The notes under the pieces are model-generated. The model searched no databases and was not told the origin of the DNA. It saw only the letters and a program-made list of their open reading frames with translations. Positions 1 through 64,000 of a DNA stretch of 64,000 nucleotides are shown here, one piece after another (within the stretch, counting starts at the first letter, position 1; every line of letters starts with the position of its first letter). The DNA is from an uncultured Chloroflexia bacterium (GTDB taxonomy: Bacteria; Chloroflexota; Limnocylindria; QHBO01), in NCBI GenBank assembly GCA_963837425.1, contig CAWINH010000006.1:260494-324493 (forward strand), given 5' to 3'. The position numbers and the translations under genes were made by a program.

Positions 1-1135
1 GAACCACATGCCGGAGGTGATCGTCATCGACGAGATCGGCACCGAGCTCGAGGCGCAGGCGGCGCGGACGATCGCCGAACGCGGCGTCCAGCTGGTTGGC
101 ACCGCGCACGGCAACACGCTCGACAACCTCATGGTCAACCCGACCCTCTCGGATCTCGTCGGGGGGATCGCGCCGGTCACCCTCGGCGACGACGAGGCTC
201 GCCGGCGCGGCACCCAGAAGACGGTCCTCGAGCGCAAGGCGCCGCCGACCTTCGACGTGCTCGTCGAGATCGTCGAGCGCGATCACGTCATCGTCCATCG
301 CGACGTGGCCGAGACGGTGGACGCCATCCTGCGCGGGCACATGGTGCCCCCCGAGTCCCGCTGGCGCGAGGACGGCGAGGTCCGGGCGGCGACGAAGTAC
401 GACTATCGGATCAGCGAGACCGGGGCCGGCAACCCGGCCTTCGCGCCGCTCGAGCCGACCGGCGGCTACGGCGCCTTCAGCCGGGGGCGCGGTGGTGGTG
501 GGCCGGGGCTGCGTCCGCTCCCCGGGCGCGGCGCGGCGCGGCGTCTCGGTGCCGAAGGCGACGCTTCCGATGCGGGCTCGTCCGTCGGCGCGACCTTCGA
601 GGCCGATGAGGAGGAGCTCCTGAATCGACCGGTGGGCGCCGCCCGCCCGCGGGCCGGGCGGAATCATCGGCCCCTGAACCTGTTCGCCTTCGGGGTCAGC
701 CGCAAGCGGCTGGAGCAGTCGGCCCGCGAGCTCGGCGTGCCGGTGACCGTGGCCCGCGAGCCGGATGAGGCCGATGCCGTCGTCACCCTCCGCAACTACT
801 ACCGGCGCAAGCCGTCGGCGCTCCGCAACGCGGAGTCGAACGGGGTACCGATCTACGTCCTGAAGACGAACACGGTCCTCCAGATGGAGAACCTGATGGC
901 CAGCCTCTTCGACCTCGAGGCGGATCCGTCCGAGGCCGCGCTGCGCGAGACGGCCGAGGCGATCGGGCTCGTCCAGGCCTCCGGCCAGCCGATGGAGCTC
1001 ACCCCGCAGAACGCCTACATCCGTCGCCTCCAGCACCAGATGGCGGAGCGCAACGCCCTCATGAGCCGATCCCGCGGCGCGGAGCCGAACCGCCGCGTCG
1101 AGCTGCTGCCCAACGAGGGCCGAGCGTGGCGCTGA
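1..1135 (+). CDS. SpoIIIAA/Ycf45-like AAA ATPase with C-terminal R3H domain (5' partial)
   Basis: [13 protein letters not shown] (Walker B), [26 protein letters not shown]; C-terminal [16 protein letters not shown]3H motif; the frame is open from the window start. Confidence 0.85.
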
Positions 1136-1767
1136 GCCGGGGCCGGTTCATCACCCTCGAGGGGCCCGACGGCAGCGGCAAGACGACGGCGGCGCGCCAC
1201 CTCGCCGAGTGGCTTCGAGCCCGGGGCGATCCAACGATCCTCACCGGCGAGCCGGGCGGCACGCCGCTCGGCGACGAGATCCGGCGCCTCCTGCTCCACG
1301 CCCGGTCGATCTCCGACGACCTCGACCCGCGTGCCGACGCGCTCCTGTTCGCCGCGGCGCGTGCCCAGCACACCGCGCGCCTGATCCTGCCGGCGCTGCG
1401 CAACGGCCAGCACGTCGTGTGTGCGCGCTACCTCGACAGCTCGCTCGCGTACCAGGGCGCGGCGTACGGGAACGACATCGCCGAGCTCCGTCGCCTCCAG
1501 GCGTTCGCGACCCACGGCACGCTGCCCGACCTCACGATCCTCGTCGACGTCCCGGTGGAAGTCGGGCTGGCGCGCAAACGGCGCGGCGAGTGGAACCGCT
1601 TCGAGGACACCGAGGGCGCCGCCTTCTTCGAGACGGTGCGCCGTGCGTATCTCGAGCTTGCCGCCGCTGAGCCGGCGCGCTTCCGGGTCGTCGACGGCTC
1701 GGGGTCCGTGGAGGAAACCGACGCGCTCGTCCGCGAGATCGTGGAACCCATGCTGGACGGGCTTTGA
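1126..1767 (+). CDS. tmk: thymidylate kinase
   Basis: [15 protein letters not shown]-loop, [20 protein letters not shown]; GTG start overlaps the upstream stop. Confidence 0.93.
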
Positions 1768-1845
1768 GCCGCTCGTATACTCGGCCCCACGGGCCCGGCG
1801 AGCCGGATCGGCTCAGCCCGCATGCAAGAAGCAGGAGACCATCGC

Positions 1846-2232
1846 ATGCAACGACCAACGGGGATCACGATCCTCGCCATCCTGGCGGCGATCGGCGGTG
1901 TGCTGGGGCTCCTCGCCTCACTGGCCCTCCTGGGGCTCGGCACCTTGGTGGCCGCGACCACCGGGCTCGGCGGGTTCGCCGTGGTGGCCGGCCTCATCGG
2001 CCTCGTCTACTCGATCCTGAGCCTGATCCTGGCCTACGGGTTCTGGACCCTGAAGCCCTGGGCCTGGCCGCTCGGCGTCGCGGTCGAGGCGCTCGGGATT
2101 CTGGAGGCGCTGCTCTCGTTCGCGAACAACACGAACGGGGTGGCCAGCCTGATCATCAGCCTCGCGATCGCGGCCTTCATCCTCTGGTACCTCTTCCAGC
2201 CCCACGTCAAGACGGCGTTCGGGCGCGCCTGA
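1846..2232 (+). CDS. small 4-TM membrane protein
   Basis: GGAG RBS then MQRPTGITILAIL; four hydrophobic segments; ends YLFQPHVKTAFGRA. Confidence 0.75.
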   Translation: MQRPTGITILAILAAIGGVLGLLASLALLGLGTLVAATTGLGGFAVVAGLIGLVYSILSLILAYGFWTLKPWAWPLGVAVEALGILEALLSFANNTNGVASLIISLAIAAFILWYLFQPHVKTAFGRA

Positions 2233-2238
2233 GGAGAT

Positions 2239-3228
2239 TCAGCCGGAGAGGCTCACGCGGAGCTGCCCGACTCCGCCGGACAGGTCGAGATCGGCGCGAT
2301 TCTCGGCCTCGGCGTAGCCGGGCGACTCCCATCCGTCGGCGGAGCGCGGGATCCGGGGATCCACGACGGTGCTGCCCAGCGCCATCCGGCTCCGGATCCG
2401 GACCGCCACCCCGGCCGGCACCTCGAAGCTGAGTGACGCGGCGCCGGCCTCGGCGCGCACCTTCGTCTCCCCTCCGCTGCGCGGCAGGGCCACGCGAGTC
2501 TCGCTGGCCCCCGTCTGGAGGCGCAGCGACCGCACCTGCAGCTCCCCGAGGTCGAGCCGCGTTCGCGACGCGCCGCCCTCGATGTCGAGCTCGAGCGGGA
2601 CCTCGCCGGTGACGCCCATCTCCCAGCGCGGCCAGGCCCGGAACCATGGGGCATTCCAGCCACCCGGCGGACGCAGCTCTACGCTGCCGCTGCCGCTGAC
2701 GTGCTGGACCACGCCACCACCGAACTCGCCATCGACGAGGAGCCCCGCGGCGGCGCGCCCGACGGAGAGCTCCCCGCCACCGTGCCGGATCCGGACCGAT
2801 GCCCGGCTCGCATCACCCAGCGGCACGGCCAGCCGCTCGGTCGAGCCCGCCCGGGACGGGATCGCGGCAGCCACCAGCAACCAGAGGCCCAGCACGATGA
2901 CCGCCACCGGCCATCCACGATCGATGAGCCGGCCCGGCTCGACGCCGATGGTCCCGGTCGTGCTGAGGAGGAGCACCCCGCCGATCGCCGTGATCACCAG
3001 CGACCAGCCGGCTGACACGAAGAGGCCGGCGGCATCGCGTGGCTTGAACGGGAGGGTTGCCAGGCTCACGACCCCGACCAGGATCACGAAGAGCGGCCAG
3101 GCCTCCCCCCACGGACGGTCGATCCACTGCTGAACGAGGAAGACGGCGCCGATGCCGATGAGCCACAGCGCACCGATCGTCGTCCCGCTTCGAGCTTCAC
3201 TGCGTCGGGCGCCGAACATGATCGGCAC
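2239..3228 (-). CDS. LiaF-like membrane protein with C-terminal beta-solenoid (toast-rack-like) domain
   Basis: WPLFVILVG and WPVAVIVLG LiaF-type TM repeats, then repeated GGGEL/GGASR/TGASE/AGAAS strands. Confidence 0.7.
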   Translation of the reverse strand: MPIMFGARRSEARSGTTIGALWLIGIGAVFLVQQWIDRPWGEAWPLFVILVGVVSLATLPFKPRDAAGLFVSAGWSLVITAIGGVLLLSTTGTIGVEPGRLIDRGWPVAVIVLGLWLLVAAAIPSRAGSTERLAVPLGDASRASVRIRHGGGELSVGRAAAGLLVDGEFGGGVVQHVSGSGSVELRPPGGWNAPWFRAWPRWEMGVTGEVPLELDIEGGASRTRLDLGELQVRSLRLQTGASETRVALPRSGGETKVRAEAGAASLSFEVPAGVAVRIRSRMALGSTVVDPRIPRSADGWESPGYAEAENRADLDLSGGVGQLRVSLSG

Positions 3229-3272
3229 AGCCTAGCCCTTCGAGGCCCGCTGCGGCATAATCGCCGTCAACC

Positions 3273-3602
3273 ATGAAGCTCGTCACCGCCATCGTGCATA
3301 ACGAGGATGCCGGCAACCTCGTGGACGCCCTGCTCGAGAAGGAGTACCGGGCGACCCGCTTCAACTCGTCCGGCGGTTTCCTCAAGCAGGGGAACGCCAC
3401 GATCCTGGTCGGCGTCGAAGACGAGCAGGTAGACGGCGTTCTCGAGGTGATCAAGGCCAACTGCCACTCGCGGAAGCAGTTCGTGAACCCCATGCCGCCG
3501 ATCATGGAACCCGGCGAGTTCTACATGCCGTACCCGGTCGAGGTGGAGGTGGGCGGCGCCACCGTGTTCGTGCTGCCGGTCGACCGCTTCGAGCGCCTGT
3601 AG
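3273..3602 (+). CDS. darA: PII-like cyclic-di-AMP receptor (DarA/PstA family)
   Basis: MKLVTAIVHNED, SSGGFLKQGNATILVG, EVEVGGATVFV; near tmk as in Firmicutes. Confidence 0.88.
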   Translation: MKLVTAIVHNEDAGNLVDALLEKEYRATRFNSSGGFLKQGNATILVGVEDEQVDGVLEVIKANCHSRKQFVNPMPPIMEPGEFYMPYPVEVEVGGATVFVLPVDRFERL

Positions 3603-3614
3603 CCCGGCGACACC

Positions 3615-4196
3615 ATGGCCAAGGCCGCCTGGGCCGATGCGCTCGCCGAGCGGGCGCCCGATATCGTCGCCGTCTGGCGCGCAATCGACGACGGGATGGT
3701 GGCCTGCCGCCGCGAGCTCCGCCGCCGCACCCCGGCCGGCAGCGCGCTGGAGATCCTGTCGCAGACCGACGCGGTGGCCGATGCGCTCGCCGAGGTCCTC
3801 GACGCCATGCCCGAGGCAGCGCTGCGGCTCCCGGGCGGCGAAGCGGACTGGAACGTGGCGCAGGCCTTCAGCCACACGACCGGCGCCCGCCGATACCTGG
3901 CCATGGTCGGTGCCGCGGCCGCCAGCGGAGCGTGGCCGGAGCGCCCGTTCGAGATCACGCCCGGCGTCCCGGGCCCCGCGGACGCAGACGTGGCGACGCT
4001 GCGCACTCTCCTCGCCAAGAGCCGACGCAGCATGGCCGCCTCGGCGAGCGCCATCGCCGGGCACGAGACCGACCCCTGCCCGGTCGACCACCCGCTGGTC
4101 GGGCACCGGCTGCGTTGCGGTGAGTGGCTCCTCTTCACCGGGGTCCACGACCTCATGCATCTCGAGCAGCTCCATCGCATCGCGCGCGGTGGCTGA
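3615..4196 (+). CDS. DinB-superfamily protein
   Basis: WNVAQAFSH ... HPLVG ... HDLMHLEQL metal-His pattern. Confidence 0.75.
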   Translation: MAKAAWADALAERAPDIVAVWRAIDDGMVACRRELRRRTPAGSALEILSQTDAVADALAEVLDAMPEAALRLPGGEADWNVAQAFSHTTGARRYLAMVGAAAASGAWPERPFEITPGVPGPADADVATLRTLLAKSRRSMAASASAIAGHETDPCPVDHPLVGHRLRCGEWLLFTGVHDLMHLEQLHRIARGG

Positions 4197-5328
4197 GCGC
4201 CCGGCGCCGCTCGTCCTGCTCCCCGCCGGGGCGCCAACCGAGCCGTCCTTCGGTTCCCAAGCCGCGGTCCTCGAGACGGGGCGCCGGCTCCTGGCGGCGG
4301 AGCTGTCGCGACGGTTCTCGGCACTTGGCGCAGCCGTGCGGCCGCTCCCGCCGGACGAGTCCGCTGACGTGAAGACATTCCACTGGGGGCGCTGGTTCGT
4401 CGGCGCCGCCCGGCGTGAGCTGGCCGCTGCCTCCGCGTCCGACGGTGAGCCGGACGCGATCGGCTTCGCCGGCGCCGGGTCGCTCGCCCTGGCCGGGGAC
4501 ACCCTGCTGGACGAGCTGCTCTCGCCGATCCCGGGCGAGTTCGTGGCCAACAACCGCTACAGCGCGGACGCCTTCGTCGTCGCCGGCGACCTCGGCCGCG
4601 CCCTCGACGCGTTGGCCACCTGTCCCACCGACAACCTCGCTCCGCGCGTCCTGGCCGACGCGGGCTTCGCCATCCGCGACCTCTCGGGCTCGCCCTGGTC
4701 GCGGTTCGACGTCGACACGCCGCTCGACCTCGCGCTCCTCCGTCTCGCCTCCCGCCTCCCCGGAGTTCGCGCCCTCGATCCCACCCTGGCCGGTTTCCTC
4801 GAGATGGCCACCCTGCCCGGCGGCGGCCGGCTCGAGGTCCCCCGCCTCGGGGAGCTCGGCGAGGTGGTGCGGGATCGGGACGCGGAGCTCGTGCTCGCCG
4901 GACGGGTGCCGGCCAGCACGCTGGCCTGGCTCGAGACGGAGACGGCGTGCCGCGTGCGCGCCTTCGTCGAGGAGCGCGGGATGCGTGCGGCGCCGGGTGG
5001 CACCCCTCGCTCGCTCCTCGCGTACCTGCTGCGAGACGCCGGTCCGGGTCGGCTCGTGAACGAGCTGGCGCATCTTGGTGACGGGGTGATCCTCGACAGC
5101 CGGGTGCTGATGGCCGCGCGGGCGGGCTCCGCGGACGCCGCGGCCTGGCCGCCGGCCGAGGAGCGGTTCGCCTCGGACTTCGGGGACGCCGCGCGAGTCT
5201 CGACGTCGTGGCTCGCCGAGCTCACCCGCGCCGCGGCCGAGGCGCCGGTGCCCGTGCTGCTCGGCGGCCACGGGCTCGTCAGCGACGGGATCCGAATCCT
5301 CGTCGGAACGGCCTGGCTCGGCCACTGA
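4189..5328 (+). CDS. hypothetical protein, N-terminal part weakly CofC/GT-A nucleotidyltransferase-like
   Basis: GTG at 4189 overlaps the DinB stop; contains ANNRYSAD and RFDVDTPLDL, similar to the CofC DxDTPxDL motif. Confidence 0.55.
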   Translation: MAERPAPLVLLPAGAPTEPSFGSQAAVLETGRRLLAAELSRRFSALGAAVRPLPPDESADVKTFHWGRWFVGAARRELAAASASDGEPDAIGFAGAGSLALAGDTLLDELLSPIPGEFVANNRYSADAFVVAGDLGRALDALATCPTDNLAPRVLADAGFAIRDLSGSPWSRFDVDTPLDLALLRLASRLPGVRALDPTLAGFLEMATLPGGGRLEVPRLGELGEVVRDRDAELVLAGRVPASTLAWLETETACRVRAFVEERGMRAAPGGTPRSLLAYLLRDAGPGRLVNELAHLGDGVILDSRVLMAARAGSADAAAWPPAEERFASDFGDAARVSTSWLAELTRAAAEAPVPVLLGGHGLVSDGIRILVGTAWLGH

Positions 5329-5362
5329 CCGCAGGGCCCGCGGCCGACGCGCCGCAGGTGGA

Positions 5363-5372
5363 CTGCTAGACT
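5363..5372 (+). promoter_or_regulatory. extended -10-like promoter element of the nuoA operon
   Basis: TGCTAGACT about 125 nt upstream of nuoA; the same motif recurs upstream of several genes in the window. Confidence 0.45.
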
Positions 5373-5496
5373 GTCATCGAGGCGGAAACGCCTGAGAAAC
5401 GCAACGTGAAGAAGCCGCCAGACGCGCGAGCCAGCGGCGGATGCCTCGGAGTGCGCCGCCCGCATCGGCCCGCCTGTCGAGCGCAACGGAGCTGAC

Positions 5497-5856
5497 ATGG
5501 ACCAGACCGGGTTGATCTACGTCCTGGGATTTGGGTTCGCCGCGACCACCTTCGTCTTCGCGACGATCCTCTTCTCGTGGCTGATCACCCACCGGCGCCA
5601 CCGACCGCAGAAGGGGCTGCCGTACGAGTGCGGGATCGACACGATCGGCGACACCTGGAGCCGGTTCGGTCTCGCGTTCTACCTGTACGCGCTCCTGTTC
5701 GTCGCCTTCGACGTGGAGATCATCTTCGTCTACCTGTGGGCGATCACGGTGCGTGCCGTGGCCGGGCAGGGGATCATCGCCATCGGCCTGTTCCTCGTCA
5801 TCCTCCTGTTCGGTGAGCTCTACGCCTGGCGGAAGGGAGACCTGCGATGGCAGTAG
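5497..5856 (+). CDS. nuoA: NADH-quinone oxidoreductase subunit A
   Basis: [29 protein letters not shown]. Confidence 0.95.
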   Translation: MDQTGLIYVLGFGFAATTFVFATILFSWLITHRRHRPQKGLPYECGIDTIGDTWSRFGLAFYLYALLFVAFDVEIIFVYLWAITVRAVAGQGIIAIGLFLVILLFGELYAWRKGDLRWQ

Positions 5857-6483
5857 AGGATCGAGAGCGGACCGGGCGCCACGTCGCCCATCGTCATTCC
5901 CGACCAGGCGGCGGGCGACGAGCTGCTCCGCGAGTTCGGGATGGAGGAGCATCCGAAGGGCGGCTTCCACGGCCTGCTCGAGGTGATCCCGACCCGCGCG
6001 GACTGGCTGCTGGACCTGATCCGGGCCAACTCCCTGTGGCCGCTCCTGTCGGGCCTGTCGTGCTGCGCCATCGAGATGATGAGCACGGCCACCGCCAAGA
6101 ACGACATCGACCGATTCGGGATGTTCCCGTTCCGCGCCAGCCCGCGGCAGGCGGACGTCCTGATCGTGGCGGGAACCCTGACGACGAAGATGGCCGGGCC
6201 GCTCGTGCGCCTGTGGGAGCAGATGCCCGAGCCGAAGTGGTGCGTGGCGATGGGCACCTGCACGACGAGCGGCGGTCGCTTCAAGCGCAGCTACAGCGTC
6301 GTCCAGGGCGTGGATCGGGTCATGCCCGTGGACGTCTACGTCCCCGGCTGCCCGCCGCGACCGGAGGGCCTGATCTACGGCCTCGTGAAGCTCCAGGAGC
6401 TCGTGAAGCAACGCCGTGGCCAGTGGCCCACCTACGTCGACCGCGGCCCGCAGCGCATCGCGTGGGAAGGAGACGTGCGCTGA
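5847..6483 (+). CDS. nuoB: NADH-quinone oxidoreductase subunit B (probable indel near 5859; called ORF 5941-6483)
   Basis: [35 protein letters not shown]; the ATG at 5847 overlapping the nuoA end is one base out of frame with the coding-like [14 protein letters not shown] stretch. Confidence 0.92.
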
Positions 6484-7055
6484 CCGCCCCCGCAGCCGCC
6501 GGGGCGCTGGTCCGCGCCCTCACCGAACGCCATCCGGAGCTCGCCGCCGGCCTGTGGACGGACCCCGACACCGTCGAGATCACGGTGCCCGGGGACCGGA
6601 ACGTCGAGCTGCTCCGCGAGCTCCGGGACGACCCGGACCTCCACTTCTGGTACCTGGCCGATGCCGCCGCCGTGGACTACGGTCCCGGCGAGCGCTTCGA
6701 GGTCGTCTACCACCTCTATTCCGATCGCCATCCGGCCTGGCTGCGCGTGCGGGCCACGGTCGACCGCGGCAGCCCGCACATCCCGACCATCACCGGTCTG
6801 TGGCCCGGCGCGATGTTCCACGAGCGCGAGATGTACGACATGATGGGGATCGTCTTCGACGGGAACCGGGACCTGCGGCGCATCTTCATGTCGCCCGACT
6901 ACCGCAGCTTCCCGCAGCGCAGGGACTTCCTGCTCCCCGATGACGCGGCCGACTCGCCGGCGGCCGGCGTGAACCCGCTCGAACGGCCGGAGACCTGGGA
7001 GCTGTCGCAGGTCACCCGCGAGCTCGGCGACGAGAGCCCAGGGGGCGCAACGTGA
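6480..7055 (+). CDS. nuoC: NADH-quinone oxidoreductase subunit C (probable CTG start)
   Basis: [36 protein letters not shown]; AAGGAG RBS and CTGA overlap with the nuoB stop. Confidence 0.9.
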
Positions 7056-8335
7056 CGACGACCGATCGCGAGACGGAGATCCGCGACCCGATCGACCTCG
7101 ACCGGGAAGAGGAGGCGCGCCTGCAGGCGGCCGCCGGCCTGGGCCCGCAACGTCCGGCATCGGTGGAGTACGCCGGCTTCGACACGGTCAGCGTCCCGGA
7201 TCGGCCGCCCCAGACCGAGCGCGAGCGAGAGCTCTTCACCCTCGACGAGGGCGAGATGCTCATGAACATGGGGCCGCAGCACCCCTCCACGCACGGCGTC
7301 ATGCGGCTGCTCCTCAAGGTCCGCGGCGAGATCGTCACCGACATCGACCCCGTGCTCGGCTACCTCCATCGCGGGATCGAAAAGCTCTGCGAGAACGCGA
7401 CCTACACGACGGTCCTTACCTACGTCGATCCCATGGACTACATGTCCTCGATGCACAACGAGCACGCCCCGGCGATCGCCTTCGAGAAGCTGTACGGGAT
7501 CCGCGCCCCGCGGCGGGCCGAGTACATCCGCGCCCTCGTCGTGGAGCTGAACCGCGTCTTCAGCCACGGCCTGATGGTGGGCTTCCTGGCCCTCGACATG
7601 GGCGGCATCACGCCGATCCTCTACGGCTTCATCAACCGCGACGAAACGGTCGAGCTGCTCGCGGCCATCAGCGGCCAGCGGATGCTCTTCAACTTCTTCC
7701 GGGTCGGCGGGGTGAACTGGGACGTCAACGACGAGTTCATCAACCGCCTCTCGCGCTGGCGCGTGAACATCGGCAAGGCGATCCGGGACAACGAGGCGCT
7801 CGTCACCCAGAACGAGATCTTCACCGCGCGGACCAGGGGGATGGGCAGGCTCTCAGCGGAGCAGGCCATTGGCCTCGGCGTCTCGGGGCCGAACCTCCGT
7901 GCGTCGGGGGTCCCGTTCGACGTGCGCAAAGCGCACCCCTACTCGATCTATTCGGAGCTCGAGTTCGAGGTCGTAACCCAGCAGGGGGGCGACGTGTACG
8001 CGCGTTACCTCCAGCGCATCGCCGAGCTCAAGCAGAGCCTGAGCCTGATCGACCAGATCGTGGATCGCATGCCGCACGGCCCGGTGCAGGCCCAGGTGCC
8101 GGGGATCATCCGACCGCGGCCGGGACGGGCGTACGCGGCGATCGAATCGCCGCGCGGCCTGTACTCCGTCTACGCCATCAGCGACGGCGGCCCGACTCCG
8201 TACCGCTTCCGGATGCGCGACCCGAGCTACGTGTCGCTGCAGGTGATGCCGGTCCTCATGCCCGGTCATCTCGTCGCCGACACGATGGCGATCATGGCCA
8301 GCCTGGACCCGATCATGGGCGGGGTGGACAAGTAG
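7052..8335 (+). CDS. nuoD: NADH-quinone oxidoreductase subunit D
   Basis: NMGPQHPSTHGVMRL, GYLHRGIEK, SGPNLRASG, ESPRG, SLDPIMGGVDK. Confidence 0.96.
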   Translation: MTTTDRETEIRDPIDLDREEEARLQAAAGLGPQRPASVEYAGFDTVSVPDRPPQTERERELFTLDEGEMLMNMGPQHPSTHGVMRLLLKVRGEIVTDIDPVLGYLHRGIEKLCENATYTTVLTYVDPMDYMSSMHNEHAPAIAFEKLYGIRAPRRAEYIRALVVELNRVFSHGLMVGFLALDMGGITPILYGFINRDETVELLAAISGQRMLFNFFRVGGVNWDVNDEFINRLSRWRVNIGKAIRDNEALVTQNEIFTARTRGMGRLSAEQAIGLGVSGPNLRASGVPFDVRKAHPYSIYSELEFEVVTQQGGDVYARYLQRIAELKQSLSLIDQIVDRMPHGPVQAQVPGIIRPRPGRAYAAIESPRGLYSVYAISDGGPTPYRFRMRDPSYVSLQVMPVLMPGHLVADTMAIMASLDPIMGGVDK

Positions 8336-9352
8336 ATGGATCTCAGCCTGCTGCTCGGGATCGGGCGCTTCATCCTGGCCACCACCCTGCTCCTGGTCCT
8401 CACCATCCCCACCGCGTTCGTCATCATCCAGATGGAGCTCAAGGTGATCGCCCTCATGCAGCTCCGCCTGGGTCCGAACCGGGTCGGCCCGCGCGGGATG
8501 TTCCAGAGCACGATCCACGGCTTCAAGGTGCTCGCCAAGGAGGACGTCACTCCCGACCAGGCCGACCGGCCGACCTTCACCATGGCTCCCTGGATCGTCT
8601 ATATGGCGGCCGCCATGAGCCTGCTCGTCATTCCGTTCGCGCCCGGGCTGGTGGCGTTCGACTCGCAGATCAGCGTCGTCTACTTCTTCGCGGTGCTGGG
8701 ACTCTCGGTGGTCGGACTGCTGGTGGCCGGCTGGGCGAGCTACAACAAGTACTCGCTCCTCGGCGGCCTGCGCAGCGCGGCGCAGATGGTGAGCTACGAG
8801 ATTCCGCTCACGCTGTCGGTGGTGGGGATCGTCATCCTCACCGGGTCCCTCTCGTTCACCGAGATCATCGCCTGGCAGGCGCAGCACGGCTGGACGGTCC
8901 TGTGGCAGATCCCGACCCTGGCCTTCCCGGTCTTCTACATCGCCGCGCTGGCCGAGATCAACCGCACCCCGTTCGACATGGTCGAGGCCGACTCCGAGAT
9001 CGTGGCCGGCTTCGCGACCGAGTACTCGGGGATGCGCTTCGGGTTCTTCTTCTTCGCCGAGTACGTCGCCCTCTTCATCATGAGCGCGGCCATGGTCACC
9101 CTCTTCTTCGGCGGGTGGCTCGCGCCGTGGCCCTTCCCCGCGCAGCTCGACGGCTTCATCGGGACGCTCTACGGCCTCGTCTGGTTCTTCGGCAAGAGCT
9201 ACTTCTTCGTGTTCGTCGCGGTCTGGCTGCGGACGACACTGCCGCGCGCCCGCGTCGACCAGCTCATGGGGCTGGCCTGGAAGGTCCTCCTGCCGCTGGC
9301 GCTCGTGAACCTGTTCATCACCGCGGGGATCGTCCTGTGGTTCAACCTGTGA
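8336..9352 (+). CDS. nuoH: NADH-quinone oxidoreductase subunit H
   Basis: QLRLGPNRVGP, GGLRSAAQMVSYE, AEINRTPFD..EADSEIVAGFATEYSG. Confidence 0.96.
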   Translation: MDLSLLLGIGRFILATTLLLVLTIPTAFVIIQMELKVIALMQLRLGPNRVGPRGMFQSTIHGFKVLAKEDVTPDQADRPTFTMAPWIVYMAAAMSLLVIPFAPGLVAFDSQISVVYFFAVLGLSVVGLLVAGWASYNKYSLLGGLRSAAQMVSYEIPLTLSVVGIVILTGSLSFTEIIAWQAQHGWTVLWQIPTLAFPVFYIAALAEINRTPFDMVEADSEIVAGFATEYSGMRFGFFFFAEYVALFIMSAAMVTLFFGGWLAPWPFPAQLDGFIGTLYGLVWFFGKSYFFVFVAVWLRTTLPRARVDQLMGLAWKVLLPLALVNLFITAGIVLWFNL

Positions 9353-9367
9353 GAGGGGCGTAGCGAG

Positions 9368-10204
9368 ATGGCAATCCCGGGCACCGGCATCGTCAAGGGG
9401 ATGACCACCACCCTGCGCAACCTGTTCGCGCCCAAGGTGACGCGCCAGTACCCCGATGAGCGGCCGCAGATGCCGGAACGCTGGCGCGGACGGCTGGACC
9501 TCATCTACGACCCGTTCGGCGAGCACAAGTGCGAGGTCTGCTTCCAGTGCGCGCAGGTCTGCCCGGTCGAGGCCATCGACATGAGCGGCTTCGACGTGCA
9601 GGGCAACCGGATCCGGTATGGCATGCCGGAGATCTACGACGAGCGCAAGGACCCGAACGCCTATCGGCGGGCCGGGCTTGCCGCGGAGCCGATGCGCAAC
9701 GCGGCGCGCTGGGAGGAGGAGGTCGACGGCGCGTGGCTCGCCGACGTCATCGAAGGCTTCGGCGCGCGACCCGAGTCGCTCGTCGCGATCTTCACCGCCA
9801 TCGAGCAGCGCTACGGTTACCTACCCGAGCGCGCGCTGCGCCAGGTGAGCGACACGATGACGATCCACTGGGCGCAGGTCTTCGGCGCCGCCGGGCTCGG
9901 CGGGTTCCGGCTGCTGCCGGCCGAGGGGCACCTCGTCACCGTCTGCACCTGCCCGGCCTGTTACTTCGCCGGCGGCGGCGAGCTTCTGGAGGCGATCAGC
10001 GAGGAGCTCGGCATCCGGCCCGGTGAGTCGACGTCGGACGGCGCGTTCAGCCTCGAGACCTCCGAGGAGGTCGGGGCCGGGGCGCTGGCGCCCGCGATCC
10101 GCATCGACACGCTCGTCTACGGCCCGCTCGACGCCGAGCGGGCGCTCCACCTCATCTCCGAGCGTCGCCGCGCCCGTCGGCGCGCCGCGACGGCGGCGAG
10201 CTGA
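9368..10204 (+). CDS. fusion of NuoI N-terminal half and a degenerate NuoE/HydC-like domain
   Basis: Residues 1-72 are NuoI-like (GMTTTLRNLF.PKVTRQYP, RWRGR, one CEVCFQCAQVCP); the C-terminal part is NuoE-like (YGYLP, VCTCPAC, GESTSDGAFSLE, ALAPAI). Confidence 0.88.
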   Translation: MAIPGTGIVKGMTTTLRNLFAPKVTRQYPDERPQMPERWRGRLDLIYDPFGEHKCEVCFQCAQVCPVEAIDMSGFDVQGNRIRYGMPEIYDERKDPNAYRRAGLAAEPMRNAARWEEEVDGAWLADVIEGFGARPESLVAIFTAIEQRYGYLPERALRQVSDTMTIHWAQVFGAAGLGGFRLLPAEGHLVTVCTCPACYFAGGGELLEAISEELGIRPGESTSDGAFSLETSEEVGAGALAPAIRIDTLVYGPLDAERALHLISERRRARRRAATAAS

Positions 10205-10208
10205 GGCG

Positions 10209-11576
10209 ATGACCACCGGCGGCGGGCTCTCCCCGCAGATCCACATCCTCCCCGGAGGCGAGCAGCGGCTGCTCGCCGACATCGGGCGCGTCGACCCCGA
10301 CAGCCTCGCCTCGTATCGGGAGCATGGCGGTTACGGAGGGCTGGCCCGCGCCGTCGAGCAGCTAGGGGCCGCGTCGGTCGTCACCGAGATCGGCGACGCC
10401 GGCCTGCGCGGGCGCGGCGGTGGCGGCTATCCGACCGCCGAGAAGTGGCGGGCGGCCCGCGCCGCAGAGGGCGACCGCAAGGTCGTGGTCGCCAACCTGA
10501 TGGGCGCCGATCCGACCGCCCTCGGCGATCGAGCGCTCGCCGAGGGAAATCCCCACCTCGTCCTCGAGGGCGTCCTCATCGCGGCCTTCGCGACCGGCGC
10601 CTCGGAGGCGATCATCGCCGTGCGCCGCGACTGGGAGCTCGCGATCAAGCGACTCCGCCAGGCCGCCGCCGAGGCGGAGGCCGCGAACCTCGCCGGCTAC
10701 CTGGTGCTGGGCACCGACTTCTCCTGCGCGGTCTCGGTCTGGGAGGGATCCGGCGCGCTCGTCGCCGGGGAGGAGACGGCGCTCCTGGCCGCGTTGGCCG
10801 GGGACCGCGGGATGCCGACGATCCGACCGCCGTATCCGACCGAGCGCGGCCTGCTCGGCGCGCCGACGACGGTGCACAACGCCGAGACGCTGGCCCACGC
10901 CGCCTGGATCCTGGGACACTCCGTCGAGGCCTTCGCCTCCGCCGGCGCGCACCACAGCGCCGGGACGCGGCTCGTCACGATTTACGGCAAGGTCGCCGAG
11001 CCCGGCCTGGTCGAGGTTCCGCTGGGGACGCCGATCCACCGCCTCATCGAGCTGGCCGGCGGCCCGACCGGCGAGACGAAGGCGGTCTTCGTGGGCGGCC
11101 CCGGTGGCGGCGCCCTCGGCGCGAACGAGCTCGAGATCGAGTACGACTACGAGCCGCTGCGTGCCGCGGGCGCCGGCCTCGGGATGGGGACGGTCCTCGT
11201 CACCGATGCCGACACCTGCATGGTCGACACGGCGCGATTCTTCCTCGACTGGTCGGCACGCGAGGCGTGTGGCAAGGCGGTCCCCTGCCGGATCGGCACC
11301 CGCCGCCTCGTCGAGGCCCTCGATCGCATCCTGGCCGCCACGCCGCGGCCGGGCGACTTCGACCTGCTGCGCGACCTGTCGCGGAAGATGGCCGACACCG
11401 CGCTCTGTCACCTCGAGGCAAGGGCGCCAGGACCGATGCTCTCGACCCTCGCCCGCTTCGGCGATGAGTACCGCGCCCATGCAGAGCGCGGTGAATGCCT
11501 GTCCGGCTCGTGCGAGGTGCCCCGCGTCTCGCCACTCATCGCGGTGCACACCGGCATCGGCCAATCGGGATCCTGA
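10209..11576 (+). CDS. nuoF: NuoF/HydB-like flavoprotein subunit with divergent motifs
   Basis: GLRGRGGGGYPTAEKW, GEETALL, RPPYP, HNAETL, DTCMVD, EACGKAVPCRIG, HAERGECLSGSC. Confidence 0.85.
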   Translation: MTTGGGLSPQIHILPGGEQRLLADIGRVDPDSLASYREHGGYGGLARAVEQLGAASVVTEIGDAGLRGRGGGGYPTAEKWRAARAAEGDRKVVVANLMGADPTALGDRALAEGNPHLVLEGVLIAAFATGASEAIIAVRRDWELAIKRLRQAAAEAEAANLAGYLVLGTDFSCAVSVWEGSGALVAGEETALLAALAGDRGMPTIRPPYPTERGLLGAPTTVHNAETLAHAAWILGHSVEAFASAGAHHSAGTRLVTIYGKVAEPGLVEVPLGTPIHRLIELAGGPTGETKAVFVGGPGGGALGANELEIEYDYEPLRAAGAGLGMGTVLVTDADTCMVDTARFFLDWSAREACGKAVPCRIGTRRLVEALDRILAATPRPGDFDLLRDLSRKMADTALCHLEARAPGPMLSTLARFGDEYRAHAERGECLSGSCEVPRVSPLIAVHTGIGQSGS

Positions 11577-11598
11577 TCACGGCTAGCATGGGGAGCAG

Positions 11599-13993
11599 AT
11601 GAGCTTCGTCACCAGCGGCAACGGACACGGCAACGGCAACGGCGCCGGCAAGCCACTGCGTCCGGATGACTACGCGCCGATGTGGCCCATGGTGCCCGGG
11701 ACCCGGAAGATCAGCGTCACGATCAACGGCGAGCAGGTGGAGGCCGAGGAAGGGCAGACGATCCTCCAGGCCTGCCGCGTGCTGGGGCTCGAGATCCCGA
11801 CGCTCTGCTACGAGCCGAAGCTCGCCGCCTTCGGTGCCTGCCGGATCTGCGTCGTCGAGGTCGAGGGGCGCGACGACACTCCCATCAGCTGCGGGACCCA
11901 GATCGCGGATGGGATGGTCATCACCACCCACTCCCAGCGGCTCATCGAGAACCGCCGCATGGTCCTCGAGCTCATCTTCAGCGACCACGACGCGTACTGC
12001 CTGCCGCCCTGCCAGTTCAAGTGCCCGACCCGGGTCGACATTCCCGGCTACCTGAAGCAGAACACGCTCGGCAACTGGGAGGAGGCGACGCGCATCCTCA
12101 AGCGCTCGCTCCCGTTCCCCGCCATCCTGGGCCGCGTCTGCCCGGCGCCCTGCGAGACCCACTGCCGTCGCGAGGAGGTGGACACCGCCATCTCGATCCG
12201 TGACTCGCACCGCTACTGCGCGGACCGCGTCCTCGAGGTCGACGCCCCGGCTCCCATCCCGTGGCCGAAGGAGGCGGACACCGGGCGGCGGGTGGCGGTC
12301 ATCGGCGCCGGCGCGGCCGGCATGGCGGCGGCCTACTACCTCCAGCTGCGGGGCCACCACTGCGACGTGCTCGAGGCGGAGCCCGAGCAGGGCGGCATGC
12401 TGCGCTACGGGATCCCCGAGTACCGCCTCCCGAAGGGCTGGATGGATCGCGAGCTCGACCACGTCTGGGAGCTGGGCGCGACGTTCAAGCCGAACATGCG
12501 CCTGGGGCGCGACTACCACCTCGCGGACCTGCTCGAGCAGGGCTACGACGCCGTCTACGTCAGCATCGGCTGCTACCGATCGAACGAGCTCGGCATCCCC
12601 GGCGAGGACGGCGACGGCGTGGTGAACGCGCTCGAGAACCTCTACAACTCGACCCGCGGCCTCCCGATCCCGGCGCTGAAGGACGCGCGGGTCGTCGTCA
12701 TCGGCGGCGGCTTCACCGCCATCGACTGCACGCGCACCAGCGTCCGGCAGGGTGCCGGCGAGGTGACCCTCGTCTACCGCCGCGACCTGAAGGACATGCC
12801 GGCCCAGGACGAGGTCCACGAGGCGATCGAGGAGGGCGCGCGGGTCATCTTCCAGGCCGCCCCGACCCGGATCATCACCGACCGGCGCAACAAGGTGACC
12901 GGCGTCGAGTTCCAGCACATGCGCCTCGGCGAGCCGGACGAGAAGGGCCGCCGCCGCCCCGAGCCGATGCCAGGCACCGAGTTCGTCGTCGAGTGCGACA
13001 CCGTACTGGGCGCCATCGGCCAGGGACCGGACCTTTCCTGGGTCGATTCCGAGCCCGAGGAGATCCGCTCCCAACTGGAGGTCACCCGCCGCGGCACCCT
13101 CGTCGCCGAGGAGGACATCTTCCGCACCGGCGTGCCCCGCGTCTTTGCCTCGGGCGACGTGCGGACCGGGGCCACGACCGTGGTCGAGGCGATCGGCGAG
13201 GCCCGTCGCGCGAGCTACGCGATCGACTACTGGCTGCGCGGCCACGACCTCGACGACCCCCAGGTGCGGCGCATCGTGTCCGAGCCGCAGCCGAACTTCC
13301 TGACGATCGTGCCCTTCACCGACGACGTGAAGGAACCGCGCGCGGTCATGGGCAAGAAGGGCGCCGAGGAACGCAAGGGCAGCTTCGCCGAGTACGAGTT
13401 CGGGTTCACCGGGGACCAGGCCATGGCCGAGGCGGGCCGCTGCCTGCAGTGCACCTGCGAGGCGATCGGCCACTGCGACCTCCGCGAGGCGGCGATCGAG
13501 TACGAGACGACGCTGAACATGGCGATCGACGAGCGCTCGATCCAGGACAACCCGTACGTCGGCGTCAACCACGGCTACGGCCGCGACGAGACGCACAGCT
13601 TCATCCTCCGCGACTACTCACGGTGCATCGACTGTGGCCGATGCGCCCAGGTCTGCAAGGACATCGTGGGCGCCGGCTGCTACGACTTCATCGGCAAGGG
13701 CTTCGACTCGCTCGTCACGACCGCGGATTTCGTCGTCGCTGAACGAGACGCCGTGCGTCTCCTGCGGACGCTGCGCGGAGACCTGTCCGGTGGGGGCGTT
13801 GATGCCGCGCCCGCGCACGCTCGAGACCTACCAGCTCGACGTGTCGCGCTGCATCTTCTGCGGCATCTGCGCCGATGCCTGCCCGTACGACGCCCTGCGC
13901 TGCGGCCCCGAGTTCGAGTTCAGCGAGTACCAGCGCGACCTGCCCATGCTCGACATCCTCGAGATGTCCGACCGGGAGCGCCCGACCCGCTGA
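11599..13993 (+). CDS. NuoG-N / GltD-like FAD-NADP(H) oxidoreductase / ferredoxin / NuoI C-terminal half fusion (1-nt frameshift at ~13735)
   Basis: [2Fe-2S] IPTLCY..GACRICVVE..ISC; CLPPCQFKCP, GRVCPAPCETHC; GAGAAG; GGGFTA..VYRR; CIDCGRCAQVC; in the shifted frame CVSCGRCAETCPVGAL and YQLDVSRCIFCGICADACPYDAL. Confidence 0.87.
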
Positions 13994-14508
13994 CCGATTT
14001 CGACGGTCTCTGAGGCGAACGCGCCAGCTCGTGTGCGCCAGGCGAACGCATCGGACACCGAGCGACCGCTTTGCGTCCTCGATGTGCACCCCGGCGCACA
14101 TTCGGGTCAGGTTCGGGGTGAATCGGCGTGTTCAATGGCCGTTGTGCTCGCCTCGCGCACGCCGCGCCATGGACACCGCGCCATGGACGCCGCTCGCCGG
14201 CCCTTTCGCGCCACCGACTCCCCAACCGCGCATGAGCGGCACGCTAACTGCGTCCGTCAGGCGCGCCGGCCCGATGCGACGGCAACTCCGAGCTCACGGA
14301 TGGCTGCCGCCGGGCTCGCTCCCTGCCCCCGACCTCGATACGGTGCCGGTGAGGAGCGTATGAAGACTCGGACCGTCGATGTGAGCGAACGAGGCGGTCC
14401 GCATCACCGGACGTTCACCGGTGCATTCATCTGGCGTACGTTTCGCCGGCATCGGTTCCATCCAGGTTTCGTCAGGCAGCGCCGACGCCGCGCCCCACCT
14501 CGGTTCCT

Positions 14509-15783
14509 TTACAAGGGAGCGGGTGGAAGCAGGATCACGCCCTGGTAGCTGTCGGTTCCGACCTCACGCTGGCCGATGCCCACCAGCCGATCGTCGGCGA
14601 CGGCCAGCCGCTGCATCGTGATGTCGGGGTCAACCTGCGGACGGCCGATGACCTGCCACGTTCCGTCCGGGTGCCAGCGCACCAGGACGAGCTGCGTATC
14701 TCCGACGTCGGGACGGAACCAGCGGTAGACGCCAAGCACGCCGTCGTCGCGAGCGTAGAGGTCGACGAACTCGCCACAGCAGCCCTGCGCGAAGGCGAGC
14801 GACCACGACGATCCGTCCGCGGAGGTCCAGGCCGCGGGCCGCCGGAGGTTGCCGTTCGCATAGTCGACCTGGATGGAACCGCCCGCCAGGAGCTGGCCGT
14901 CGACCACGACCGCACGGGAGATGCCCGCGCCCGCGAGCGCCGGCGCCGTCGGCAGCAGATCCCACGCGAGGCCGTCGGCGGAAGACCACGCCAGCCCCTG
15001 CGACGGATCGTGCCCGGCGAGGCCAACCGCGATCCATCCGTCACCGAAGCGGACGAGGTCGAGCATCGCGGACTCCGGCGGTGCGGTCACCGCTGTTGAC
15101 TCGGTCCAGGTGACTTCGTCGTTCGAGGTCCAGGCCATCGCCCCGTTGAGGTAGTCGAGCCCCGAGTGGGAGCCGATGGCCATGATGCCAGGCCCGCCCT
15201 CGGCGACGTCCAGCTGGAATGCGCCGGAGACCGCCGCCAGCTGGCGCCAGGCCGTGCCATCGGCCGATGCCCAGACCACCGATCCGTAGCCCTCGCTGTA
15301 GCGAGCTCCCCATCCGCCGAGCGCCAGGTACCCGCCACCGGCCAGGGCCAGGACCCGGCTCAGGCCCTTCGCATCGTCGGCGCCGATGGCCGGCACGCTG
15401 GTCACCGCCATCCACGTTTCAGCGTCGCGGCTCGTCCAGATCGCGCCGTTCCAGCCGTCTGCCCCCACCGCCAGGAGGCCCCCACCCGGCATCGCCACGA
15501 CGTCCGAAATGGTCCCGGTGGTCGACACGGTAACCGCGCGCCAAGGCCCGGGGATCAGCGGGGGCGTCTCGGCGAACGCCGGCGAGGCGGAGGCGTTCGG
15601 TGGCGGGGTGGCGACCGGCGTCGGCGACGGCGGCGCGCTCGCGGGGAGCGTCGCGCTGGCTCCGGGCGTGGGCGAAGCGACCGTGGCGGCCGACTCGCTC
15701 ACCGAGGCTCCGGGGCTCGCGCAGGACGCGGCGAGAAGCGAGGCCATCGACAGGCCTGCCAATCGCGCCAACCAGCTCCGCAT
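14509..15783 (-). CDS. secreted lipoprotein with Asp-box/BNR repeats (probable beta-propeller)
   Basis: Lipobox-like LLAAS-C, Pro/Ser/Thr linker, five W-x-S-x-D-x-x-x-W repeats (WTSRDAETW, WASADGTAW, WTSNDEVTW, WSSADGLAW, WTSADGSSW). Confidence 0.7.
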   Translation of the reverse strand: MRSWLARLAGLSMASLLAASCASPGASVSESAATVASPTPGASATLPASAPPSPTPVATPPPNASASPAFAETPPLIPGPWRAVTVSTTGTISDVVAMPGGGLLAVGADGWNGAIWTSRDAETWMAVTSVPAIGADDAKGLSRVLALAGGGYLALGGWGARYSEGYGSVVWASADGTAWRQLAAVSGAFQLDVAEGGPGIMAIGSHSGLDYLNGAMAWTSNDEVTWTESTAVTAPPESAMLDLVRFGDGWIAVGLAGHDPSQGLAWSSADGLAWDLLPTAPALAGAGISRAVVVDGQLLAGGSIQVDYANGNLRRPAAWTSADGSSWSLAFAQGCCGEFVDLYARDDGVLGVYRWFRPDVGDTQLVLVRWHPDGTWQVIGRPQVDPDITMQRLAVADDRLVGIGQREVGTDSYQGVILLPPAPL

Positions 15784-15966
15784 CGGTCGAAATCCCTCCC
15801 AGACTGGACGCAGCATGAGGACGTCCAGCTCCCTCAGCGGTGTCACATCTTGGCCGCGGCCCCCGATGCTGACAAGAGCGCATCCGCCCGTCGTTCGTGC
15901 TCCGTCCATGCGCGGTTGACAGGTCCCGGTGCCGCGGGACCTCAGCCGGGCCGGTACGGTGCGTGC

Positions 15967-16401
15967 TCAGCGCGTCGCGAGCCGGGCGCCGGCGCGGCCG
16001 ATCAGCCAGGCCAGCCCGACGCCGATCGCACAGCCGAGCGTGTTCACCCACACGTCGTCGATGTCCGCCATCCGGCCCGCGATGAACCGCCACTGCACGA
16101 GCTCGATGAGGATCGAGAGCGTCAGCCCGGCGCCGATCGTCGTCCACGGACCGACGCGCGGCAGGGCCGCACGGGCCAGCAGGCCGAGCGGCATCAGGAG
16201 GAGGAGGTTGCCGACCAGCTGGCCGATGGCGAAGGCCGTGCCGGCGTAGCGGAACGTGTACCGGATCCCCGCCAGCGGGACGAGATTCGGCGCCAGCGGC
16301 CCCTGCGAGGTGGGCGTCAGGGTCAGCACCAGCACGACCGCGAGGTAGGCCGCCAGCACGAGGCGGGTGAGGAGGAGGAGACCGCGGGCCATGAGTGCCA
16401 T
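15967..16401 (-). CDS. VanZ-family membrane protein
   Basis: NLVPL, GNLLLLMPLG, IELVQ..GRMADIDDVWVNTLG. Confidence 0.85.
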   Translation of the reverse strand: MALMARGLLLLTRLVLAAYLAVVLVLTLTPTSQGPLAPNLVPLAGIRYTFRYAGTAFAIGQLVGNLLLLMPLGLLARAALPRVGPWTTIGAGLTLSILIELVQWRFIAGRMADIDDVWVNTLGCAIGVGLAWLIGRAGARLATR

Positions 16402-16534
16402 GGTGCTTCATTTCGCGCGCGGGCGGCGGTCGCGTCCCGTCGATCGGCGGGCGCGGTGCGCTAGAATCGAACCCGGCCTCGGCAATCCGCGAGGCCATTC
16501 GACCGAAGCGAACCCTCCAGCAGGAGCGTGAGCC

Positions 16535-17044
16535 CTGGACATCTCCGGCGTTCTCTTCGTGGTGCTCGCCATCGGTGTCATTGGTGGCGGGCTGGCCGTG
16601 GTCACCCTGCGCAACGTCATCCACTCGGCCATCGCGATGATGGTCTGCTTCGGGTCGCTGGCCGGGATGTATGCGCTGCTCGGCGCACCGATCATCGCCG
16701 CCGCCCAGGTGCTCATCTACCTCGGCGCCATCAGCGTCCTCATCCTGTTCGCGATCATGCTGACCCAGGCAGGGGACGCGAACCTGCCGGCCCCGTTCCA
16801 CCGCCAGGGCCCGATTGCGGTCGTCGTGGCCGTCGTGCTCGTGGCCCTCGTCGGCTGGGCAGCGCTGGCGACCGACTGGGGAGCCGGCGCGTCTGTCGTC
16901 GCCATCGGCCTCCAGAAGGTTGCCGAGGCGATCTTCACCGACTACGCGCTGCCCTTCGAGATCATCAGCCTCCTGCTGCTGGCGGCGATCATCGGCGCCA
17001 TCTACCTTGCGCGCCGCCCCGAAGAGGACGAGAGGGCCAACTGA
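16535..17044 (+). CDS. nuoJ: NADH-quinone oxidoreductase subunit J (probable CTG start)
   Basis: RNVIHSAI, QVLIYLGAISVLILFAIML, YALPFEIISLLLLAAIIGA; AGGAG at 16522 then CTG-GAC-ATC. Confidence 0.93.
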   Translation: MDISGVLFVVLAIGVIGGGLAVVTLRNVIHSAIAMMVCFGSLAGMYALLGAPIIAAAQVLIYLGAISVLILFAIMLTQAGDANLPAPFHRQGPIAVVVAVVLVALVGWAALATDWGAGASVVAIGLQKVAEAIFTDYALPFEIISLLLLAAIIGAIYLARRPEEDERAN

Positions 17045-17349
17045 TGGGCCTGCCCGGCTACCTCGTCGTCTCCACCCTCCTGTTCGGGATCGGCGCCTTT
17101 GGCTTCATGGCGCGGCGCAACGCGATCCTCATGCTGATCAGCATCGAGCTGATGCTGAACTCGGTGAACCTCTCGCTCGTCGCCTTCAACGCGTACCTGC
17201 CGAGCGGCTCGAACGCCGGCGCGATCTTCGCGTTGATGGTGATGGCCGTGGCCGCAGCCGAGGCCACCGTGGGGCTGGCCCTGGTGATCGCCATCATCCG
17301 CACCCGGCAGACCGCGGAAGTCGACTCCTACTCGGACCTCAAGGAGTAG
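17044..17349 (+). CDS. nuoK: NADH-quinone oxidoreductase subunit K
   Basis: RRNAILMLISIELMLNSVNL, VAAAEATVGLA. Confidence 0.95.
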   Translation: MGLPGYLVVSTLLFGIGAFGFMARRNAILMLISIELMLNSVNLSLVAFNAYLPSGSNAGAIFALMVMAVAAAEATVGLALVIAIIRTRQTAEVDSYSDLKE

Positions 17350-17361
17350 GGGCCGGCGCCG

Positions 17362-19587
17362 ATGGACCTGCTGATCACCCTGATCCCGGCACTGCCGCTG
17401 GCGGGCTTCCTGTTCGCCGTGCTGGCCGGCTCCCGGCTCGACCGCATCCCCGCCCACGGCCACGCGGATCACGGCGAGCACGGGGACGACCACGCGGGCC
17501 ACACCGGCCATGGGGCGGAGGATGCGCACGGGCCCGACGCGCACGCGCCCGTCGATGAGAGCGCGTTCCACACGGTCCCGTCCGAGGAGGAGCAGGCCGC
17601 CACCAGCCCGCACGCCGGCCACGCCGACGACCTCGCGAACAGCAACGGCGCCGACGGCGTGATCCCCGCCGACCTGAACGACGGGATCGGGCAGGCCGGG
17701 CACGTCGTCGAGGGTGGACCGCAGCCGCGCTACCGCTCGTGGATCGTGCCGGTGACGCTCGTGGCGGCCACCTGGGTCATCAGCATGGTCGTCTTCGTCA
17801 ACGTCGTCTTCGGCGGCCACACATACCACGTGACGCTCTACGAGTGGATCGCCGCTGGCGATTTCCACGTGAACATCGCGTTCGCGGTGGACTCCCTGAC
17901 CGCGATGCTGCTGCTCGTGGTCAGCACGGTCGGCCTGCTGGTCCACGTGTACTCGATCGGCTACATGAACGGCGACCGCGGGTTCTGGCGCTTCTTCGCC
18001 TACCTGAACCTGTTCATGTTCAGCATGCTGCTCCTGATCCTGGGCGACAACTTCCTGATGCTCTACGTCGGCTGGGAGGCGGTCGGCCTGTGCAGCTACG
18101 CGCTCATCGGCTTCTGGTACAAGAAGCCCTCGGCGGCGGGCGCGGCGAAGAAGGCGTTCATCGTCAACCGCATTGGCGACCTCGGATTCGGCCTCGGCAT
18201 CATCGCCATCTGGGTGAGCCTGGGGACGCTCCAGTTCGACGAGGTCTTCGCGAAGATCGGAACCCTGGACCCGGGCCTGATCACGCTGATCGCGCTCCTC
18301 CTCTTCGCCGGGGCGGTCGGCAAGAGCGCCCAGTTCCCGCTCCACGTCTGGCTCCCCGACGCGATGGAGGGCCCCACTCCGGTGAGCGCCCTGATCCACG
18401 CCGCGACCATGGTGAACGCCGGTGTCTACATGGTCGCCCGCGCGAACCCGATCTTCGCGGCGAGCCCCACCGCGATGTGGGTCGTCGCGTCGATCGGGGT
18501 CTTCACCGCACTGCTCGCGGCGGCGATTGCCCTCACCCAGAACGACATCAAGAAGGTCCTCGCCTACTCGACGGTGAGCCAGCTGGCCTACATGTTCCTG
18601 GCGCTCGGGATCGGGGCCTGGGTGGCGGCGATCTTCCACCTCGTGGCCCACGGCTTCTTCAAGGGGCTGCTCTTCATGGGCTCGGGCTCGGTGATCCACG
18701 GCGCGAGCGGCGAGCAGGACATGCGCTTCCTGGGCGGCCTCCGGGACCGGATGAAATGGACGTACCGGACGATGGTCGTCGGCTCGCTGGCGCTGGCCGG
18801 GATCCCGATCTTCGCCGGGTTCTTCTCGAAGGACGAGATCATCGGCGAGGCGTTCAACCGGGGCTATTACCTCTTCTACGTCATCGGCGTGCTCGTGGCC
18901 TTCATGACCGCGTTCTACACGTTCCGCATGATCTACATGACCTTCCACGGGTCCTGGCGAGGGCCGCGGGAAGCGTGGCGCCACGTCCATGAATCGGCCC
19001 CGACCATGGTCTGGCCGCTCGTCATCCTCGCCATCCCCACGACCCTCGCCGGCCTCTTCCTGGGGATCCCGCCGGAGGGCGGGATCGTTCACTCCTGGAT
19101 GGAGGATGTGTTCGGGGCGACCGAGTCGGCGGGGGTGCTGGCCGGCTCCATCGCGTCCGGCGCGGAGCACGGCTTCGCGCTGTTCGGCCTCGGCGGGCTG
19201 TTGCTGCTCATCGGCGCCTCGGTGGGGACCGCCGGGATCTGGCTCGCGCACAGCTGGTACGTCCGCGACCCGGAGGCGCCGAAGCGGTTCGTGGAGCGCA
19301 TCCCGTTCGGGCTGGGACCGGGGATGTACGCCGCCAGCCTGAACAAGTACTACTTCGACGACATCTACGGGCTCGTCTTCGCGCGCGGCGGAGTGCTGCT
19401 CGGCAACCTGCTGTGGTGGTTTGACGCGAAGGTCATCGACGGGGCGGTGAACGGCGCCGGCTGGCTCGCGCAGCGAGGCGGCGGGCTGCTGCGCAGGGCG
19501 CAGACCGGCCGGGTCGAGAACTACGGGCTGGGGATGGCCGCCGGCCTCGTGCTCGTCCTCGTCGCGTACCTCGTGGTCCTGCGCTGA
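17362..19587 (+). CDS. nuoL: NADH-quinone oxidoreductase subunit L with His/Asp-rich insertion
   Basis: VHVYSIGYM, GWEAVGLCSY, KSAQFPLHVWLPDAMEGPTPVSALIHAATMV, FFSKDEI. Confidence 0.96.
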   Translation: MDLLITLIPALPLAGFLFAVLAGSRLDRIPAHGHADHGEHGDDHAGHTGHGAEDAHGPDAHAPVDESAFHTVPSEEEQAATSPHAGHADDLANSNGADGVIPADLNDGIGQAGHVVEGGPQPRYRSWIVPVTLVAATWVISMVVFVNVVFGGHTYHVTLYEWIAAGDFHVNIAFAVDSLTAMLLLVVSTVGLLVHVYSIGYMNGDRGFWRFFAYLNLFMFSMLLLILGDNFLMLYVGWEAVGLCSYALIGFWYKKPSAAGAAKKAFIVNRIGDLGFGLGIIAIWVSLGTLQFDEVFAKIGTLDPGLITLIALLLFAGAVGKSAQFPLHVWLPDAMEGPTPVSALIHAATMVNAGVYMVARANPIFAASPTAMWVVASIGVFTALLAAAIALTQNDIKKVLAYSTVSQLAYMFLALGIGAWVAAIFHLVAHGFFKGLLFMGSGSVIHGASGEQDMRFLGGLRDRMKWTYRTMVVGSLALAGIPIFAGFFSKDEIIGEAFNRGYYLFYVIGVLVAFMTAFYTFRMIYMTFHGSWRGPREAWRHVHESAPTMVWPLVILAIPTTLAGLFLGIPPEGGIVHSWMEDVFGATESAGVLAGSIASGAEHGFALFGLGGLLLLIGASVGTAGIWLAHSWYVRDPEAPKRFVERIPFGLGPGMYAASLNKYYFDDIYGLVFARGGVLLGNLLWWFDAKVIDGAVNGAGWLAQRGGGLLRRAQTGRVENYGLGMAAGLVLVLVAYLVVLR

Positions 19588-21110
19588 TGAGCGGCCTGCC
19601 GATCCTCTCGCTCATCGTCTTCACGCCGGTCATCGGCGTCCTGGTGCTCCTCTTCGTGCCGGGTGGCAACCATCGGGCCATCCGCTGGATCGCGCTCGGC
19701 GCGGCGCTCGTCAGCTTTGGCTTCAGCCTGCTCCTGCTCGGGTACAGGATCGGCGGAGACGAATTCCAGTTCACCGAGAACGTCGACTGGATCCCGGCCT
19801 TCGGGATGGGCTACCGGATGGGCGTGGACGGCATCTCGGTCGTGCTGGTGATGCTCACCACGCTGCTCAGCGTGGTGGCCATCCTCTACTCCTGGGACCC
19901 GATTCAGAAGCGGGTCAAGGAGTACTACGCCTCGATGCTGCTCCTGATGGTGGGCATGCTCGGCGTGTTCGTGGCCCTGGACCTGTTCCTCTTCTACGTC
20001 TTCTGGGAGATCAGCCTGATCCCGATGTACCTGGTGATCGGGATCTGGGGCGGCCCGCGGCGGATCTACGCGACGGTCAAGTTCGTGATCTACACCCTGG
20101 CCGGCTCGCTGCTCATGCTGGTCGCCATCCTGGCGGTGGCCATCGCCCACGGGGCCGACACCGGCACGTTCACCTTCAGCTACCTCGCGCTGCGCGGCCA
20201 TCCGTATGCGGACGGGCTCCAGGCGCTGGCGTTCATCGCCTTCTTCCTGGCGTTCGCCATCAAGGTGCCGATGTGGCCGTTCCACACCTGGCTGCCGGAC
20301 GCGCACGTCGAGGCCCCGACCGCGGGCTCGATCATCCTGGCCGGGGTCCTGCTCAAGCTGGGCGGCTACGGTTTCCTGCGCTACTCGCTGCCGCTGCTCC
20401 CCGACGCGGCGAAGCAGTTCGCCCCGATCGTCATTGGCCTCGCGATCGTGGCGATCCTGTACGGGGCGCTGGTCAGCATGGTCCAGCCGGACCTCAAGAA
20501 GCTGATCGCGTACTCGAGCGTCAGCCACATGGGCTTCGTGATGCTCGGCGCATTCGTCTTCAACGTCCAGGGCCTCTCCGGCGCGGTCTTCCAGATGATC
20601 AGCCACGGGATCACGACCGGCGCCCTCTTCCTGCTGGTGGGCGTCATCTACGAGCGAACCCACGACCGCGCGATCGCCCACATGGGCGGGCTGAACGCGC
20701 GCCTCCCGCGCTATGCGGCGCTCTTCGGGCTCTTCACCTTCGCGAGCATCGGGTTACCGGGCCTCTCGGGCTTCGTCGGGGAGTTCCTCGTCGTCCTGGG
20801 CGCGTTCCGCTTCAACGGCTGGGTGGCGGCCGCCACGATGGTCGTCGTCATCCTCAGCGCCGTGTACATGCTCTGGATGTTCCAGCGCGTCTTCTTCGCG
20901 GTGCCCTCCGACTGGATGCGCCGGTTCTGGCCGGCGCTCACCGACCTGTCGCGCAACGAGTGGCTGAGCCTGGCCCCGCTCGTGATCCTGGTCGTGGCGC
21001 TCGGCGTCTATCCCGGTCCGGTGCTCCACGTGATCGCGGCGCCGGTGCAGCGCATCGTCGAGACGGTGAGCGCCTCGCACGGGCTCACCTCGCTGGCGCT
21101 CCCGTGGTGA
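19587..21110 (+). CDS. nuoM: NADH-quinone oxidoreductase subunit M
   Basis: FYVFWE, KVPMWPFHTWLPDAHVEAPT, LLKLGGYG, AYSSVSHMG. Confidence 0.96.
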   Translation: MSGLPILSLIVFTPVIGVLVLLFVPGGNHRAIRWIALGAALVSFGFSLLLLGYRIGGDEFQFTENVDWIPAFGMGYRMGVDGISVVLVMLTTLLSVVAILYSWDPIQKRVKEYYASMLLLMVGMLGVFVALDLFLFYVFWEISLIPMYLVIGIWGGPRRIYATVKFVIYTLAGSLLMLVAILAVAIAHGADTGTFTFSYLALRGHPYADGLQALAFIAFFLAFAIKVPMWPFHTWLPDAHVEAPTAGSIILAGVLLKLGGYGFLRYSLPLLPDAAKQFAPIVIGLAIVAILYGALVSMVQPDLKKLIAYSSVSHMGFVMLGAFVFNVQGLSGAVFQMISHGITTGALFLLVGVIYERTHDRAIAHMGGLNARLPRYAALFGLFTFASIGLPGLSGFVGEFLVVLGAFRFNGWVAAATMVVVILSAVYMLWMFQRVFFAVPSDWMRRFWPALTDLSRNEWLSLAPLVILVVALGVYPGPVLHVIAAPVQRIVETVSASHGLTSLALPW

Positions 21111-21121
21111 AGGGCTAGCCG

Positions 21122-22594
21122 ATGGATCCCGCCGTCGACCTGTTCCCGCTCATGCCGGAGCTGATCATGACCGCGCTCGTGCTGATCGTGATCACCGCCG
21201 ACCTCTTCCTGCCACGCGCGGCCAAGCTGGCGCTGACCCCGATCACGATCGTCGGCCTGGCACTGGCCGGGATCGCGTGCGTCATCGTGTGGGGCGCGAA
21301 CGACACCGTCGCGAACGAGACCGTGCTGTCGGGCTTCTACGTCGTGGACGACCTGTCGCTGTTCCTCAAGGGCGTGACGCTCCTCATCGGCGCGCTGGCG
21401 GTCCTCTTCGCCCCGAGCTACCTCCTCAGCCGGCGCCTGCCGCTCGGGGAGTTCCACGCGATCCTGCTCTTCAGCCTGATCGGGATGATGGTCCTGTCGA
21501 GCAGCAGCGACCTGATCACCCTCTTCCTGGGCCTCGAGCTGATGACGATGCCCAGCTACCTGCTGGCCGGCTTCGCGAAGACGGACCGCTACAGCAACGA
21601 GGGCGGCCTGAAGTACTTCCTGCTCGGCAGCTTCGCGAGCGCGATCTTCCTGTTCGGCATCAGCTGGACCCTGGGACTGACCGGGACGACCCGCATCAGC
21701 GAGATCGGACCCGGGCTGATCGATGCCGGGCCGGCCGGGATCGTGGCGGTCGGGATGCTGACGGTGGGCGGGACCTTCAAGGCGGCCGCGGTGCCGTTCC
21801 ACTACTGGACGCCGGACGCCTACCAGGGCGCGCCGACCCCGATCACCGGGTTCCTCTCGGTGGGCCCCAAGCTCGGGGCATTCGCCCTCCTGGTGCGGGT
21901 CTTCGTCGGGGGACTGGGCCCGATACGGGCCGACTGGCTGGCGGTGATGGCCATCCTGGCGGTGATCACGATGACCGGCGGCAACATCGTGGCCCTGGTC
22001 CAGACGAACGTGAAGCGGATGCTCGCCTACTCGAGCATCGCGCACACCGGCTACATCCTGGTCGGGCTCGCCGCCTTCGCGAACGCCGCGACACCCGAGA
22101 TCGCGCGAGAGGGGATATCGGCGATCCTTTTCTACGTCCTGGGCTACGGCGTCATGAACCTCGCCGCCTTCGCGGTGGTCGGCATGCTCCAGCGCGACCC
22201 GCGTCGATACGGCGGGCTGGCAAGCTTCGCCGGGCTGGCTGGGCGCGCGCCATGGCTGGCGGCCGCGATGGCGATCCTGCTGCTCAGCCTGACCGGCATT
22301 CCGCCCACCGTCGGGTTCTTCGCGAAGCTCTACGTCCTGCTCGCGGCCGTCGACGCGCACCTCGGCTGGCTGGCGGTGGCGATCGCCCTCAATGCGGCGC
22401 TCGCCGCGTTCTATTACCTGCGCGTGGTCGTCTACATGTACATGCGCGACCCCGAGGACGATCCGGCGCCCGTCGACCGCCACCCACTCGGCGCGTTGGC
22501 GCTGTTCCTGTCCGTCGCCGGCGTGCTCCTGCTCGGGCTCTTCCCGGAGCCGATCCTCACGCTGCTGCAGAAGTCAGCCGGCAGCCTGTTCTGA
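21122..22594 (+). CDS. nuoN: NADH-quinone oxidoreductase subunit N
   Basis: EGGLKYFLLG, FKAAAVPFHYWTPDAYQGAP, KRMLAYSSIAH, GIPPTVGFFAK. Confidence 0.96.
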   Translation: MDPAVDLFPLMPELIMTALVLIVITADLFLPRAAKLALTPITIVGLALAGIACVIVWGANDTVANETVLSGFYVVDDLSLFLKGVTLLIGALAVLFAPSYLLSRRLPLGEFHAILLFSLIGMMVLSSSSDLITLFLGLELMTMPSYLLAGFAKTDRYSNEGGLKYFLLGSFASAIFLFGISWTLGLTGTTRISEIGPGLIDAGPAGIVAVGMLTVGGTFKAAAVPFHYWTPDAYQGAPTPITGFLSVGPKLGAFALLVRVFVGGLGPIRADWLAVMAILAVITMTGGNIVALVQTNVKRMLAYSSIAHTGYILVGLAAFANAATPEIAREGISAILFYVLGYGVMNLAAFAVVGMLQRDPRRYGGLASFAGLAGRAPWLAAAMAILLLSLTGIPPTVGFFAKLYVLLAAVDAHLGWLAVAIALNAALAAFYYLRVVVYMYMRDPEDDPAPVDRHPLGALALFLSVAGVLLLGLFPEPILTLLQKSAGSLF

Positions 22595-22597
22595 GCC

Positions 22598-24100
22598 ATG
22601 GTCGCCGAGCACGCGCTCGGAGTCTCAGCCCAGCGACTGCTGGGCAACCGCCGGCTGCTCATCGCCACGAACCGCGGACCGGTGACCTTCAGCCCCCGGG
22701 CCGATGGGAGCCTCCGGCCACGCCGCGGCAGCGGCGGCCTGGTGACGGCGCTTGGCCAGGTCGGGCGACACGTGCCGGTGACCTGGATCGCGGCGGCCAT
22801 GACCGCCGGGGACCGGCAGGCCGCGGACGACCCAAAGCTCATCGACCGGGCGCAGCCGAACGACGACCTCCGGTTGCGGTTCGCCGCGGTCGACCGCCGC
22901 GCGTACGAGCTCGCCTACAACGTGATCGCGAACCCGCTCCTCTGGTTCCTGCAGCACGAGATGTGGGACCTCACCGAGCGCCCGGTGATCGACACCGCCA
23001 CGGTGCGCGCCTGGAAGCGCGGCTACCGGGTGGTGAACACGGCGTTCGCGGAGGCGCTGCTCCGCGAGTCGCGCCGCGATCCGGAGCCGCGGATCATGCT
23101 CCACGACTACCACCTCTACCTGGCCGCGGCCGATATTCGCCGCCGCCGGCCGGGAGCCGTCCTCAACCACTTCACCCACATCCCCTGGCCGCCGTCGTCG
23201 CTGTGGCAGACGATCAGCCCGCTGATCCGGACCGAGATCGTGGCCGGGCTGGCGGCGAATGACGTCGTGGGCTTCCAGACCGAGCGCTACGCGCACAACT
23301 ACCTGCGCAGCGCCGAGTCGTTCCTGCCCGGCGCCCGGGTCGACTACCGGGCGCGGTCGGTCACGCTGCCCGATGGCCACGTCGCGCGGGTTCGGCACTA
23401 CCCGATCAGCATCGACGTCGACGCCACCCGGCGAGTCGCGGCCTCCCGTGCCGCGCGGCGCCGCGCCGCCGAGCTGCAGGGGCTGGTCGCCGACCAGGTC
23501 ATCGTTCGCGTCGACCGGCTCGAGCCATCGAAGAACATCCTCCGCGGCTTCCAGGCCTTCGAGCTGCTGCTCCAGCACGCGCCTCGCCTGCGGGGCAAGG
23601 TGACGCTCCTCGCATTCCTCGTGCCGTCGCGCACGAACCTGCGCGAGTACGGTGACTACGGCCGCAAGGTGCAGGACGCCGTCCAGCGGATCAACGCCCG
23701 ATTCGCCCGGGCCGGCTCGGTGCCCGTCCGCGTCTTCTTCGAGAACAACTATGCGCAGGCGCTGGCCGGCCTGTCGATCGCGGATGTGGTGCTCGTCAAC
23801 CCGCTCATCGACGGGATGAACCTCGTCGCCAAGGAGGCGGTGATGGTCAGTCAGCGTGACGCCGCGATCGTCCTCTCCGAGACTGCCGGCGCCTACGACC
23901 AGCTCGCCGACGGGGTGCTGCCCGTCGCGCCGGCCGACGTGCTCGGTACCGCCGAGGCGCTCGCCGCGGCCCTCGCCATGCCCCGCGCCGAACGCGCCGA
24001 GCGCCTGGCGCGCATGCGCCGCGTCGTCGAGCGCCAGGAGATCCGCTGGTGGCTGCAGCGCCAGCTCGACGACATGGCGCGCGTCGTCGCCCGCCGCTAG
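22598..24100 (+). CDS. otsA: trehalose-6-phosphate synthase (GT20)
   Basis: NRGP, GSGGLV, HDYHL, HFTHIPWP, RVDRLEPSKNILRG, DGMNLVAKE. Confidence 0.9.
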   Translation: MVAEHALGVSAQRLLGNRRLLIATNRGPVTFSPRADGSLRPRRGSGGLVTALGQVGRHVPVTWIAAAMTAGDRQAADDPKLIDRAQPNDDLRLRFAAVDRRAYELAYNVIANPLLWFLQHEMWDLTERPVIDTATVRAWKRGYRVVNTAFAEALLRESRRDPEPRIMLHDYHLYLAAADIRRRRPGAVLNHFTHIPWPPSSLWQTISPLIRTEIVAGLAANDVVGFQTERYAHNYLRSAESFLPGARVDYRARSVTLPDGHVARVRHYPISIDVDATRRVAASRAARRRAAELQGLVADQVIVRVDRLEPSKNILRGFQAFELLLQHAPRLRGKVTLLAFLVPSRTNLREYGDYGRKVQDAVQRINARFARAGSVPVRVFFENNYAQALAGLSIADVVLVNPLIDGMNLVAKEAVMVSQRDAAIVLSETAGAYDQLADGVLPVAPADVLGTAEALAAALAMPRAERAERLARMRRVVERQEIRWWLQRQLDDMARVVARR

Positions 24101-24918
24101 CCGCCCGTCGCCGGTCGGCCGCCCGTAACCTCGCCCAGCAGCCGCGTGAGCAACTCGACCACCGCGGCCGGTGACTCGAGCACCGCGTCCGCGGAGGCAG
24201 CCACCGCAGCGGGGACCTCGTGGCCACCGTGGACAGCGAGGCTCGCGGCCCCCAGGCGGCCGGCCGCCCGCAGCTCGGTGGCGGCGCGGAACATGTCGAC
24301 GTCGGTAACGTCGTCGCCGAGCACGAGCAGGCCCCGGAGCCGGTAGCGCTCCGCGACGGCGCGCAGCGCGGTGCCCTTGTCGCCGGCCCCGAGCGGGCGA
24401 ATCTCGAGTGACATGCGCCCGGACCGGACCTCGATCCCGGCCGGGGCGGCAGAAACGAGCGCGGCGCGCACACGCTCGCGGGCCGCCACCGGATCCGGGC
24501 AGCCGCGAACGTGCACCGTCGCCGACAGCCCCTTGCGCTCGATCGTCACGCACGGCTCGTGGGGAACCGCGCGCAGCGCCGCCTCCACGGCCTCCCCGAG
24601 TGCCGCGACGGCGTTCACGGCCTCGGGCTCGCGCGCGCCCGGCGCCAGCCACTCGAGCCCGTGGTTGCCGACCACCAGGAGGCCGTCGGTCCCCACGATG
24701 CGCCGCACGTCGGCCGCCGAGCGCCCGCTCACGATCCCCACCACCGCGAGGTGCCGGCCCAGGGCGGTCAGCGCGTCGATCGCGCCGACGGCGGGCCGCG
24801 CCGCCGCTGGATTGGCGACGATGGGCGCCAGGGTCCCGTCAAGGTCGGTCAGGATGCCCGCCGGCGTCTGCGCGAGCGCGGTGGCGGCGAGTACCAATGG
24901 CTTCTGCATCGGTCTCAT
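24097..24918 (-). CDS. otsB: trehalose-6-phosphate phosphatase (HAD)
   Basis: DLDGTLAPI, VSGR, GNHGLE, DKG, GDDVTDVDMF; start at 24918 or 24909. Confidence 0.9.
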   Translation of the reverse strand: MRPMQKPLVLAATALAQTPAGILTDLDGTLAPIVANPAAARPAVGAIDALTALGRHLAVVGIVSGRSAADVRRIVGTDGLLVVGNHGLEWLAPGAREPEAVNAVAALGEAVEAALRAVPHEPCVTIERKGLSATVHVRGCPDPVAARERVRAALVSAAPAGIEVRSGRMSLEIRPLGAGDKGTALRAVAERYRLRGLLVLGDDVTDVDMFRAATELRAAGRLGAASLAVHGGHEVPAAVAASADAVLESPAAVVELLTRLLGEVTGGRPATGG

Positions 24919-24957
24919 TGGGGTGGGGTCGCCCAGGTTGCTAGACTCCGGCCCGTC

Positions 24958-25653
24958 ATGCGTCGCGCTCCCGGCCTGCTCGTTCCGCTGCTGCTGGCGG
25001 TGGTTGGGGTGGCACTCATTATCGTGGGCCAGCTCCACCTCGATGTGCAGGCCGGGCCGAGCCTGCCACCGATTCCCGAGCCGTCCAGCCCGGTCGCCGT
25101 GGCCTCGCCCACGGCGTCGCCAACCGCCGCCGAATCGGCGGGCGAGACGCCGGCCCCCACCCCGAGCCCGACGCCGATTCCCGCAGACTGGGTCGCGACC
25201 CAGCTCTCGATCGAGTCGGTCGGCATCAACGTCCGCGTCGAGAAGGGCGCGCCGCCGAACTGCGGCTTCCCACTCCACGCGGGCGCATACATCGACTGCA
25301 ACGGGACGGAGCCGGGTCGCGGCACGAACTCGTACATCGCGGCCCACGCCGAGCTGAACCTGTTCAAGCCGCTGTGGAACGTCCAGCTCGGCGCCGAGGT
25401 GAAGGTCCTCATGTCGGACGGCACGGTGCTGCGCTACATCGTGACCGAGATCCACCCGAACGTCAGCTGCCCGGACAGCGGCGCGCCGGTGCCGAACAAG
25501 CTGCCCTTGGCGCTGAAGTACGCGCCGCCGGCGCCGGCGTGCGCGGGCGCCGTCTGGCAGGATCCCACCGATCACGAGCGCCTCACCCTGCAGACCAGCC
25601 AGGGATTCAACCGCAACTACGGCGAGCTGGTCGTCATCGCCAGGCCCGGCTGA
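24958..25653 (+). CDS. sortase-fold protein with altered catalytic residues
   Basis: N-terminal TM, Pro/Thr linker, PGRGTNSYIAAH, LTLQTS where TLxTC is expected. Confidence 0.75.
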   Translation: MRRAPGLLVPLLLAVVGVALIIVGQLHLDVQAGPSLPPIPEPSSPVAVASPTASPTAAESAGETPAPTPSPTPIPADWVATQLSIESVGINVRVEKGAPPNCGFPLHAGAYIDCNGTEPGRGTNSYIAAHAELNLFKPLWNVQLGAEVKVLMSDGTVLRYIVTEIHPNVSCPDSGAPVPNKLPLALKYAPPAPACAGAVWQDPTDHERLTLQTSQGFNRNYGELVVIARPG

Positions 25654-27249
25654 TCACCGGCCGGCAGATGCCCGGACGGCAGCCCCACGCCAACCGACCA
25701 GCAGCGCCGGGATGACCGTCACGACGGCGACCCCCAGCGCGACGGTGAGCACGAGGCGCAGCACGTCGGCGGCCTCCGACCGCGACCACGTCTCGAGCAG
25801 ATCCACGAGCGCGAGGCTGTTGCGAGGGTCGACGCCCACGAATTCGGGGTGGCCGAGCGAGGTCACCAGCGCGTCGCGGCGAGGCGGATCGTTGATGAGG
25901 GCCGTGAGCTCGTCAATCCGGTTCTGGCCGATGCTCGTCAGGAGCGCCAGCCCCACGCTCATGCCCAGGGTGCGGGTGATCTGGAGCATGGCGCTCGCCA
26001 CGCCGTAGGCGCCGGCGCCCGCCGCCGCCACCGCTGCGGTGCCGCGCGGCGAGACCGTGAGCCCGAACCCCGCGCCGAAGAGGGCCAGGTCGCGGACGAG
26101 GCGGTCGAGGCCGGTCCCTGTCCCCCATCCGAGCGCCAGGATGAGAGCCACGATCGTGACGAGCACGCCGGCGACAGTCGGAAGGCGCTCGCCTACGAGC
26201 GCCGACAGCGCGCCGCCGGCGAGGGCCCCGACGGCGATCGCGACCGTGAGGGCCGTCAGGCTGGCGGCGGAGGCATCGGCCCCGGCGTTCAGCACGCGAT
26301 TCACGAAGACCGGGCCGCCGATGATCGCGGTCGCCAGCGTGTAGCCGGTCAGCAGGCTCACCGCGTTCGCGGAGCTGAACCGGCGGTCGAGGAACAGGCG
26401 GGGATCGACGAGCGGCGAGCGCCTCCTCGACTCGATCCGGACGAAGGCGCCGAAGGCAGCGGCCGCGACCGCGAAGCCGGCCACGATCAGCGGGTCGGTC
26501 CACCCGCGCGCTCCCGCCAGGCTCAGCGCCCCGACGCCCGCCACCAGCCCTAGCGAGAGGACCACGAAGCCGCCCACGTCCACCCCGCCGTGCGCGCGCG
26601 GCGTCTCGATGCCCCCGGCCACGACGTAGATGAGCAGCAGGGTGATGATCGCGGCCGGCACGTTCAGGAAGAAGATCCACTGCCAGCCGGCGAGGTCGAG
26701 GCCGGGGACCGGCAGCGAGACGTTGAGGAGCACCCACGCCCCGTAGGCGGGCCCGATCGCCATCCCCACGAACGTGGCCGCCCCCTCGACGCCGAGCGCC
26801 GCGGCGCGGGCACGGCCCGCGAACAGGTGGCTGGCGAGCGTCATCGAGAGCGGGACCATGGCGCCGCCGCCGAGCCCCTGGATGACCCTGGCGCCGATGA
26901 GCCAGTCGATCCCACTCTGCTGGCCGGCGAGCCGCGAGAAACCCGCTCCGAGGCTGCCCACCGAGAAGAGAAGAAGAGCCACCACGTACAGGCGCCGGGC
27001 ACCCCACAGGTCCGCGGCCCGTCCGGCGAGTGGCATCGCCACGATGAAGGCAAGCAGGTAGGCGTTCACGATCCACGAGGCGCGGGCCAGGTCGGTCCAG
27101 CCACCGAAGTCGGCGACGATCGAGGGCAGCGCGATCGCGACCACCATGAGCTCGGCGCCGCCCAGCAGGACACCGAGGGACGCGACGACCAGGACGGCCC
27201 ACGCGGCGCCCGGCCGCATCTCGACGCCCGGCCGCTCCTCCGCAATCAC
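25654..27249 (-). CDS. MFS drug-efflux-type transporter (DHA2-like)
   Basis: VAIALPSI, WIVNAYLL, GRAADLWG, ARVIQGLGGG, WQWIFFLNVP; GTG start overlaps the upstream TGA. Confidence 0.88.
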   Translation of the reverse strand: MIAEERPGVEMRPGAAWAVLVVASLGVLLGGAELMVVAIALPSIVADFGGWTDLARASWIVNAYLLAFIVAMPLAGRAADLWGARRLYVVALLLFSVGSLGAGFSRLAGQQSGIDWLIGARVIQGLGGGAMVPLSMTLASHLFAGRARAAALGVEGAATFVGMAIGPAYGAWVLLNVSLPVPGLDLAGWQWIFFLNVPAAIITLLLIYVVAGGIETPRAHGGVDVGGFVVLSLGLVAGVGALSLAGARGWTDPLIVAGFAVAAAAFGAFVRIESRRRSPLVDPRLFLDRRFSSANAVSLLTGYTLATAIIGGPVFVNRVLNAGADASAASLTALTVAIAVGALAGGALSALVGERLPTVAGVLVTIVALILALGWGTGTGLDRLVRDLALFGAGFGLTVSPRGTAAVAAAGAGAYGVASAMLQITRTLGMSVGLALLTSIGQNRIDELTALINDPPRRDALVTSLGHPEFVGVDPRNSLALVDLLETWSRSEAADVLRLVLTVALGVAVVTVIPALLVGWRGAAVRASAGR

Positions 27250-27971
27250 AGGTCCCCGCGATCGAACGCCGCCGATGCGACGGTCAGAAGGGCGGAGGCC
27301 AGCGCCAGCGCCAGGCCGGCCGACACGAGGCTGGTCGCCACCGGGCGCCGCGCGACCTCGAGCCGGGCGAGCTCCGAGAGGCCGCCCAGCGGCTGTGGCA
27401 CGGACCCCAGCCAGCCGGCGACGCTCGCAATCGACGTCGAGAGGACGACGATGACCGAGAGGAGCGTCGCGGCCCGCACGCTGAGCAGGCTGCCGGCCAC
27501 GAGGCCGGTGACGACGGCCAGCAGTCCGGCGGCGGCCACCGCACCGGTCGCGGCCTCGAACCCGATCATCGGGATCGCGGCCCCGCGCGCGCTGCCGAGC
27601 GCGAACCACGCGAGTCCGGCGCCGGCGGACATTCCGAGCAGGACGACGCCGCCCACGGCCACGAACCAGGCCACGACCATGCTCGCTCGCGGGACGGCCC
27701 GCCCCGCGAGCCACGCTGCGGTGCCCCGGCGGCGCATCGTCGCGAGGGACCAGGCGGCGACGCCCGCGCAGCTCGCCAGCGCAGCGGCGGCCGCCAGCGC
27801 GTACCAGCTCATTGGCCCCGGCAGCGCTCCGACGACCGCCGGCGGCGCGGTCCGCGGCAGGAGGACGACCGGCAGCGCCGCCGCCGCCAGGAGGGTGAGG
27901 AGTCCGAGCAACCGGAAGCTGATCCACAGCTCGCGAACCGCGAGCCCGGCAAGCAGCGGGACGCGGCTCAT
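27246..27971 (-). CDS. ABC-2-type permease-like membrane protein
   Basis: MSRVPLLAGLAVRELWISFR followed by about six hydrophobic segments; ATGA junction with the upstream ATPase. Confidence 0.65.
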   Translation of the reverse strand: MSRVPLLAGLAVRELWISFRLLGLLTLLAAAALPVVLLPRTAPPAVVGALPGPMSWYALAAAAALASCAGVAAWSLATMRRRGTAAWLAGRAVPRASMVVAWFVAVGGVVLLGMSAGAGLAWFALGSARGAAIPMIGFEAATGAVAAAGLLAVVTGLVAGSLLSVRAATLLSVIVVLSTSIASVAGWLGSVPQPLGGLSELARLEVARRPVATSLVSAGLALALASALLTVASAAFDRGDL

Positions 27972-28760
27972 CGCAGCGCGGCCCCCACAACCCGCCCGCG
28001 GTCCTTCGAGCGTGCCGAGCGCGGACAACCCACGCGAGCTGAGGTCCAGGCCTCGCTCTGCGAGCTCACGGAGGGAAAGGTCTGCAGCCACCCGCCCGGA
28101 CCGCAGCAGGACGACGCGGTTCACGAGGCCGGCCTCCGTGGCCGGAAACCGGCTCGCGAGCAGGACCGTGCAACGCGAGTCGCCAATGCGCAGCAGCCGC
28201 GTCCGCTCCTCGGCGTCGACCGCGCGTAGCGGCTCGTCGAGGAGCAGCACCTCCGGCTCGCCGAGCGTTGCGGCGGCCATTGCGGTCAGCTGGGAGATCG
28301 CCGGACCCGAGCGGCGCATGCTGCGATCCATGACGCCGGCCAGCCGATACCGCTCCGCCGCCGCCTCGATCCGCCCCGCCCGCTCGGCGCGTCCCAGGCC
28401 CGCCAGGCGCCCGGCGAGGTCGAGCGCCTCGCGCGGCGAGAGCCACGGGTACACGCCCGCGTCGGGCGCCACGTACGCGACGCGCCGTGCCCAGCGCTCC
28501 GGCGTGGGCAGCCCGCTCAGCTCCATCGTGCCCTCGTCGGCGCGCACGAGGCCGGCCAGGACACGGAGCAGCAGCGACGCAGAGCGCTCCGGCTGCCCGT
28601 AGACGAGCACCCGGGCCCCCGGCGAGATCGCCAGGTCGACTCCGTCAAGGAGCCGCTGCCCAGCCACGGCGCGCCGCAAGCCCGTGCACGCGACCGCGCT
28701 CGGGCGCAGGAGGCGGACCGATCGGGACGACCACAGTGCGTCGGGTGTCGAGCTCGTCAG
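27968..28760 (-). CDS. degenerate ABC ATP-binding protein (probable CTG start; apparent fusion to the permease likely an indel at ~27995)
   Basis: LLDGVDLAI, VAYV, VLLLDEP kept; Walker A position reads GQPERSAS; GGAGG then CTG at 28760. Confidence 0.7.
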
Positions 28761-28814
28761 TCAGCACCTCCTCGGATCGCGTCGGGAGCAGCGGCGGCGA
28801 GTCTAGCACCGGGC

Positions 28815-28843
28815 TTGACGCAGGCCGGCCGCCCCCATATCAT
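28815..28843 (+). promoter_or_regulatory. sigma70-type promoter of the ArsR/inositol-lipid operon
   Basis: TTGACG-17 nt-TATCAT, followed by the AT-rich imperfect palindrome TTATATAAATCTGCGTTTGATAA (candidate ArsR operator). Confidence 0.65.
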
Positions 28844-28890
28844 AAGGGTCCGCTTATATAAATCTGCGTTTGATAAAGATCTACTAGCCC

Positions 28891-29268
28891 ATGGTCATGC
28901 CGAACGACACCACCTCATCGCACGAGATCCGCCGGCTGCGGATCCTCTACCGCGCCCTCGGCGACTCGACGCGGCTGCGGATGATCGGCCTGCTCGCGGA
29001 ATTCGGGCCCATGGCCGTCGGCGAGCTGTCGACCCGGGTCGCCCTCTCCCAGCCGCTCATCAGCTGGCATCTCCGGATCCTCCGCCTGGCCGGCGTGATC
29101 GAGACACGGAAGAACGGCCGCGAGTCGATCTGCCGGCTCCGGACGGCCGCGTTCGAGGAGCTCCATGAGGCCGAGGGGCGCCTCATCTCGGGCAGCGCCA
29201 ACCTCGGCAGCGCCGAGGTGGGCAGCGCCGCACCGACATCGGGCTCGGAGGTGGCGGATGTCCGCTAG
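28891..29268 (+). CDS. ArsR/SmtB-family transcriptional regulator
   Basis: RALGDSTRLRMI..L, VGEL, SQPLISWHLRILR.AGVI. Confidence 0.9.
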   Translation: MVMPNDTTSSHEIRRLRILYRALGDSTRLRMIGLLAEFGPMAVGELSTRVALSQPLISWHLRILRLAGVIETRKNGRESICRLRTAAFEELHEAEGRLISGSANLGSAEVGSAAPTSGSEVADVR

Positions 29269-29962
29269 CCACCCGAGCGCGCACGACCTGGCTCGAGGGG
29301 ACTCGCTCTTCTCCGCGCGCGCCAAGGACGCGGGCAGGGCCCTGCTCAGCCCGCTCGTCCGCCTCGCCGTTCGGCTCCACCTGACGCCGAACACGGTGAC
29401 CGTCATTGGCTTCGCGATCGTCGTTGGCGCTGCCGTCCTGATCGGCACGGGCAGCCTGCTCGCCGGCAGTGCGGTGCTCGTCGCCGGTTCCGTCCTCGAC
29501 GCGGTGGACGGAGCGCTGGCGCGCGCCACCGGAGGGGTCACGTCGTTCGGCGGCTTCCTCGACTCCACCCTGGACCGCGCCGCGGAGGCGGTCCTCTTCG
29601 CCGGCATTGGCGTGTACTGGCTGAACGCCGCACGCGAGCCGGCGGTGCCGATCCTGCTCGCCTTCGTGGCACTCACCGCTTCGTTCCTGGTGAGCTACAC
29701 CCGCGCCCGCGCCGAGGCGGCCGGCTACGCCGCCGAGGTCGGGATCGCGCCGCGCCCCGAGCGGCTGGTCATCGTGATCGTCGGCATCGCACTCGCCGGG
29801 CTCGGCTTCGAGATCGGGCTCATCGGCGCAATGATCCTGGTGGCCGCACTGGCGGTCGCCACCACCACCCAGCGAATCTGGCACGTCCATCGACAGGCCG
29901 GCCCACAGGGCTCCAGCAGCCCGCTGGGCTCCCCGTCCGATCAGCAGCACAAGGGAGAATGA
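29258..29962 (+). CDS. pgsA: CDP-alcohol phosphatidyltransferase, probable phosphatidylinositol-phosphate synthase
   Basis: [15 protein letters not shown]...[23 protein letters not shown]; adjacent to ino1. Confidence 0.85.
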
Positions 29963-31179
29963 CGAGCGTGGCGAGCGGCAACGGCAAGAGCGCAACGAAC
30001 GGCAAGCGGGCGGGCGACGGCAAGATCCGGGTCGCGATCGTGGGCGTCGGCAACTGTGCGTCCAGCCTGGTGCAGGGTCGCTACTACTACGAGGACGCGA
30101 AGGTAGGCGACTTCGTCCCGGGCCTCATGCACGTGAACCTGGGCGGCTACCACATCCGCGACATCGACTTCGTGGCCGCGTTCGACATCGACCGCACGAA
30201 GGTCGGCAAGGACCTCTCGGAGGCGATCTGGGAGGGCCAGAACAACACGTTCCGCTTCGCCGACGTGCCCCACACCGGCGTGACCGTCGAGCGTGGGATG
30301 ACCCACGACGGGCTCGGCAAGTACCTCAGCCAGGTCATCGAGAAGGCGCCGGGCCCCACCGCCGACATCGTCGGGATCCTCAAGGAGCGCAACGTCGACG
30401 TCGTCGTCTCCTACCTGCCGGTCGGCAGCGAGCAGGCGACGAAGTGGTACGTCGAGCAGGCGCTGCAGGCCGGCGTCGGCTTCGTGAACGCCATCCCGGT
30501 CTTCATCGGCCGTGAGCCGTACTGGCAGCGCCGCTTCGCCGAGCGCGGCCTGCCGGTCATCGGCGACGACATCAAGAGCCAGGTGGGAGCCACGATCACG
30601 CATCGGGTCCTGACTCGCCTGTTCATGGACCGCGGGGTGCGGATCGACCGGACCTACCAGCTGAACTTCGGCGGCAACACCGACTTCCTGAACATGCTCG
30701 AGCGCGAACGGCTCGAGTCGAAGAAGATCAGCAAGACGAACGCGGTGACTTCGATGCTCGACTACGAGCTCGATCCGGACGACATCCACGTGGGGCCGTC
30801 CGACTACGTCCCGTGGCTCAAGGATCGCAAGTGGTGCCACATCCGGATGGAGGGCACGACCTACGGTGACGTGCCGCTCAACGCCGAGCTCAAGCTCGAG
30901 GTCTGGGACTCACCGAACTCCGCCGGGGTCATCACCGATGCGATCCGCTGCCTGAAGCTCGGCCTCGATCGCGGGCTCACCGGGACCCTGGTTGCGCCAT
31001 CCGCCTACTTCATGAAGTCGCCGCCGCTGCAGATCCATGACGACGTCGCGCGCGAGCGGGTGGAGGCCTTCATCCGCGGCGACGACAACGAGACGCTGGT
31101 CGGCACCGAGAAGGGGACCAAGCGCCAGCTTCGAAAGCTGGCGGCGCCCCGCACGAAAGCCGCGGCGGGCTCACGCTGA
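29959..31179 (+). CDS. ino1: myo-inositol-1-phosphate synthase
   Basis: [52 protein letters not shown]. Confidence 0.95.
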
Positions 31180-32168
31180 GCGAGGCGACGACGGGCCTCC
31201 CGGCCCCCGCACCTGACGCCGGTGAGCGGCGGCGGGAGTTCCTCGCCTACGCCGGCTACCGCGCCGCGGAGGCGGTTCTCAACGTCCTGCCCCGCGGGGT
31301 CGTGCTGCCCGCCGGCGCGGCGGTCGGCAACCTCGCGTACGACCTCGCCGGCGACAAGGGGCGCCTCGTCCGCGAGAACCTGGGGCGGGTCATGGGGCTG
31401 CCGCCCGACGATCGACGCGTCGGCAGGGCCGCGCGGCGCGCGTTCCGCAACTACGCGAAATACCTCGCGGAGGTGATGCGCCTCGCGAGCCAGACGCCGG
31501 AGGCCGTCGCCCGGCTCGTCGACATCGAGGACATCAGCCCGCTCTGGGTGGCGCGCGCCCCCGGGAAGGGCGTCCTGCTGTGCACCGCACACGTCGGAGG
31601 CATGGACCTCATCGCCCCGGCCCTCGCCCTCCACGACCAGGAGCTGCACGTCGTGGCCGACGACACGACATACGGGCGGCTCTACGACCACCTCAAGGCG
31701 GTGCGCGCCCGCCACGGCCTGACCCTCATCGGTTGGCGGAACCTGCGCGGGCTCATTCGCGCGCTTCGCGCCGGGGGCAACCTCGTCCTCTTCTGCGACG
31801 GCGGCTATCGGGCCGGAGACGTGCCCGTCGAGTTCATGGGCGAGGCGACGACCTTCCCGGCGGGCCCGGCGACGCTGTCCGCGCGATCCGGAGCGCCCAT
31901 GCTGCCGGTCGCCGCCCAGCGCAGCCGCGGCGACAGATTCGAGGCCCACGGGCTGCCCATGATCCACGCCGCCAGCGACGAGCCGGCGGACCTGTACCGG
32001 GCCACCCAGACCCTCGCGGATGAGCTGGCCAAGGTCATCGCCGCCGATCCAGGGCAGTGGTACATGTTCCGACCGGTCTGGCCCCAGACCGATGAGGAGC
32101 GCGAGCGGGCGCGCGCCGCCCTCGAGGCCGCACGCCGTGGCGAGGACTGGACCCGGATCGCGGGCTGA
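31176..32168 (+). CDS. PatA/LpxL-like lipid acyltransferase 1 (probable CTG start)
   Basis: [15 protein letters not shown] (HX4D), [20 protein letters not shown]; the frame extends back to a CTGA overlap with the ino1 stop. Confidence 0.82.
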
Positions 32169-32171
32169 GCC

Positions 32172-33077
32172 ATGCGAGGGCTGCCGCTCACGATCGTCCT
32201 GCGCGTTGCCGACCTCGTCGTTCGCTCCCTGCCGTCGCGCGCCGCGTACGCGATCGCCGATCTCGGGGGGCGGGCTTGGCATCGGTTCTCGCCGAGGCGC
32301 CGGCGCCTCGTGAGCGAGTCACTGCGCCGCGTCTGCGAGGCGACCGGGCGACCCACCGACGCGCGATCCATGCGGCGGCTCGTGCGTCGCGCCTACGTGG
32401 AGCACGCGCGCTACTACCTCGAGCTGCTCCGCGCGCCCCACTACCCCGCGAGCCGAATCGGCGAGATGGTGGTCGCCGAGGACTGGGAGCACTGGCAGGA
32501 GGTGCTGCGCGGTGGCGCGGTCGTCGCCAGCCTCCACCTCGGCAACTTCGAGCCGTACGGGCGGCTGCTCGCCGCGCACGGCCTCCACGCCGTGGCGCCG
32601 GTCGAGGAGATCGAGCCGAAGGCCCTCTTCGAGTTCATCCTCTCGCGTCGGGCGGGCGGGGCCCCTGAGAGCGAGATCGAGCTCGTCCCCCTTTCCCGGA
32701 GCCGGCGACGGATGATTGAAACGCTGCGTGCCGGCGGGGTCGCGGCGCTCATCGCCGATCGCGACCTTGCCGGCGACGGAATCGACGTGTCGATCTTCGG
32801 CCATCCCGCGACGCTGCCCGCAGGCCCGGCGGCGCTGGCCCTGATGACCGGCCGGCCGCTGCTGGCCGCCGCCTGCTTCCGCATCGGCCCGGATCGATTC
32901 CGCGGGCAGGCCTGGCCAATCGAGGTTGAGCGCACGGGCGACCGACGGGCCGATACCGAGGCGCTGACCCGCGAGCTGGCGCGTCACTACGAGGCGGCGA
33001 TCGCATCGGCGCCCGAGCAGTGGTGGGGCGCCTTTCAGCCGTATTGGGGTGACCAGCGCGCGGCGGCGGACTCATGA
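32172..33077 (+). CDS. PatA/LpxL-like lipid acyltransferase 2
   Basis: LHLGNFE (HX4E), ADRDL, LPAGPAALA, PEQWWGAFQPYW. Confidence 0.85.
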   Translation: MRGLPLTIVLRVADLVVRSLPSRAAYAIADLGGRAWHRFSPRRRRLVSESLRRVCEATGRPTDARSMRRLVRRAYVEHARYYLELLRAPHYPASRIGEMVVAEDWEHWQEVLRGGAVVASLHLGNFEPYGRLLAAHGLHAVAPVEEIEPKALFEFILSRRAGGAPESEIELVPLSRSRRRMIETLRAGGVAALIADRDLAGDGIDVSIFGHPATLPAGPAALALMTGRPLLAAACFRIGPDRFRGQAWPIEVERTGDRRADTEALTRELARHYEAAIASAPEQWWGAFQPYWGDQRAAADS

Positions 33078-33841
33078 GCGGAAACACCGGGGTACGCAGG
33101 CCGCGGGGTGGTGGCGATCGCGGCAAGGCGGACATGCATCTCCACACGCTCTACTCGGACGGCACGGTCGGGATCCTCGACCTGCTCGAGCACGTCGAGC
33201 GCGCGACCGACCTCGACCTCGTGGCGATCACCGACCACGAGCGGATCGACGGGGCACGCCGCGCGCGGGAGATCCATGCGGCGGGCGAATACTCGTTCGA
33301 GCTGGTGGTCGGCGAGGAGATCACGACGCGGCGGGGCCACCTCCTGGCGCTCTTCCTCCGCGAACGGGTGCCCGCCCTGCGCCCGCTCACCGAGACGCTG
33401 GAGCGGATCCATGACCAGGGCGGCCTGGCGATCGCCGCACACCCGATGGCGCCGCTCACCCCGAGCCTCGGCCGGCGCAGCCTCCTGAAGCTCCACGAGG
33501 CGGCCGACCCTCGCCATCATCTCGACGGGATCGAGGTGCTGAACCCGAGCGCCGCGGGCCGCACGCGACGAGTGGCCCGCCGCCAGCTCAACGACACGCT
33601 GCTCCACCTGCCCGGCGTCGGCAACAGCGACTCTCATGTCCTCGAGCACGTTGGATCGGCGTGGACCTGGTTCCGCGGGTTGAGCGCCGCCGACTACCGT
33701 GCCGCGCTGCTCGCGCACGAGGTCGCGGCGGACGGCGAGCACTGGAGCCATTGGCACAACGTCACGGTTTACGGCCGGCAGCTGGTCGCCAAGGCGCGCC
33801 ACCTGCGGCATACTCTCCGTCCCACGGGAGAGTGGCGATGA
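33074..33841 (+). CDS. PHP-domain metallophosphoesterase
   Basis: ADMHLHTLYSDG, AITDH, GEEI, GH, AAHP, GNSDSH. Confidence 0.88.
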   Translation: MSGNTGVRRPRGGGDRGKADMHLHTLYSDGTVGILDLLEHVERATDLDLVAITDHERIDGARRAREIHAAGEYSFELVVGEEITTRRGHLLALFLRERVPALRPLTETLERIHDQGGLAIAAHPMAPLTPSLGRRSLLKLHEAADPRHHLDGIEVLNPSAAGRTRRVARRQLNDTLLHLPGVGNSDSHVLEHVGSAWTWFRGLSAADYRAALLAHEVAADGEHWSHWHNVTVYGRQLVAKARHLRHTLRPTGEWR

Positions 33842-35052
33842 CTCAGACCCAGGCCAGGCCGCGCAGCAACGGCGTGCCGGACGCGTCCGTCCAGCCGCCG
33901 CCCGCGCGTGGGCGCCTCAAGGTTGGGATCGTGAGCCCGTATGGGTACCCACACCCCGGCGGCGTGAACGAGCACGTGCGCTACACGTACGAGGCCATGC
34001 GCCGGATGGGCCACGACGTGTGGATCATCACCAGCAGGTACGGCAAGGAGCGTGAGAACGAGGGGCACATCATCCGCCTCGGGACCGGGTATGCGTTCCC
34101 CGCGAACGGCTCCATGGGCCGCGTCACCCTCAGCTGGCGCTTCAAGCAGCGCGCGCGCGAGCTGCTGGCGGAGCATCGGTTCGACGTCCTGCACTTCCAC
34201 GAGCCGCTCGTCCCGTTCCTTTCGCCGACGGTCCTCGACCAGTCGGACACCGTGAACATCGCGACCTTCCACGCGTTCGGCGGATTCAGTCCCTCGTACT
34301 GGGTCGGGAGGCGCTTCGCCGGGCAGCTCGCGAGCCAGCTCCACGGCCGGATCGCGGTGAGCAGCGCCGCCCGCCATTTCATCAGCCGCTACTTTCCGGG
34401 CGAGTACCAGATCATTCCGAACGGCGTCGACCTCGAACGGTTCACGGACGCCGACCCGTTCGAGGAGCTGCGGGACGGGACGATCAACATCCTGTTCGTG
34501 GGCCGCTTCGAGGAGCGCAAGGGCCTGATCCACCTGCTCAAGGCCTACCACCGGCTCCGAAAGCGTCACGTGGATGCCCGGCTGCTGGTCGTGGGCACCG
34601 GTCCCAAGGCGCGCGAGTACCGCCGCTTCGTTGGGCTGCGCAAGATCCGTGACGTCGAGTGGCTGGGGCCGGTCTCCGACGACGACAAGGCGCGCTACTT
34701 CGCCAGCGCCGACATCTTCTGCTCCCCGGCCACCGGCCAGGAGAGCTTCGGGATCGTGCTGCTCGAGGCCATGGCCGCGGGGGTGCCGATCGTCGCAAGC
34801 GACATCCACGGCTACAAGAACGTCCTGCAGCGCGGCGTCCAGGGGCTCCTCGTGGAGCCGCGCAACCAGCGTGCGCTGGCCGCGGCGCTCTACGCCATGG
34901 CCCAGGATCCGGAGCTCCGCAACCGGATGGGCGAGGCCGGCCGCCTCCGCGCACCCGAGTTCAGCTGGGACCGGGTGACGGAGCGGATCGTGGACTTCTA
35001 CTACGAGGTCCGCGAGCGGGCGCTCGCCTCCGGCACCGTCGCCCCCCGCTGA
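33838..35052 (+). CDS. pimA: GT4 glycosyltransferase, PimA-like phosphatidylinositol alpha-mannosyltransferase
   Basis: VGIVSPY..PGGVNEHV, PANGS, FDVLHFHEP, ATFH, IAVS, IPNGVD, ESFGIVLLEAMAAG. Confidence 0.8.
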   Translation: MTQTQARPRSNGVPDASVQPPPARGRLKVGIVSPYGYPHPGGVNEHVRYTYEAMRRMGHDVWIITSRYGKERENEGHIIRLGTGYAFPANGSMGRVTLSWRFKQRARELLAEHRFDVLHFHEPLVPFLSPTVLDQSDTVNIATFHAFGGFSPSYWVGRRFAGQLASQLHGRIAVSSAARHFISRYFPGEYQIIPNGVDLERFTDADPFEELRDGTINILFVGRFEERKGLIHLLKAYHRLRKRHVDARLLVVGTGPKAREYRRFVGLRKIRDVEWLGPVSDDDKARYFASADIFCSPATGQESFGIVLLEAMAAGVPIVASDIHGYKNVLQRGVQGLLVEPRNQRALAAALYAMAQDPELRNRMGEAGRLRAPEFSWDRVTERIVDFYYEVRERALASGTVAPR

Positions 35053-35064
35053 GGCCACGGACTG

Positions 35065-35141
35065 GCGCCGCCGAGGATGCGCCGCCGAGGTGCGCCGCCG
35101 AGGTGCGCCGCCGAGCGGGGGGCCGACTGGGCGCCGCCGAG
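35065..35141. repeat. short tandem repeat, 5 x GCGCCGCCGAG
   Basis: Copies at 35065, 35079, 35092, 35105 and 35131 in the convergent intergenic region. Confidence 0.8.
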
Positions 35142-35350
35142 CGGGCGCCGACTGTCCAAGCGCGCCTGGTGTGCACGCTATCCCAGCCGATGAGCCGCCG
35201 GCGCGGTCCCTGGGCCCACGATCGAGCGTGAAATGGAGGCGCTCGGCGCCGCCAGACCCTGCGCGACCCGGATAGCGCTCCTCACCTGAGCGGTTGAGCC
35301 TTCGGACCCGCTCGACACGTCAACCGCGTGCCTGGTGAGCGCCAGGGGGC

Positions 35351-36346
35351 TCAGCCCAGCGGCTTGCGGTAGGCCTGGGAGCGCAGGTCCACGACGAACC
35401 CGCTCCGCTCGTAGACGCCCACCGCGCCGGTCGGGTTGTCGGCGTCGACGCCGAGCCCGGCGCTCGTCAACCCGCGAGCGCGGAAGACCTCGAGCGAGCG
35501 CAGGACGAGCGCCTTCGCGAGCCCCCGACGTCGCCAGGGACGCCGGACGAAGACGCTCGCCAGCCACCCCCGGCTCCGATGAAACGCCTCGTTCTCCGCA
35601 GCGTTGATCTCGTTGATCACCGCCCCCGCGATCTCGTCACCGTCCCAGGCCACGACGAAGAGCGTCGGGTCGAAGTACGGGCCGGTGCGCCACTGTTCAT
35701 AACGGGCCTCCGAGCGGTCGAAGCCGCCCCAGTGATCCTCGAAGGCCTCGAGGTCCGCATCCCACAGCCGATGGAGGGCGGCGTCGGTGACCGGGCGCAG
35801 CTCGATGCCCGCCGGCAGGCTGGGCGCCTCGATCTCATCGAGGCTCGGTCGCAGCATGTCGTAGAAGGCGCGGACGCTCCGGTAGCCCGCCGCATGGAGC
35901 ATCTTGACCCGCCCCACGGACCGATCCGGGGCCCAGGCGCCGAGCACCTTCGTATGCGCGGTCTCATGCGACTCGGCCAGTGCGCGGATCAACTCCTCGT
36001 TGTGGTCAAGGATCCAGCGCCCGATGCCGCGCCGCTGCCACTCGGGGTCGACCGCGCCGCCGTTTCGGTACTCCCGCAGCCCGTCGGTGGTGTCGACCCA
36101 CTCGATCTCCCCGTAGCCGACCGCGCTGCCGTCGGCCTCGACGAGCGTGACGTCCCGCTCCGCGGTGAAGCTGTCGCTCGCATTCGACATCCACGACTCG
36201 ACTTCGGCCGTTGCGACTCGCCAGTCGACGCCGTCGGCATCGTGGGCAAGGTTCGTGAGGCGGGCGATCGCCGCGGCGTCGCCGGGCCGGTACGGACGCG
36301 CGATGAGGCCGCCGAGCGGCAGCCCGGCGAGCGGCAGCCCGGTCAT
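35351..36346 (-). CDS. tandem-domain GNAT acetyltransferase (MshD-like fold)
   Basis: VDPEWQRRGIG and VRRPWRRRGLA acetyl-CoA motifs; AFEDHWG; LGVDADNPTGA. Confidence 0.85.
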   Translation of the reverse strand: MTGLPLAGLPLGGLIARPYRPGDAAAIARLTNLAHDADGVDWRVATAEVESWMSNASDSFTAERDVTLVEADGSAVGYGEIEWVDTTDGLREYRNGGAVDPEWQRRGIGRWILDHNEELIRALAESHETAHTKVLGAWAPDRSVGRVKMLHAAGYRSVRAFYDMLRPSLDEIEAPSLPAGIELRPVTDAALHRLWDADLEAFEDHWGGFDRSEARYEQWRTGPYFDPTLFVVAWDGDEIAGAVINEINAAENEAFHRSRGWLASVFVRRPWRRRGLAKALVLRSLEVFRARGLTSAGLGVDADNPTGAVGVYERSGFVVDLRSQAYRKPLG

Positions 36347-37365
36347 TTGCTCAGCTCCATGGGCTTGCGGTAGGCCGTCCCCCGCCCGGCCACCGCGAAG
36401 CCGGCGCGCTCGTAGAGGCGCAGCGCGCCATTCGGGTTGTCGGCGTCGACCCCCAGCCAGGCGCTCGTCATGCCACGGTCGCGGAGCAGCTGGAGCGAGC
36501 GGGCCACGAGCGCCGCACCGAGGCCGCGGCCGCGCCACCGACGGCGCACGAAGACACTGTCCAGCAGGCCGCGCGCGCGTCCCAGCTCCGCGTTCTCCTC
36601 CTCGCTGATGACGTTCTTCACCCCGCCCGCGACCTCGTCGCCGTCCCAGGCGACGACGAGCAGCTCGGGGACGAGCTCGGGGTCCGAGACCCATTCCTCG
36701 AACGCCTCGTCGGAGGCGTCGACGCCGCCCCAGTGATCGCGGAAGGCCTCGGCATCGGCGTCGAAGACCTTGCGCAGACCGTCGCGCCCGGAGGCGGCCC
36801 GGAACTCGATGCCAGCCGGCAGCTCCGGAACGCCGATGTCCTCCAGCGTGGGCCGAACCATCTCGAAGAACCAGCGCACGGGCGCGTAGCCCGATCCGGT
36901 CAGCAGGGCTACCGCGCCCAATCGGCTGTCCTGCACGAACGAACCGAGCTCCCGCGGCCGATCCGTGTCGTGAGAGTCTGCCAGGCGGCGGAGCCGCGCC
37001 TCGTTGTACGCGAGCATCGCGGTTCCCACGCCTTTTCTGCGCCACGCGGGGTGTACGTGCCCGCGGGTGACGTAGGCGCGGACACCGTCAGTGCTGTCCA
37101 TCCAGAACGACCAGCCGTACCCGACCACCCGGCGCCCGACCTCGGCCACCACGACATCCTGCGCCGGATCGAACCCGGGAGTCGCGTGCTCGAGCCAATG
37201 GGCGAGCCACGCGCGGGAGATGCGCTCGTCCACGCCATCAGCCCGGCTGCCCTCGTTGTACGCGGCCAGCATCCCGTCCAGGTCCCCCTCGCCCCGGGTT
37301 GGGCGCAGGCGGAGGTCGAGGGCCTGCCCGCCCGCGCGCCGGCTCCGTATCGGTCTGGCGGCCAT
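36343..37365 (-). CDS. tandem-domain GNAT acetyltransferase, paralog of the downstream gene
   Basis: VHPAWRRKGVG, AFRDHWG, VRRRWRGRGLG, LGVDADNPNGA. Confidence 0.85.
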   Translation of the reverse strand: MAARPIRSRRAGGQALDLRLRPTRGEGDLDGMLAAYNEGSRADGVDERISRAWLAHWLEHATPGFDPAQDVVVAEVGRRVVGYGWSFWMDSTDGVRAYVTRGHVHPAWRRKGVGTAMLAYNEARLRRLADSHDTDRPRELGSFVQDSRLGAVALLTGSGYAPVRWFFEMVRPTLEDIGVPELPAGIEFRAASGRDGLRKVFDADAEAFRDHWGGVDASDEAFEEWVSDPELVPELLVVAWDGDEVAGGVKNVISEEENAELGRARGLLDSVFVRRRWRGRGLGAALVARSLQLLRDRGMTSAWLGVDADNPNGALRLYERAGFAVAGRGTAYRKPMELSK

Positions 37366-37367
37366 CG

Positions 37368-38168
37368 CTACCCCACCCGCTTCAGCTTGCCGGTCCGCTT
37401 CGCGTAGCGCTCGGCGCGACCGAATGCCCAGAGGCCCAGCGGGATCAGGACCACGCCCATGATCAGCAGCGGCCAGACATCGGCCAGCAGGGACCCGACG
37501 CCCGCCCCCTCGATGAGGCCGGCGCGCACCCCGTCGAGGACGTACGTCGCCGGGCTGAAGGCGCTGACCGCCTGCATCCAGCCGGGCAGGACGTCCACGC
37601 TGTAGTACACGCCCGACACGAGAAGCAGCACGGACTGGATGACGAACACCATCTGCGCGCCGCGCTCGACGTAAATGAGGGGCAGGATGCTGGCCGCGAT
37701 CCCGATCCCGGCGAAGCTCACCGTTCCGAGCAGCGTGAACGCGGCCGCGGTCGCGAAGTTCGCGCCGGACAGGTTCAGCTCGAAGAACAGGGAGAGCACC
37801 ACGAGGACGAACACGGTGTGCACCAGCCCGAAGACGACTGCGTAGGCGGCGGCGCCGAGCAGCTGCGCATAGCGCCGCACGGGCGCCATGAACGTGTACT
37901 CCAGCGTCCCCTCCCAGCGCTCCCACTGGACCGCCTCCGCAATGAATTCGAAGACGATCGAGAGGTAGCTCCAGAAGATGGCGCCGATGACGAGCGTGAG
38001 CAGCAGCCGGTCGTTTCCCTCCGCGCGGCCGATGAGGCTCACCGCCAGGGCGCCCGCCACGGAGTAGATGAGCCAGGCCAGCTCCCAGCCCCAGTATCGC
38101 TTTGTGAGATTGAAGTTCCGCTCCACGAAGGCGTACGAGGCCCTCAGCTCGCGGGTCAGTAGCGCCAT
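37368..38168 (-). CDS. ABC-2 exporter permease
   Basis: WERWEGTLEYTFMAPV, SGVYYSVDVLPGWMQ, SPATY. Confidence 0.88.
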   Translation of the reverse strand: MALLTRELRASYAFVERNFNLTKRYWGWELAWLIYSVAGALAVSLIGRAEGNDRLLLTLVIGAIFWSYLSIVFEFIAEAVQWERWEGTLEYTFMAPVRRYAQLLGAAAYAVVFGLVHTVFVLVVLSLFFELNLSGANFATAAAFTLLGTVSFAGIGIAASILPLIYVERGAQMVFVIQSVLLLVSGVYYSVDVLPGWMQAVSAFSPATYVLDGVRAGLIEGAGVGSLLADVWPLLIMGVVLIPLGLWAFGRAERYAKRTGKLKRVG

Positions 38169-38174
38169 GTCAGT

Positions 38175-39104
38175 TCACTCCTCGCCGTTGGCTTCCTCGT
38201 CGATGTCGTCGTCCAGGGATCGGCCGGTGAAGGTCATGAACACGCTGTTCATGGTCGGTGCCAGCCCGTGGCGCTCGGCCATCAGCGACTTCAGCGCGGC
38301 CGGCGTGTCGTCCGCCACGATCCGGCCGTCGTTGATCAGCGCGATCCGATCGCAGAGCCGATCCGCCTCGTCGAGGTCGTGCGTGGTCAGCACGATCGTC
38401 GCGTCTTGCGTGTCGCGCAGCTCCTCGATAAAGGCCTGGACGTCCAGCTTCGAGCGCGGGTCGAGACCGGTGGTCGGCTCGTCGAGCAGCATCAGCACCG
38501 GGCTCGTCAGCAGCGCGCGCGCAATGGCCACCTTCTGCTGCATGCCGCGGCTCATCTGCTCCACGGGTCGCCCCAGGCGCTTCTCGCCAATGCCCAGCCG
38601 CGCGCAGATCCGGATCGCATCGGCCCTCGCCTGGCGGGCATCCATCCCGTACAGGCGTGCCGCGTAGATCAGGTTCTCGTGCGGGCTGAGCTTCTTGAAG
38701 AAGGCCGCGTCCACGCTCACCCGGTTGATGAGCTGCTTGACGGCCATCTCGTCGCGCTCCACGTCGCGGCCGAAGACCTCGACCCGCCCGGCGTCGATGG
38801 TGAGCAGCGTGCTCACCAGCCGGATCAGCGTCGACTTGCCGCTGCCGTTGGCGCCCAGGATCCCCTGGATCTCGCCGCGCTCGATGCGCATCGAGATGTC
38901 GTTCACGGCAAGGACCGGCTTCTTGTTGCGGCCCATGCCGAATCGCTTCGTCACGTGGTCGATGAGCAGCGCGGGGACCGACCTGTCGCGCGTCGCCGAA
39001 GCGATCGCCGAAGTCGACTCCGGTCGCTGCTCGAGCGCCGGATGGCTCTTCACTTGTTCGGCGATGCCGGTCATGTCGTCTTCCTCGTCTGGGTGGTCTG
39101 CCAT
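38175..39104 (-). CDS. ABC exporter ATP-binding protein
   Basis: GANGSGKST, MSRGMQQK, LLDEPTTGLD, LTTH. Confidence 0.92.
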   Translation of the reverse strand: MADHPDEEDDMTGIAEQVKSHPALEQRPESTSAIASATRDRSVPALLIDHVTKRFGMGRNKKPVLAVNDISMRIERGEIQGILGANGSGKSTLIRLVSTLLTIDAGRVEVFGRDVERDEMAVKQLINRVSVDAAFFKKLSPHENLIYAARLYGMDARQARADAIRICARLGIGEKRLGRPVEQMSRGMQQKVAIARALLTSPVLMLLDEPTTGLDPRSKLDVQAFIEELRDTQDATIVLTTHDLDEADRLCDRIALINDGRIVADDTPAALKSLMAERHGLAPTMNSVFMTFTGRSLDDDIDEEANGEE

Positions 39105-39184
39105 GTCATCTCCCGCGCGACACGGAACGAGCCGCGGGCTCCTCGTGGGTCCGCGGCTCGTGGGATGCCCCTGCGCGAGGCATC

Positions 39185-39215
39185 AAAAAACCGTGGACCC
39201 GATCCGGCCCACGGT
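39185..39215 (-). terminator. intrinsic terminator in the ABC operon leader
   Basis: Minus strand ACCGTGGGCC-loop-GGTCCACGGT followed by a U run, about 80 nt upstream of the ATPase start. Confidence 0.75.
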
Positions 39216-39253
39216 CGTGGTGGTCGTCTGGCGGCATTGCCGCCGTTCGTTCC

Positions 39254-39343
39254 TCACGAAATGGGCACAGATCTCCCGTCAACAGCACCGACGGGCGGTG
39301 CGATCGTGTAGCGCACGAAGCGAGCGCTCCTCATGAGATCCAT
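39254..39343 (-). CDS. putative 29-aa leader peptide MDLMRSARFVRYTIAPPVGAVDGRSVPIS
   Basis: Read by hand; preceded by GAGGAAG; lies between the promoter and the terminator. Confidence 0.5.
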   Translation of the reverse strand: MDLMRSARFVRYTIAPPVGAVDGRSVPIS

Positions 39344-39424
39344 TGCCTGAATCGCTTCCTCGTTGCTCGTTGAATGGCCGGACGGCACACGGATACCCGC
39401 GATGGATATTCGGGCCGCCGCGGG

Positions 39425-39454
39425 AGTCTATCCGGCCGATGCCGCGCGTGTCAA
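39425..39454 (-). promoter_or_regulatory. sigma70-type promoter of the leader/ABC/GNAT operon
   Basis: TTGACA-18 nt-TAGACT on the minus strand. Confidence 0.65.
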
Positions 39455-39635
39455 GACGAGGCGGGGGTACACGCCTTGCCTGCTGGATCTCGACCAGAGC
39501 GGCTCGTCGTTCGGCTCGAGGACCGCCCAATCAAGCACGTGACGGAGACCTCCTCTCCCCGGGGTGGCATCCGCCGAACCGGCATGTCCTTCCAGTCCGG
39601 GGACGCCTGCGCCCCCGACCACCGCCAGCTTGACA

Positions 39636-39662
39636 CGAGTCATATATTCACGAGATGACTCG
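39636..39662. promoter_or_regulatory. palindromic operator overlapping the TetR start
   Basis: CGAGTCAT-11 nt-ATGACTCG perfect inverted repeat; overlaps a TATATT -10-like box ending 6 nt before the ATG. Confidence 0.6.
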
Positions 39663-40272
39663 CATCACCAATACGGAGCCTGCGACCCGCCCATACCGGA
39701 GTGATCTCCGGGCCGAGCGGGCGGAAGACACGAGCCGGCGAATCCTCGACGCGACCCTGCGAGTCATGGCCGGCGGTCTCGCGTCAGTCTCGATCCCGGC
39801 CGTGGCGCGCGCGGCGGGCGTATCGGTCCCCACCGTCTACCGCCACTTCGGCACGAAGCAGCGCCTCCTGGAGGCGGTCTATCCGCACGTCGTCCGGTTC
39901 CTGAGGCCGAATGAGTTCACGCCACCCTCGACAGTCGCCGGGGTTCGCCGCCTGGTACGGCAGGCGATGTCGCAGATCGGGTCAATCGACGACGTCGCCC
40001 TGGCGGCGCTCACCAGCCCCGCGGGCGAGGAGGCGCGACGGGCGAGCATGCCGATGCGGCTCCGGCTCAGTCGGGAGTTTGCAGACGCCGCCGCATCCGG
40101 CCTGGGCGAGGCCGATCGGGATCGGCTTGCGCGCCTGATGGTGGTCCTCACCTCGTCGTCCGCGTTGCGCGCGCTGCATCACCACCTCGGGCGCTCGACC
40201 GAAGAGGTAGCCGATGACATCGAGTGGGTGCTCCGCTCGGTCATCGACGGCAACCGGAGGGATGAACCATGA
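39655..40272 (+). CDS. TetR-family transcriptional regulator
   Basis: RILDAT...SIPAVARAAGVSVPTVYRHFGTK. Confidence 0.92.
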   Translation: MTRITNTEPATRPYRSDLRAERAEDTSRRILDATLRVMAGGLASVSIPAVARAAGVSVPTVYRHFGTKQRLLEAVYPHVVRFLRPNEFTPPSTVAGVRRLVRQAMSQIGSIDDVALAALTSPAGEEARRASMPMRLRLSREFADAAASGLGEADRDRLARLMVVLTSSSALRALHHHLGRSTEEVADDIEWVLRSVIDGNRRDEP

Positions 40273-42461
40273 CCAATGCCCCGACCGCGGTTCGCAGCCT
40301 CGCGGATGTACGCATGGCCGATGTCGACGAGGTCGGCGGCAAGGCGGCGGGCCTTGGCGAGCTCTTCGCACTCGGGGCCCGCGTGCCGGATGGGGTGGTG
40401 CTCGGCGCGAGCGCAACCGAGCTGACCGCCGACGATCGCGTGGCGCTGCTGGCTGAGATGCGCGCCAACCTGGGCATCGGCCCGTTCGCCGTCCGCTCCA
40501 GCGGCGTGTCCGAGGACGGAGCCGATCGATCCTTCGCCGGCATGTTCGAGACGGTGCTGAACGTCCCCGCCGACGAGCTGCCGGCGGCGGTTGACCGGGT
40601 CCTGGAGAGCGCCCGCGGCGTTCGTCTGGCCGGCTATCAGCCGACCGGCAACGGCCACATGGCGGTCATCATCCAGCGCATGGTGGCCCCGGCCGCGGCC
40701 GGGGTGGCCCTCACCGCGGACCCGATCGGCGGCGACCGCGCGACGATCATCGTCACCGCGGTCCGTGGCCTCGGGGAGCGGCTCGTCTCCGGCGAGGCGC
40801 TCGGCGACGAGTGGGTGATCCGTGACGGCACGGCCGCCCCGCGGCGCCGTCCCGAGTCGGCCATCGACGCCCGGCAGGCACGAGCGGTGGCCGGCGAGGC
40901 GCGGCGCATCGCGGAGCTGCGCGGCGCTCCGCAGGACATCGAGTGGGCGATCGACGGTGAGGGGGCGATCTGGATCCTCCAGGCCCGCCCAATGACCGCG
41001 CTGCCGCCCGACGTGTCATGGAAGCCACCGGCGCCCGGCGCCTACACGCGAACCCTGCGCTTCGGGGAGTGGATCTCGGAGCCGGTCACCCCGCTCTTCG
41101 AGTCCTGGCTGCTGAACACCCTCGAGGAGCGCCTCCACGCCAATATCCGCAACGAGATCGGGCAGCATGCGCCGTTGCCGCACCACGTGATCGTCAACGG
41201 CTGGTACTTCTACTCGATCAACTGGATCGCCCCCGGCAACATGCTCCGCAGCCTGCCGAGCATCCTCTGGCACGTCCTCCGCCAACCGCGCGCGGCCGCC
41301 GGGGTGATCCCGGCCACCGCACGGTTCAGCTACCCGATCATGGAGCGCAGGTGGCGCACCGATGTGCAGCCGCGCTACCGGGCGGCGGTGGCAGCGGCCG
41401 GGGAGCGGGTCGAGGGGCTGCCGGTCTCCGAGCTCCCGGCGCTGATCGACGAGATGGCCACACTGGCCGGTGACTACACGCTGTCGCTCGTGGCGCTGGC
41501 CGGCGCCGCGTACAAGATGGAGATCAACCTCGCCAAGTTCTACCGCGCCCACCTGGCACCAGGCCTGGGCGGCTCGCATCTGCCGCTCGTTTCGGGGATC
41601 AAGGCGCCCGAGGCGCCGGCTCCTCACGCGGTGGTCTCGCTGGACTGGATCTACCCGCCGGGACCGCAGCAGCCACCGCCAACCGGCCCCCAGGCGAATC
41701 ACCGTGGCGCGGTGGAGGCCAGGCAGGCGGCCGAGGCGGCTGCCGAGGCCGTGCTCGCCGGGTCGCCAAAGCGGCTGCGGGCGTTCCGGCAGGTGCTGGC
41801 CGATGCCCAGCACCTGGTCCCCATCCGGGAGGAACAGACCGCCGAGTTCACCCTGCCCTGGCCGGTCATGCGCCGGGCCGTCCTGCGCATCGGGGAGGAG
41901 CTCGGCCGACGCGGCAGCCTGCCGGCGGCTGATGACGTCTTCTTCCTGACCCGCCGGGAAGTGCTCGCGGCGCTTGCCGGCGATGAGAAAGGTCAGCTTG
42001 CCGACCTGGTGCACGGCCGGCGGGCGCTGCGCGAGGAGCAGGCCCGCCTGGTGCCGCCGGTCTTCATCGGCCGTATCAACCGGTTCCTGCGCTCGTTCTG
42101 GGAGAACTATCCGACCCAGTTCGGCGCCGTCAGGTCCGACTCGGCCCTGGCCTCCGGGGTGCCGGCAGCGCCGGGCCGCGTGACCGGATTGGTGCGGGTC
42201 ATTCGCGGACCCGGGGAGTGGGATCAGCTGCAGCCAGGCGAGATCCTGGTGGCCCCGCTCACCGCACCGGCGTGGACGCCTCTCTTCACGCTGGCCGCCG
42301 CGGTCGTCACCGATACCGGGAGCGCCGCTTCTCACGCGTCGATCATCGCCCGCGAGTACGGGATCCCGGCGGTGGTCGGCTGCGGCGACGCCACCGCCCG
42401 TCTGCGCACCGGGATGCGCGTCACGGTCGACGGCAGCACGGGGAACGTGGAGCCCGCCTGA
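40269..42461 (+). CDS. PEP-synthase/rifampin-phosphotransferase-like dikinase
   Basis: VGGKAAGL, AVRSS..EDG..SFAG, QDIEWA, LQARPMT; C-terminal swivel domain GSAASHASIIAREYGIPAVVG. Confidence 0.82.
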   Translation: MTNAPTAVRSLADVRMADVDEVGGKAAGLGELFALGARVPDGVVLGASATELTADDRVALLAEMRANLGIGPFAVRSSGVSEDGADRSFAGMFETVLNVPADELPAAVDRVLESARGVRLAGYQPTGNGHMAVIIQRMVAPAAAGVALTADPIGGDRATIIVTAVRGLGERLVSGEALGDEWVIRDGTAAPRRRPESAIDARQARAVAGEARRIAELRGAPQDIEWAIDGEGAIWILQARPMTALPPDVSWKPPAPGAYTRTLRFGEWISEPVTPLFESWLLNTLEERLHANIRNEIGQHAPLPHHVIVNGWYFYSINWIAPGNMLRSLPSILWHVLRQPRAAAGVIPATARFSYPIMERRWRTDVQPRYRAAVAAAGERVEGLPVSELPALIDEMATLAGDYTLSLVALAGAAYKMEINLAKFYRAHLAPGLGGSHLPLVSGIKAPEAPAPHAVVSLDWIYPPGPQQPPPTGPQANHRGAVEARQAAEAAAEAVLAGSPKRLRAFRQVLADAQHLVPIREEQTAEFTLPWPVMRRAVLRIGEELGRRGSLPAADDVFFLTRREVLAALAGDEKGQLADLVHGRRALREEQARLVPPVFIGRINRFLRSFWENYPTQFGAVRSDSALASGVPAAPGRVTGLVRVIRGPGEWDQLQPGEILVAPLTAPAWTPLFTLAAAVVTDTGSAASHASIIAREYGIPAVVGCGDATARLRTGMRVTVDGSTGNVEPA

Positions 42462-42623
42462 GCTCCGCGAGGCTGCGGCCGCTCGCCCGCCTTGCGTGGC
42501 GCGACCCTCGTCGCGGAACCCGCATTGGGCCGGACGGCACTGGCGACATGGGCCGCAGCCTTTGCCACAATGTCCGCCTGCGCGGCCGCGCAATGGTCGC
42601 GAGCGGAGGAAGGGCCACTCGAG

Positions 42624-43589
42624 ATGCATATCAACCGCGGGCTGCTCTTCTGGGGGCTGGCCCTGGTGACCGGCGGCGCCGTGGCGCTCGCGGTCCAGCT
42701 CGACTACGTCGACCGCGGCGTCGTGTCCGATGCATGGCGCCTGTGGCCGCTGATCCTGGTCGCCATTGGCCTTGCCATCGTCCTGTCGAGAACACCGTTC
42801 GCTGTGCTCGGGACGGTCGCCGCCGCACTCGTGGTCGGGGTCGCGGGGGGCGCGCTGCTGACGGTCGGCCCCGGCGTGGTCGCCTGCGGCAGCAGCGACC
42901 CGACGAGCCTCCAGCCGCACGACGGCAGCTTCAGCGCGGACGCGGTGACGACCCGTCTCGACTTCAACTGCGGGACGCTGCGCGTCGCCATGGCCCCGGG
43001 AAGCGACTGGTCGGCGAAGACCGGCTCCACCCGGAGCGGCGCGTCGGCCAATGTCTCCTCATCGGGGAACGCGCTCACGATCAGCTCGCCGCAGGGCAGC
43101 TTCGACTTTGCCGGGAACCGCCAGCGATGGGAGGTGACCCTCGGCTCGAACCCGACGTACGACCTCCAGGTCAGCCCGAACGCCGCCGATGCGAACCTTG
43201 ACCTCGCGAGCGGTGCCTTCAGCCACCTTGGCCTGAGCCTGAACGCGGGCTCGGTAACGATGAACCTCGCCGGCGCCACGGTGGACGACATCGCGCTGAG
43301 CATGAACGCGGGCTCGTTCTCGATCAGCGTCGACGGCGACACGAGCCTCGACGGCGGCTGGGAGGCGAACGCCGGCAGCCTCGAGCTGTGCACGACAACC
43401 GAAACCGCCGTCCGGCTCACCGTCGATGCGAACTTCACGTTCAGCCACAACCTCGACGGCTCCGGACTGAGCCGCGACGGTGATACCTGGACGAGCGCGA
43501 ACTACGCCGCGGCCACGAAGCGCGTCACGCTGACACTGTCGGGCAACGCGGCGAGCTTCTCACTGAACCCGAACGGAGGCTGCTCATGA
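42624..43589 (+). CDS. LiaF-like membrane protein with beta-solenoid domain
   Basis: GGAGGA then MHINRGLLFWG; WRLWPLILVAIG; repeated NCG/NAA/NAGS strands. Confidence 0.72.
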   Translation: MHINRGLLFWGLALVTGGAVALAVQLDYVDRGVVSDAWRLWPLILVAIGLAIVLSRTPFAVLGTVAAALVVGVAGGALLTVGPGVVACGSSDPTSLQPHDGSFSADAVTTRLDFNCGTLRVAMAPGSDWSAKTGSTRSGASANVSSSGNALTISSPQGSFDFAGNRQRWEVTLGSNPTYDLQVSPNAADANLDLASGAFSHLGLSLNAGSVTMNLAGATVDDIALSMNAGSFSISVDGDTSLDGGWEANAGSLELCTTTETAVRLTVDANFTFSHNLDGSGLSRDGDTWTSANYAAATKRVTLTLSGNAASFSLNPNGGCS

Positions 43590-44029
43590 GCCGACGACTG
43601 TACCGATCGCGGACCGATTCGATCCTGGGCGGTGTCGCCGGCGGGGTCGCCGAGTACCTCGACGTGGATCCGTCCCTGGTCCGCATCATCTGGGCGGTCC
43701 TTGCGGTCGTGACCGGGGGGATCTTCGTGATCCTCTACATCGTGATGTGGATCGTGGTGCCGTACGGCCCGACCTCGCCCGTCGCCGAGGGCGCACCGGG
43801 CAGCGATCCGGAGGGGGCAGCCGGTCCGGCGACCTCGACCACTCGGGCCGTCGGCCACCGCCACGGGTCAGGGAACGGGACCGTGATCTTCGGTCTGATC
43901 CTCATGGGCATCGGCGGCTGGTTCTTCGTGCGTCAGACGCTCGACATCAACGTCGACCGGCTCTGGCCGGTTGGGCTCGTCGCGGTCGGCGTCCTCCTCC
44001 TGCTCGTCTCGCTGCGGCGACCCACGTAG
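43586..44029 (+). CDS. pspC: PspC-domain protein with C-terminal LiaF-like TM pair
   Basis: RRLYRSRTDSILGGVAGGVAEYLDVDPSLVR, YIVMWIVVP. Confidence 0.88.
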   Translation: MSRRLYRSRTDSILGGVAGGVAEYLDVDPSLVRIIWAVLAVVTGGIFVILYIVMWIVVPYGPTSPVAEGAPGSDPEGAAGPATSTTRAVGHRHGSGNGTVIFGLILMGIGGWFFVRQTLDINVDRLWPVGLVAVGVLLLLVSLRRPT

Positions 44030-47000
44030 CACCTCGCGCCCCCAGAGCGCCCACGTCGCCGAACCGAGCGCCAGGACGGTGCCGACCGCCAGGGTCACGA
44101 TGCTCGTGCTGATCAGTGCCGGGCGGACACCCTGCGGCGGGTTCGGGAACTGGAAGGCGTAGTTCCACGGCAGCAGCGTACGGGCCGCGTTGATGTACCA
44201 GTCGGGCATGGCGAGGGCCGATCCCATCGGGAAGACGAGGACCCCCGCGACCGCGGCCAGCACGATGAAGGCGATCCCGAACGGGCGCCAGCTCCAGCTG
44301 CGCAGCGCCTCGTCGAGGACGTACGCCACCGCGATCATCGCGAAGAGCACCGCAGTCAGGTAGTGGTACTGGAACGTCGCGCGCTCGATCCGGGTCCAGG
44401 GCAGGAACTGGAGCGCGAAGGCCGCCACGACGAGGACGAGGGCCGGCGAGCGGCGGCGCCAGGCCTGGAGGCTGCACCACAGGATCGCCGGCACCCCGGC
44501 CCAGAACAGGATTGGGTTCCCACCGTTGTAGACGACCGCGATCCGCCGGTCGATGAGGATCGGCCCCAGCTGGAGGCTGTCGAAGTCGTGGCCATAGAAC
44601 CAGACCGGCTTGAGGTCGAGCGGCCAGCTCCACCACGGTGATGCGGCGGGATGGCCGGCCTGCAGCCCAAAGTGGTAGCCGAACATCTGGGCCTGCAGCT
44701 CGTCGAGCGACCAGCCGTAGCCCGGTCCCGCGCTCGCGCCGGCGATGTTGTGCCCTAGCTCGAGGTACGGGATATAGGCGAGGAAGTAGACGACGAGCGG
44801 GATCACGATCAGGCAGGCCCCGATCCACGGCCAGTTGAAGCCACCGAGCCCGCCGGGCTGCATCCAGCGCCGATCGCTCTCCGGCTTGCGCAGCGAGGCG
44901 ACCGCCCGCATCACGAGCAGCAAGGCGCCGATGCCGAGCATGATCCAGGCCGGCCATGCGGCCTGGGCGCCGCCGGCGAGCACGCCAAAGATCAGCTCGA
45001 CCGCACTCGTCGCCTTCCGGACATCGGGCACCTGCGAGTACCCGATCGTGAACGCCAGCGCCACCCCCGAGAAGATCGCCATCGTGGGCGCCAGTCCCAG
45101 CAGGTCGTTCGACGTGAGGCGGACGGGCCGTATCCAGGTCACGACCAGGGCGAGCGCCAGCGCCAGCACCGAAAACGCGAGGAACGGCCAGGGCGCGCCG
45201 GCACCGAGCACTGCGGTGGTCACCGCTGCGCCGGCCACCAGGAGGAAGCGGCCGAGGTGCGAGCGCGCCAGGACGAGGATCCAGAGCCCCATGAGGGCGT
45301 AGATCCCGACCCACTTGCTCGCGGCCGCCAGGCCGATGAGCACGCCGACCAGCGGCAGCGCCCACCATGCGCTGCGCGCCCAGCGACCGGACCAGATCTG
45401 CCAGAAGACGAGGTAGCCGCCGACGATGAAGGTCGCCACGAAGATGTCGTTCATGGCGATCCGGCTCATGACGTAGCTCATCCCGTCGACCGCCACGAAG
45501 ATCGCGGCCAGGACCGCGATCCGGCGCCGGCGGAACATCGTCGCCGCCAGGAGGTAGACGAGGCCCACCAGCACGCTCCCGAACAGGACCCCGGCCAGCC
45601 GCCAGGCGAAGGCGTTGCTGCCGACGTCGACGCCGGTCAGCTCGCCGCCGGTGCCGGTCGCAACCGAGACGAGGAGGCGCTCGTGGTCGTCACCCTGGTC
45701 GTGGTCGCTCATGTCGAAGGCCATCGCCTGCGGATCGCCGGCCAGTGGCGTCGTGTCGTACGCCGCGAAGCCGACGCTCTGCGTGCCGCCGTTCCCGAGC
45801 GGCTGGACGGTCCACAGCTGGTAGGCGCCATCGGGCGCCTGGCCGGCGATGTAGATGATGTTCGCCACCGACTGCCAGCCGATGATCTCCGGCCGCCCGG
45901 GGAGCGGGGCGGTGTCGATGAGGCTGACGCTGTCGTTGAAGACGGTGATGCCGCCGTCCACCGCGGGGTGCTCGTTGTCCGCGGGGAGAGCGCCGACCGG
46001 CACCCAGACCTGGAGGTCCGTGCCGCTGCCTCGAACCTGGATCGGGCCGGCCGCAGTCGCCGGCAGGTCTCGCGTATCGGCAATGTCGCCGACCATCGAC
46101 GGGGCGAGGGTCGCCGCGTCGAGGAGCAGGAGCTGGGTCCGATCGGCGCTCACCGCGACGACCCACGGCCCACCGCTGCCCTGGCTCGGGGACGGGACGT
46201 AGGCGACCGATGCGACAACGAGGTCGGTCGCCGCGAGGCTGGCGCCGGTCGTTCGCTCCAGCTCGGCAATGCCGTCCGGGCCGCGGGCCAGGATGACCGC
46301 CTGGTCGGCGGGGATCTCGATCTCCGAGACTGCGGCGAGGCCGGTGTCGATCGGAGCGGCACCGACCGGCGGAGCGCGCGTTCCATGGGCGGTCAGGAAG
46401 GTGCTGACGTCGAAGACGTTGATCTGCCCGGTATCGGTCCGCCCCACGAGGAGGCGGCCGGCGTCCTCATCGTAGGCGAGGGCGTCGACCGGCCCGGCGG
46501 CGTCCCAGGCCGCGAGCTGCTGCCCGCTGAGCGCGTCGCTGGCGATGATCTGCCGGCTGCCGTCCGCGGTGAAGACGACCGACTCGGGACGGTCGGACGC
46601 GGTCCGCTGGGGCGCGACGGCCACCGCCACCGGCACGCTGTCGAGCGGCCGGCGGGTGACGACCTGGTTCGGATCGGCGACGACGATGCCGGCCGCGATC
46701 AGGTACTTCGCCAGCATCGGGTGCGTCCACTCGTACGTGTCGCGCGTCCAGCCATGCTCCCAGTCGGCCAGCCACTCCGTCGCCGAGCGCGCGTGGTAGA
46801 CCTCGTCGAAGATCATCGAGCGCGGCAGGTCCAGGCGCCAGAGCCGGAACGCGAGCGCCCCGATCACGAAGGCGACGACGAGCAGCAGGTCGCGCCGGTC
46901 GAGGCGTCGCCCCCGCTCGCGAAGGTACGGGTCGACGGGGGTCCGGCCGCATCCAGGCCCGCAGCCGGTCGAGGCGGCTCGGCGGGCCCGTCGGCCCCGT

Positions 47001-48605
47001 CGGGCCCGTCGGCCCCGTCGGCTCCGCGGGCAGGGTTGCCGAACTGCCGGCGACGAGCTGTGCATCATCGGCGGCCGGCTCGGGGCGAGTCGCAAGCGCC
47101 CTCCGCGGGACGCCCTCGACCGGTGAACGTGCCAGGACGATCGCGCGCCAGAGCAGGAAGCCAAGCGCCACGACGACCATCCAGCTCAGGGCGTAGATCG
47201 CCCAGTCCGAGTAGAGGACCGCCTGGAGCACCGGATCGCGAGCCATTGGCTCGCCGTTGACCCCCGGGTTGAGCGGGCCTCCGCTCCCCTGCGCGTACGA
47301 CCAGTCGATCGTGTAGACGTAGTAGACGTTCGCGAAGACCGACAGCGAGAGGACGCCGTAGAGCGTCGCCCAGCGGCGCGAGCGGAGCACGAGCGGCGCC
47401 GCGAGGGCCAGCGCCGGGAACAGGTAGCGCTCGTGAACCCGGGTCGGCAGGGCGAAGAAGGCAACCGCCAGGGTCAGCGAGGAGACGAGCAGCCCGCGCG
47501 CGTCGTCGCGGCGGGCGACCTGCCAGTACGCGATGAGGGCCGCGATCCCGAACAGGACGAACCCGACGAGCTGCCAGGTGACGTTGAAGCTCCCGACCGA
47601 GAAGAAGATGCCCGCGCCGCCCGCGCACCCGGTACCGGGCACGTCGCAGCCCCACTGGTTGCCGACGTCGCCGAGCCCGCTGAACGGGTTGCGCCAGATG
47701 TTGAACGCGTTGATGGTGAGGCCCGCGTAGGTGTTCGCCGCCTCTGTGAACTTGTCGATCAGGCTGTGGCTGGGGTCGCCCGGGGCCCAGACCGCCATCC
47801 CGAATGGCCAGATCATGACCACCAGCGAGCCGAGGCCGGCGGCCAGCGAGGTGAGCACCCGTAGCGGATCGGGCCTCCCGGCCAGCCCGGGGTCGCTCGA
47901 GCGGCCGAGGAGGTGCCGCTTGATTCCCACGATCGCGACGATCGGGATGACGAATGCGTACTGGAACTTCACGAGCAGCGCGAGCACGGCTCCGACCGCG
48001 GAGAGCTCGGTCCTGCCCCGGGCCAGCCAGTAGAGGCTGGCCAGGATGGCGAGCGCCCCCACCGCGTCCACCTGTCCCCACACCGCGGAATCGAAGAGCG
48101 TCGCCGGGTTGAAGAGGTAGATCGCGGCGGCCACCAGCCCCACGCGCTCCCCGTTCCACGACCCGATCAGGCCGGCCCCGTACCGTCGGCCGATGATGAA
48201 CAGCATCCACGCCACGCCGCCATCGGCCAGGATGGCCGGCACCTTGACGAGGCCGGCAGTGATGTCGACGCCGCCCAGGAGCGGCTTCAGCCAGGAGCCG
48301 ATGCTGCCGAGCAGCCAGAGGACGTAGAGGTAGCCCGGCGGGTAGTCGCTGAAGTACCCGGGGTCGTAGAAGCCACCCGGTCCCACGCTCGCCAGCCGCT
48401 GCCCCCAGGCCGTGAAATCACCGACGTCGATCCGAAAGCCGCTGTACGGGAGCAGCACGCCGGCGATCAGGCCACGGAGGGCGAGCCCCAGGATGATGAG
48501 GCCGATCGCGATCGTGACCGGGTCGAGGGGCAGGCGGCCGTCGAATGGCCTCGCGCCCCGCTTCCGCACGGAGTCGCGGGTCATGGGGTCCGGCGCCAGG
48601 GTCAT
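43868..48605 (-). CDS. double GT-C glycosyltransferase of about 1580 aa (DYPP-type GT-C plus PMT/GT39-like domain with extracellular insert); 1-nt frameshift at ~46940
   Basis: N part: D..DF..W, FSDYPPGY, FDSAVWGQVD, TRVHERYLFP. C part: IFDEVYH, YEWTHPMLAK, SRIAMNDIF, SKWVG, HPAASPWWSWP, GNP, FQYHY. The frames join at a C5 run (PDP/VDPY). Confidence 0.78.
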
Positions 48606-48799
48606 CGGCGCCGCGTCAGGCTCGCCAAGGTGGCCCGGAGTATACACACGCGGTCCCGGACGGCGCGGGCGGCCGATTCGTTCCCTCCAAGGCGTTCCCC
48701 ATGATGGTGGGGTACGATCGGCGGCGACGTACGGGCCTTTCGGGCCGGCGACCCAGCCCGCGTCTCCGGTCACACTGTGCGCGACACGATGCGGTCCTC

Positions 48800-49606
48800 A
48801 TGAGCAGCGACACACAGGGGAGCCACGTGAACGACGCCTCGCAGCCCCGCGCTTCCGCGCAGCCGCGCCTGACGTTCTTCTTCCCGGCCTACAACGAGGA
48901 GGAGAACGTCGAGCGGACCGTGGAGCTGGCGCTCGGCCAGATCGGCCCCATGGTGGACGGCTCCATCGAGGTGCTGATCGTCGACGACGGGTCGACCGAT
49001 CGGACGCCGCAGCTCGCCGACGCGCTTGCCGCGGCCGATCCCCGGGTCCGGGTCCACCACCAGCCGAACCGAGGCTACGGCGGGGCGCTGCAGGCCGGCT
49101 TCGCGAATGCCCGCGGCGACCTGATCTGCTTCTCCGACGGCGACCTGCAGTTCGACCTGGCGGAGATGGAGCGCCTGCTGGATCGCCTCGACGATCCGGC
49201 GGGGCGGGTGGATGCCGTGGTCGGCTGGCGCATCCGGCGCCGCGACCCCTTCCATCGGCTGTTCATCGCGAAGACCTACAACACGATCGTGTCGCTCGCG
49301 TTCGGCCTGCGGGTGCGCGACATCGATTGCGCCATGAAGCTCTTCCGTCGCCGGGTGTTCGATGGGCTGCGGCTCGACGCCGAGGGGCCGTTCCTCTCCG
49401 CGGAGCTGCTCATCAAGCTCCGCGCCCGCGGCGTCCCGATCGCGCAGGTGGGCGTCACCCACTACCCCCGCGCGGCGGGCACGAACACCGGCGCCAGCTT
49501 CGGCAAGATCCTGCGCACCTTCCGCGACCTGGGTGCCCTGCGCTGGGCGCTCTGGACGCACCGCGACGAGGTCCTCGGCCGCGTCACCCCGGAGCGCGCC
49601 GCCTAG
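48800..49606 (+). CDS. GT2 glycosyltransferase, polyprenol-phosphate sugar synthase-like
   Basis: FFPAYNEEEN, VDDGSTD, NRGYGGAL, SDGDLQFD, DIDCAMKL; start 48800 or GTG 48827. Confidence 0.88.
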   Translation: MSSDTQGSHVNDASQPRASAQPRLTFFFPAYNEEENVERTVELALGQIGPMVDGSIEVLIVDDGSTDRTPQLADALAAADPRVRVHHQPNRGYGGALQAGFANARGDLICFSDGDLQFDLAEMERLLDRLDDPAGRVDAVVGWRIRRRDPFHRLFIAKTYNTIVSLAFGLRVRDIDCAMKLFRRRVFDGLRLDAEGPFLSAELLIKLRARGVPIAQVGVTHYPRAAGTNTGASFGKILRTFRDLGALRWALWTHRDEVLGRVTPERAA

Positions 49607-49764
49607 CGACCCGTGGCTCCCCGCGCTCCCCGCGCTTGATGTGAGCGGCCCGATCGTTCGCCGCGCGGTGATCGACGGGTGGCCCCCGGCTGCTCCCTCG
49701 CGCGGTCGCATCCGTCGGACCGGTCGGACCCGTCGGACCCGTCGTTCATCAGAACTTGTCATTT

Positions 49765-49894
49765 GCGAATGCCCGTAGCGTTAGGTGACATGGGGCGGGG
49801 GCGCGGTGGCTGGTGGAGTTGGGCGTGAGCGTGAAGAGGGACACCGACGGCTCTTCGGGGACCTCCTATCCTGAATAACGCTACGTCCATTCGC
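49765..49894. repeat. 130-bp element bounded by 19-bp imperfect inverted repeats
   Basis: GCGAATGCCCGTAGCGTTA (49765-49783) versus TAACGCTACGTCCATTCGC (49876-49894), 17/19 complementary. Confidence 0.6.
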
Positions 49895-49995
49895 GCCTGG
49901 CGGAATGCGGCCTGCCTGCCCCCGATACCGCGATCTCCATTCGCATCTGACGAGACGGCGCGCGTGGTGACGGGCGTGGGCGCGGGCACGCGGAG

Positions 49996-50550
49996 CTAGC
50001 TGCCGAACTCCTCGGAGGGCGGCCCCTTCTCGCCGCCTTCCAGGTCGATCTCGAGCGAGTTGATGAACTCGCGGAAGACCTCGAGCCGCTCGTCGGAGAT
50101 CCCCGACTCGTCCTCGTGGTCGGGCTCAACCCCCGCCTCGTCGAGCACCCGCTCGTCGACGTAGATCGTGGAGCCGGTCCGGACCGCGACGGCGATCGCG
50201 TCCGAGGTTCGCGAGTCGATCTCCGTCTCGCCGCCGTCGGCCGTCTCGAGGTAGAGGCGAGCATGGAAGGTGCCGTCGGTGACGTGGGTGACGACGACCC
50301 GGCTGACGCTCGAATGCATGGCGCCGAGCACGCTGACCAGCAGGTCATGGGTCAGCGGCCGCTCGGCGGTGAGCCCCTGGAGCTTCATTGCGATCGCGTT
50401 CGCCTCTGACGGGCCGATCCAGATCGGGAGGTATCGGTCCCGCTCGGTCTCCTTGAGGATCACGACGTGCTGGCTCGAGAGCATATGGACGCGGACGCTC
50501 TCCACCACCATCTCGATCAACCGCACGCTCCCGAATGGCTGCTCGCCCAT
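49996..50550 (-). CDS. bifunctional nuclease family (DUF151) protein
   Basis: VVILKE..RYLPIWIG..EANAI, RPLTHDL, DGTFHA, IDSRTSDAIAVAVR. Confidence 0.9.
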   Translation of the reverse strand: MGEQPFGSVRLIEMVVESVRVHMLSSQHVVILKETERDRYLPIWIGPSEANAIAMKLQGLTAERPLTHDLLVSVLGAMHSSVSRVVVTHVTDGTFHARLYLETADGGETEIDSRTSDAIAVAVRTGSTIYVDERVLDEAGVEPDHEDESGISDERLEVFREFINSLEIDLEGGEKGPPSEEFGS

Positions 50551-50566
50551 GGACCGATTCTAGAGG

Positions 50567-52792
50567 CTACTCGAGGACGACGCGGACGACGCGATCGGGG
50601 GTCAGGAGGTAGGCAACCGGAGGCCCGTCGGCGACCGATGCGACGCTCATGGCCAGCACGTCGTCGAGCAGCCCGGACTCAGCCCCGCGGCGCGGCGCCA
50701 GCCACTGACGGACGAACGATCCGTCCGCGCGCTGGTAGCCGAGGATCCGCGCGTTTGCGGCGTCCCAGACGTAGAACATCTCGCGGTCCCCGATCGTCGC
50801 GCCGTCGAGGAGGCGGTAGTCGAGGTCGGGCCGCACCTCGGCGTCGGGTGGCGGATCGAGCCGGTAGTCGGCCTGCGCGAGCGGGCGGCCGAAGTTCACG
50901 CGCGTCAGCGTGTTCCGCTGGAGGAGCCAGAGGTTCGCGTCGACCAGCAGGTCGCGAGCGTCCACCACCGGGATGTCCGGGGCGTCAGTCAGGAACGAGG
51001 TCGGAGCCGACGGGTAGACGACCGGGACGTATCGGGCGTCGGGGGACCACTTGTCGATCGTTCCGCTGTCGCCGTCCACGAGGTACAGGTTGAAGATCTC
51101 CAGTGGAGGCCGATGCTGGAGCGCGGCGAGGAGGTGGCTCGCGCTGCCCACCGCGTCGAGGCCGGGCAGCGCCAGCGCCCGCGGCGTCTGCTCCCCGAGG
51201 TCGAAGCGCCAGGCCTGGTGCTGCCGATCGATGAGCACGACGTCGGTGGCGGCGGTGGCGATCATCCATGGCGCGCCGCCGGTCCCGCCCGAGAGGGCCT
51301 GCCCTGCGTGATAGACGACCGTCGCGGCGCCGGTGGCCGGATCGACGTGGATGACGCGACCACGGCCGGTGTCCGCGACCCACAGCGAGCCGTCGGTGGC
51401 GACCGCCATGTCGAGCGGGACGACGTCCTCGAAGGCGGACGACAGGTCCACGACCGTCGTCACCTCGCTGATGCGGGTGACCGCGTAGATCTCGTCGAGC
51501 CCGGCGTCGACGCGGACGCGGAGCGGCTCGAGATCGGAGGCCGCCACGCCGGCGTCGGTCGCCTGCCCGAGGGCGACGTACGCGTCGTTCAGCAGCTGCT
51601 TCGCGCGGTCGGGCGCGCGCGCGATCAGGTCGTTGCCACCCTGCGTCTGGCCTACCTGGGCCACGAGGTCCTGTGCCTGGGCGATCGCCGAGGCGGCAAC
51701 CTGGGCGCGTGGGATGGCGATCGTGGGCGGCACGCTCGGGAGCCGCGCAACCGACCAGCCGAACGCGAAGACGAGGGCCACCACGACCATGCCGAGCAGC
51801 CCGAAGCGCCGACGGCGTCCCTCTTCGACGACCGCGGTGCGGAGGACCTGGCGCGGATACTCCGGGCGCCGTCGCGGGACGAAGGCGAGGACGACGTTGA
51901 ACGCATAGAGGAGCGCTTGGCCGAGTGCCGCCTGCGCGCCGTCGATCGCGTCCGCGATGCGGTGCAGCCCGTGGCCGAGAGCATCCGCCAGCGGGACGGG
52001 GCTCTGGTCCGGGAGGCCGGCGAGGGGCTCGGCGGCGCGCACCGGCTCGAGCCGATGCGTGGTTGCGGTTGCCGGCAGCTCCACGATCTCGACGGCGAGA
52101 ACCCCCTCCGAGCCGTGCCCCCCGCGGATCTCGAACAGGTGCTGGAGGTGCTCGATGGCCGCCGCCGGCCGAAGTGTGGCGAAGGCATGCTTCAGCTCCT
52201 CGACCCCGGCCATTTGCGCGAGGTTGCGGCTGACGAGCGCCAGGATATCGCCGGCCGCGAGGTCGCCCTGCCAGGCGTACGGCTCGATCTCGAGCGCCTC
52301 GCCGAGCGTCGCCGCCACCCGCCGCTGGCGGACCCGGGGGTCCTCCTCATCGACGGCCGGCGGTGGGGGGAGCTCGAACATGCGCCCGTCGCGCACGATG
52401 ACGGCGGCGGCCGGCCCGAGCTTGGCGATGTGCGCCTGGCGGGCACGCACCACGAGCGCGATGATGCTGATACCGCCCCGCCGCGGGATCCCGAGCTTCG
52501 CGCGCTGGTGGAAGAGGCGTCGGTTCGCGATCCGCAGCGCATTCGTGAGCGCGCCGAGGGCGCCGGCCGACAGATCGTAGTAATAGTCGCGCTCGAGGGC
52601 CTCGAGAGCCTCTCGCGCCGCGCGGCCGAGCGCCGGATCCGCCCCGGTGATCTGTGCCAGCAGGAAGAGGCTGCCTTTCGTCCGCGCATCGGACCCGAGC
52701 TCGGGCTCGCGGAAGCGGACGACGTCGAGCGCGCCGGCAGGTCGCTCCTCCGGATCGGGGAGGCCAATGCGAGTTCCGAGACGGGTGCTCAT
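50567..52792 (-). CDS. membrane protein with degenerate PP2C-like N-domain, one TM and extracellular propeller-like domain
   Basis: KGSLFLLA, ALRIANRRL, GDILALVSRNL; TM FGLLGMVVVALVFAFGW; DGSLWVAD NHL-like repeat. Confidence 0.6.
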   Translation of the reverse strand: MSTRLGTRIGLPDPEERPAGALDVVRFREPELGSDARTKGSLFLLAQITGADPALGRAAREALEALERDYYYDLSAGALGALTNALRIANRRLFHQRAKLGIPRRGGISIIALVVRARQAHIAKLGPAAAVIVRDGRMFELPPPPAVDEEDPRVRQRRVAATLGEALEIEPYAWQGDLAAGDILALVSRNLAQMAGVEELKHAFATLRPAAAIEHLQHLFEIRGGHGSEGVLAVEIVELPATATTHRLEPVRAAEPLAGLPDQSPVPLADALGHGLHRIADAIDGAQAALGQALLYAFNVVLAFVPRRRPEYPRQVLRTAVVEEGRRRRFGLLGMVVVALVFAFGWSVARLPSVPPTIAIPRAQVAASAIAQAQDLVAQVGQTQGGNDLIARAPDRAKQLLNDAYVALGQATDAGVAASDLEPLRVRVDAGLDEIYAVTRISEVTTVVDLSSAFEDVVPLDMAVATDGSLWVADTGRGRVIHVDPATGAATVVYHAGQALSGGTGGAPWMIATAATDVVLIDRQHQAWRFDLGEQTPRALALPGLDAVGSASHLLAALQHRPPLEIFNLYLVDGDSGTIDKWSPDARYVPVVYPSAPTSFLTDAPDIPVVDARDLLVDANLWLLQRNTLTRVNFGRPLAQADYRLDPPPDAEVRPDLDYRLLDGATIGDREMFYVWDAANARILGYQRADGSFVRQWLAPRRGAESGLLDDVLAMSVASVADGPPVAYLLTPDRVVRVVLE

Positions 52793-52831
52793 GGGTTTCG
52801 CGTCCGGTTCGGGCAGCTCAGGTCCCGTCGA

Positions 52832-53185
52832 TTATAGGGAGCCGGCCCTCCGGTCTCGACCAACCGATATGGCCACTGCACGGAGCTCGATGGTCGCCCC
52901 CGGCCGGTCGCGCATCCGTTCGTTGACCGCCGCCAGGAGGTGCGGGGAGCGCAACCGCAGCTCCTGGGCGAGGATCGGCTCTGAGGCCTCCACCTGCGCC
53001 GTCCCGTTCGCCACCCTGAGCAGCCGGCTGTGGAGCCCCCCGCGCTCGAGGCCCGCCTCGTCCACCGTCTCGGCCCACGCCAGCCGCGCCTGGGCAAGTG
53101 CCAGCTGTTCCGCCGCGCCAGGTCCCCCGCATGCCAGCAGCGCTCGCTGGACGGCCTCCGCCGCCTCTTCCGGACGGCCTGCCAC
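52832..53185 (-). CDS. dciA: DciA/DUF721-family protein
   Basis: LAWAETV..., GTAQVEA....AQELRLRSPHLLAAVNE; directly downstream of recF. Confidence 0.7.
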   Translation of the reverse strand: MAGRPEEAAEAVQRALLACGGPGAAEQLALAQARLAWAETVDEAGLERGGLHSRLLRVANGTAQVEASEPILAQELRLRSPHLLAAVNERMRDRPGATIELRAVAISVGRDRRAGSL

Positions 53186-53188
53186 GGC

Positions 53189-54385
53189 TCAGGCGACCCG
53201 CGGGGTGCGGGTCAGGGCGCCCTCGCCGACCTGCCAGATCGGCACGCCGCGGCGCCGCGTGGCCGGAAGGGCGGCCGGATCGGCCATCGTGACCAGCACC
53301 TGGCCGCGATCCAGGAGCAGGGCGAGGGCCCGCTCGGATCTCGCGGGGTCGAGCTCGCTGAAGATGTCGTCGAGCAGCACGATCGGTGGGGGGGCGCCAT
53401 CGGCGGCGAGCAGCTCGCGCTCGGCGAGCTTGAGGGCCAGGATGATCGTCCGCTGCTGCCCGCGGCTGGCATGCGCGGCGACGTCCACCCCGTGCAGCGA
53501 GACGCTCAGGTCGTCCCGCTGCGGCCCGACCAGGCTCACCCCGTTCCACAGCTCCTTCTGGCGCAGGTCGACGAGCCGGCGAGCGAAGGCCTCCGCCAGC
53601 TCGTCGGCGAGCTCCGGCCCGGAGCCGATCCGTGTGGCGGCGGCGCGACGTTCCTCCGGCCACGCCGCCTTCAGCGTGTCGATGTACGAGAGCTCGACGT
53701 CGTGGCCCCGCTCGTCGGGCGGCGCCACCGCCTCGTGCAGCTCGCCGATCCGCTCGCCGAGATCGGCGATGAGCCGGAGCCGGGCGGCCATGACCCGCGA
53801 CCCCACCTCGGCGAGCTGCTCGTCCCAGAAGGGGAGCCCGTCCACCGACGCCTCCTCGCGACGAATCGCGCGGAGCAGCGCGTTGCGCTGCGACAGGACG
53901 CGCGCCAGGCTCGCGAGGTCCCGCGCTGCGCGACGATCGCGCTGCGCGACGATCGCGTCGAGGAATCGGCGGCGCTCCCCGGGCGAGCCAACGAGCAGCA
54001 GCATCTCCTCCGGCCTGAAGAGGACGGTGCGCGCCGTCTCGGAGACCGACGCCGGGCGGCGTGCGAGGCCGTTGAGCTGGAGCCGCTTCCGCACCTCGGG
54101 CGGGGCGTCGACTCCCGGGAGCAGCAGCTCGATCTGCGCCGATTCGCGGCCGACGGCGTCGGCGAGGTCAAGGTGCACGCGGGCGAAGGGCCGACCGTGG
54201 CGCACCAGCTCCGCGTCGGACGCGGCCCGCGGCGAGCGGCCGGTGATCGCGACCTGCACCGCCTCGAGGAGGTTCGTCTTGCCGGCCCCGTTCGGGCCGG
54301 CAACGATCGTCAGCCCGGGATCAGGATGGAGCTCCGCCGCCGGATACGAGCGAAAGTCGCTGAGGGCCAGGCGGGTCAGGCGCAC
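53189..54385 (-). CDS. recF: DNA replication/repair protein RecF
   Basis: LSDFRSY, GPNGAGKTNLLEA, RRRFLD, GPQRDDL, ASRGQQR, LLDDIFSELD. Confidence 0.96.
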   Translation of the reverse strand: MRLTRLALSDFRSYPAAELHPDPGLTIVAGPNGAGKTNLLEAVQVAITGRSPRAASDAELVRHGRPFARVHLDLADAVGRESAQIELLLPGVDAPPEVRKRLQLNGLARRPASVSETARTVLFRPEEMLLLVGSPGERRRFLDAIVAQRDRRAARDLASLARVLSQRNALLRAIRREEASVDGLPFWDEQLAEVGSRVMAARLRLIADLGERIGELHEAVAPPDERGHDVELSYIDTLKAAWPEERRAAATRIGSGPELADELAEAFARRLVDLRQKELWNGVSLVGPQRDDLSVSLHGVDVAAHASRGQQRTIILALKLAERELLAADGAPPPIVLLDDIFSELDPARSERALALLLDRGQVLVTMADPAALPATRRRGVPIWQVGEGALTRTPRVA

Positions 54386-54401
54386 ATCGGTCCATGCCCC
54401 G

Positions 54402-55526
54402 CTACGAGGCCGTCCGTACCGGCATGATGACGTGGACGTAGTCGTCCTTGCCGACGCCGCGCACCACGCCCGGCGCCAGGGGCCCGGAGAGCTCGAGCGC
54501 GGCTTCATCGGCCCCGAGGTTGGAGAGGACGTCGATGAGGTAGCGCGCGTTGAACGCGATCGCGGTCGGCTGGCCGTCGACGCTGGCCTCGAGCGTGTCC
54601 GCGTTGTCGCCGACGTCGGCCGCGTGGGCGGTGATCGCCACGCCGTCGCCGGCATCCCCCCCGAGCTCGATCTTGATGATGTTCGCCGAGTCACGGGCGA
54701 AGATGCTCGCCCGTCGCGCGCCGGCCAGGAATGCCTCGCGGTCGAGGACCGCCCGGCTCCCGTGCCCGGTCGGGATGACCGGCTCGTAGTTCGGGAACTG
54801 GCCCTCGATGAGCCGGCTCACGAGGTCGATCCCCTCGACGTGGAAGAGGACCTGGCTCTTGTTCGGGGTCACCGTGATCTCGATGGGTTCCTCGGCATCG
54901 GGCAGGATCCTCATCAGCTCCGCGTACGAGCGCGCCGGCACGACGATCGTCATCTCCGGGGCGACCGCCTTGCCCAGGGTCAGGGTCCGAACCGCGATCC
55001 GGTAGTTGTCCGCGGCGGCCAGGGTCATCTCGTCACCGCCGAACCTGGTGAGCACCCCGGTGAGGATCGGCCGGCTCTCGTCGGTGGCGGCGGCGAAGAC
55101 GACCTCGCCGAGCGCGTCGCGCAGCGCCCGGGCGTCGACCGTGGTCGCCGGCGCGTCGCCGATCGCGGCCACGACCGGAAACTCGTCGGCATCGATTCCC
55201 TTGATGCTCGATCGGCTCCCGCCGCAGGTCACCTTCAGGGTGCGGTCCTTCGGAGAGAGCTCGAGTTCGATCTTCTGGTTCGGGAGCGAGGAGACAAGGT
55301 CGGTGATGAGCTTGGCCGGGACGGTGATGTCCCCCTCGGAATCGACCTTGCCGGGGACCCAGCAGTTGATCCCGATCTCGAGGTTCGTGGCGGTCAGCTT
55401 CAGCCCGCTGTTCTCCGTCTTGACCAGGACGTTGGCCAGCACCGGCAGCGTTGCCCTGCTGCTCACCGCCCGGCTCACGACACCGAGTCCGCGTGCCAGG
55501 TTCTCCTGCATGACGGATGCCTTCAT
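54402..55526 (-). CDS. dnaN: DNA polymerase III beta clamp
   Basis: LPVLANVL, ATNLE, RPILTG, AADNYR, SRLIEGQFPNY, FNARY, VIMPVR. Confidence 0.97.
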   Translation of the reverse strand: MKASVMQENLARGLGVVSRAVSSRATLPVLANVLVKTENSGLKLTATNLEIGINCWVPGKVDSEGDITVPAKLITDLVSSLPNQKIELELSPKDRTLKVTCGGSRSSIKGIDADEFPVVAAIGDAPATTVDARALRDALGEVVFAAATDESRPILTGVLTRFGGDEMTLAAADNYRIAVRTLTLGKAVAPEMTIVVPARSYAELMRILPDAEEPIEITVTPNKSQVLFHVEGIDLVSRLIEGQFPNYEPVIPTGHGSRAVLDREAFLAGARRASIFARDSANIIKIELGGDAGDGVAITAHAADVGDNADTLEASVDGQPTAIAFNARYLIDVLSNLGADEAALELSGPLAPGVVRGVGKDDYVHVIMPVRTAS

Positions 55527-55529
55527 TCC

Positions 55530-55841
55530 GACCTCACCTCCGGAGGATGTCCACGAGCGCACGCGGTACGAACGATCACAGAAAAGAATACTAAGTTCGT
55601 AGTCCCTCTCTCGTAGGGGTGTTGATGTTGTGGACGAACCGATGCCACGGAGCACGCTGGCCCTGGTTTGCCCTGCGGACAACCGGCGCCCGCCCGGTGG
55701 ATTCGGCCGTCTTCAGTTCGGGTATATGGTGGATGGCCGCCCGCGTCCTGTGGATGGCCGACCGTTGGATTCCGCCGCCCCGGTGCCATATCTCCACCGC
55801 CGACCGCCGCCTGTCCACACTCCGGGCCGCGGTCTCGTCGT
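55530..55841. other. chromosomal replication origin (oriC) between dnaA and dnaN
   Basis: Several DnaA-box-like 9-mers (TGTGGACGA 55629, TGCGGACAA ~55674, TGTGGATGG ~55749, CTGTCCACA 55811) and an AT-rich patch at ~55578-55600. Confidence 0.75.
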
Positions 55842-57182
55842 TCACTCCGAGTAGATCATCTCCCGCACCGCGCTGATCTCGCGGCGCATCTCGTCGTTCT
55901 CTGCCAGCTCGCGAGCGATCTTGTCGCACGCGTGGAGCACGGTGGAGTGGTCACGGCCGCCGAGCTCGGCGCCGATGCGCAGCAGGGAGATGTCCGTCTC
56001 CTCACGGATCAGGAACATCGCGATCTGGCGCGGCACGACGATCGCCTTGTCCCGCTTGGAGCTGCGCAGCTGATCGAGATTGACCCCGTAGTAGTCGGCC
56101 ACCGCGCGCACGATGCGCTGCGGGGTGATCGACCGCTTCTTCGGGTTGTACATCACGTTCGAGAGGACCGCGCTGGCCAGCTCATTGTTGATGGGCATCC
56201 CGGACATGCTCGCGTAGGCGATGACCCGGTTCAGCGCGCCCTCGAGCTCGCGGACGTTGCTCACCACCTTGCGGGCGATGAACTCGATCACTTCGGCGGG
56301 AATCAGGTTCAGCTGGTCCTCCGCCTTCGAGCGCAGGATCGCGATCCGGGTCTCGAGGTCAGGCGGGGTGAGGTCGGCGATCAGCCCCCACTCGAAGCGG
56401 GAGCGGAGTCGCTCCTCGAGCGTCGTGATCGCCTTTGGCGGGCGGTCGGAGGAGAGGACGATCTGCTTGCCGGCCTCGTGGATCGCGTTGAAGGTGTGGA
56501 AGAACTCCTCCTGGGTCCGCTCCCGCTCGGCGATGAACTGGATGTCGTCGATGAGAAGGACGTCGATGCGCCGGTATCGGCTCCGGAAGTCCTCCATCTT
56601 CTGCTCGCGGATCGAGTTGATGAAGTCGTTCGTGAACTTCTCGCTCGTGGCGTACAGGATCCGCTTGCGCGGGAACTTGGCGGCCACCGCGTTGCCGAGC
56701 GCGTGCATGAGGTGCGTCTTGCCGAGGCCCACCCCGCCGTACAGGAAGAGCGGGTTGTAGGCGTGCCCCGGCCGCTCGGCGACCGAGAGGGCGGCCGCGT
56801 GCGCGAGGCGGTTCGCACTGCCCACGATGAAGTTGCTGAACGTGTAGCGGCTGTTGAGGTTGACGGTGTTCCCGCCGGCCGATGCGGGCGGCGGCGCCAG
56901 GCTGTCCTCGTCCGCCTGGTCGGGCGCCGGGCCGGGCGCATCGGTGACGACGAACTCGACCTGGACCGATCCGCCCACCACGCGAGCCAGGGTCTGGCTC
57001 ACCAGGGTGCGGTAGCGGTTGTCCAGCCAGTCCCGCGCGAACGGGTTCGGGGCGGCGATGCGAAACCGGTGTTCGTCGATCTCGACGAGGGTGGTGTCCT
57101 TCAGCCAGGTCTCGAAGTTGGCGGGTGAGAGGCTGACCTGCAGCTCGCCGAGGACGGCACGCCATACCTGCTTCGCATCCAT
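55842..57182 (-). CDS. dnaA: chromosomal replication initiator DnaA
   Basis: LNSRYTF..F.VG..N, YNPLFLYGGVGLGKTHL, LLIDDIQF, RLRSRFEWG, GGRDHSTV. Confidence 0.98.
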   Translation of the reverse strand: MDAKQVWRAVLGELQVSLSPANFETWLKDTTLVEIDEHRFRIAAPNPFARDWLDNRYRTLVSQTLARVVGGSVQVEFVVTDAPGPAPDQADEDSLAPPPASAGGNTVNLNSRYTFSNFIVGSANRLAHAAALSVAERPGHAYNPLFLYGGVGLGKTHLMHALGNAVAAKFPRKRILYATSEKFTNDFINSIREQKMEDFRSRYRRIDVLLIDDIQFIAERERTQEEFFHTFNAIHEAGKQIVLSSDRPPKAITTLEERLRSRFEWGLIADLTPPDLETRIAILRSKAEDQLNLIPAEVIEFIARKVVSNVRELEGALNRVIAYASMSGMPINNELASAVLSNVMYNPKKRSITPQRIVRAVADYYGVNLDQLRSSKRDKAIVVPRQIAMFLIREETDISLLRIGAELGGRDHSTVLHACDKIARELAENDEMRREISAVREMIYSE

Positions 57183-57426
57183 CAATCGCCGTCTCCGCAT
57201 CCTGCCGGGTGGGCCTAATCGGGGTCGGATCAGTCCGCCTCCGGGCCGCACAATCCCGGCGATGTGGGAGTTGGCCTCGGGGGTCCCGGCAGTGTAGCAG
57301 CCCCCCTCCGGACCCGGCAACGGAAATCGCGAGTTGGGCGCCGTTCGCCTGTCCGATGTGCTCCCCTGGCGCACAGATCCGCCGGTTCTGCCCCGGCCAG
57401 GCACCAGGCAACGGCACCCTCCAGGT

Positions 57427-57457
57427 TTGACACCCCGAATCGGGCGTCTGGTAGAAT
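57427..57457 (+). promoter_or_regulatory. rpmH promoter
   Basis: TTGACA-19 nt-TAGAAT with an extended TGn element. Confidence 0.55.
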
Positions 57458-57590
57458 CCCGCGCAGAGCGAGAAGGGCCGAGGAACGGCTATCGCGTGAG
57501 GCTGGCGCGAAACGCCAGCCGTTCGTGTGTTTTGCACCATGACAGGAATGGCCCGGATCGCCCTCGCTGAACGAGGTTGAGCACGCACCG

Positions 57591-57725
57591 ATGAAGAGAA
57601 CGTACCAGCCCAAGAAGCGCGCACGGAAGCGCGAACACGGCTTCCGGGCCCGCATGGCTTCGAAGGGCGGTCGGCGGGTGCTCGCCAGACGTCGCGCGAA
57701 GGGGCGCAAGCGGCTCACTGCCTGA
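57591..57725 (+). CDS. rpmH: 50S ribosomal protein L34 (not in the ORF track)
   Basis: Hand translation [44 protein letters not shown]. Confidence 0.97.
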
Positions 57726-57741
57726 GCGTGCGAGGCGCGAG

Positions 57742-58077
57742 GTGCCTGCCTTCCCGATCCTTCGGCGCAAGGCGGACTTCGACGCAATCGCGCGCGACGG
57801 AACCGCCCGCTCGACCCGGCTGCTGGTGCTGCGATCGCGGCGCACCGACCGGCCGGAGACGCGGATCGGCATGAGCACGCCTCGATCGCTCGGCGGGGCC
57901 GTCCAGCGGAATCGGGTCCGGCGCCGGCTGCGCGCGCTGATGCGCGAACGCGTCGACGAGATTGGAGCGGGATGGGACCTGCTCCTCATCGCGCGACCGG
58001 AGGCGGCGACGGCAGGCTACGCGGAACTCCGCGACGCAGTGCGATCGCTCCTGGAGCGATCAGGGATCGGTGGATGA
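57742..58077 (+). CDS. rnpA: ribonuclease P protein component
   Basis: [26 protein letters not shown]. Confidence 0.93.
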
Positions 58078-58295
58078 AGCTCATCGGGATGGGAATGATC
58101 CGGGCGTACCAGAAGCTCACCTTCTGGATGCCGCCGTCCTGCCGCTACACGCCGAGCTGCTCCGAGTACACCTACACCGCCATCGCCCGCTTCGGGCTGC
58201 TGCGCGGCGCGTGGATGGGAGCCCGCCGCATCGGCCGATGCCACCCGCTCCACCCGGGCGGCTACGACCCGGTCCCCGAGCGCGAACGGGCCTGA
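58074..58295 (+). CDS. yidD: membrane protein insertion efficiency factor
   Basis: [27 protein letters not shown]. Confidence 0.95.
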
Positions 58296-58302
58296 GGGAC
58301 AC

Positions 58303-59436
58303 ATGCACCCGATCGTCGCCGCCGGCTTCTGGGGGATCGAGCACTTCACGCCGCCCTGGGACGTCTTCTACCTCCCCCTCTTCAACCTGCTGATCCTCGC
58401 CTACAAGCTGCTCTTCAACGACTTCGCGCTCGCGATCATCGTCTTCACCATCGTGGTGCGCACCATCCTGGCGCCGCTCTTCGTGCGCCAGATCCGCTCG
58501 CAGAAGGAGATGCAGCGGATGCAGCCGCTGCTCCGCGAGGTGCAGCGCAAGCACAAGGGCAATCGGCAGAAGATCGCCGAGGAGCAGCAGGCGCTCTACC
58601 GCGAGCACGGCGTGAACCCGGCGGCCGGCTGCCTGCCGCTGGTGCTCCAGCTGCCGCTGCTGTTCGCCCTCTACCAGGCGCTGATCCGCGCGTCGAACCT
58701 CGTGACGCTGAGCGCGTCGGACGCTACATCGCAGGCTTTCGCCGATCTGCAGGCCAGCCTGCCGGGCATCACGAAGATAGACGCCACCCACTTCACGGCG
58801 CCGATCTCCGGACCGTGCACCCTGCCGCAATTCAGCACCGGGACGTTCTCGCACTTCCTCCCGCTGAACTGCCAGATCATCGATCCGCTGCACCTGGCTG
58901 CGACCATCAACACGAAGGTGAGCTGGCTCTTCGGGCTGGACCTGGCCCTGCCGGACCGCACCTTCGCGCTCGTGGTCGGTGGCTTCGGGATCTCGGCAAT
59001 CGCGCTCATCGCCGCGGGGCTGCAGTTCGTGCAGGTCCGCATGACGAGCCCGCGGCCGAACCCGGACGACCCGACGGCGGCCACGTCGAGCACGATGACC
59101 TACCTGTTCCCGCTGATGACGATCTTCTGGGGCGGACTCTTCGCGAGTGGCCTGATCCTCTACTGGGCCATCTACACCGCCTTCCTGATCGGTCACCAGT
59201 ACCTGATCATGGGCTGGGGCAACCTGTTCCCGCTCTTCGGATGGCAGCCCCGCTGGGCGCCTCCCCCGGACGATGCACTCCCGTCGAAGCGGCGCGCGGC
59301 CGAGACTCCGCGCGATGAGCCGCAGCGCTCGCGGGAACCGTCCCAGCCCTCAACCCCATCATCCGGCGGCGCGGGCGGAGGCCGCCCGAAGCAGCGCCCG
59401 CCGGGACAGAGAAGACGACGAGGCCGAAGAAGATGA
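58303..59436 (+). CDS. yidC: membrane protein insertase YidC
   Basis: AIIVFTIVVR, MQP, LYREHGVNPAAGCLPLVLQLP, GLILYW. Confidence 0.95.
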   Translation: MHPIVAAGFWGIEHFTPPWDVFYLPLFNLLILAYKLLFNDFALAIIVFTIVVRTILAPLFVRQIRSQKEMQRMQPLLREVQRKHKGNRQKIAEEQQALYREHGVNPAAGCLPLVLQLPLLFALYQALIRASNLVTLSASDATSQAFADLQASLPGITKIDATHFTAPISGPCTLPQFSTGTFSHFLPLNCQIIDPLHLAATINTKVSWLFGLDLALPDRTFALVVGGFGISAIALIAAGLQFVQVRMTSPRPNPDDPTAATSSTMTYLFPLMTIFWGGLFASGLILYWAIYTAFLIGHQYLIMGWGNLFPLFGWQPRWAPPPDDALPSKRRAAETPRDEPQRSREPSQPSTPSSGGAGGGRPKQRPPGQRRRRGRRR

Positions 59437-60427
59437 CTTTCCGCGAGTTCAGCGGCAGGAACGTCGAAGAGGCGATCCGCGCCGCAATGAAGGAGTTCGA
59501 CGCCGACCTGTCGGACCTCGACATCGAGATCATGGCCCAGGGCAGCCGAGGGATCCTCGGCGTGGGCGGCGAGGAGGCCCGCATCCTGGCCGCGCCGAAG
59601 TCGGCGATCGCGGCCGCCGAGACGGTCCGCGTCCCGGAGACGCCCACCGAAGTGAAGCCGCCAGCCGGGGAGAAGACCCGCGCCGGCGACGTGGCCGAAG
59701 AAGTCGCCGAGGCCGCCGCGAAGACGACGGAGCGAGCCGCGCCGACGAGGCAACCGCCGACGAGGGCGTGAGCGGGGCGGACGACCAGGTCGTGGAGCTG
59801 ACGCGCGCCGAGGAACACCGGGGCCGGACGCGAGGTGGGCGCGGGCGCGGCGGTCGGACACATGATCGCGCGCCGCGCGGGCCACGTCCGGAGCGTGAGC
59901 CCCGCACCGAGCGAGAGCCGGTTCCGTTCATCCCCGCCAAGCCGCTCGAGGAGCTCTCCGAGAAGGAGCGCGCTGTGCTCGAGGAGGCGAAGGCCGTGCT
60001 CGAGGAACTGCTCCGGCTCCTCGAGCTGAGCGGCACGGTGGAGATCGGGATCGGCACCGAGAGCGCCAAGCTCAATGTGAAGGGGGACGACCTGGGGGTC
60101 CTCATCGGGCGGCGCGGCGAGAAGCTCGCCAGCCTCCAGCACCTCGTCAACCTCATCGTGGCCAAGAGCCAGGGCCAGTGGAACCGGATCGTGGTGGACG
60201 TCGAGAACTATCGCGGCCGCCGCGAGGAGATGCTGCGTGACGTCGCCGAGCGCGCCGCCAAGCGCGTGTCACAGAGCGGCAAGATCCTCCAGCTGGAGCC
60301 GATGCCGGCGATCGAGCGTCGGATCATCCACCTCGCACTCGTCGAGAACCCCCGGGTGCGCACCCAGAGCGTGGGGGTCGAGCCCAGCCGCCGGGTCGTC
60401 ATCCTTCCTGCCAGCAGGGTCGACTGA
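59433..60427 (+). CDS. jag: Jag/KhpB RNA-binding protein (frameshift at ~59720)
   Basis: Jag_N GRNVEEAI..GSRGILG in one frame; KH LIGRRG and R3H ERRIIH in another. Confidence 0.9.
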
Positions 60428-60452
60428 GGCACGGATCCCGAGTCTCGCTTCA

Positions 60453-60912
60453 GTGGGCGCCCCTGAGCCCGTGGCGGTGGGCGGCCTCCCCGATGGCGGC
60501 TGGGTGGGCCTGGTGGCGGGCGCCGATGGCTTCCGCCTCGTCGTGGGTGGCTCGCGAGCGACCGCCGTCGATCGCGGTCCGCTCGGTCGAGCGACGGTCG
60601 ACGCTGACCGCGTTGGCCATCCTGCATTTCGAAGAGGCGCTCGACGCGCCATCGGCCCGAGTTGACGAGGCGACGCACCGCGAGATGGCCGACTTGCTGC
60701 GCTGGCTGGGCGAGACGGCGCCGAGCGCCGAGGAGCGCGAGCTGGTGGCCCTTGCCCTCGATTCCGTGGAGGACGGTCTCCCCGGCGACGCGGTCAGCCT
60801 GCGCCTGATGGCGCTCCTCGCGGCGATGGCGCGCGGAACGGGCACGACGACCACGCCCCCAGATGCGCTGGAGATCGTCCTCGGGCGCGCCCGCGAGATC
60901 GGCCGGGGTTAG
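60453..60912 (+). CDS. hypothetical protein (probable frameshift ~60595)
   Basis: Coding-like VGAPEPVAVGGLPDGGWVGL switches frame to LTALAILHFEEALD...EIGRG*. Confidence 0.4.
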
Positions 60913-61518
60913 CCGGCCGGGTTCTCCTCGGAACCACCGCCCTCGCACGGATGGCTCGGCCGGGGCCTGGGGCTCGGCGGGAGCCGGAGGCGCAGCAGCG
61001 GGCGCCGGAGGCGCAACGGGAGGTGCCGGTGCAGGCGGTGGCGGCGGGGCTGCCTGCTGGGGCGGCGCCGCGGGAGGCGCAGCGGGCGGCGCCGCGGGTG
61101 TTGCGCCTGCCGAGCCTGCCGGCATGCCGAGCACGAACTTGCCGCCCTCGGCCTGGAAGGCCTGCCAGCCGATCCAGCCCATCCACAGCGCGGCGGCAAA
61201 GCCAACGATGAAGAGCAGGGTGTCGATGTCGGTGAAGTAATTGAAGATGTAGCGGAGCTCGACGAGCGCGGCGAGCGCCCAGAACACCGCGGACACGCCG
61301 CCGGTCACGACCAGCAGGGTGCCTGTGGAACCGGGAAGCTTCGTGTTCGGCGACATCTGAGGCAGAAACACGACCGCCAGCATCCCGACCGCCGCGATCA
61401 GCGAGATCGCCACGAGCCCGCTCCATGCCTGGGAGAGCGCGACGATGCTCAGGACCACGACTGCCACCGATGCAAAGACGGCCATCCGCTCGCTGGAGCT
61501 GAGCTTGGAAAAGTCCAT
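60909..61518 (-). CDS. 4-TM membrane protein with Pro/Ala-rich tail (probable frameshift ~60945)
   Basis: GGAGG then MDFSKLSSSER; four TM segments; PPAAPPAAPP tail; the nearest plausible stop, TAA at 60909, needs a frame change. Confidence 0.6.
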
Positions 61519-61643
61519 GAACCTGCTGCCTCCGTTCCCTCTGCGGCTGGGTGTGGCCCCCGACCACTGCGGGCGCACCGCGTGGCGCACCTTATCACAG
61601 GCCTGTCGCGCTTCATAGGGTGCGTGCCCTCGCTTGGAGTGGG

Positions 61644-62615
61644 TCAGCCCCGCTCGGCGAGCCGGTCGCCCAGGCCCCGGAAGACGCGGGCCCCGATCTG
61701 AGACCACGGCATCCGGACGAGCTGGTACCCGGCGACGGCGTAGATGGCGCCGGCCACCAGATCGATCACGTAGTGGTGCCCAAGGTAAACGGTCGCGAAC
61801 CAGATCAGGCCCACGAACGGCGCCCACAGCCACGCGGCTCGGACCGATCGCTCACGAAGGAAGAGCAGGACGAGCACCGCGTAGGCGGCATGCATCGAGG
61901 GGAAGGCGGCCAGCGGGTTGCCGAGCATGTGGACGTACATCGACGAGAACCCGCCCCACCCGAAGCTGCGGCTGACCTCGGCCATGACGTCGGTCACCGG
62001 CAGCGGCACCCCGTTCACCACGGCGAACCGGGGCGGGGCGACCGGAACGAGCAGGAAGGTGAAGAACGCAGCGAAGCTCACCACCAGGAGGGTCACGCCG
62101 AAGCGATAGAAGCGGACTCGATCGCGCAGCCAGAGCGCCACCGCGAAGATGACCGGGTAGACGAAATGGGTCAGGTAGACGACGGACAGGCCGATGTCGA
62201 GCGGGCCCACCACACCCCGCTGCCGGACCGCCGCCTGCAGCTCGACGGTCGGCACGATCCCGCCCATCAGCGTCCGCTCGATGCCCACCACGAGGTCGGC
62301 GGGCAACGTCTGCCCGAAGCCGGCCGCGATCCCGCGCTGCGCCTCCCAGGCGAGGAGGATGATGAGGAACGGCCCCCAGTCGCGGGCGAGTGGCCAGCCA
62401 CGGGCCAGGAAGAGCAGGCCGAGGGCGGTGATGAGCAGCAGCACGTCCATGCCCGGCATGATCCCCAGGGCCAGCATCGCGGTGACGACGAAGCCGATGT
62501 AGGCGCAGACCACCCAGGTGGTGACGCGCATGAGGACTGCCGCCCCTCCTGCCGCCTGGCCGGCGTCGAACTCGACGCCGGCCGCCGACTCCATCTCCGG
62601 CGTGGTCGATGCCAT
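61644..62615 (-). CDS. PAP2-superfamily protein, Aur1/IPC-synthase-like
   Basis: VYLTHF, PVAPPRF, AAFPSMH, VYLGHHYVIDL. Confidence 0.82.
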   Translation of the reverse strand: MASTTPEMESAAGVEFDAGQAAGGAAVLMRVTTWVVCAYIGFVVTAMLALGIMPGMDVLLLITALGLLFLARGWPLARDWGPFLIILLAWEAQRGIAAGFGQTLPADLVVGIERTLMGGIVPTVELQAAVRQRGVVGPLDIGLSVVYLTHFVYPVIFAVALWLRDRVRFYRFGVTLLVVSFAAFFTFLLVPVAPPRFAVVNGVPLPVTDVMAEVSRSFGWGGFSSMYVHMLGNPLAAFPSMHAAYAVLVLLFLRERSVRAAWLWAPFVGLIWFATVYLGHHYVIDLVAGAIYAVAGYQLVRMPWSQIGARVFRGLGDRLAERG

Positions 62616-62727
62616 GCTCCCTCCCGCCCCGCACCTATCCGCACCAGACTGCATCAGCGCCGGGGCCCTGAGACTAGGTATGCGGCAGGGCCGCGTCAAC
62701 TGCGGCCATCCGGCTGGGCGTGGAGGT

Positions 62728-63088
62728 TGGTGGAGATGGGGGAGAATCGAACTCCCCGTCCAGAACCGAGTCCCCGGAAACGTACTACAGGTGTGTCCGG
62801 CCTACTTGGAGCTTCGCTTGCGGGCCCCCGACCGGCGGGGTGCTCCGCTCGCTATCCGGCGTGCCTTTCGGCTCTTTGACGCCACTCACCGGAGTCGGTG
62901 ACGCCGCACCTCCCCTGATGACATCTTCGCCGTCCGGGGAGGGGGGACGGAGTCGATGCTCACTGTCTAAGCAGCGAGAGCGAACTGACGGTTGCCAGTT
63001 AGCAGTTTGCCCGCTGATTTACGAGGCCTGCGGGCGACCTCGACCTGCAGTTCCCGGATCCTGAGCCCTGTCGAAACCTGACATCCCC
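62728..63088 (-). ncRNA. ssrA: tmRNA, tag peptide (A)GNRQFALAA
   Basis: 5' GGGGATGTCAGGTTTCGAC, tag frame GGC AAC CGT CAG TTC GCT CTC GCT GCT TAG, 3' GGGAGTTCGATTCTCCCCCATCTCCACCA. Confidence 0.95.
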
Positions 63089-63151
63089 ACGGATCCGCTT
63101 GACCTCGCGATTCTAGCATGCGCCGCCGGTCGAAGCGAACGCCCGTTCTGT

Positions 63152-64000
63152 TCAGGGGACGAGGTGGACGGGATTGCCCCGGATCGTGACGCCCCAGGTG
63201 GTCGTGTCGTTGCCGCTGTTCACCGTGTAGCGGATCTTCCACCAGCCCGCCTCGTTGTTCGGGTTCTGGGGGTCAGGTGGCGTCAGGCCGGTCGTCCCGT
63301 AGGTCGCCGGGAGCTGGATCGAGATCGTGATCCACGAGTTCTGGTAGTACTGACCGCCGCTCGTGTTGTTCGGGCAGCCGGCCGGCGGTGAGATCGACGA
63401 TCCATTGCCGTAGGTCTGGATGCAGGTCACGTTCGTCCCGCTGGTGTGGCCGGCCGAGGCGTTCGAATCGGCGGTATAGCTCATCGTCGCCGCCTTGTAG
63501 ACGTTGCCGTCCGGGTCCAGGATCTGGAGCCAGGCCTTGTCGCCCACGTCGCCGGGGTCGAAGAGGGTGATCTCCACCGTCTTGCCGGCACCGGCGGCGC
63601 GGTCGATCTGCGCCAGGAAGAACTCCTGCTGACCGGACTGGATGTTCGCGTAGGACACCATGCGGCCGGATCCGTAGACCTTCGGGGTGCCGCCCGACAC
63701 GACCTGGATCGACCACATGTTCTCGAACATCTGGTCCTGGTTGAGGGTCGCGTTGTTTGGATCGGTGGTCCGCACCTGCAGGCGGTAGATCCCCGCCGGC
63801 AGCCCGGTCGCCAGCGGCCACCAGCGGTTGTGCCAGTAGCCGCCCTGGTTCGTGCTCGCGATGGCGCCCTGCGCGCAGTTCGCCGGGGTCCCGGTCCCGT
63901 TCGTGCCCGGCGCGTTGCCATCGGCGTAGTTGTTGTCTGCGCCGCCGGCGCCCGCGGCCTTGCCGAACGCGTTGCTCTTGTCGACCTGGTACTCGTTCTT
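63152..64000 (-). CDS. secreted Cys/Gly/Asn/Thr-rich protein, possibly TadG-like pilus-associated (5' partial)
   Basis: Open frame to the window end; LFDPGD, GWWKIRY, DTTTW, GNPVHLVP C-terminus; the family call is tentative. Confidence 0.55.
   Translation of the reverse strand, partial: KNEYQVDKSNAFGKAAGAGGADNNYADGNAPGTNGTGTPANCAQGAIASTNQGGYWHNRWWPLATGLPAGIYRLQVRTTDPNNATLNQDQMFENMWSIQVVSGGTPKVYGSGRMVSYANIQSGQQEFFLAQIDRAAGAGKTVEITLFDPGDVGDKAWLQILDPDGNVYKAATMSYTADSNASAGHTSGTNVTCIQTYGNGSSISPPAGCPNNTSGGQYYQNSWITISIQLPATYGTTGLTPPDPQNPNNEAGWWKIRYTVNSGNDTTTWGVTIRGNPVHLVP

What the first reader, a model, noticed from the sequence alone, without database searches (positions are those of the whole stretch)
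9368..13993. Split NuoI: a three-gene electron-input module sits inside nuoI, with each half fused to a different subunit
Seen: there is no intact nuoI in this operon. The gene after nuoH starts like NuoI (TLRNLF.PKVTRQYP..RWRGR), has only the first motif CEVCFQCAQVCP (9530-9565), then continues as NuoE. The missing half (ETYQLDVSRCIFCGICADACPYDAL..GPEFEFSEY.R, ~13820-13993) is the C-terminus of the large oxidoreductase two genes later. Both proteins therefore have an odd number of ferredoxin motifs (1 and 3). Established: in a 2[4Fe-4S] ferredoxin fold such as NuoI (N6a/N6b), each cluster takes three Cys from one motif and one from the other. Inference: the two halves reassemble in trans, so both clusters are ligated by two polypeptides and the input module is fixed onto the NuoBCD arm. 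The order H-I(N):E-F-G':I(C) fits insertion of an E-F-G' cassette into the loop between the two nuoI motifs. I do not know of a described complex I with this layout.
Basis: partly seen in the sequence, partly recalled or inferred. Interest (0 to 1): 0.95.

Follow-up and report, generated by a model that had tools for sequence, protein, structure and literature searches.

The report
Split NuoI in Chloroflexota complex I
In this soil Chloroflexota lineage the respiratory complex I gene nuoI is cut in two, with a three-gene NADPH-type flavoprotein module sitting between the halves and fused to them, an arrangement conserved across a whole bacterial class and apparently not described before.

Summary
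The operon runs nuoA-B-C-D-H, NuoI(N-half)::NuoE-like, NuoF-like, [2Fe-2S + GltD-like FAD/NADPH + NuoG-type Fe-S]::NuoI(C-half), then nuoJ-N. The two pieces match complementary parts of the NuoI profile (positions 1-72 and 71-112 of 121). The genome has no intact nuoI.

Correction: in this window the C-half is not in frame with the large gene. A 1-base insertion near 13,735 shifts the frame. In 20 of 21 relatives' loci the ORF is continuous. All 3 metagenome contigs that span the site lack the base. The downstream frame is under strong purifying selection. The shift is probably an assembly error.

The layout is not an artefact. Of 121 genomes of the class (Ca. Limnocylindria), 118 have only the two halves. 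At least five other Chloroflexota families carry the same two fusions beside a normal nuoI.

The inserted cassette resembles the Stn/NfnABC (Bfu-type) NADPH transhydrogenase more than NuoEFG. It lacks the parts tied to bifurcation.

Best reading: a complex I variant whose N6a/N6b ferredoxin fold is rebuilt from two polypeptides. This tethers an NADPH- (perhaps also NADH-) oxidising module to the quinone arm. No prior description was found.

The parts
5497..5856 (+). nuoA
   Evidence: PF00507 Oxidored_q4, E 1.5e-30
5941..6483 (+). nuoB
   Evidence: PF01058 Oxidored_q6, E 2.3e-28
6462..7055 (+). nuoC (start uncertain: GTG at 6423 or 6462)
   Evidence: PF00329 Complex1_30kDa, E 3.2e-37, on translation 6459-7055. 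Start candidates.
7052..8335 (+). nuoD
   Evidence: PF00346 Complex1_49kDa, E 2.2e-83
8336..9352 (+). nuoH
   Evidence: PF00146 NADHdh, E 1.3e-108
9368..10204 (+). Fusion gene NuoI N-half :: linker :: NuoE-like domain (278 aa). The N-half is about 9368-9616, the conserved linker about 9617-9745, and the NuoE-like domain about 9746-10162.
   Evidence: TIGR01971 NuoI positions 1-72 match residues 11-83. PF01257 matches residues 127-265. The fusion is conserved in 21 of 24 family genomes. Annotated elsewhere only as 'subunit E'.
9530..9565 (+). The only CxxCxxCxxxCP motif of the N-half (NuoI motif 1)
   Evidence: The four Cys and the Pro are invariant in 15 of 15 aligned sequences.
10209..11576 (+). 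NuoF-like flavoprotein F' (455 aa), closest to Bfu-type B subunits
   Evidence: Pfam Complex1_51K, SLBB and NADH_4Fe-4S. TIGR01959 scores 317.6 bits against a cut-off of 558.65. PDB best hits are 9bov_B at 4e-117, StnB 8oh5_B and NfnB 9n5u_B, against true NuoF at 1e-74.
11599..13734 (+). G' part in frame 1: [2Fe-2S] Fer2_4, GltD-like Fer4_20 + FAD/NAD(P)H domain inserted in a NuoG/HydA-type Fe-S domain, and first ferredoxin motif (13624-13656)
   Evidence: Pfam and NCBIfam. PDB best hits are 9bov_A at 5e-170, StnC 8oh5_C at 7e-154 and NfnA 9n5u_A at 1e-140 (run on the relative's uninterrupted ORF). Invariant Cys, GxGxxG and YRR residues in 20 of 20 sequences.
13728..13738 (+). Site of a 1-base insertion (frameshift) peculiar to this assembly
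   Evidence: Alignment with 7 relatives. All 3 metagenome contigs spanning it lack one base at 13734, 13735 or 13738.
13736..13993 (+). G' C-terminus in frame 2: second ferredoxin motif (13754-13789), then the NuoI C-half (about 13,814-13,939, motif 13850-13885) and a short tail
   Evidence: TIGR01971 positions 71-112. In the relative's continuous ORF the same match lies at residues 736-777 of 794. There are 1-2 aa differences in 85 against 23-31 nt differences in 255.
14509..16401 (-). Spacer with two minus-strand genes (14509-15909 and 15967-16401). Not part of the complex. Variable among relatives.
   Evidence: GC3 0.86 and 0.96. No Pfam match for the 466-aa ORF. Spacer length is 0.9-5.2 kb in family relatives and about 0.2-0.3 kb in other families of the class.
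16559..17044 (+). nuoJ
   Evidence: PF00499, E 5.4e-35
17044..17349 (+). nuoK
   Evidence: PF00420, E 1.3e-25. ATG at 17044.
17362..19587 (+). nuoL
   Evidence: PF00361 and PF00662
19587..21110 (+). nuoM
   Evidence: PF00361
21122..22594 (+). nuoN
   Evidence: PF00361

Best explanation
This is the only complex I of a Ca. Limnocylindria (Chloroflexota) bacterium, in a variant form. A three-gene flavoprotein cassette related to the Stn/NfnABC (Bfu-type) NADPH transhydrogenase sits inside nuoI of an operon with the order A-B-C-D-H-I-J-K-L-M-N.

Architecture (shown). The NuoI N-half carries the N-terminal segment and ferredoxin motif 1. It is the N-terminus of the NuoE-like subunit. The NuoI C-half carries motif 2 and the conserved following segment. 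It is the C-terminus of the large subunit G'. G' also contains a [2Fe-2S] domain, a GltD-like FAD/NAD(P)H domain with two [4Fe-4S] sites, and a HydA/NuoG-type two-cluster ferredoxin domain.

Assembly (inferred). The two orphan motifs pair in trans and rebuild the 2[4Fe-4S] NuoI fold. Each of clusters N6a and N6b then takes three Cys from one polypeptide and one from the other. This locks the input module onto NuoB/C/D/H.

Electron path (inferred). NADPH reduces the FAD in G'. Electrons then pass along the G' Fe-S chain to N6a/N6b, to N2 in NuoB, and to quinone, with proton pumping by the normal membrane arm. NADH may also enter at the NuoF-like subunit.

No bifurcation (inferred). Ferredoxin-linked bifurcation as in Stn is unlikely. 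The B-subunit's extra Fe-S domains are absent and the E-like [2Fe-2S] site has lost two ligands.

Frameshift. The 1-base frameshift in this window is most likely an assembly error.
For: - Complementary NuoI halves: profile positions 1-72 and 71-112. On the same solved chains the halves map to adjoining residues: 8qby_I 17-86 and 91-138; 7arc_I 82-154 and 157-204; 7ar7_I 23-94 and 97-139.
- No intact NuoI in the window's own genome. Only 3 of 121 genomes of the class have a match over the cut-off; the rest show only halves.
- Both fusions are conserved. In 14 of 15 loci of the class, and in 6 of 6 loci from other families, the G' body and the C-half lie in one frame. The full operon order is conserved.
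- Ligands are invariant. Motif 1 Cys4+Pro is invariant in 15 of 15 sequences. Motifs a, b and c are invariant in 20 of 20.
- Motifs a and b align to the paired two-cluster domain of the solved StnC/NfnA-type chains. The spacing between them is 32 residues. Motif c is therefore the only unpaired motif in G'. Motif 1 is the only motif in the N-half protein.
- The C-terminal 85 residues are the most conserved part: 1-2 aa changes against 23-31 nt changes.
- Cassette identity: F', G' and E' each match Bfu/Stn/Nfn subunits best.
- The G' FAD and NAD(P)H motifs (GxGxxG, GGG, YRR) are invariant.
- Frameshift as error.
Against:
- In one distant relative the NuoI profile aligns to motifs b+c together (positions 41-111). 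Pfam also calls b+c a dicluster domain. A cis b+c pairing is therefore not excluded by sequence alone.
- Polyferredoxins outrank NuoI chains in the profile-versus-PDB search of the b+c segment, through multi-stretch scores.
- F' has a remodelled flavin-site motif (NLMGADP in place of NADEGDP). In this family it has also lost one of the four Cys of the N3-type cluster. NADH input is therefore doubtful.
- NADPH specificity rests on motif conservation and on homology to Stn/Nfn, not on an assay.
- No contig of the exact strain spans the frameshift site. The zero-difference contig stops at 13701. A real strain-specific mutation cannot be excluded.
- No expression data were obtained.
Confidence: 0.75

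Rival explanations
1. Cis pairing. Motifs b and c at the end of G' form an ordinary 2[4Fe-4S] ferredoxin domain by themselves. Motif a would then pair with the N-half motif, or the N-half would be a vestigial anchor without a complete cluster.
For: The b-c spacing (20 residues between CP and the next Cys) is ferredoxin-like. Pfam Fer4_7/Fer4_9 call residues 41-87 of the frame-2 ORF a dicluster domain. In L126 the NuoI profile aligns positions 41-111 to b+c. Polyferredoxins top the PDB profile search.
Against: Motifs a and b align over their full length to the paired domain of the solved 9bov_A and 8oh5_C chains, and to PF22117 and TIGR02512. The residues flanking motif c match NuoI-specific positions 71-112. 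The N-half motif is invariant. Both proteins carry an odd number of motifs, so some inter-polypeptide pairing is still needed.
Confidence: 0.1
2. The frameshift is real in this strain. The large gene would then be a recent pseudogene, or would be read by programmed +1 frameshifting.
For: The window as assembled has the extra base. A second genome (G021, L024) has a different 1-base insertion about 60 nt upstream. No zero-difference contig spans the site.
Against: All 3 contigs spanning the site lack the base. In 20 of 21 relatives' loci the ORF is continuous. The downstream frame keeps 83-84 of 85 residues despite 23-31 nt changes. A real shift would remove motifs b and c from the organism's only complex I. 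Relatives with few contigs show comparable isolated indels elsewhere, as expected of assembly errors.
Confidence: 0.1
3. The cassette encodes a separate soluble Stn-like transhydrogenase that merely shares the operon. Complex I would then work as an 11-subunit enzyme with another donor.
For: E', F' and G' are most similar to soluble Stn/Nfn subunits. In five other Chloroflexota families the module lies with nuoB, away from most nuo genes, and an intact nuoI exists elsewhere.
Against: An 11-subunit enzyme still needs NuoI. In 118 of 121 genomes of the class the only NuoI sequence is the pair of halves fused to this module. The halves are the best conserved parts. The C-terminal FdhF-like domain of StnC, which mediates tetramer formation in S. 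ovata Stn, is absent (PMC10482914, passages read).
Confidence: 0.04

Closest known systems
Canonical 14-subunit complex I (Nuo/Nqo, e.g. Thermus thermophilus 4HEA)
   Same: All membrane and Q-module subunits are present with normal Pfam matches. NuoI sequence features are kept, including both motifs and the N-terminal segment. [2Fe-2S] and His-cluster-type motifs of NuoG, and NuoF-type domains, are present.
   Different: NuoI is in two pieces on two other subunits. The input genes lie between the halves of nuoI, not between nuoD and nuoH. The G subunit carries an inserted GltD-like FAD/NAD(P)H domain and lacks the molybdopterin-like domain. F' is below the NuoF cut-off (317.6 against 558.65 bits). 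E' lacks two [2Fe-2S] Cys.
StnABC / NfnABC (Nfn-Bfu) electron-bifurcating transhydrogenase (PDB 8oh5, 9n5u, 9bov; PMC10482914 and PMC12018979, passages read)
   Same: The gene order is small E-like, F-like, then large subunit. The large subunit has a GltD-like NADPH/FAD domain inserted in a NuoG/HydA-like Fe-S domain. These are the best PDB matches for all three proteins.
   Different: F' covers only residues 106-525 of the 584-aa B subunit, so it lacks the N- and C-terminal Fe-S domains. G' ends at about residue 700 of the 1172-1178-aa chains, so it lacks the FdhF-like domain. E' [2Fe-2S] ligands are incomplete. The module is fused to NuoI halves inside a nuo operon.
Predicted Nuo-Bfu complexes of Deferribacteres, Proteobacteria, Planctomycetes and Nitrospirae (Schut et al. 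2022, PMC9304861, passages read)
   Same: A Bfu-type ABC module is encoded in the middle of a nuo cluster and is proposed to replace NuoEFG.
   Different: That survey required a BfuB with a 4Fe-4S ferredoxin domain (IPR017896), which F' lacks. The passages read mention no GltD domain and no split NuoI. The phyla differ.
mbx-like operons in which NuoI is replaced by a gltD-related flavoprotein (Degli Esposti 2015, PMC4758237, passage read)
   Same: A GltD-type NAD(P)H flavoprotein is joined to a complex I-like Q module at the NuoI position.
   Different: There NuoI is substituted. Here both NuoI motifs are kept but split, and the GltD domain is part of a NuoG-like subunit.
11-subunit complex I and enzymes with other input modules (FpoF-type; cyanobacterial NDH-1) (PMC3144371, passages read)
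   Same: Apart from the cassette, the operon order is A-B-C-D-H-I-J-K-L-M-N. I recall this order as typical of 11-subunit enzymes; it was not checked here. The input module attaches at the NuoI side.
   Different: Here the input module is covalently joined to NuoI sequence.

Membership tests
Respiratory complex I (NDH-1/Nuo) | Membrane arm subunits NuoA, H, J, K, L, M, N in one operon | tested here: met
   Pfam matches for all seven
Respiratory complex I (NDH-1/Nuo) | Q-module subunits NuoB, NuoC, NuoD | tested here: met
   PF01058, PF00329 and PF00346
Respiratory complex I (NDH-1/Nuo) | NuoI as one polypeptide with two CxxCxxCxxxCP motifs | tested here: not met
   One motif on each of two proteins. 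No full-length match in the genome.
Respiratory complex I (NDH-1/Nuo) | Quinone reduction coupled to proton translocation | not testable with these tools
   Needs biochemistry
NuoI / TYKY (TIGR01971) | Score over the curated cut-off (113.05 bits) across the whole profile | tested here: not met
   55.9 bits for positions 1-72 and 66.3 bits for the C-terminal ORF, whose best stretch covers 71-112. In the genome scan the scores were 57.5 and 48.5 bits.
NuoI / TYKY (TIGR01971) | Eight Cys ligands for N6a/N6b present and conserved | tested here: met
   Four plus four Cys, invariant in 15 of 15 and 20 of 20 sequences, but on two polypeptides
NuoF (TIGR01959) | Score over the cut-off, canonical flavin-site motif and four N3 Cys | tested here: not met
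   317.6 against 558.65 bits. The motif is remodelled and the second Cys is Ala in this family.
NuoE (PF01257 / TIGR01958) | Four Cys of the [2Fe-2S] cluster | tested here: not met
   The first pair is present. Both Cys of the second pair are replaced. They are absent in all 15 aligned sequences. The domain is truncated in some lineages.
NuoG (TIGR01973) | Full-length match including the molybdopterin-like domain | tested here: not met
   Only profile positions 1-95 of 606 match
Stn/NfnABC (Bfu family) | Large subunit with a GltD-like domain inserted in a NuoG/HydA-like Fe-S domain | tested here: met
   Residues 33-758 align to residues 2-699 of 9bov_A, E 4.8e-170. 8oh5_C gives E 7.3e-154.
Stn/NfnABC (Bfu family) | B subunit with additional N- and C-terminal Fe-S domains (bifurcation core, ferredoxin site) | tested here: not met
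   F' aligns only to residues 106-525 of 584 and is 455 aa long. Pfam finds no Fer4 domain.
Stn/NfnABC (Bfu family) | C subunit [2Fe-2S] with four Cys | tested here: not met
Stn/NfnABC (Bfu family) | NADPH-dependent reduction of NAD+ and ferredoxin | not testable with these tools
   Needs an assay

The most novel reading that the evidence does not exclude
An abundant class of soil bacteria respires with a chimeric complex I as its sole complex I. An Stn/Nfn-type NADPH-oxidising flavoprotein module was spliced into nuoI of an 11-subunit-type enzyme. Both N6 clusters are therefore ligated across two polypeptides, and NADPH (alone or together with NADH) drives proton pumping. It would be a natural split 2[4Fe-4S] ferredoxin fold. 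It would also be a worked example of how complex I enzymes without an N-module acquire an electron-input module at NuoI.
Probability: 0.45. Interest if true: 0.9.

Novelty: new variant of a known kind. Interest (0 to 1): 0.8.

Why it matters
NuoI (TYKY) is one of the most conserved core subunits of complex I. I know of no natural case where its two-cluster fold is divided between two other subunits, and none was found in the library searched.

If the halves reassemble, the enzyme has inter-subunit N6a/N6b clusters and a covalently tethered input module. That would show directly where and how a foreign electron-input module docks on the Q arm. This bears on the old question of what feeds the 11-subunit complex I enzymes.

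The GltD-like domain suggests NADPH as donor. That would change how redox balance and energy yield are modelled for Limnocylindria, which were found in many soil metagenome assemblies.

Current annotation hides the feature. The fusion is labelled only 'subunit E' and carries only PF01257. Pathway tools would therefore score nuoI as missing.

Tried and rejected
Assembly chimera was rejected. The junctions recur in more than 100 genomes and in independent metagenome contigs. X3 record 17 spans 9546-9706 with 3 differences. X1 record 8 spans 13672-14100.

An intact nuoI elsewhere was rejected for this genome. A second NuoL/H/B/CD-like cluster in the genome has no NuoI-like gene.

Motif c as a Molybdop_Fe4S4/N7-type motif was considered, because it aligns positionally to that motif in 9bov_A. 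It was rejected because it is a full CxxCxxCxxxCP motif with NuoI-specific flanks.

The cassette as true NuoEFG was rejected.

Read support. Only Logan contigs could be laid, with no raw reads. X2 and X4 gave no cover at 13,70x-13,80x. The zero-difference contig stops at 13701. The exact strain's state at the frameshift is therefore unknown.

Frameshift scan. Across about 41 kb shared with three relatives, only this one frameshift was found in the window. The many other paired hits in that output are shadow ORFs typical of 70% GC DNA.

Not run:
- Multimer and monomer structure prediction could not be done. No fold search was made.
- No RNA or expression evidence was sought beyond the single DNA run search.
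- The taxonomy of the non-Limnocylindria families could not be named.
- Supplementary files of papers were not opened. The supplementary tables and figures of PMC9304861 and PMC4758237, which list operon variants, might mention this layout.

The library covers CC-licensed PMC and bioRxiv only.

Unpublished genomes. The tallies include genomes flagged unpublished (G004, G014, G023; G023, G099, G072, G091; G293, G166, G360, G276). No locus analysed in detail comes from them. Loci L014, L016 and L020 were fetched automatically and were not used.

Full report
WHAT IS IN THE WINDOW. The + strand between 5.5 and 22.6 kb carries a complete nuo operon:
- nuoA (5497-5856)
- nuoB (5941-6483)
- nuoC (about 6462-7055)
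- nuoD (7052-8335)
- nuoH (8336-9352)
- a 278-aa gene (9368-10204)
- a NuoF-like gene (10209-11576)
- a large gene starting at 11599
- a 2.5-kb spacer with two minus-strand genes
- nuoJ (16559-17044), nuoK (17044-17349), nuoL (17362-19587), nuoM (19587-21110) and nuoN (21122-22594)

THE TWO HALVES. Residues 11-83 of the 278-aa protein match NuoI profile TIGR01971 positions 1-72 of 121. Residues 127-265 match the NuoE family PF01257. The protein has one CxxCxxCxxxCP motif, at 9530-9565. The ORF 13634-13993 matches the same NuoI profile at positions 71-112 (residues 61-102), and NuoI is its best NCBIfam hit.

Profiles built from 15 N-half fusions (A1) and 21 C-terminal segments (A2) hit the same solved NuoI/TYKY chains at adjoining residues:
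- 8qby_I: 17-86 and 91-138
- 7arc_I: 82-154 and 157-204
- 7ar7_I: 23-94 and 97-139
- 9f5x_G: 85-156 and 159-207

The window's own genome (20 contigs, 94.7% complete) has 16 weak NuoI-profile matches. None is over the cut-off, and the two best are these halves.

A CORRECTION: THE FRAMESHIFT. The large ORF 11599-14013 ends in a 92-residue Arg/Pro-rich tail. The second and third ferredoxin motifs are read in the +1 frame. An alignment with seven relatives shows one extra base in the window at about 13,728-13,738.

- In 14 of 15 loci from the class (L021-L035; the exception is L024), and in 6 of 6 loci from other families (L126-L131), the body of the large protein and the C-half lie in one frame and are contiguous.
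- L024 (G021) has a different 1-base insertion about 60 nt upstream.
- Logan contigs of four soil-metagenome runs were laid on the region. The 3 contigs that span the site (two in X1, one in X3; 94-95% identical, so related strains) all lack one base at 13734, 13735 or 13738. The only zero-difference contig stops at 13701.
- Downstream of the shift, the frame-2 reading differs from family relatives at 1-2 of 85 residues but at 23-31 of 255 bases, mostly third codon positions. That frame is therefore the translated, selected one.
- Across about 41 kb comparable with three relatives, this was the only frameshift in the window. One relative has its own frameshift elsewhere.

I read the shift as an assembly error. 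A real strain mutation or programmed shift gets about 0.1.

NOT AN ARTEFACT: DISTRIBUTION.
- The N-half::E' fusion is found in 38 of 41 relatives. Within the family it is found in 21 of 24 genomes, and the 3 misses are 80, 81 and 55% complete.
The best 80 are nearly all titled Candidatus Limnocylindria, Chloroflexota or uncultured Chloroflexia MAGs. A few bear other labels (Steroidobacteraceae, Binatia; Zixibacteria) at 74-81% identity. I take these as bin mislabels.
- In 121 genomes of the class that are at least 85% complete, all have NuoI-profile matches but only 3 (G088, G069, G039) have one over the cut-off. The rest show only the 1-~72 and ~70-112 pieces. The three exceptions also carry the split operon. 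Their intact nuoI lies in a second, canonical B-C-D-E-F-G-H-I-J operon (L036, L132).
- In a sample of 301 genomes of the phylum, N-half proteins of 230-250 aa appear in at least 33 genomes outside the class, in five families. This is a lower bound, because only 150 rows are listed.
- In the six such loci that I fetched, the order is nuoB, N-half protein, F', G'::C-half. One of them (L131) has A-B-C-D-H in front. All 5 of those genomes that I tested also have an intact nuoI elsewhere.

The split form is thus an extra module in some Chloroflexota, but the sole NuoI in Limnocylindria.

WHAT THE CASSETTE IS. It is not a NuoEFG set.

F' scores 317.6 bits against the NuoF cut-off of 558.65. Its best solved relatives are B subunits of Bfu-type enzymes: 9bov_B at 4e-117, StnB 8oh5_B at 6e-115, NfnB 9n5u_B at 5e-108, and HydB. 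True NuoF comes well behind at 1e-74. F' covers only residues 106-525 of these 584-aa chains, so it lacks their extra N- and C-terminal Fe-S domains.

G' was tested on the continuous ORF of relative L021. Residues 33-758 align to residues 2-699 of 9bov_A (E 4.8e-170). It also matches StnC 8oh5_C (7e-154) and NfnA 9n5u_A (1e-140). It has the [2Fe-2S] domain, the GltD-like domain inserted in the NuoG/HydA-type Fe-S domain, and the two-cluster ferredoxin domain. It stops where the FdhF-like domain of StnC begins. The Stn paper (PMC10482914, passages read) describes exactly this GltD-in-NuoG build, with NADPH oxidised at the FAD.

E' matches HydC, StnA and NfnC best.

Signs that bifurcation is lost:
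- E' has lost both Cys of the second [2Fe-2S] pair. They are absent in all 15 aligned sequences. In several lineages E' is cut down to its N-terminal part.
- F' has a changed flavin-site motif throughout the clade.
- In this family F' has Ala in place of the second Cys of the N3-type cluster. Other lineages keep that Cys.

G' by contrast keeps every cofactor signature in 20 of 20 sequences, down to 45% identity:
- four [2Fe-2S] Cys
- the Cys of the GltD Fe-S sites
- GxGxxG, GGG and YRR
- the CxxCxC...C block
- all twelve Cys of motifs a, b and c

HOW IT MOST LIKELY WORKS. It is established that in a 2[4Fe-4S] ferredoxin fold each CxxCxxCxxxCP motif gives three Cys to one cluster and the fourth to the other.

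Shown here: G' has three such motifs and the N-half protein has one. Motifs a and b align to the paired domain of the solved Stn/Nfn/HydA-type chains, with the typical 32-residue spacing. The two motifs left over are the NuoI motif 1 and motif 2. Both are invariant, and both keep NuoI-specific flanks.

Inferred: they pair in trans and rebuild N6a/N6b on NuoB/D/H. This fixes the module to the Q arm. Electrons would flow from NADPH through the FAD and the G' Fe-S chain to N6a/N6b, to N2, and then to quinone. NADH input via F' is possible but doubtful in this family.

Even the rival pairing (b+c in cis) would leave two orphan motifs on two polypeptides. Some inter-subunit cluster domain is therefore required either way.

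ORIGIN. The operon order is A-B-C-D-H-[I(N)::E'-F'-G'::I(C)]-J-K-L-M-N. This is the order I recall for 11-subunit operons, with an stnABC-ordered cassette inside nuoI. Canonical operons in the same class place E-F-G between D and H (L036). This fits one in-frame insertion into nuoI, followed by loss of the StnB accessory domains and of the StnC C-terminal domain.

NOVELTY. Eight full-text searches found no description of a split NuoI, or of this module in Chloroflexota. Passages were read in six papers:
- Moparthi and Hagerhall 2011 (PMC3144371): no mention.
- Degli Esposti 2015 (PMC4758237): mbx-like operons where a gltD-related flavoprotein substitutes NuoI.
- Schut et al. 2022 (PMC9304861): predicted Nuo-Bfu in other phyla. 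Their filter requires a ferredoxin domain in BfuB, which F' lacks.
- The Chloroflexus genome paper (PMC3150298): a loosely arranged second nuo set with a distant nuoF and no nuoG. No split is noted.
- The Stn paper (PMC10482914) and the Nfn-Bfu structure paper (PMC12018979).

Supplements were closed. Public annotations call the fusion 'subunit E' and record only PF01257 (the top 120 of 541 hits are listed; all named ones are 'subunit E').

VERDICT.

Noticed in passing
window 14000-16560: A spacer lies between the G'::I(C) gene and nuoJ. It holds two minus-strand genes. One is a 466-aa putative lipoprotein with repeated W..S.DG..W-like segments and no Pfam match. The other is a 144-aa membrane protein that looks VanZ-like by eye (not tested). 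In family relatives the spacer is 0.9-5.2 kb and not conserved. In other families of the class it is about 0.2-0.3 kb.
   Followed up: partly
L141 (G000:C6:761001-781000), about 6224-11248: The same genome has a second, small complex-I-like cluster: NuoL-like (661 aa), NuoH-like, NuoB-like, and a fused NuoC/D-like protein with a NiFeSe_Hases match. No NuoI/HycF-like ferredoxin gene was detected beside it.
   Followed up: partly
L142 (G000:C2:592001-610000), 7767-9896: A second NuoF-like ORF (709 aa; Complex1_51K, SLBB, NADH_4Fe-4S in its C-terminal half). Its 5' part overlaps, in another frame, an ORF with a Ferric_reduct transmembrane match. This may be a fusion or a frame problem.
   Followed up: partly
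L132 (G088:C2:4000-22000), about 860-3960: In one family member that also has a canonical nuo operon with an intact nuoI, the nuoD and nuoF matches are broken into pieces in five and two different frames. This is either a decaying copy or a poorly polished stretch.
   Followed up: no
window 17362-17850: NuoL has a long insertion of about 130 residues after its first helix. It is rich in His, Asp and Gly (runs of H-x-H/D). The Pfam N-terminal domain starts only at residue 162.
   Followed up: no
window 48857-49597 versus L135 (G005): Relative G005 changes frame within a gene that is continuous in the window. This is an isolated indel in a 2-contig assembly, the same kind of event as the window's own frameshift.
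   Followed up: no
L053, L082, L098, L110; P0016: Records with 74-81% identical copies of the fusion gene are titled Steroidobacteraceae, Candidatus Binatia or Zixibacteria. P0016's 52,008-base contig has the same length as contig C50 of G009, which the genome tool places in the window's own family. These are probably mislabelled bins.
   Followed up: no
window 22598-24100: A Glyco_transf_20 gene (trehalose-6-phosphate-synthase family) lies directly after nuoN.
   Followed up: no

What the first reader, a model, noticed from the sequence alone, without database searches (positions are those of the whole stretch)
11599..13993. NuoG replaced by a GltD-like FAD/NADP(H) domain: candidate NADPH:quinone proton-pumping complex I
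Seen: a NuoG-type [2Fe-2S] N-terminus is followed by a complete GltD-like module with Cys clusters CLPPCQFKCP and CPAPCETHC, the FAD motif GAGAAG, and a second dinucleotide motif GGGFTA followed by VYRR. It resumes with RCLQCTCEAIGHCDL and two ferredoxin motifs. The molybdopterin-enzyme-like C-domain of NuoG is absent. The flavin module seems to interrupt the N5-type His/Cys motif (SDHDAYC ... C..C.....C). Established: GxGxxA followed by an RR pair marks NADP(H) preference in GltD/NfnB/SfrB-like proteins, and similar NuoG-N+GltD subunits partner HydB/HydC homologues in NfnABC-type enzymes. Inference: electrons enter from NADPH via FAD and the Fe-S chain to N6a/N6b, N2 and quinone. In reverse, the proton motive force could drive NADP+ reduction.
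Basis: partly seen in the sequence, partly recalled or inferred. Interest (0 to 1): 0.85.

Follow-up and report, generated by a model that had tools for sequence, protein, structure and literature searches.

The report
Complex I with split NuoI, NADPH module
This gene encodes the NADPH-binding subunit of an unusual respiratory complex I in which a transhydrogenase-derived flavoprotein module sits inside a split nuoI gene, which suggests a proton pump fed by NADPH as well as, or instead of, NADH.

Summary
ORF 11599-13993 has a NuoG-type [2Fe-2S] N-terminus, a complete GltD-like FAD/NADPH module and Fe-S motifs, and no molybdopterin-like domain. The frameshift is one extra base at 13734-13738. 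All 4 public contigs crossing the site lack it, so it is probably an assembly error.

The protein is not a modified NuoG. It is a cut-down NfnA/StnC subunit, as in the NfnABC/Stn transhydrogenases. Its C-terminus is the C-terminal half of NuoI.

- The N-terminal half of NuoI is fused to the NuoE-like gene (9368-10204).
- A NuoF-like gene lies between the two.
- The genome has no other nuoI.

The gene order is nuoA-B-C-D-H-[I(N)::E']-F'-[G'-GltD::I(C)]-J-K-L-M-N. It is conserved across class Limnocylindria. Divergent, scattered versions occur in other Chloroflexota families beside a canonical complex I.

The NuoE'/F' parts lack the bifurcation-specific domains and the N1a ligands.

Most likely function: a non-bifurcating NAD(P)H:quinone complex I. 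The dead-end cluster branch of NfnA becomes the exit into NuoI, N2 and quinone.

Seven literature searches found no description. This scan had noted the same design in at least eight other genomes.

The parts
5497..5856 (+). nuoA
   Evidence: Pfam Oxidored_q4, E 1.5e-30
5941..6483 (+). nuoB (N2 cluster subunit)
   Evidence: NCBIfam nuoB_fam, 222 bits against a cut-off of 142.7. The [15 protein letters not shown] and GCPP Cys motifs are present.
6480..7055 (+). nuoC (start uncertain)
   Evidence: Pfam Complex1_30kDa, E 1.6e-36, on the C-terminal part of ORF 5847-7055. The N-terminal part of that ORF reads as out-of-frame overlap with nuoB.
7052..8335 (+). nuoD
   Evidence: Pfam Complex1_49kDa, E 2.2e-83. 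GPQHPSTHG and MDYMS motifs are present and there are no NiFe Cys pairs (the significance of these motifs is recalled, not tested).
8336..9352 (+). nuoH
   Evidence: Pfam NADHdh, E 1.3e-108
9368..10204 (+). Fusion gene: NuoI N-terminal half (residues ~8-83, motif CEVCFQCAQVCP at 9530-9565), a conserved linker, and a NuoE-like domain (residues ~127-265) that lacks the second Cys pair of N1a
   Evidence: NCBIfam TIGR01971 NuoI positions 1-72 of 121 match residues 11-83 (E 2.9e-15). NuoE and HoxE models match residues 127-265. PDB hits are HydC/StnA/NfnC for 117-274 and NuoI/TYKY for 6-84. Alignments.
10209..11576 (+). NuoF-like (BfuB-core) FMN subunit. It lacks the N- and C-terminal accessory domains. 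The N3/B1 motif is CGKAVPC (second Cys replaced by Ala) at 11268-11288.
   Evidence: Pfam Complex1_51K, SLBB and NADH_4Fe-4S. Best PDB hits are 9bov_B (E 4e-117) and 8oh5_B (E 6e-115), aligned to chain residues 106-525 of 584. Complex I NuoF hits are E 1e-74 or weaker. Motifs.
11599..13993 (+). Focal gene: an NfnA/StnC-type subunit. It holds a [2Fe-2S] domain, a GltD-like FAD/NADPH module, the RCLQCTC cluster motif and a two-cluster ferredoxin-like domain, fused to the NuoI C-terminal half. A 1-base frameshift artefact breaks the reading frame in the window.
11704..11934 (+). [2Fe-2S] domain (N1b / A1 equivalent)
   Evidence: Pfam Fer2_4, residues 36-112
12001..13203 (+). GltD/NfnL-like insertion: Fer4_20 clusters, FAD motif GAGAAG, NADPH motif GGGFTA...VYRR
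   Evidence: Pfam Fer4_20 at 135-213 and Pyr_redox_2 at 231-535. Gly235/237, GGG368-370 and Y392-R393-R394 (P0004 numbering) are invariant in 92 sequences.
13734..13738 (+). One extra base, with equivalent placements in GTCGTCG, that shifts the frame. Probable assembly error.
   Evidence: Intact relatives. 64 of 66 relative loci are in frame. 4 of 4 crossing contigs lack one base here.
13621..13789 (+). Ferredoxin-like two-cluster domain: motifs CIDCGRCAQVC and CVSCGRCAETCP, the A2/A4 equivalents of NfnA
   Evidence: Aligns to 9bov_A and 8oh5_C through these motifs. AF2 pLDDT is 81-87 here.
13826..13993 (+). NuoI C-terminal half (CIFCGICADACP ... GPEFEFS)
   Evidence: TIGR01971 positions 71-112 of 121 match P0004 residues 738-779 (E 3.3e-15). 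The genome search finds only this and the N-half as best NuoI matches.
14509..16401 (-). Two minus-strand ORFs (466 aa and 144 aa) that interrupt the operon. They are not part of the system.
   Evidence: The 466-aa ORF has no Pfam family. The gap between the focal gene and nuoJ varies from 132 to 7557 bp in 51 relatives and is short in 14 of 14 f2/f3 loci.
16559..17044 (+). nuoJ
   Evidence: NCBIfam NuoJ models, E 8.6e-37, below the curated cut-off
17047..17349 (+). nuoK
   Evidence: Pfam Oxidored_q2, E 2e-24
17362..19587 (+). nuoL
   Evidence: Pfam Proton_antipo_M and Proton_antipo_N
19587..21110 (+). nuoM
   Evidence: Pfam Proton_antipo_M
21122..22594 (+). nuoN
   Evidence: Pfam Proton_antipo_M

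Best explanation
What it is. The ORF encodes the largest subunit of a non-canonical electron-input module of respiratory complex I. The module is a three-gene relative of the soluble NfnABC/StnABC (Nfn-Bfu) transhydrogenases, with a NuoE-like, a NuoF-like and an NfnA/StnC-like subunit. It lies inside the nuoI gene of an operon with the 11-subunit gene order.

How NuoI is made (inferred). The N-terminal half of NuoI (first 4Fe-4S motif) is fused to the NuoE-like protein. The C-terminal half (second motif) replaces the Fdh-like domain of the NfnA-like protein. The two-cluster NuoI fold (N6a/N6b) would therefore be assembled from two polypeptides.

How it most likely works (inferred by homology):
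- NADPH reduces FAD in the GltD-like domain.
- Electrons pass through the two GltD clusters (A7, A6) and the His/Cys cluster (A3) to A2.
- NADH may reduce FMN on the NuoF-like subunit and reach A2 through B1 and the [2Fe-2S] A1.
- From A2 electrons take the branch that is a dead end in NfnA (A4). Here that branch continues into the split NuoI, then N2 in NuoB, then quinone, and drives proton pumping by NuoH and NuoJ-N.

The module has lost the parts that Bfu enzymes need for bifurcation, so it should be a plain NAD(P)H:quinone oxidoreductase.

The frameshift in the window is an assembly error, not biology.
For: Identity of the module. All three inserted genes have their best solved relatives in the same complexes:
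- Focal protein: 9bov_A E 8e-173, 8oh5_C E 4e-153, 9n5u_A E 3e-142.
- NuoF-like: 9bov_B E 4e-117 and 8oh5_B E 6e-115, against E 1e-74 or weaker for complex I NuoF.
- NuoE-like: HydC, 9bov_C, 8oh5_A and 9n5u_C at E 1e-23 to 5e-20.
- The AF2 model (mean pLDDT 81.5) matches 9bov_A, 8oh5_C and 9n5u_A with TMq 0.73-0.76.

Split NuoI:
- TIGR01971 positions 1-72 match the NuoE-like ORF and positions 71-112 match the C-terminus of the focal protein.
- In the whole genome these two are the best NuoI matches. The next is a 116-aa frame at 33.6 bits.
- A canonical NuoI from the same phylum aligns to the same two pieces.
- Complex prediction of the two halves gives weak support: score 0.34, best of 3 controls 0.00. 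The mark was reached by 58 of 80 solved complexes and 2 of 110 mismatched pairs, but at 0.60 or under by only 7 of those 80 and by both mismatches that passed. Runs agree in at least 70% of contacts and partner pLDDT is 50-51. NuoI is solved in many structures, so the pass may only reflect likeness.

Conservation:
- 62 of 65 close-relative loci with enough upstream flank show the fusion as one frame and the order H, I(N)::E', F', focal.
- 14 of 14 loci from two further families of the class are fully collinear, A to N.
- 115 of 120 listed homologues carry the NuoI-C half.

Q-module: the N2 Cys motifs in NuoB and the conserved His and Tyr motifs in NuoD are present.

Cluster path: in Csac NfnABC the path is FAD-A7-A6-A3-A2-A1-B1-FMN. 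A4 and A5 form a dead-end branch off A2, and that branch is functional in FdsABG (PMC11829005, passages). The StnC description agrees (PMC10482914, section 8).

No bifurcation apparatus:
- The NuoF-like protein aligns only to residues 106-525 of the 584-residue StnB.
- The NuoE-like domain lacks the second N1a Cys pair in 29 of 29 sequences.

Artefact: 4 of 4 crossing contigs lack the extra base.
Against: - No biochemical data exist for any member. Substrate use, flavin content and assembly are all inferred.
- The coordinates of the AF2 model were not available to me, so cluster-to-cluster distances were not measured. The mapping of motifs to A1-A7 rests on sequence alignment only.
- The NuoI-C half is modelled with pLDDT below 50 and the complex test passed only weakly.
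- The CVSCGRCAETCP motif also aligns to NuoI motif 1 in BLAST, so another pairing of the four Cys motifs is not strictly excluded.
- The NuoF-like subunit has a diverged flavin/nucleotide motif (NLMGAD or NGYxAD instead of NADE(S/G)). In family f1 the second Cys of the N3/B1 motif is missing in 15 of 15 sequences. NADH input may therefore be impaired.
- The genome also has PntB and an NDH-2-like gene, so complex I need not handle either nucleotide.
- Markers of both menaquinone pathways were not found: MenD was below cut-off and MqnA/D had no hit. The quinone is unknown.
Confidence: 0.7

Rival explanations
1. NADPH-only complex I. The NuoE-like and NuoF-like proteins are scaffolds left over from the ancestral transhydrogenase. 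Only the GltD-domain FAD feeds the chain. This is essentially the first reader's reading.
For: - N1a ligands are lost in 29 of 29 NuoE-like domains, and the thioredoxin-like half is truncated in 5 of them. It is also truncated in all 9 variants outside f1-f3.
- The second Cys of the N3/B1 motif is replaced by Ala in 15 of 15 f1 sequences and by Thr or Ser in 12 of 14 f2/f3 sequences.
- The flavin-site motif NADE is diverged.
- NuoE'/NuoF' are the least conserved subunits between families: 36-48% identity, against 56-59% for the focal protein and 81-86% for NuoB.
- Genomes of families f24 and f28 keep a canonical 14-gene NADH complex I beside the variant, which suggests a different job.
- An NDH-2-like gene exists in this genome.
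Against: - The other three Cys of the N3/B1 motif, the GRGGxG(F/Y)P FMN motif and GEET are conserved in nearly all 29 class members.
- The full CGKCxPC motif is kept in all 9 variants outside f1-f3.
- Scaffolds would not be expected to keep cofactor ligands.
Confidence: 0.2
2. An electron-bifurcating or confurcating 'Nuo-Bfu' enzyme that couples NAD(P)H and ferredoxin oxidation to quinone reduction, as predicted for Geobacter-type Nuo-Bfu.
For: - The closest solved relatives are bifurcating enzymes.
- Schut et al. 2022 predicted complex I forms with BfuABC modules (PMC9304861, passages).
Against: - The NuoF-like subunit lacks the N-terminal domain and the C-terminal two-cluster ferredoxin domain. 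These hold B2-B5, which the paper says are found in all true bifurcating homologues (PMC9304861, passages).
- The C1 [2Fe-2S] ligands of the BfuC-like part are missing. C1 is part of the proposed B1-FMN-C1 bifurcation site (PMC11829005, passages).
Confidence: 0.05
3. The enzyme mainly runs in reverse. Proton motive force drives electrons from quinol to NADP+ (and NAD+), supplying NADPH for biosynthesis.
For: - Complex I is reversible in principle (established knowledge, recalled).
- The module derives from a reversible transhydrogenase (PMC10482914, passages).
Against: - The genome has heme-copper oxidases, which suggests an aerobic respiratory lifestyle.
- PntB is already available for pmf-driven NADPH formation.
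- No lithotrophic context was examined.
- Nothing in the sequence tells direction.
Confidence: 0.1
4. The gene is a pseudogene in this organism, with a real frameshift, and the complex is defunct.
For: The window sequence carries the +1 base.
Against: - 4 of 4 crossing contigs from 3 runs lack the base, including two near-identical ones.
- Downstream codons in the shifted frame are perfectly conserved relative to intact relatives.
- This is the only complete complex I in the genome. The only other PF00346 locus belongs to a small NuoL/NuoH/NuoCD-like cluster.
Confidence: 0.03

Closest known systems
NfnABC / StnABC (Nfn-Bfu) electron-bifurcating transhydrogenases: C. saccharolyticus 9BOV, S. 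ovata 8OH5, T. sibiricus 9N5U
   Same: - Three homologous subunits in the same gene order (C-like, B-like, A-like).
- The A subunit has the same layout: [2Fe-2S] domain, GltD/NfnL-like FAD/NADPH insertion, His/Cys cluster and a two-cluster ferredoxin-like domain.
- 38-41% identity over about 700 residues.
   Different: - No Fdh-like C-terminal domain and no A5 cluster. The NuoI-C half is in their place.
- The B-like subunit lacks the accessory domains that hold B2-B5.
- The C-like subunit lacks the C1 cluster and carries the NuoI-N half.
- It is encoded inside a nuo operon and is presumably membrane-attached and non-bifurcating.
Canonical 14-subunit complex I (NuoA-N; T. thermophilus Nqo1-14, E. 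coli)
   Same: - Homologues of NuoA, B, C, D, H, J, K, L, M and N, with N2 and quinone-site motifs.
- An FMN subunit, a NuoE-like piece and a [2Fe-2S]-containing large subunit.
- NuoI sequence is present.
   Different: - The input genes lie after nuoH and inside nuoI, not between nuoD and nuoH.
- NuoI is split over two polypeptides.
- A GltD-like NADPH/FAD domain occupies the position of the N5 motif.
- There is no molybdopterin-like domain and no N1a ligands.
- By inference, the input module joins NuoI through the A2-A4 branch rather than through the His-ligated N5.
Predicted 'Nuo-Bfu' complex I (Schut et al. 2022, PMC9304861; Geobacter, Deferribacteres, Planctomycetes, Nitrospirae)
   Same: A complex I whose NADH module is replaced by a Bfu-type ABC module. 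It is predicted from gene clusters only.
   Different: - In Nuo-Bfu the module sits in the usual E-F-G position of a 14-gene operon.
- It keeps the full bifurcating BfuBC core.
- It has no GltD/NADPH domain and no split NuoI (passages).
- Their BfuB set required a ferredoxin-type domain that the protein here lacks.
- Their supplementary clade tables could not be seen.
GltD / NfnB (NfnL) / DPD N-terminal module
   Same: Two-cluster Fer4_20 domain plus FAD and NADPH Rossmann domains with the GGG...YRR motif. E 4e-90 to 1e-69 against NfnB and GltD structures.
   Different: It is an internal insertion, not a free subunit. The first 28 profile positions of Fer4_20 are missing at its N-terminal edge, and an RCLQC motif follows the flavin domains instead.

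Membership tests
NuoG (TIGR01973 / PRK07860) | Whole-protein score over the curated cut-off | tested here: not met
   TIGR01973 scores 96.2 bits against a cut-off of 470.05. Only residues 39-133 match.
NuoG (TIGR01973 / PRK07860) | N-terminal [2Fe-2S] domain (N1b) | tested here: met
   Fer2_4 at residues 36-112, E 1.3e-20. The four Cys are invariant or nearly so.
NuoG (TIGR01973 / PRK07860) | Contiguous HxxxCxxCxxxxxC N5 motif | tested here: not met
   PF10588 matches only its first 17 of 40 positions. The motif reads HxxxCxxxCxxxCP and is followed by the GltD module.
NuoG (TIGR01973 / PRK07860) | Molybdopterin-enzyme-like C-terminal domain | tested here: not met
   Intact relatives end at about residue 796. 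PF00384 has 0 matches in the genome.
NfnA / StnC (BfuA of Nfn-Bfu) | [2Fe-2S] N-terminal domain, GltD/NfnL-like insertion and two-cluster ferredoxin-like domain, collinear with solved members | tested here: met
   One alignment covers residues 35-760 against 9bov_A 2-699 (E 8e-173) and 8oh5_C 3-700. Foldseek TMq is 0.75-0.76.
NfnA / StnC (BfuA of Nfn-Bfu) | Fdh/NuoG-like C-terminal domain with the A5 (C1) cluster. In StnC, deleting the FdhF domain that holds C1 and C2 prevented purification of an active complex. | tested here: not met
   The protein is 796 aa, against 953-1178 aa for the solved members. The nearest non-family representatives are 1000-1270 aa. PMC10482914, section 8.
NfnA / StnC (BfuA of Nfn-Bfu) | Partner BfuB with B2-B5 sites and partner BfuC with the C1 [2Fe-2S] cluster | tested here: not met
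   The NuoF-like protein covers only chain residues 106-525 of 584. The C1/N1a second Cys pair is absent in 29 of 29 sequences.
NfnA / StnC (BfuA of Nfn-Bfu) | NADPH oxidation at FAD | not testable with these tools
   Only the motifs are conserved: GxGxxG, and GGG with YRR invariant in 92 sequences.
NuoI (TIGR01971) | Both CxxCxxCxxxCP motifs and the N-terminal segment in one polypeptide, scoring over the cut-off | tested here: not met
   Each half scores 55.8-55.9 bits against a cut-off of 113.05. Positions 1-72 lie on one protein and 71-112 on the other.
NuoI (TIGR01971) | The two halves together cover the family profile, and no other copy exists in the genome | tested here: met
   The genome is 94.7% complete, so absence of another copy is not proven.
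NuoI (TIGR01971) | The halves associate into one two-cluster domain | tested here: inconclusive
   Complex prediction gives weak support: 0.34 against a best control of 0.00.
Respiratory complex I (nuo operon) | Q-module and P-module subunits A, B, C, D, H, J, K, L, M and N encoded together | tested here: met
   Collinear in 14 of 14 f2/f3 loci.
Nuo-Bfu (Schut et al. 2022) | A full BfuABC module, whose BfuB carries a ferredoxin-type domain, in the nuoE-F-G position | tested here: not met
   The module lies between nuoH and nuoJ, inside nuoI. The BfuB-like protein has no ferredoxin-type domain. Definition taken from PMC9304861 passages.
GltD (TIGR01317 / TIGR01318) | Whole-protein score over the curated cut-off as a free small subunit | tested here: not met
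   337.5 bits against 482.95, and 226.2 bits against 447.7. The domain is present only as an insertion.

The most novel reading that the evidence does not exclude
Chloroflexota evolved a second, independent way to attach a nucleotide-oxidising head to the 11-subunit complex I core. A soluble Nfn/Stn-type transhydrogenase operon was spliced into nuoI, so that its former dead-end Fe-S branch became the wire into N6a/N6b. The result is a two-flavin (FAD and FMN) proton pump. It can use NADPH, the more reducing pool in vivo, to drive quinone reduction. It could also equilibrate NADH, NADPH and quinol at the membrane. In Limnocylindria it is the only complex I.
Probability: 0.35. Interest if true: 0.9.

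Novelty: new variant of a known kind. Interest (0 to 1): 0.8.

Why it matters
- Complex I is among the best-studied enzymes in bioenergetics. Its N-module and its single-polypeptide NuoI are treated as invariant wiring.
- Here a core Fe-S subunit is encoded as two halves on two proteins, and the electron-input head comes from a transhydrogenase lineage with an NADPH site.
- If it is confirmed biochemically, it would be a proton-pumping NADPH:quinone (or dual NADH/NADPH) oxidoreductase.
- It would also show that the head of complex I was acquired more than once, and it would give a natural experiment on how Fe-S wires can be re-plugged.
- By the potentials quoted in PMC9304861 (NADPH about -380 mV, NADH about -280 mV, menaquinone -74 mV), NADPH would give a larger driving force with a low-potential quinone.
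- The carriers appear in soil and sediment metagenomes and are uncultured, so their respiratory chain is otherwise unknown.

Tried and rejected
Only scores and secondary structure are returned, and no coordinate file appeared in /data. Not done.
- A first survey with the I(N)::E' fusion protein suggested the design was confined to three families of the class. This was a sensitivity limit. A second survey with a divergent focal homologue, followed by locus fetches, found it in f4, f9, f19, f24 and f28.
- 'NuoB missing' from ORF 5847-7055. Rejected: nuoB is the overlapping ORF 5941-6483.
- Reading motif CVSCGRCAETCP plus CIFCGICADACP as a complete NuoI within the focal protein. Rejected as less parsimonious. 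CIDCGRCAQVC and CVSCGRCAETCP align as the A2/A4 pair of NfnA/StnC. The other reading would leave the NuoI-N motif and the CIDCGRCAQVC motif without partners.
- Quinone type. MenD was found only below cut-off and MqnA/D gave no match. No conclusion.
- RNA evidence. A soil metatranscriptome run holds contigs 88-99% like the stretch. Contigs in an RNA library do not prove transcription of this organism's gene, so this is not used as evidence.
- Literature. Seven searches and passages of six papers gave no description of a split NuoI or of an Nfn-type module in complex I. PMC4758237 mentions a gltD-related flavoprotein replacing NuoI in mbx-like operons of Thermotoga, which is a different arrangement.
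- A phylogeny with GltD, SfrB, NfnA and DsrL, and a NuoD/NuoF tree to test independent acquisition, were not built.


Full report
**Observation.** The window has about 70% G+C. It carries a plus-strand nuo cluster:
- nuoA 5497-5856
- nuoB 5941-6483
- nuoC, ending at 7055
- nuoD 7052-8335
- nuoH 8336-9352
- a 278-aa ORF at 9368-10204
- a NuoF-like gene at 10209-11576
- the focal ORF from 11599
- two minus-strand ORFs
- nuoJ 16559-17044, nuoK, nuoL, nuoM and nuoN, ending at 22594

Pfam finds Fer2_4 (36-112), Fer4_20 (135-213, starting at profile position 29), Pyr_redox_2 (231-535) and only the first 17 positions of the NuoG N5 motif model. No molybdopterin domain exists in the protein. PF00384 has 0 matches anywhere in the 2.93-Mb, 94.7%-complete genome.

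**The frameshift.** Frame 1 turns to nonsense after ...TTADFVV. Frame 2 continues SLNETPCVSCGRC... to a stop at 13993. Intact homologues of 794-811 aa and 84-91% identity read straight through. In 64 of 66 relative loci that hold both parts, the parts are in one frame. All 4 contigs that cross 13734-13738 in three public runs lack one base there. Two of them differ from the window by only 2 other letters over 172 and 164 bases. One run may be the source sample, and contig depths are low. Even so, I read the indel as an assembly error. Several long-read-style MAG loci among the relatives show many such frame breaks.

**What the protein is.** The best solved relatives are:

| Chain | E-value | Query residues aligned |
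|---|---|---|
| NfnA of C. saccharolyticus NfnABC (9bov_A) | 8e-173 | 35-760 |
| StnC of S. ovata (8oh5_C) | 4e-153 | 36-761 |
| NfnA of T. sibiricus (9n5u_A) | 3e-142 | 36-736 |

Free GltD, NfnB and DPD proteins match only the inserted module. Complex I NuoG matches only about residues 35-137. An AlphaFold2 model of the intact homologue P0004, built with a 92-sequence alignment, has mean pLDDT 81.5. It is confident from about residue 30 to 735 and below 50 for 738-796. Foldseek ranks 9bov_A, 8oh5_C and 9n5u_A first, with TMq 0.73-0.76. In a library of 50%-identity representatives, the nearest proteins outside the own family are 1000-1270-aa StnC-like proteins at 37-45% identity. The focal protein is therefore an NfnA/StnC-type subunit that has lost the Fdh-like C-terminal domain.

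- NCBIfam places the last part of the focal protein (P0004 residues 738-779, CIFCGICADACP...GPEFEF) on NuoI model TIGR01971 positions 71-112 of 121.
- The first part of the 278-aa ORF (residues 11-83, with CEVCFQCAQVCP) falls on positions 1-72. The rest of that ORF (127-265) is NuoE/HoxE-like.
- In a whole-genome search these two pieces are the best NuoI matches, at 57.5 and 48.5 bits. No intact nuoI was found.
- PDB searches agree: residues 6-84 match NuoI/TYKY chains and residues 117-274 match HydC, StnA and NfnC.
- A canonical NuoI from another Chloroflexota genome aligns with its N-terminal 63 residues to the fusion ORF, and with its second motif and C-terminal tail to the focal protein.

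There are four Cys4 motifs in all. The pairing that leaves none without a partner is CIDCGRCAQVC with CVSCGRCAETCP (the A2/A4 pair of NfnA) and NuoI-N with NuoI-C (N6a/N6b).

A complex prediction was run on focal residues 655-796 with residues 1-110 of the fusion ORF and four 4Fe-4S clusters. It gave weak support:
- score 0.34, best of 3 controls 0.00;
- the mark was reached by 58 of 80 solved complexes and 2 of 110 mismatched pairs;
- at 0.60 or under, it was reached by only 7 of those 80 and by both mismatches that passed;
- runs agree in at least 70% of contacts, and partner pLDDT is 50-51.

NuoI is solved many times, so the pass may only reflect likeness.

**The partners.**
- The NuoF-like protein matches NfnB and StnB (E 4e-117 and 6e-115) far better than any complex I NuoF (E 1e-74 or weaker). 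It aligns only to residues 106-525 of the 584-residue chains, so the N- and C-terminal accessory domains are absent.
- Within the class the FMN motif GRGGxG(F/Y)P, GEET and three Cys of the N3/B1 cluster are kept. The second Cys of CGKCxPC is Ala in 15 of 15 f1 sequences and Thr or Ser in 12 of 14 f2/f3 sequences. The NADE(S/G) motif reads NLMGAD or NGYxAD.
- The NuoE-like domain lacks the second Cys pair of the N1a/C1 cluster in all 29 sequences and is truncated in 5.
- These are the parts that Bfu enzymes use for bifurcation (PMC9304861 passages; PMC11829005 passages).

**Conservation and spread.**
- Eighty loci of species-level relatives, mostly labelled Candidatus Limnocylindria or Chloroflexota MAGs, were fetched.
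- 65 of them have enough upstream DNA. In 62 of these the fusion is one frame and the order is nuoH, I(N)::E', F', focal. In 51 loci nuoJ follows after 132-7557 bp.
- In 14 of 14 loci from two further families of the class, the whole operon A-B-C-D-H-[I(N)::E']-F'-[G'GltD::I(C)]-J-K-L-M-N is collinear. The two minus-strand ORFs in the window are therefore a local insertion.
- 115 of 120 listed homologues carry the NuoI-C half. The other five are truncated or frameshifted.

A phylum sample of 401 genomes was searched with a divergent homologue (P0151, 43% identical to P0004). 73 of 93 listed matches, in 72 genomes, run through the NuoI-C motif. They include families outside the first three: f4 2/2, f9 5/5, f24 26/28, f28 10/11 and f19 1/2. 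Fetched loci show three layouts:

| Families | Layout of the variant genes |
|---|---|
| f19 | collinear operon |
| f4 | B-D-[I(N)::E']-F'-[G'::I(C)] at one locus, A-C-H-J-K-L-M-N at another |
| f24, f28 | B-[I(N)::E']-F'-[G'::I(C)] alone, a separate A-C-D-H locus, a separate J-K-L-M-N locus, and a canonical 14-gene nuoA-N operon |
| f9 | B-[I(N)::E']-F'-[G'::I(C)] alone; no other locus was fetched |

That the scattered loci build one enzyme is my inference. The tallies include six unpublished genomes, only as members of the sample.

**Mechanism.** In Csac NfnABC electrons go FAD-A7-A6-A3-A2-A1-B1-FMN. A4 and A5 hang off A2 as a dead-end branch, and that branch is the working wire to the pterin site in FdsABG (PMC11829005, passages). 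StnC is described the same way, with C1 and C2 as a non-functional remnant (PMC10482914, section 8).

In the protein here the sequence that follows the A4 motif is not A5 plus an Fdh-like domain. It is the NuoI C-half, 22 residues downstream. I therefore infer the following:
- The former dead end is the exit: A2, A4, N6a/N6b (split NuoI), N2 (NuoB, Cys motifs present), then quinone.
- NADPH enters at FAD. The GxGxxG motif and GGG...YRR are invariant in 92 sequences, and StnC binds NADPH at the homologous site.
- NADH may enter at FMN through B1 and A1.

In canonical complex I, NuoI is reached through the His-ligated N5 (recalled knowledge). That position carries the GltD insertion here, so the head must sit on the Q-module in a different way.

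What is shown: domain content, homology, the split and its conservation. What is inferred: cofactor occupancy, substrate use, cluster distances, assembly and direction.

**Context in this genome.** Only one complete complex I is encoded. The other PF00346 locus belongs to a small NuoL/NuoH/NuoCD-like cluster. PntB, an NDH-2-like gene and several heme-copper oxidases are present. The menaquinone pathway markers tested were not found.

**Comparison with what is in print.**
- The closest described idea is the predicted Nuo-Bfu complex I of Geobacter and others. There a full bifurcating BfuABC module sits in the E-F-G position (PMC9304861, passages). It has no GltD domain and no split NuoI. The paper's supplementary clade lists could not be opened.
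- Degli Esposti 2015 mentions a gltD-related flavoprotein substituting NuoI in mbx-like operons (PMC4758237, passage).
- Moparthi and Hagerhall 2011 describe 11-subunit complexes in Chloroflexi without any split (PMC3144371, passages).
- Seven full-text searches found no description of this design.

**Earlier notes of this scan.** After I had reached this reading, a look-up showed at least eight earlier notes on other genomes that describe the same split nuoI with an Nfn/Stn-type module. One of them places it in actinobacteria, which I did not test. New in this report:
- the evidence that this window's frameshift is an artefact;
- the scattered and coexisting layouts outside the class;
- the cluster-ligand changes in NuoF' and NuoE';
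- the mapping of the exit path onto NfnA's dead-end branch.

**Verdict.** I class this as a new variant of a known kind (complex I) with an unprecedented split core subunit, and I score interest 0.8.

Noticed in passing
window 14509-15909 (-) and 15967-16401 (-): Two minus-strand ORFs sit between the focal gene and nuoJ. One is a 466-aa protein with a signal-like N-terminus and repeated W-T/S-S-x-D-G motifs and no Pfam family. The other is a 144-aa hydrophobic ORF that was not scanned. The gap at this spot varies from 132 to 7557 bp among relatives.
   Followed up: partly
window 17362-17850 (nuoL N-terminus): NuoL carries an insertion of about 100 residues, rich in His, Asp and Gly (HGHADHGEHGDDHAGHTGHG...), after its first helix. 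tblastn hits in other families start only at about residue 112-160, so the insertion is lineage-specific.
   Followed up: no
window 22598-24100 (+): A GT20 (trehalose-6-phosphate synthase-like) gene follows nuoN directly. The same neighbour is seen after nuoN in many close-relative loci.
   Followed up: no
G000:C6:767224-772248 (outside the window): A second, small complex-I/hydrogenase-like cluster: a NuoL-like 661-aa ORF, a 311-aa ORF and a 551-aa ORF that holds the second PF00346 (NuoD-type) match of the genome.
   Followed up: partly
G000:C2:416777, C6:195025, C5:158278, C20:24283; G000:C2:600790: The genome holds four more Fer4_20 (GltD-type) loci. Three of them start at profile position 25-29, like the focal protein. 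It also holds a second NuoF-type (PF01512) locus in a 713-aa frame. These may be further Nfn- or Bfu-like enzymes.
   Followed up: no
whole genome G000: MenD was found only far below its cut-off (54.9 bits against 244.2). MqnA/MqnD (PF02621) was not found at all. The respiratory quinone of this organism is therefore unclear.
   Followed up: partly
L145 (G111:C1:1295000-1314900), 4927-6132 (-): In family f24 the stand-alone B-[I(N)::E']-F'-[G'::I(C)] cluster lies next to a divergently oriented isocitrate/isopropylmalate dehydrogenase-family gene. A 121-aa ORF without a Pfam family precedes nuoB.
   Followed up: no
L128 (G325:C33) and L129 (G317:C37): In family f4 of the same class the membrane-arm locus reads nuoA-C-H-J-K-L-M-N without B, D or I. 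These genes lie with the Nfn-type module on another contig (L149, L150).
   Followed up: partly
L153 (G233:C1:904000-923900), 5950-10802 (-): This f24 genome has two tandem copies of the G'GltD::I(C) gene downstream of one B-[I(N)::E']-F' set. G030 also shows two adjacent matches.
   Followed up: no
L022, L035, L063, L073, L076, L085, L094, L098: Many relatives' loci from one series of MAGs show several nuo genes broken into two or more tblastn pieces. This looks like frequent indel errors in those assemblies. P0043 also ends in what looks like a shifted frame.
   Followed up: no
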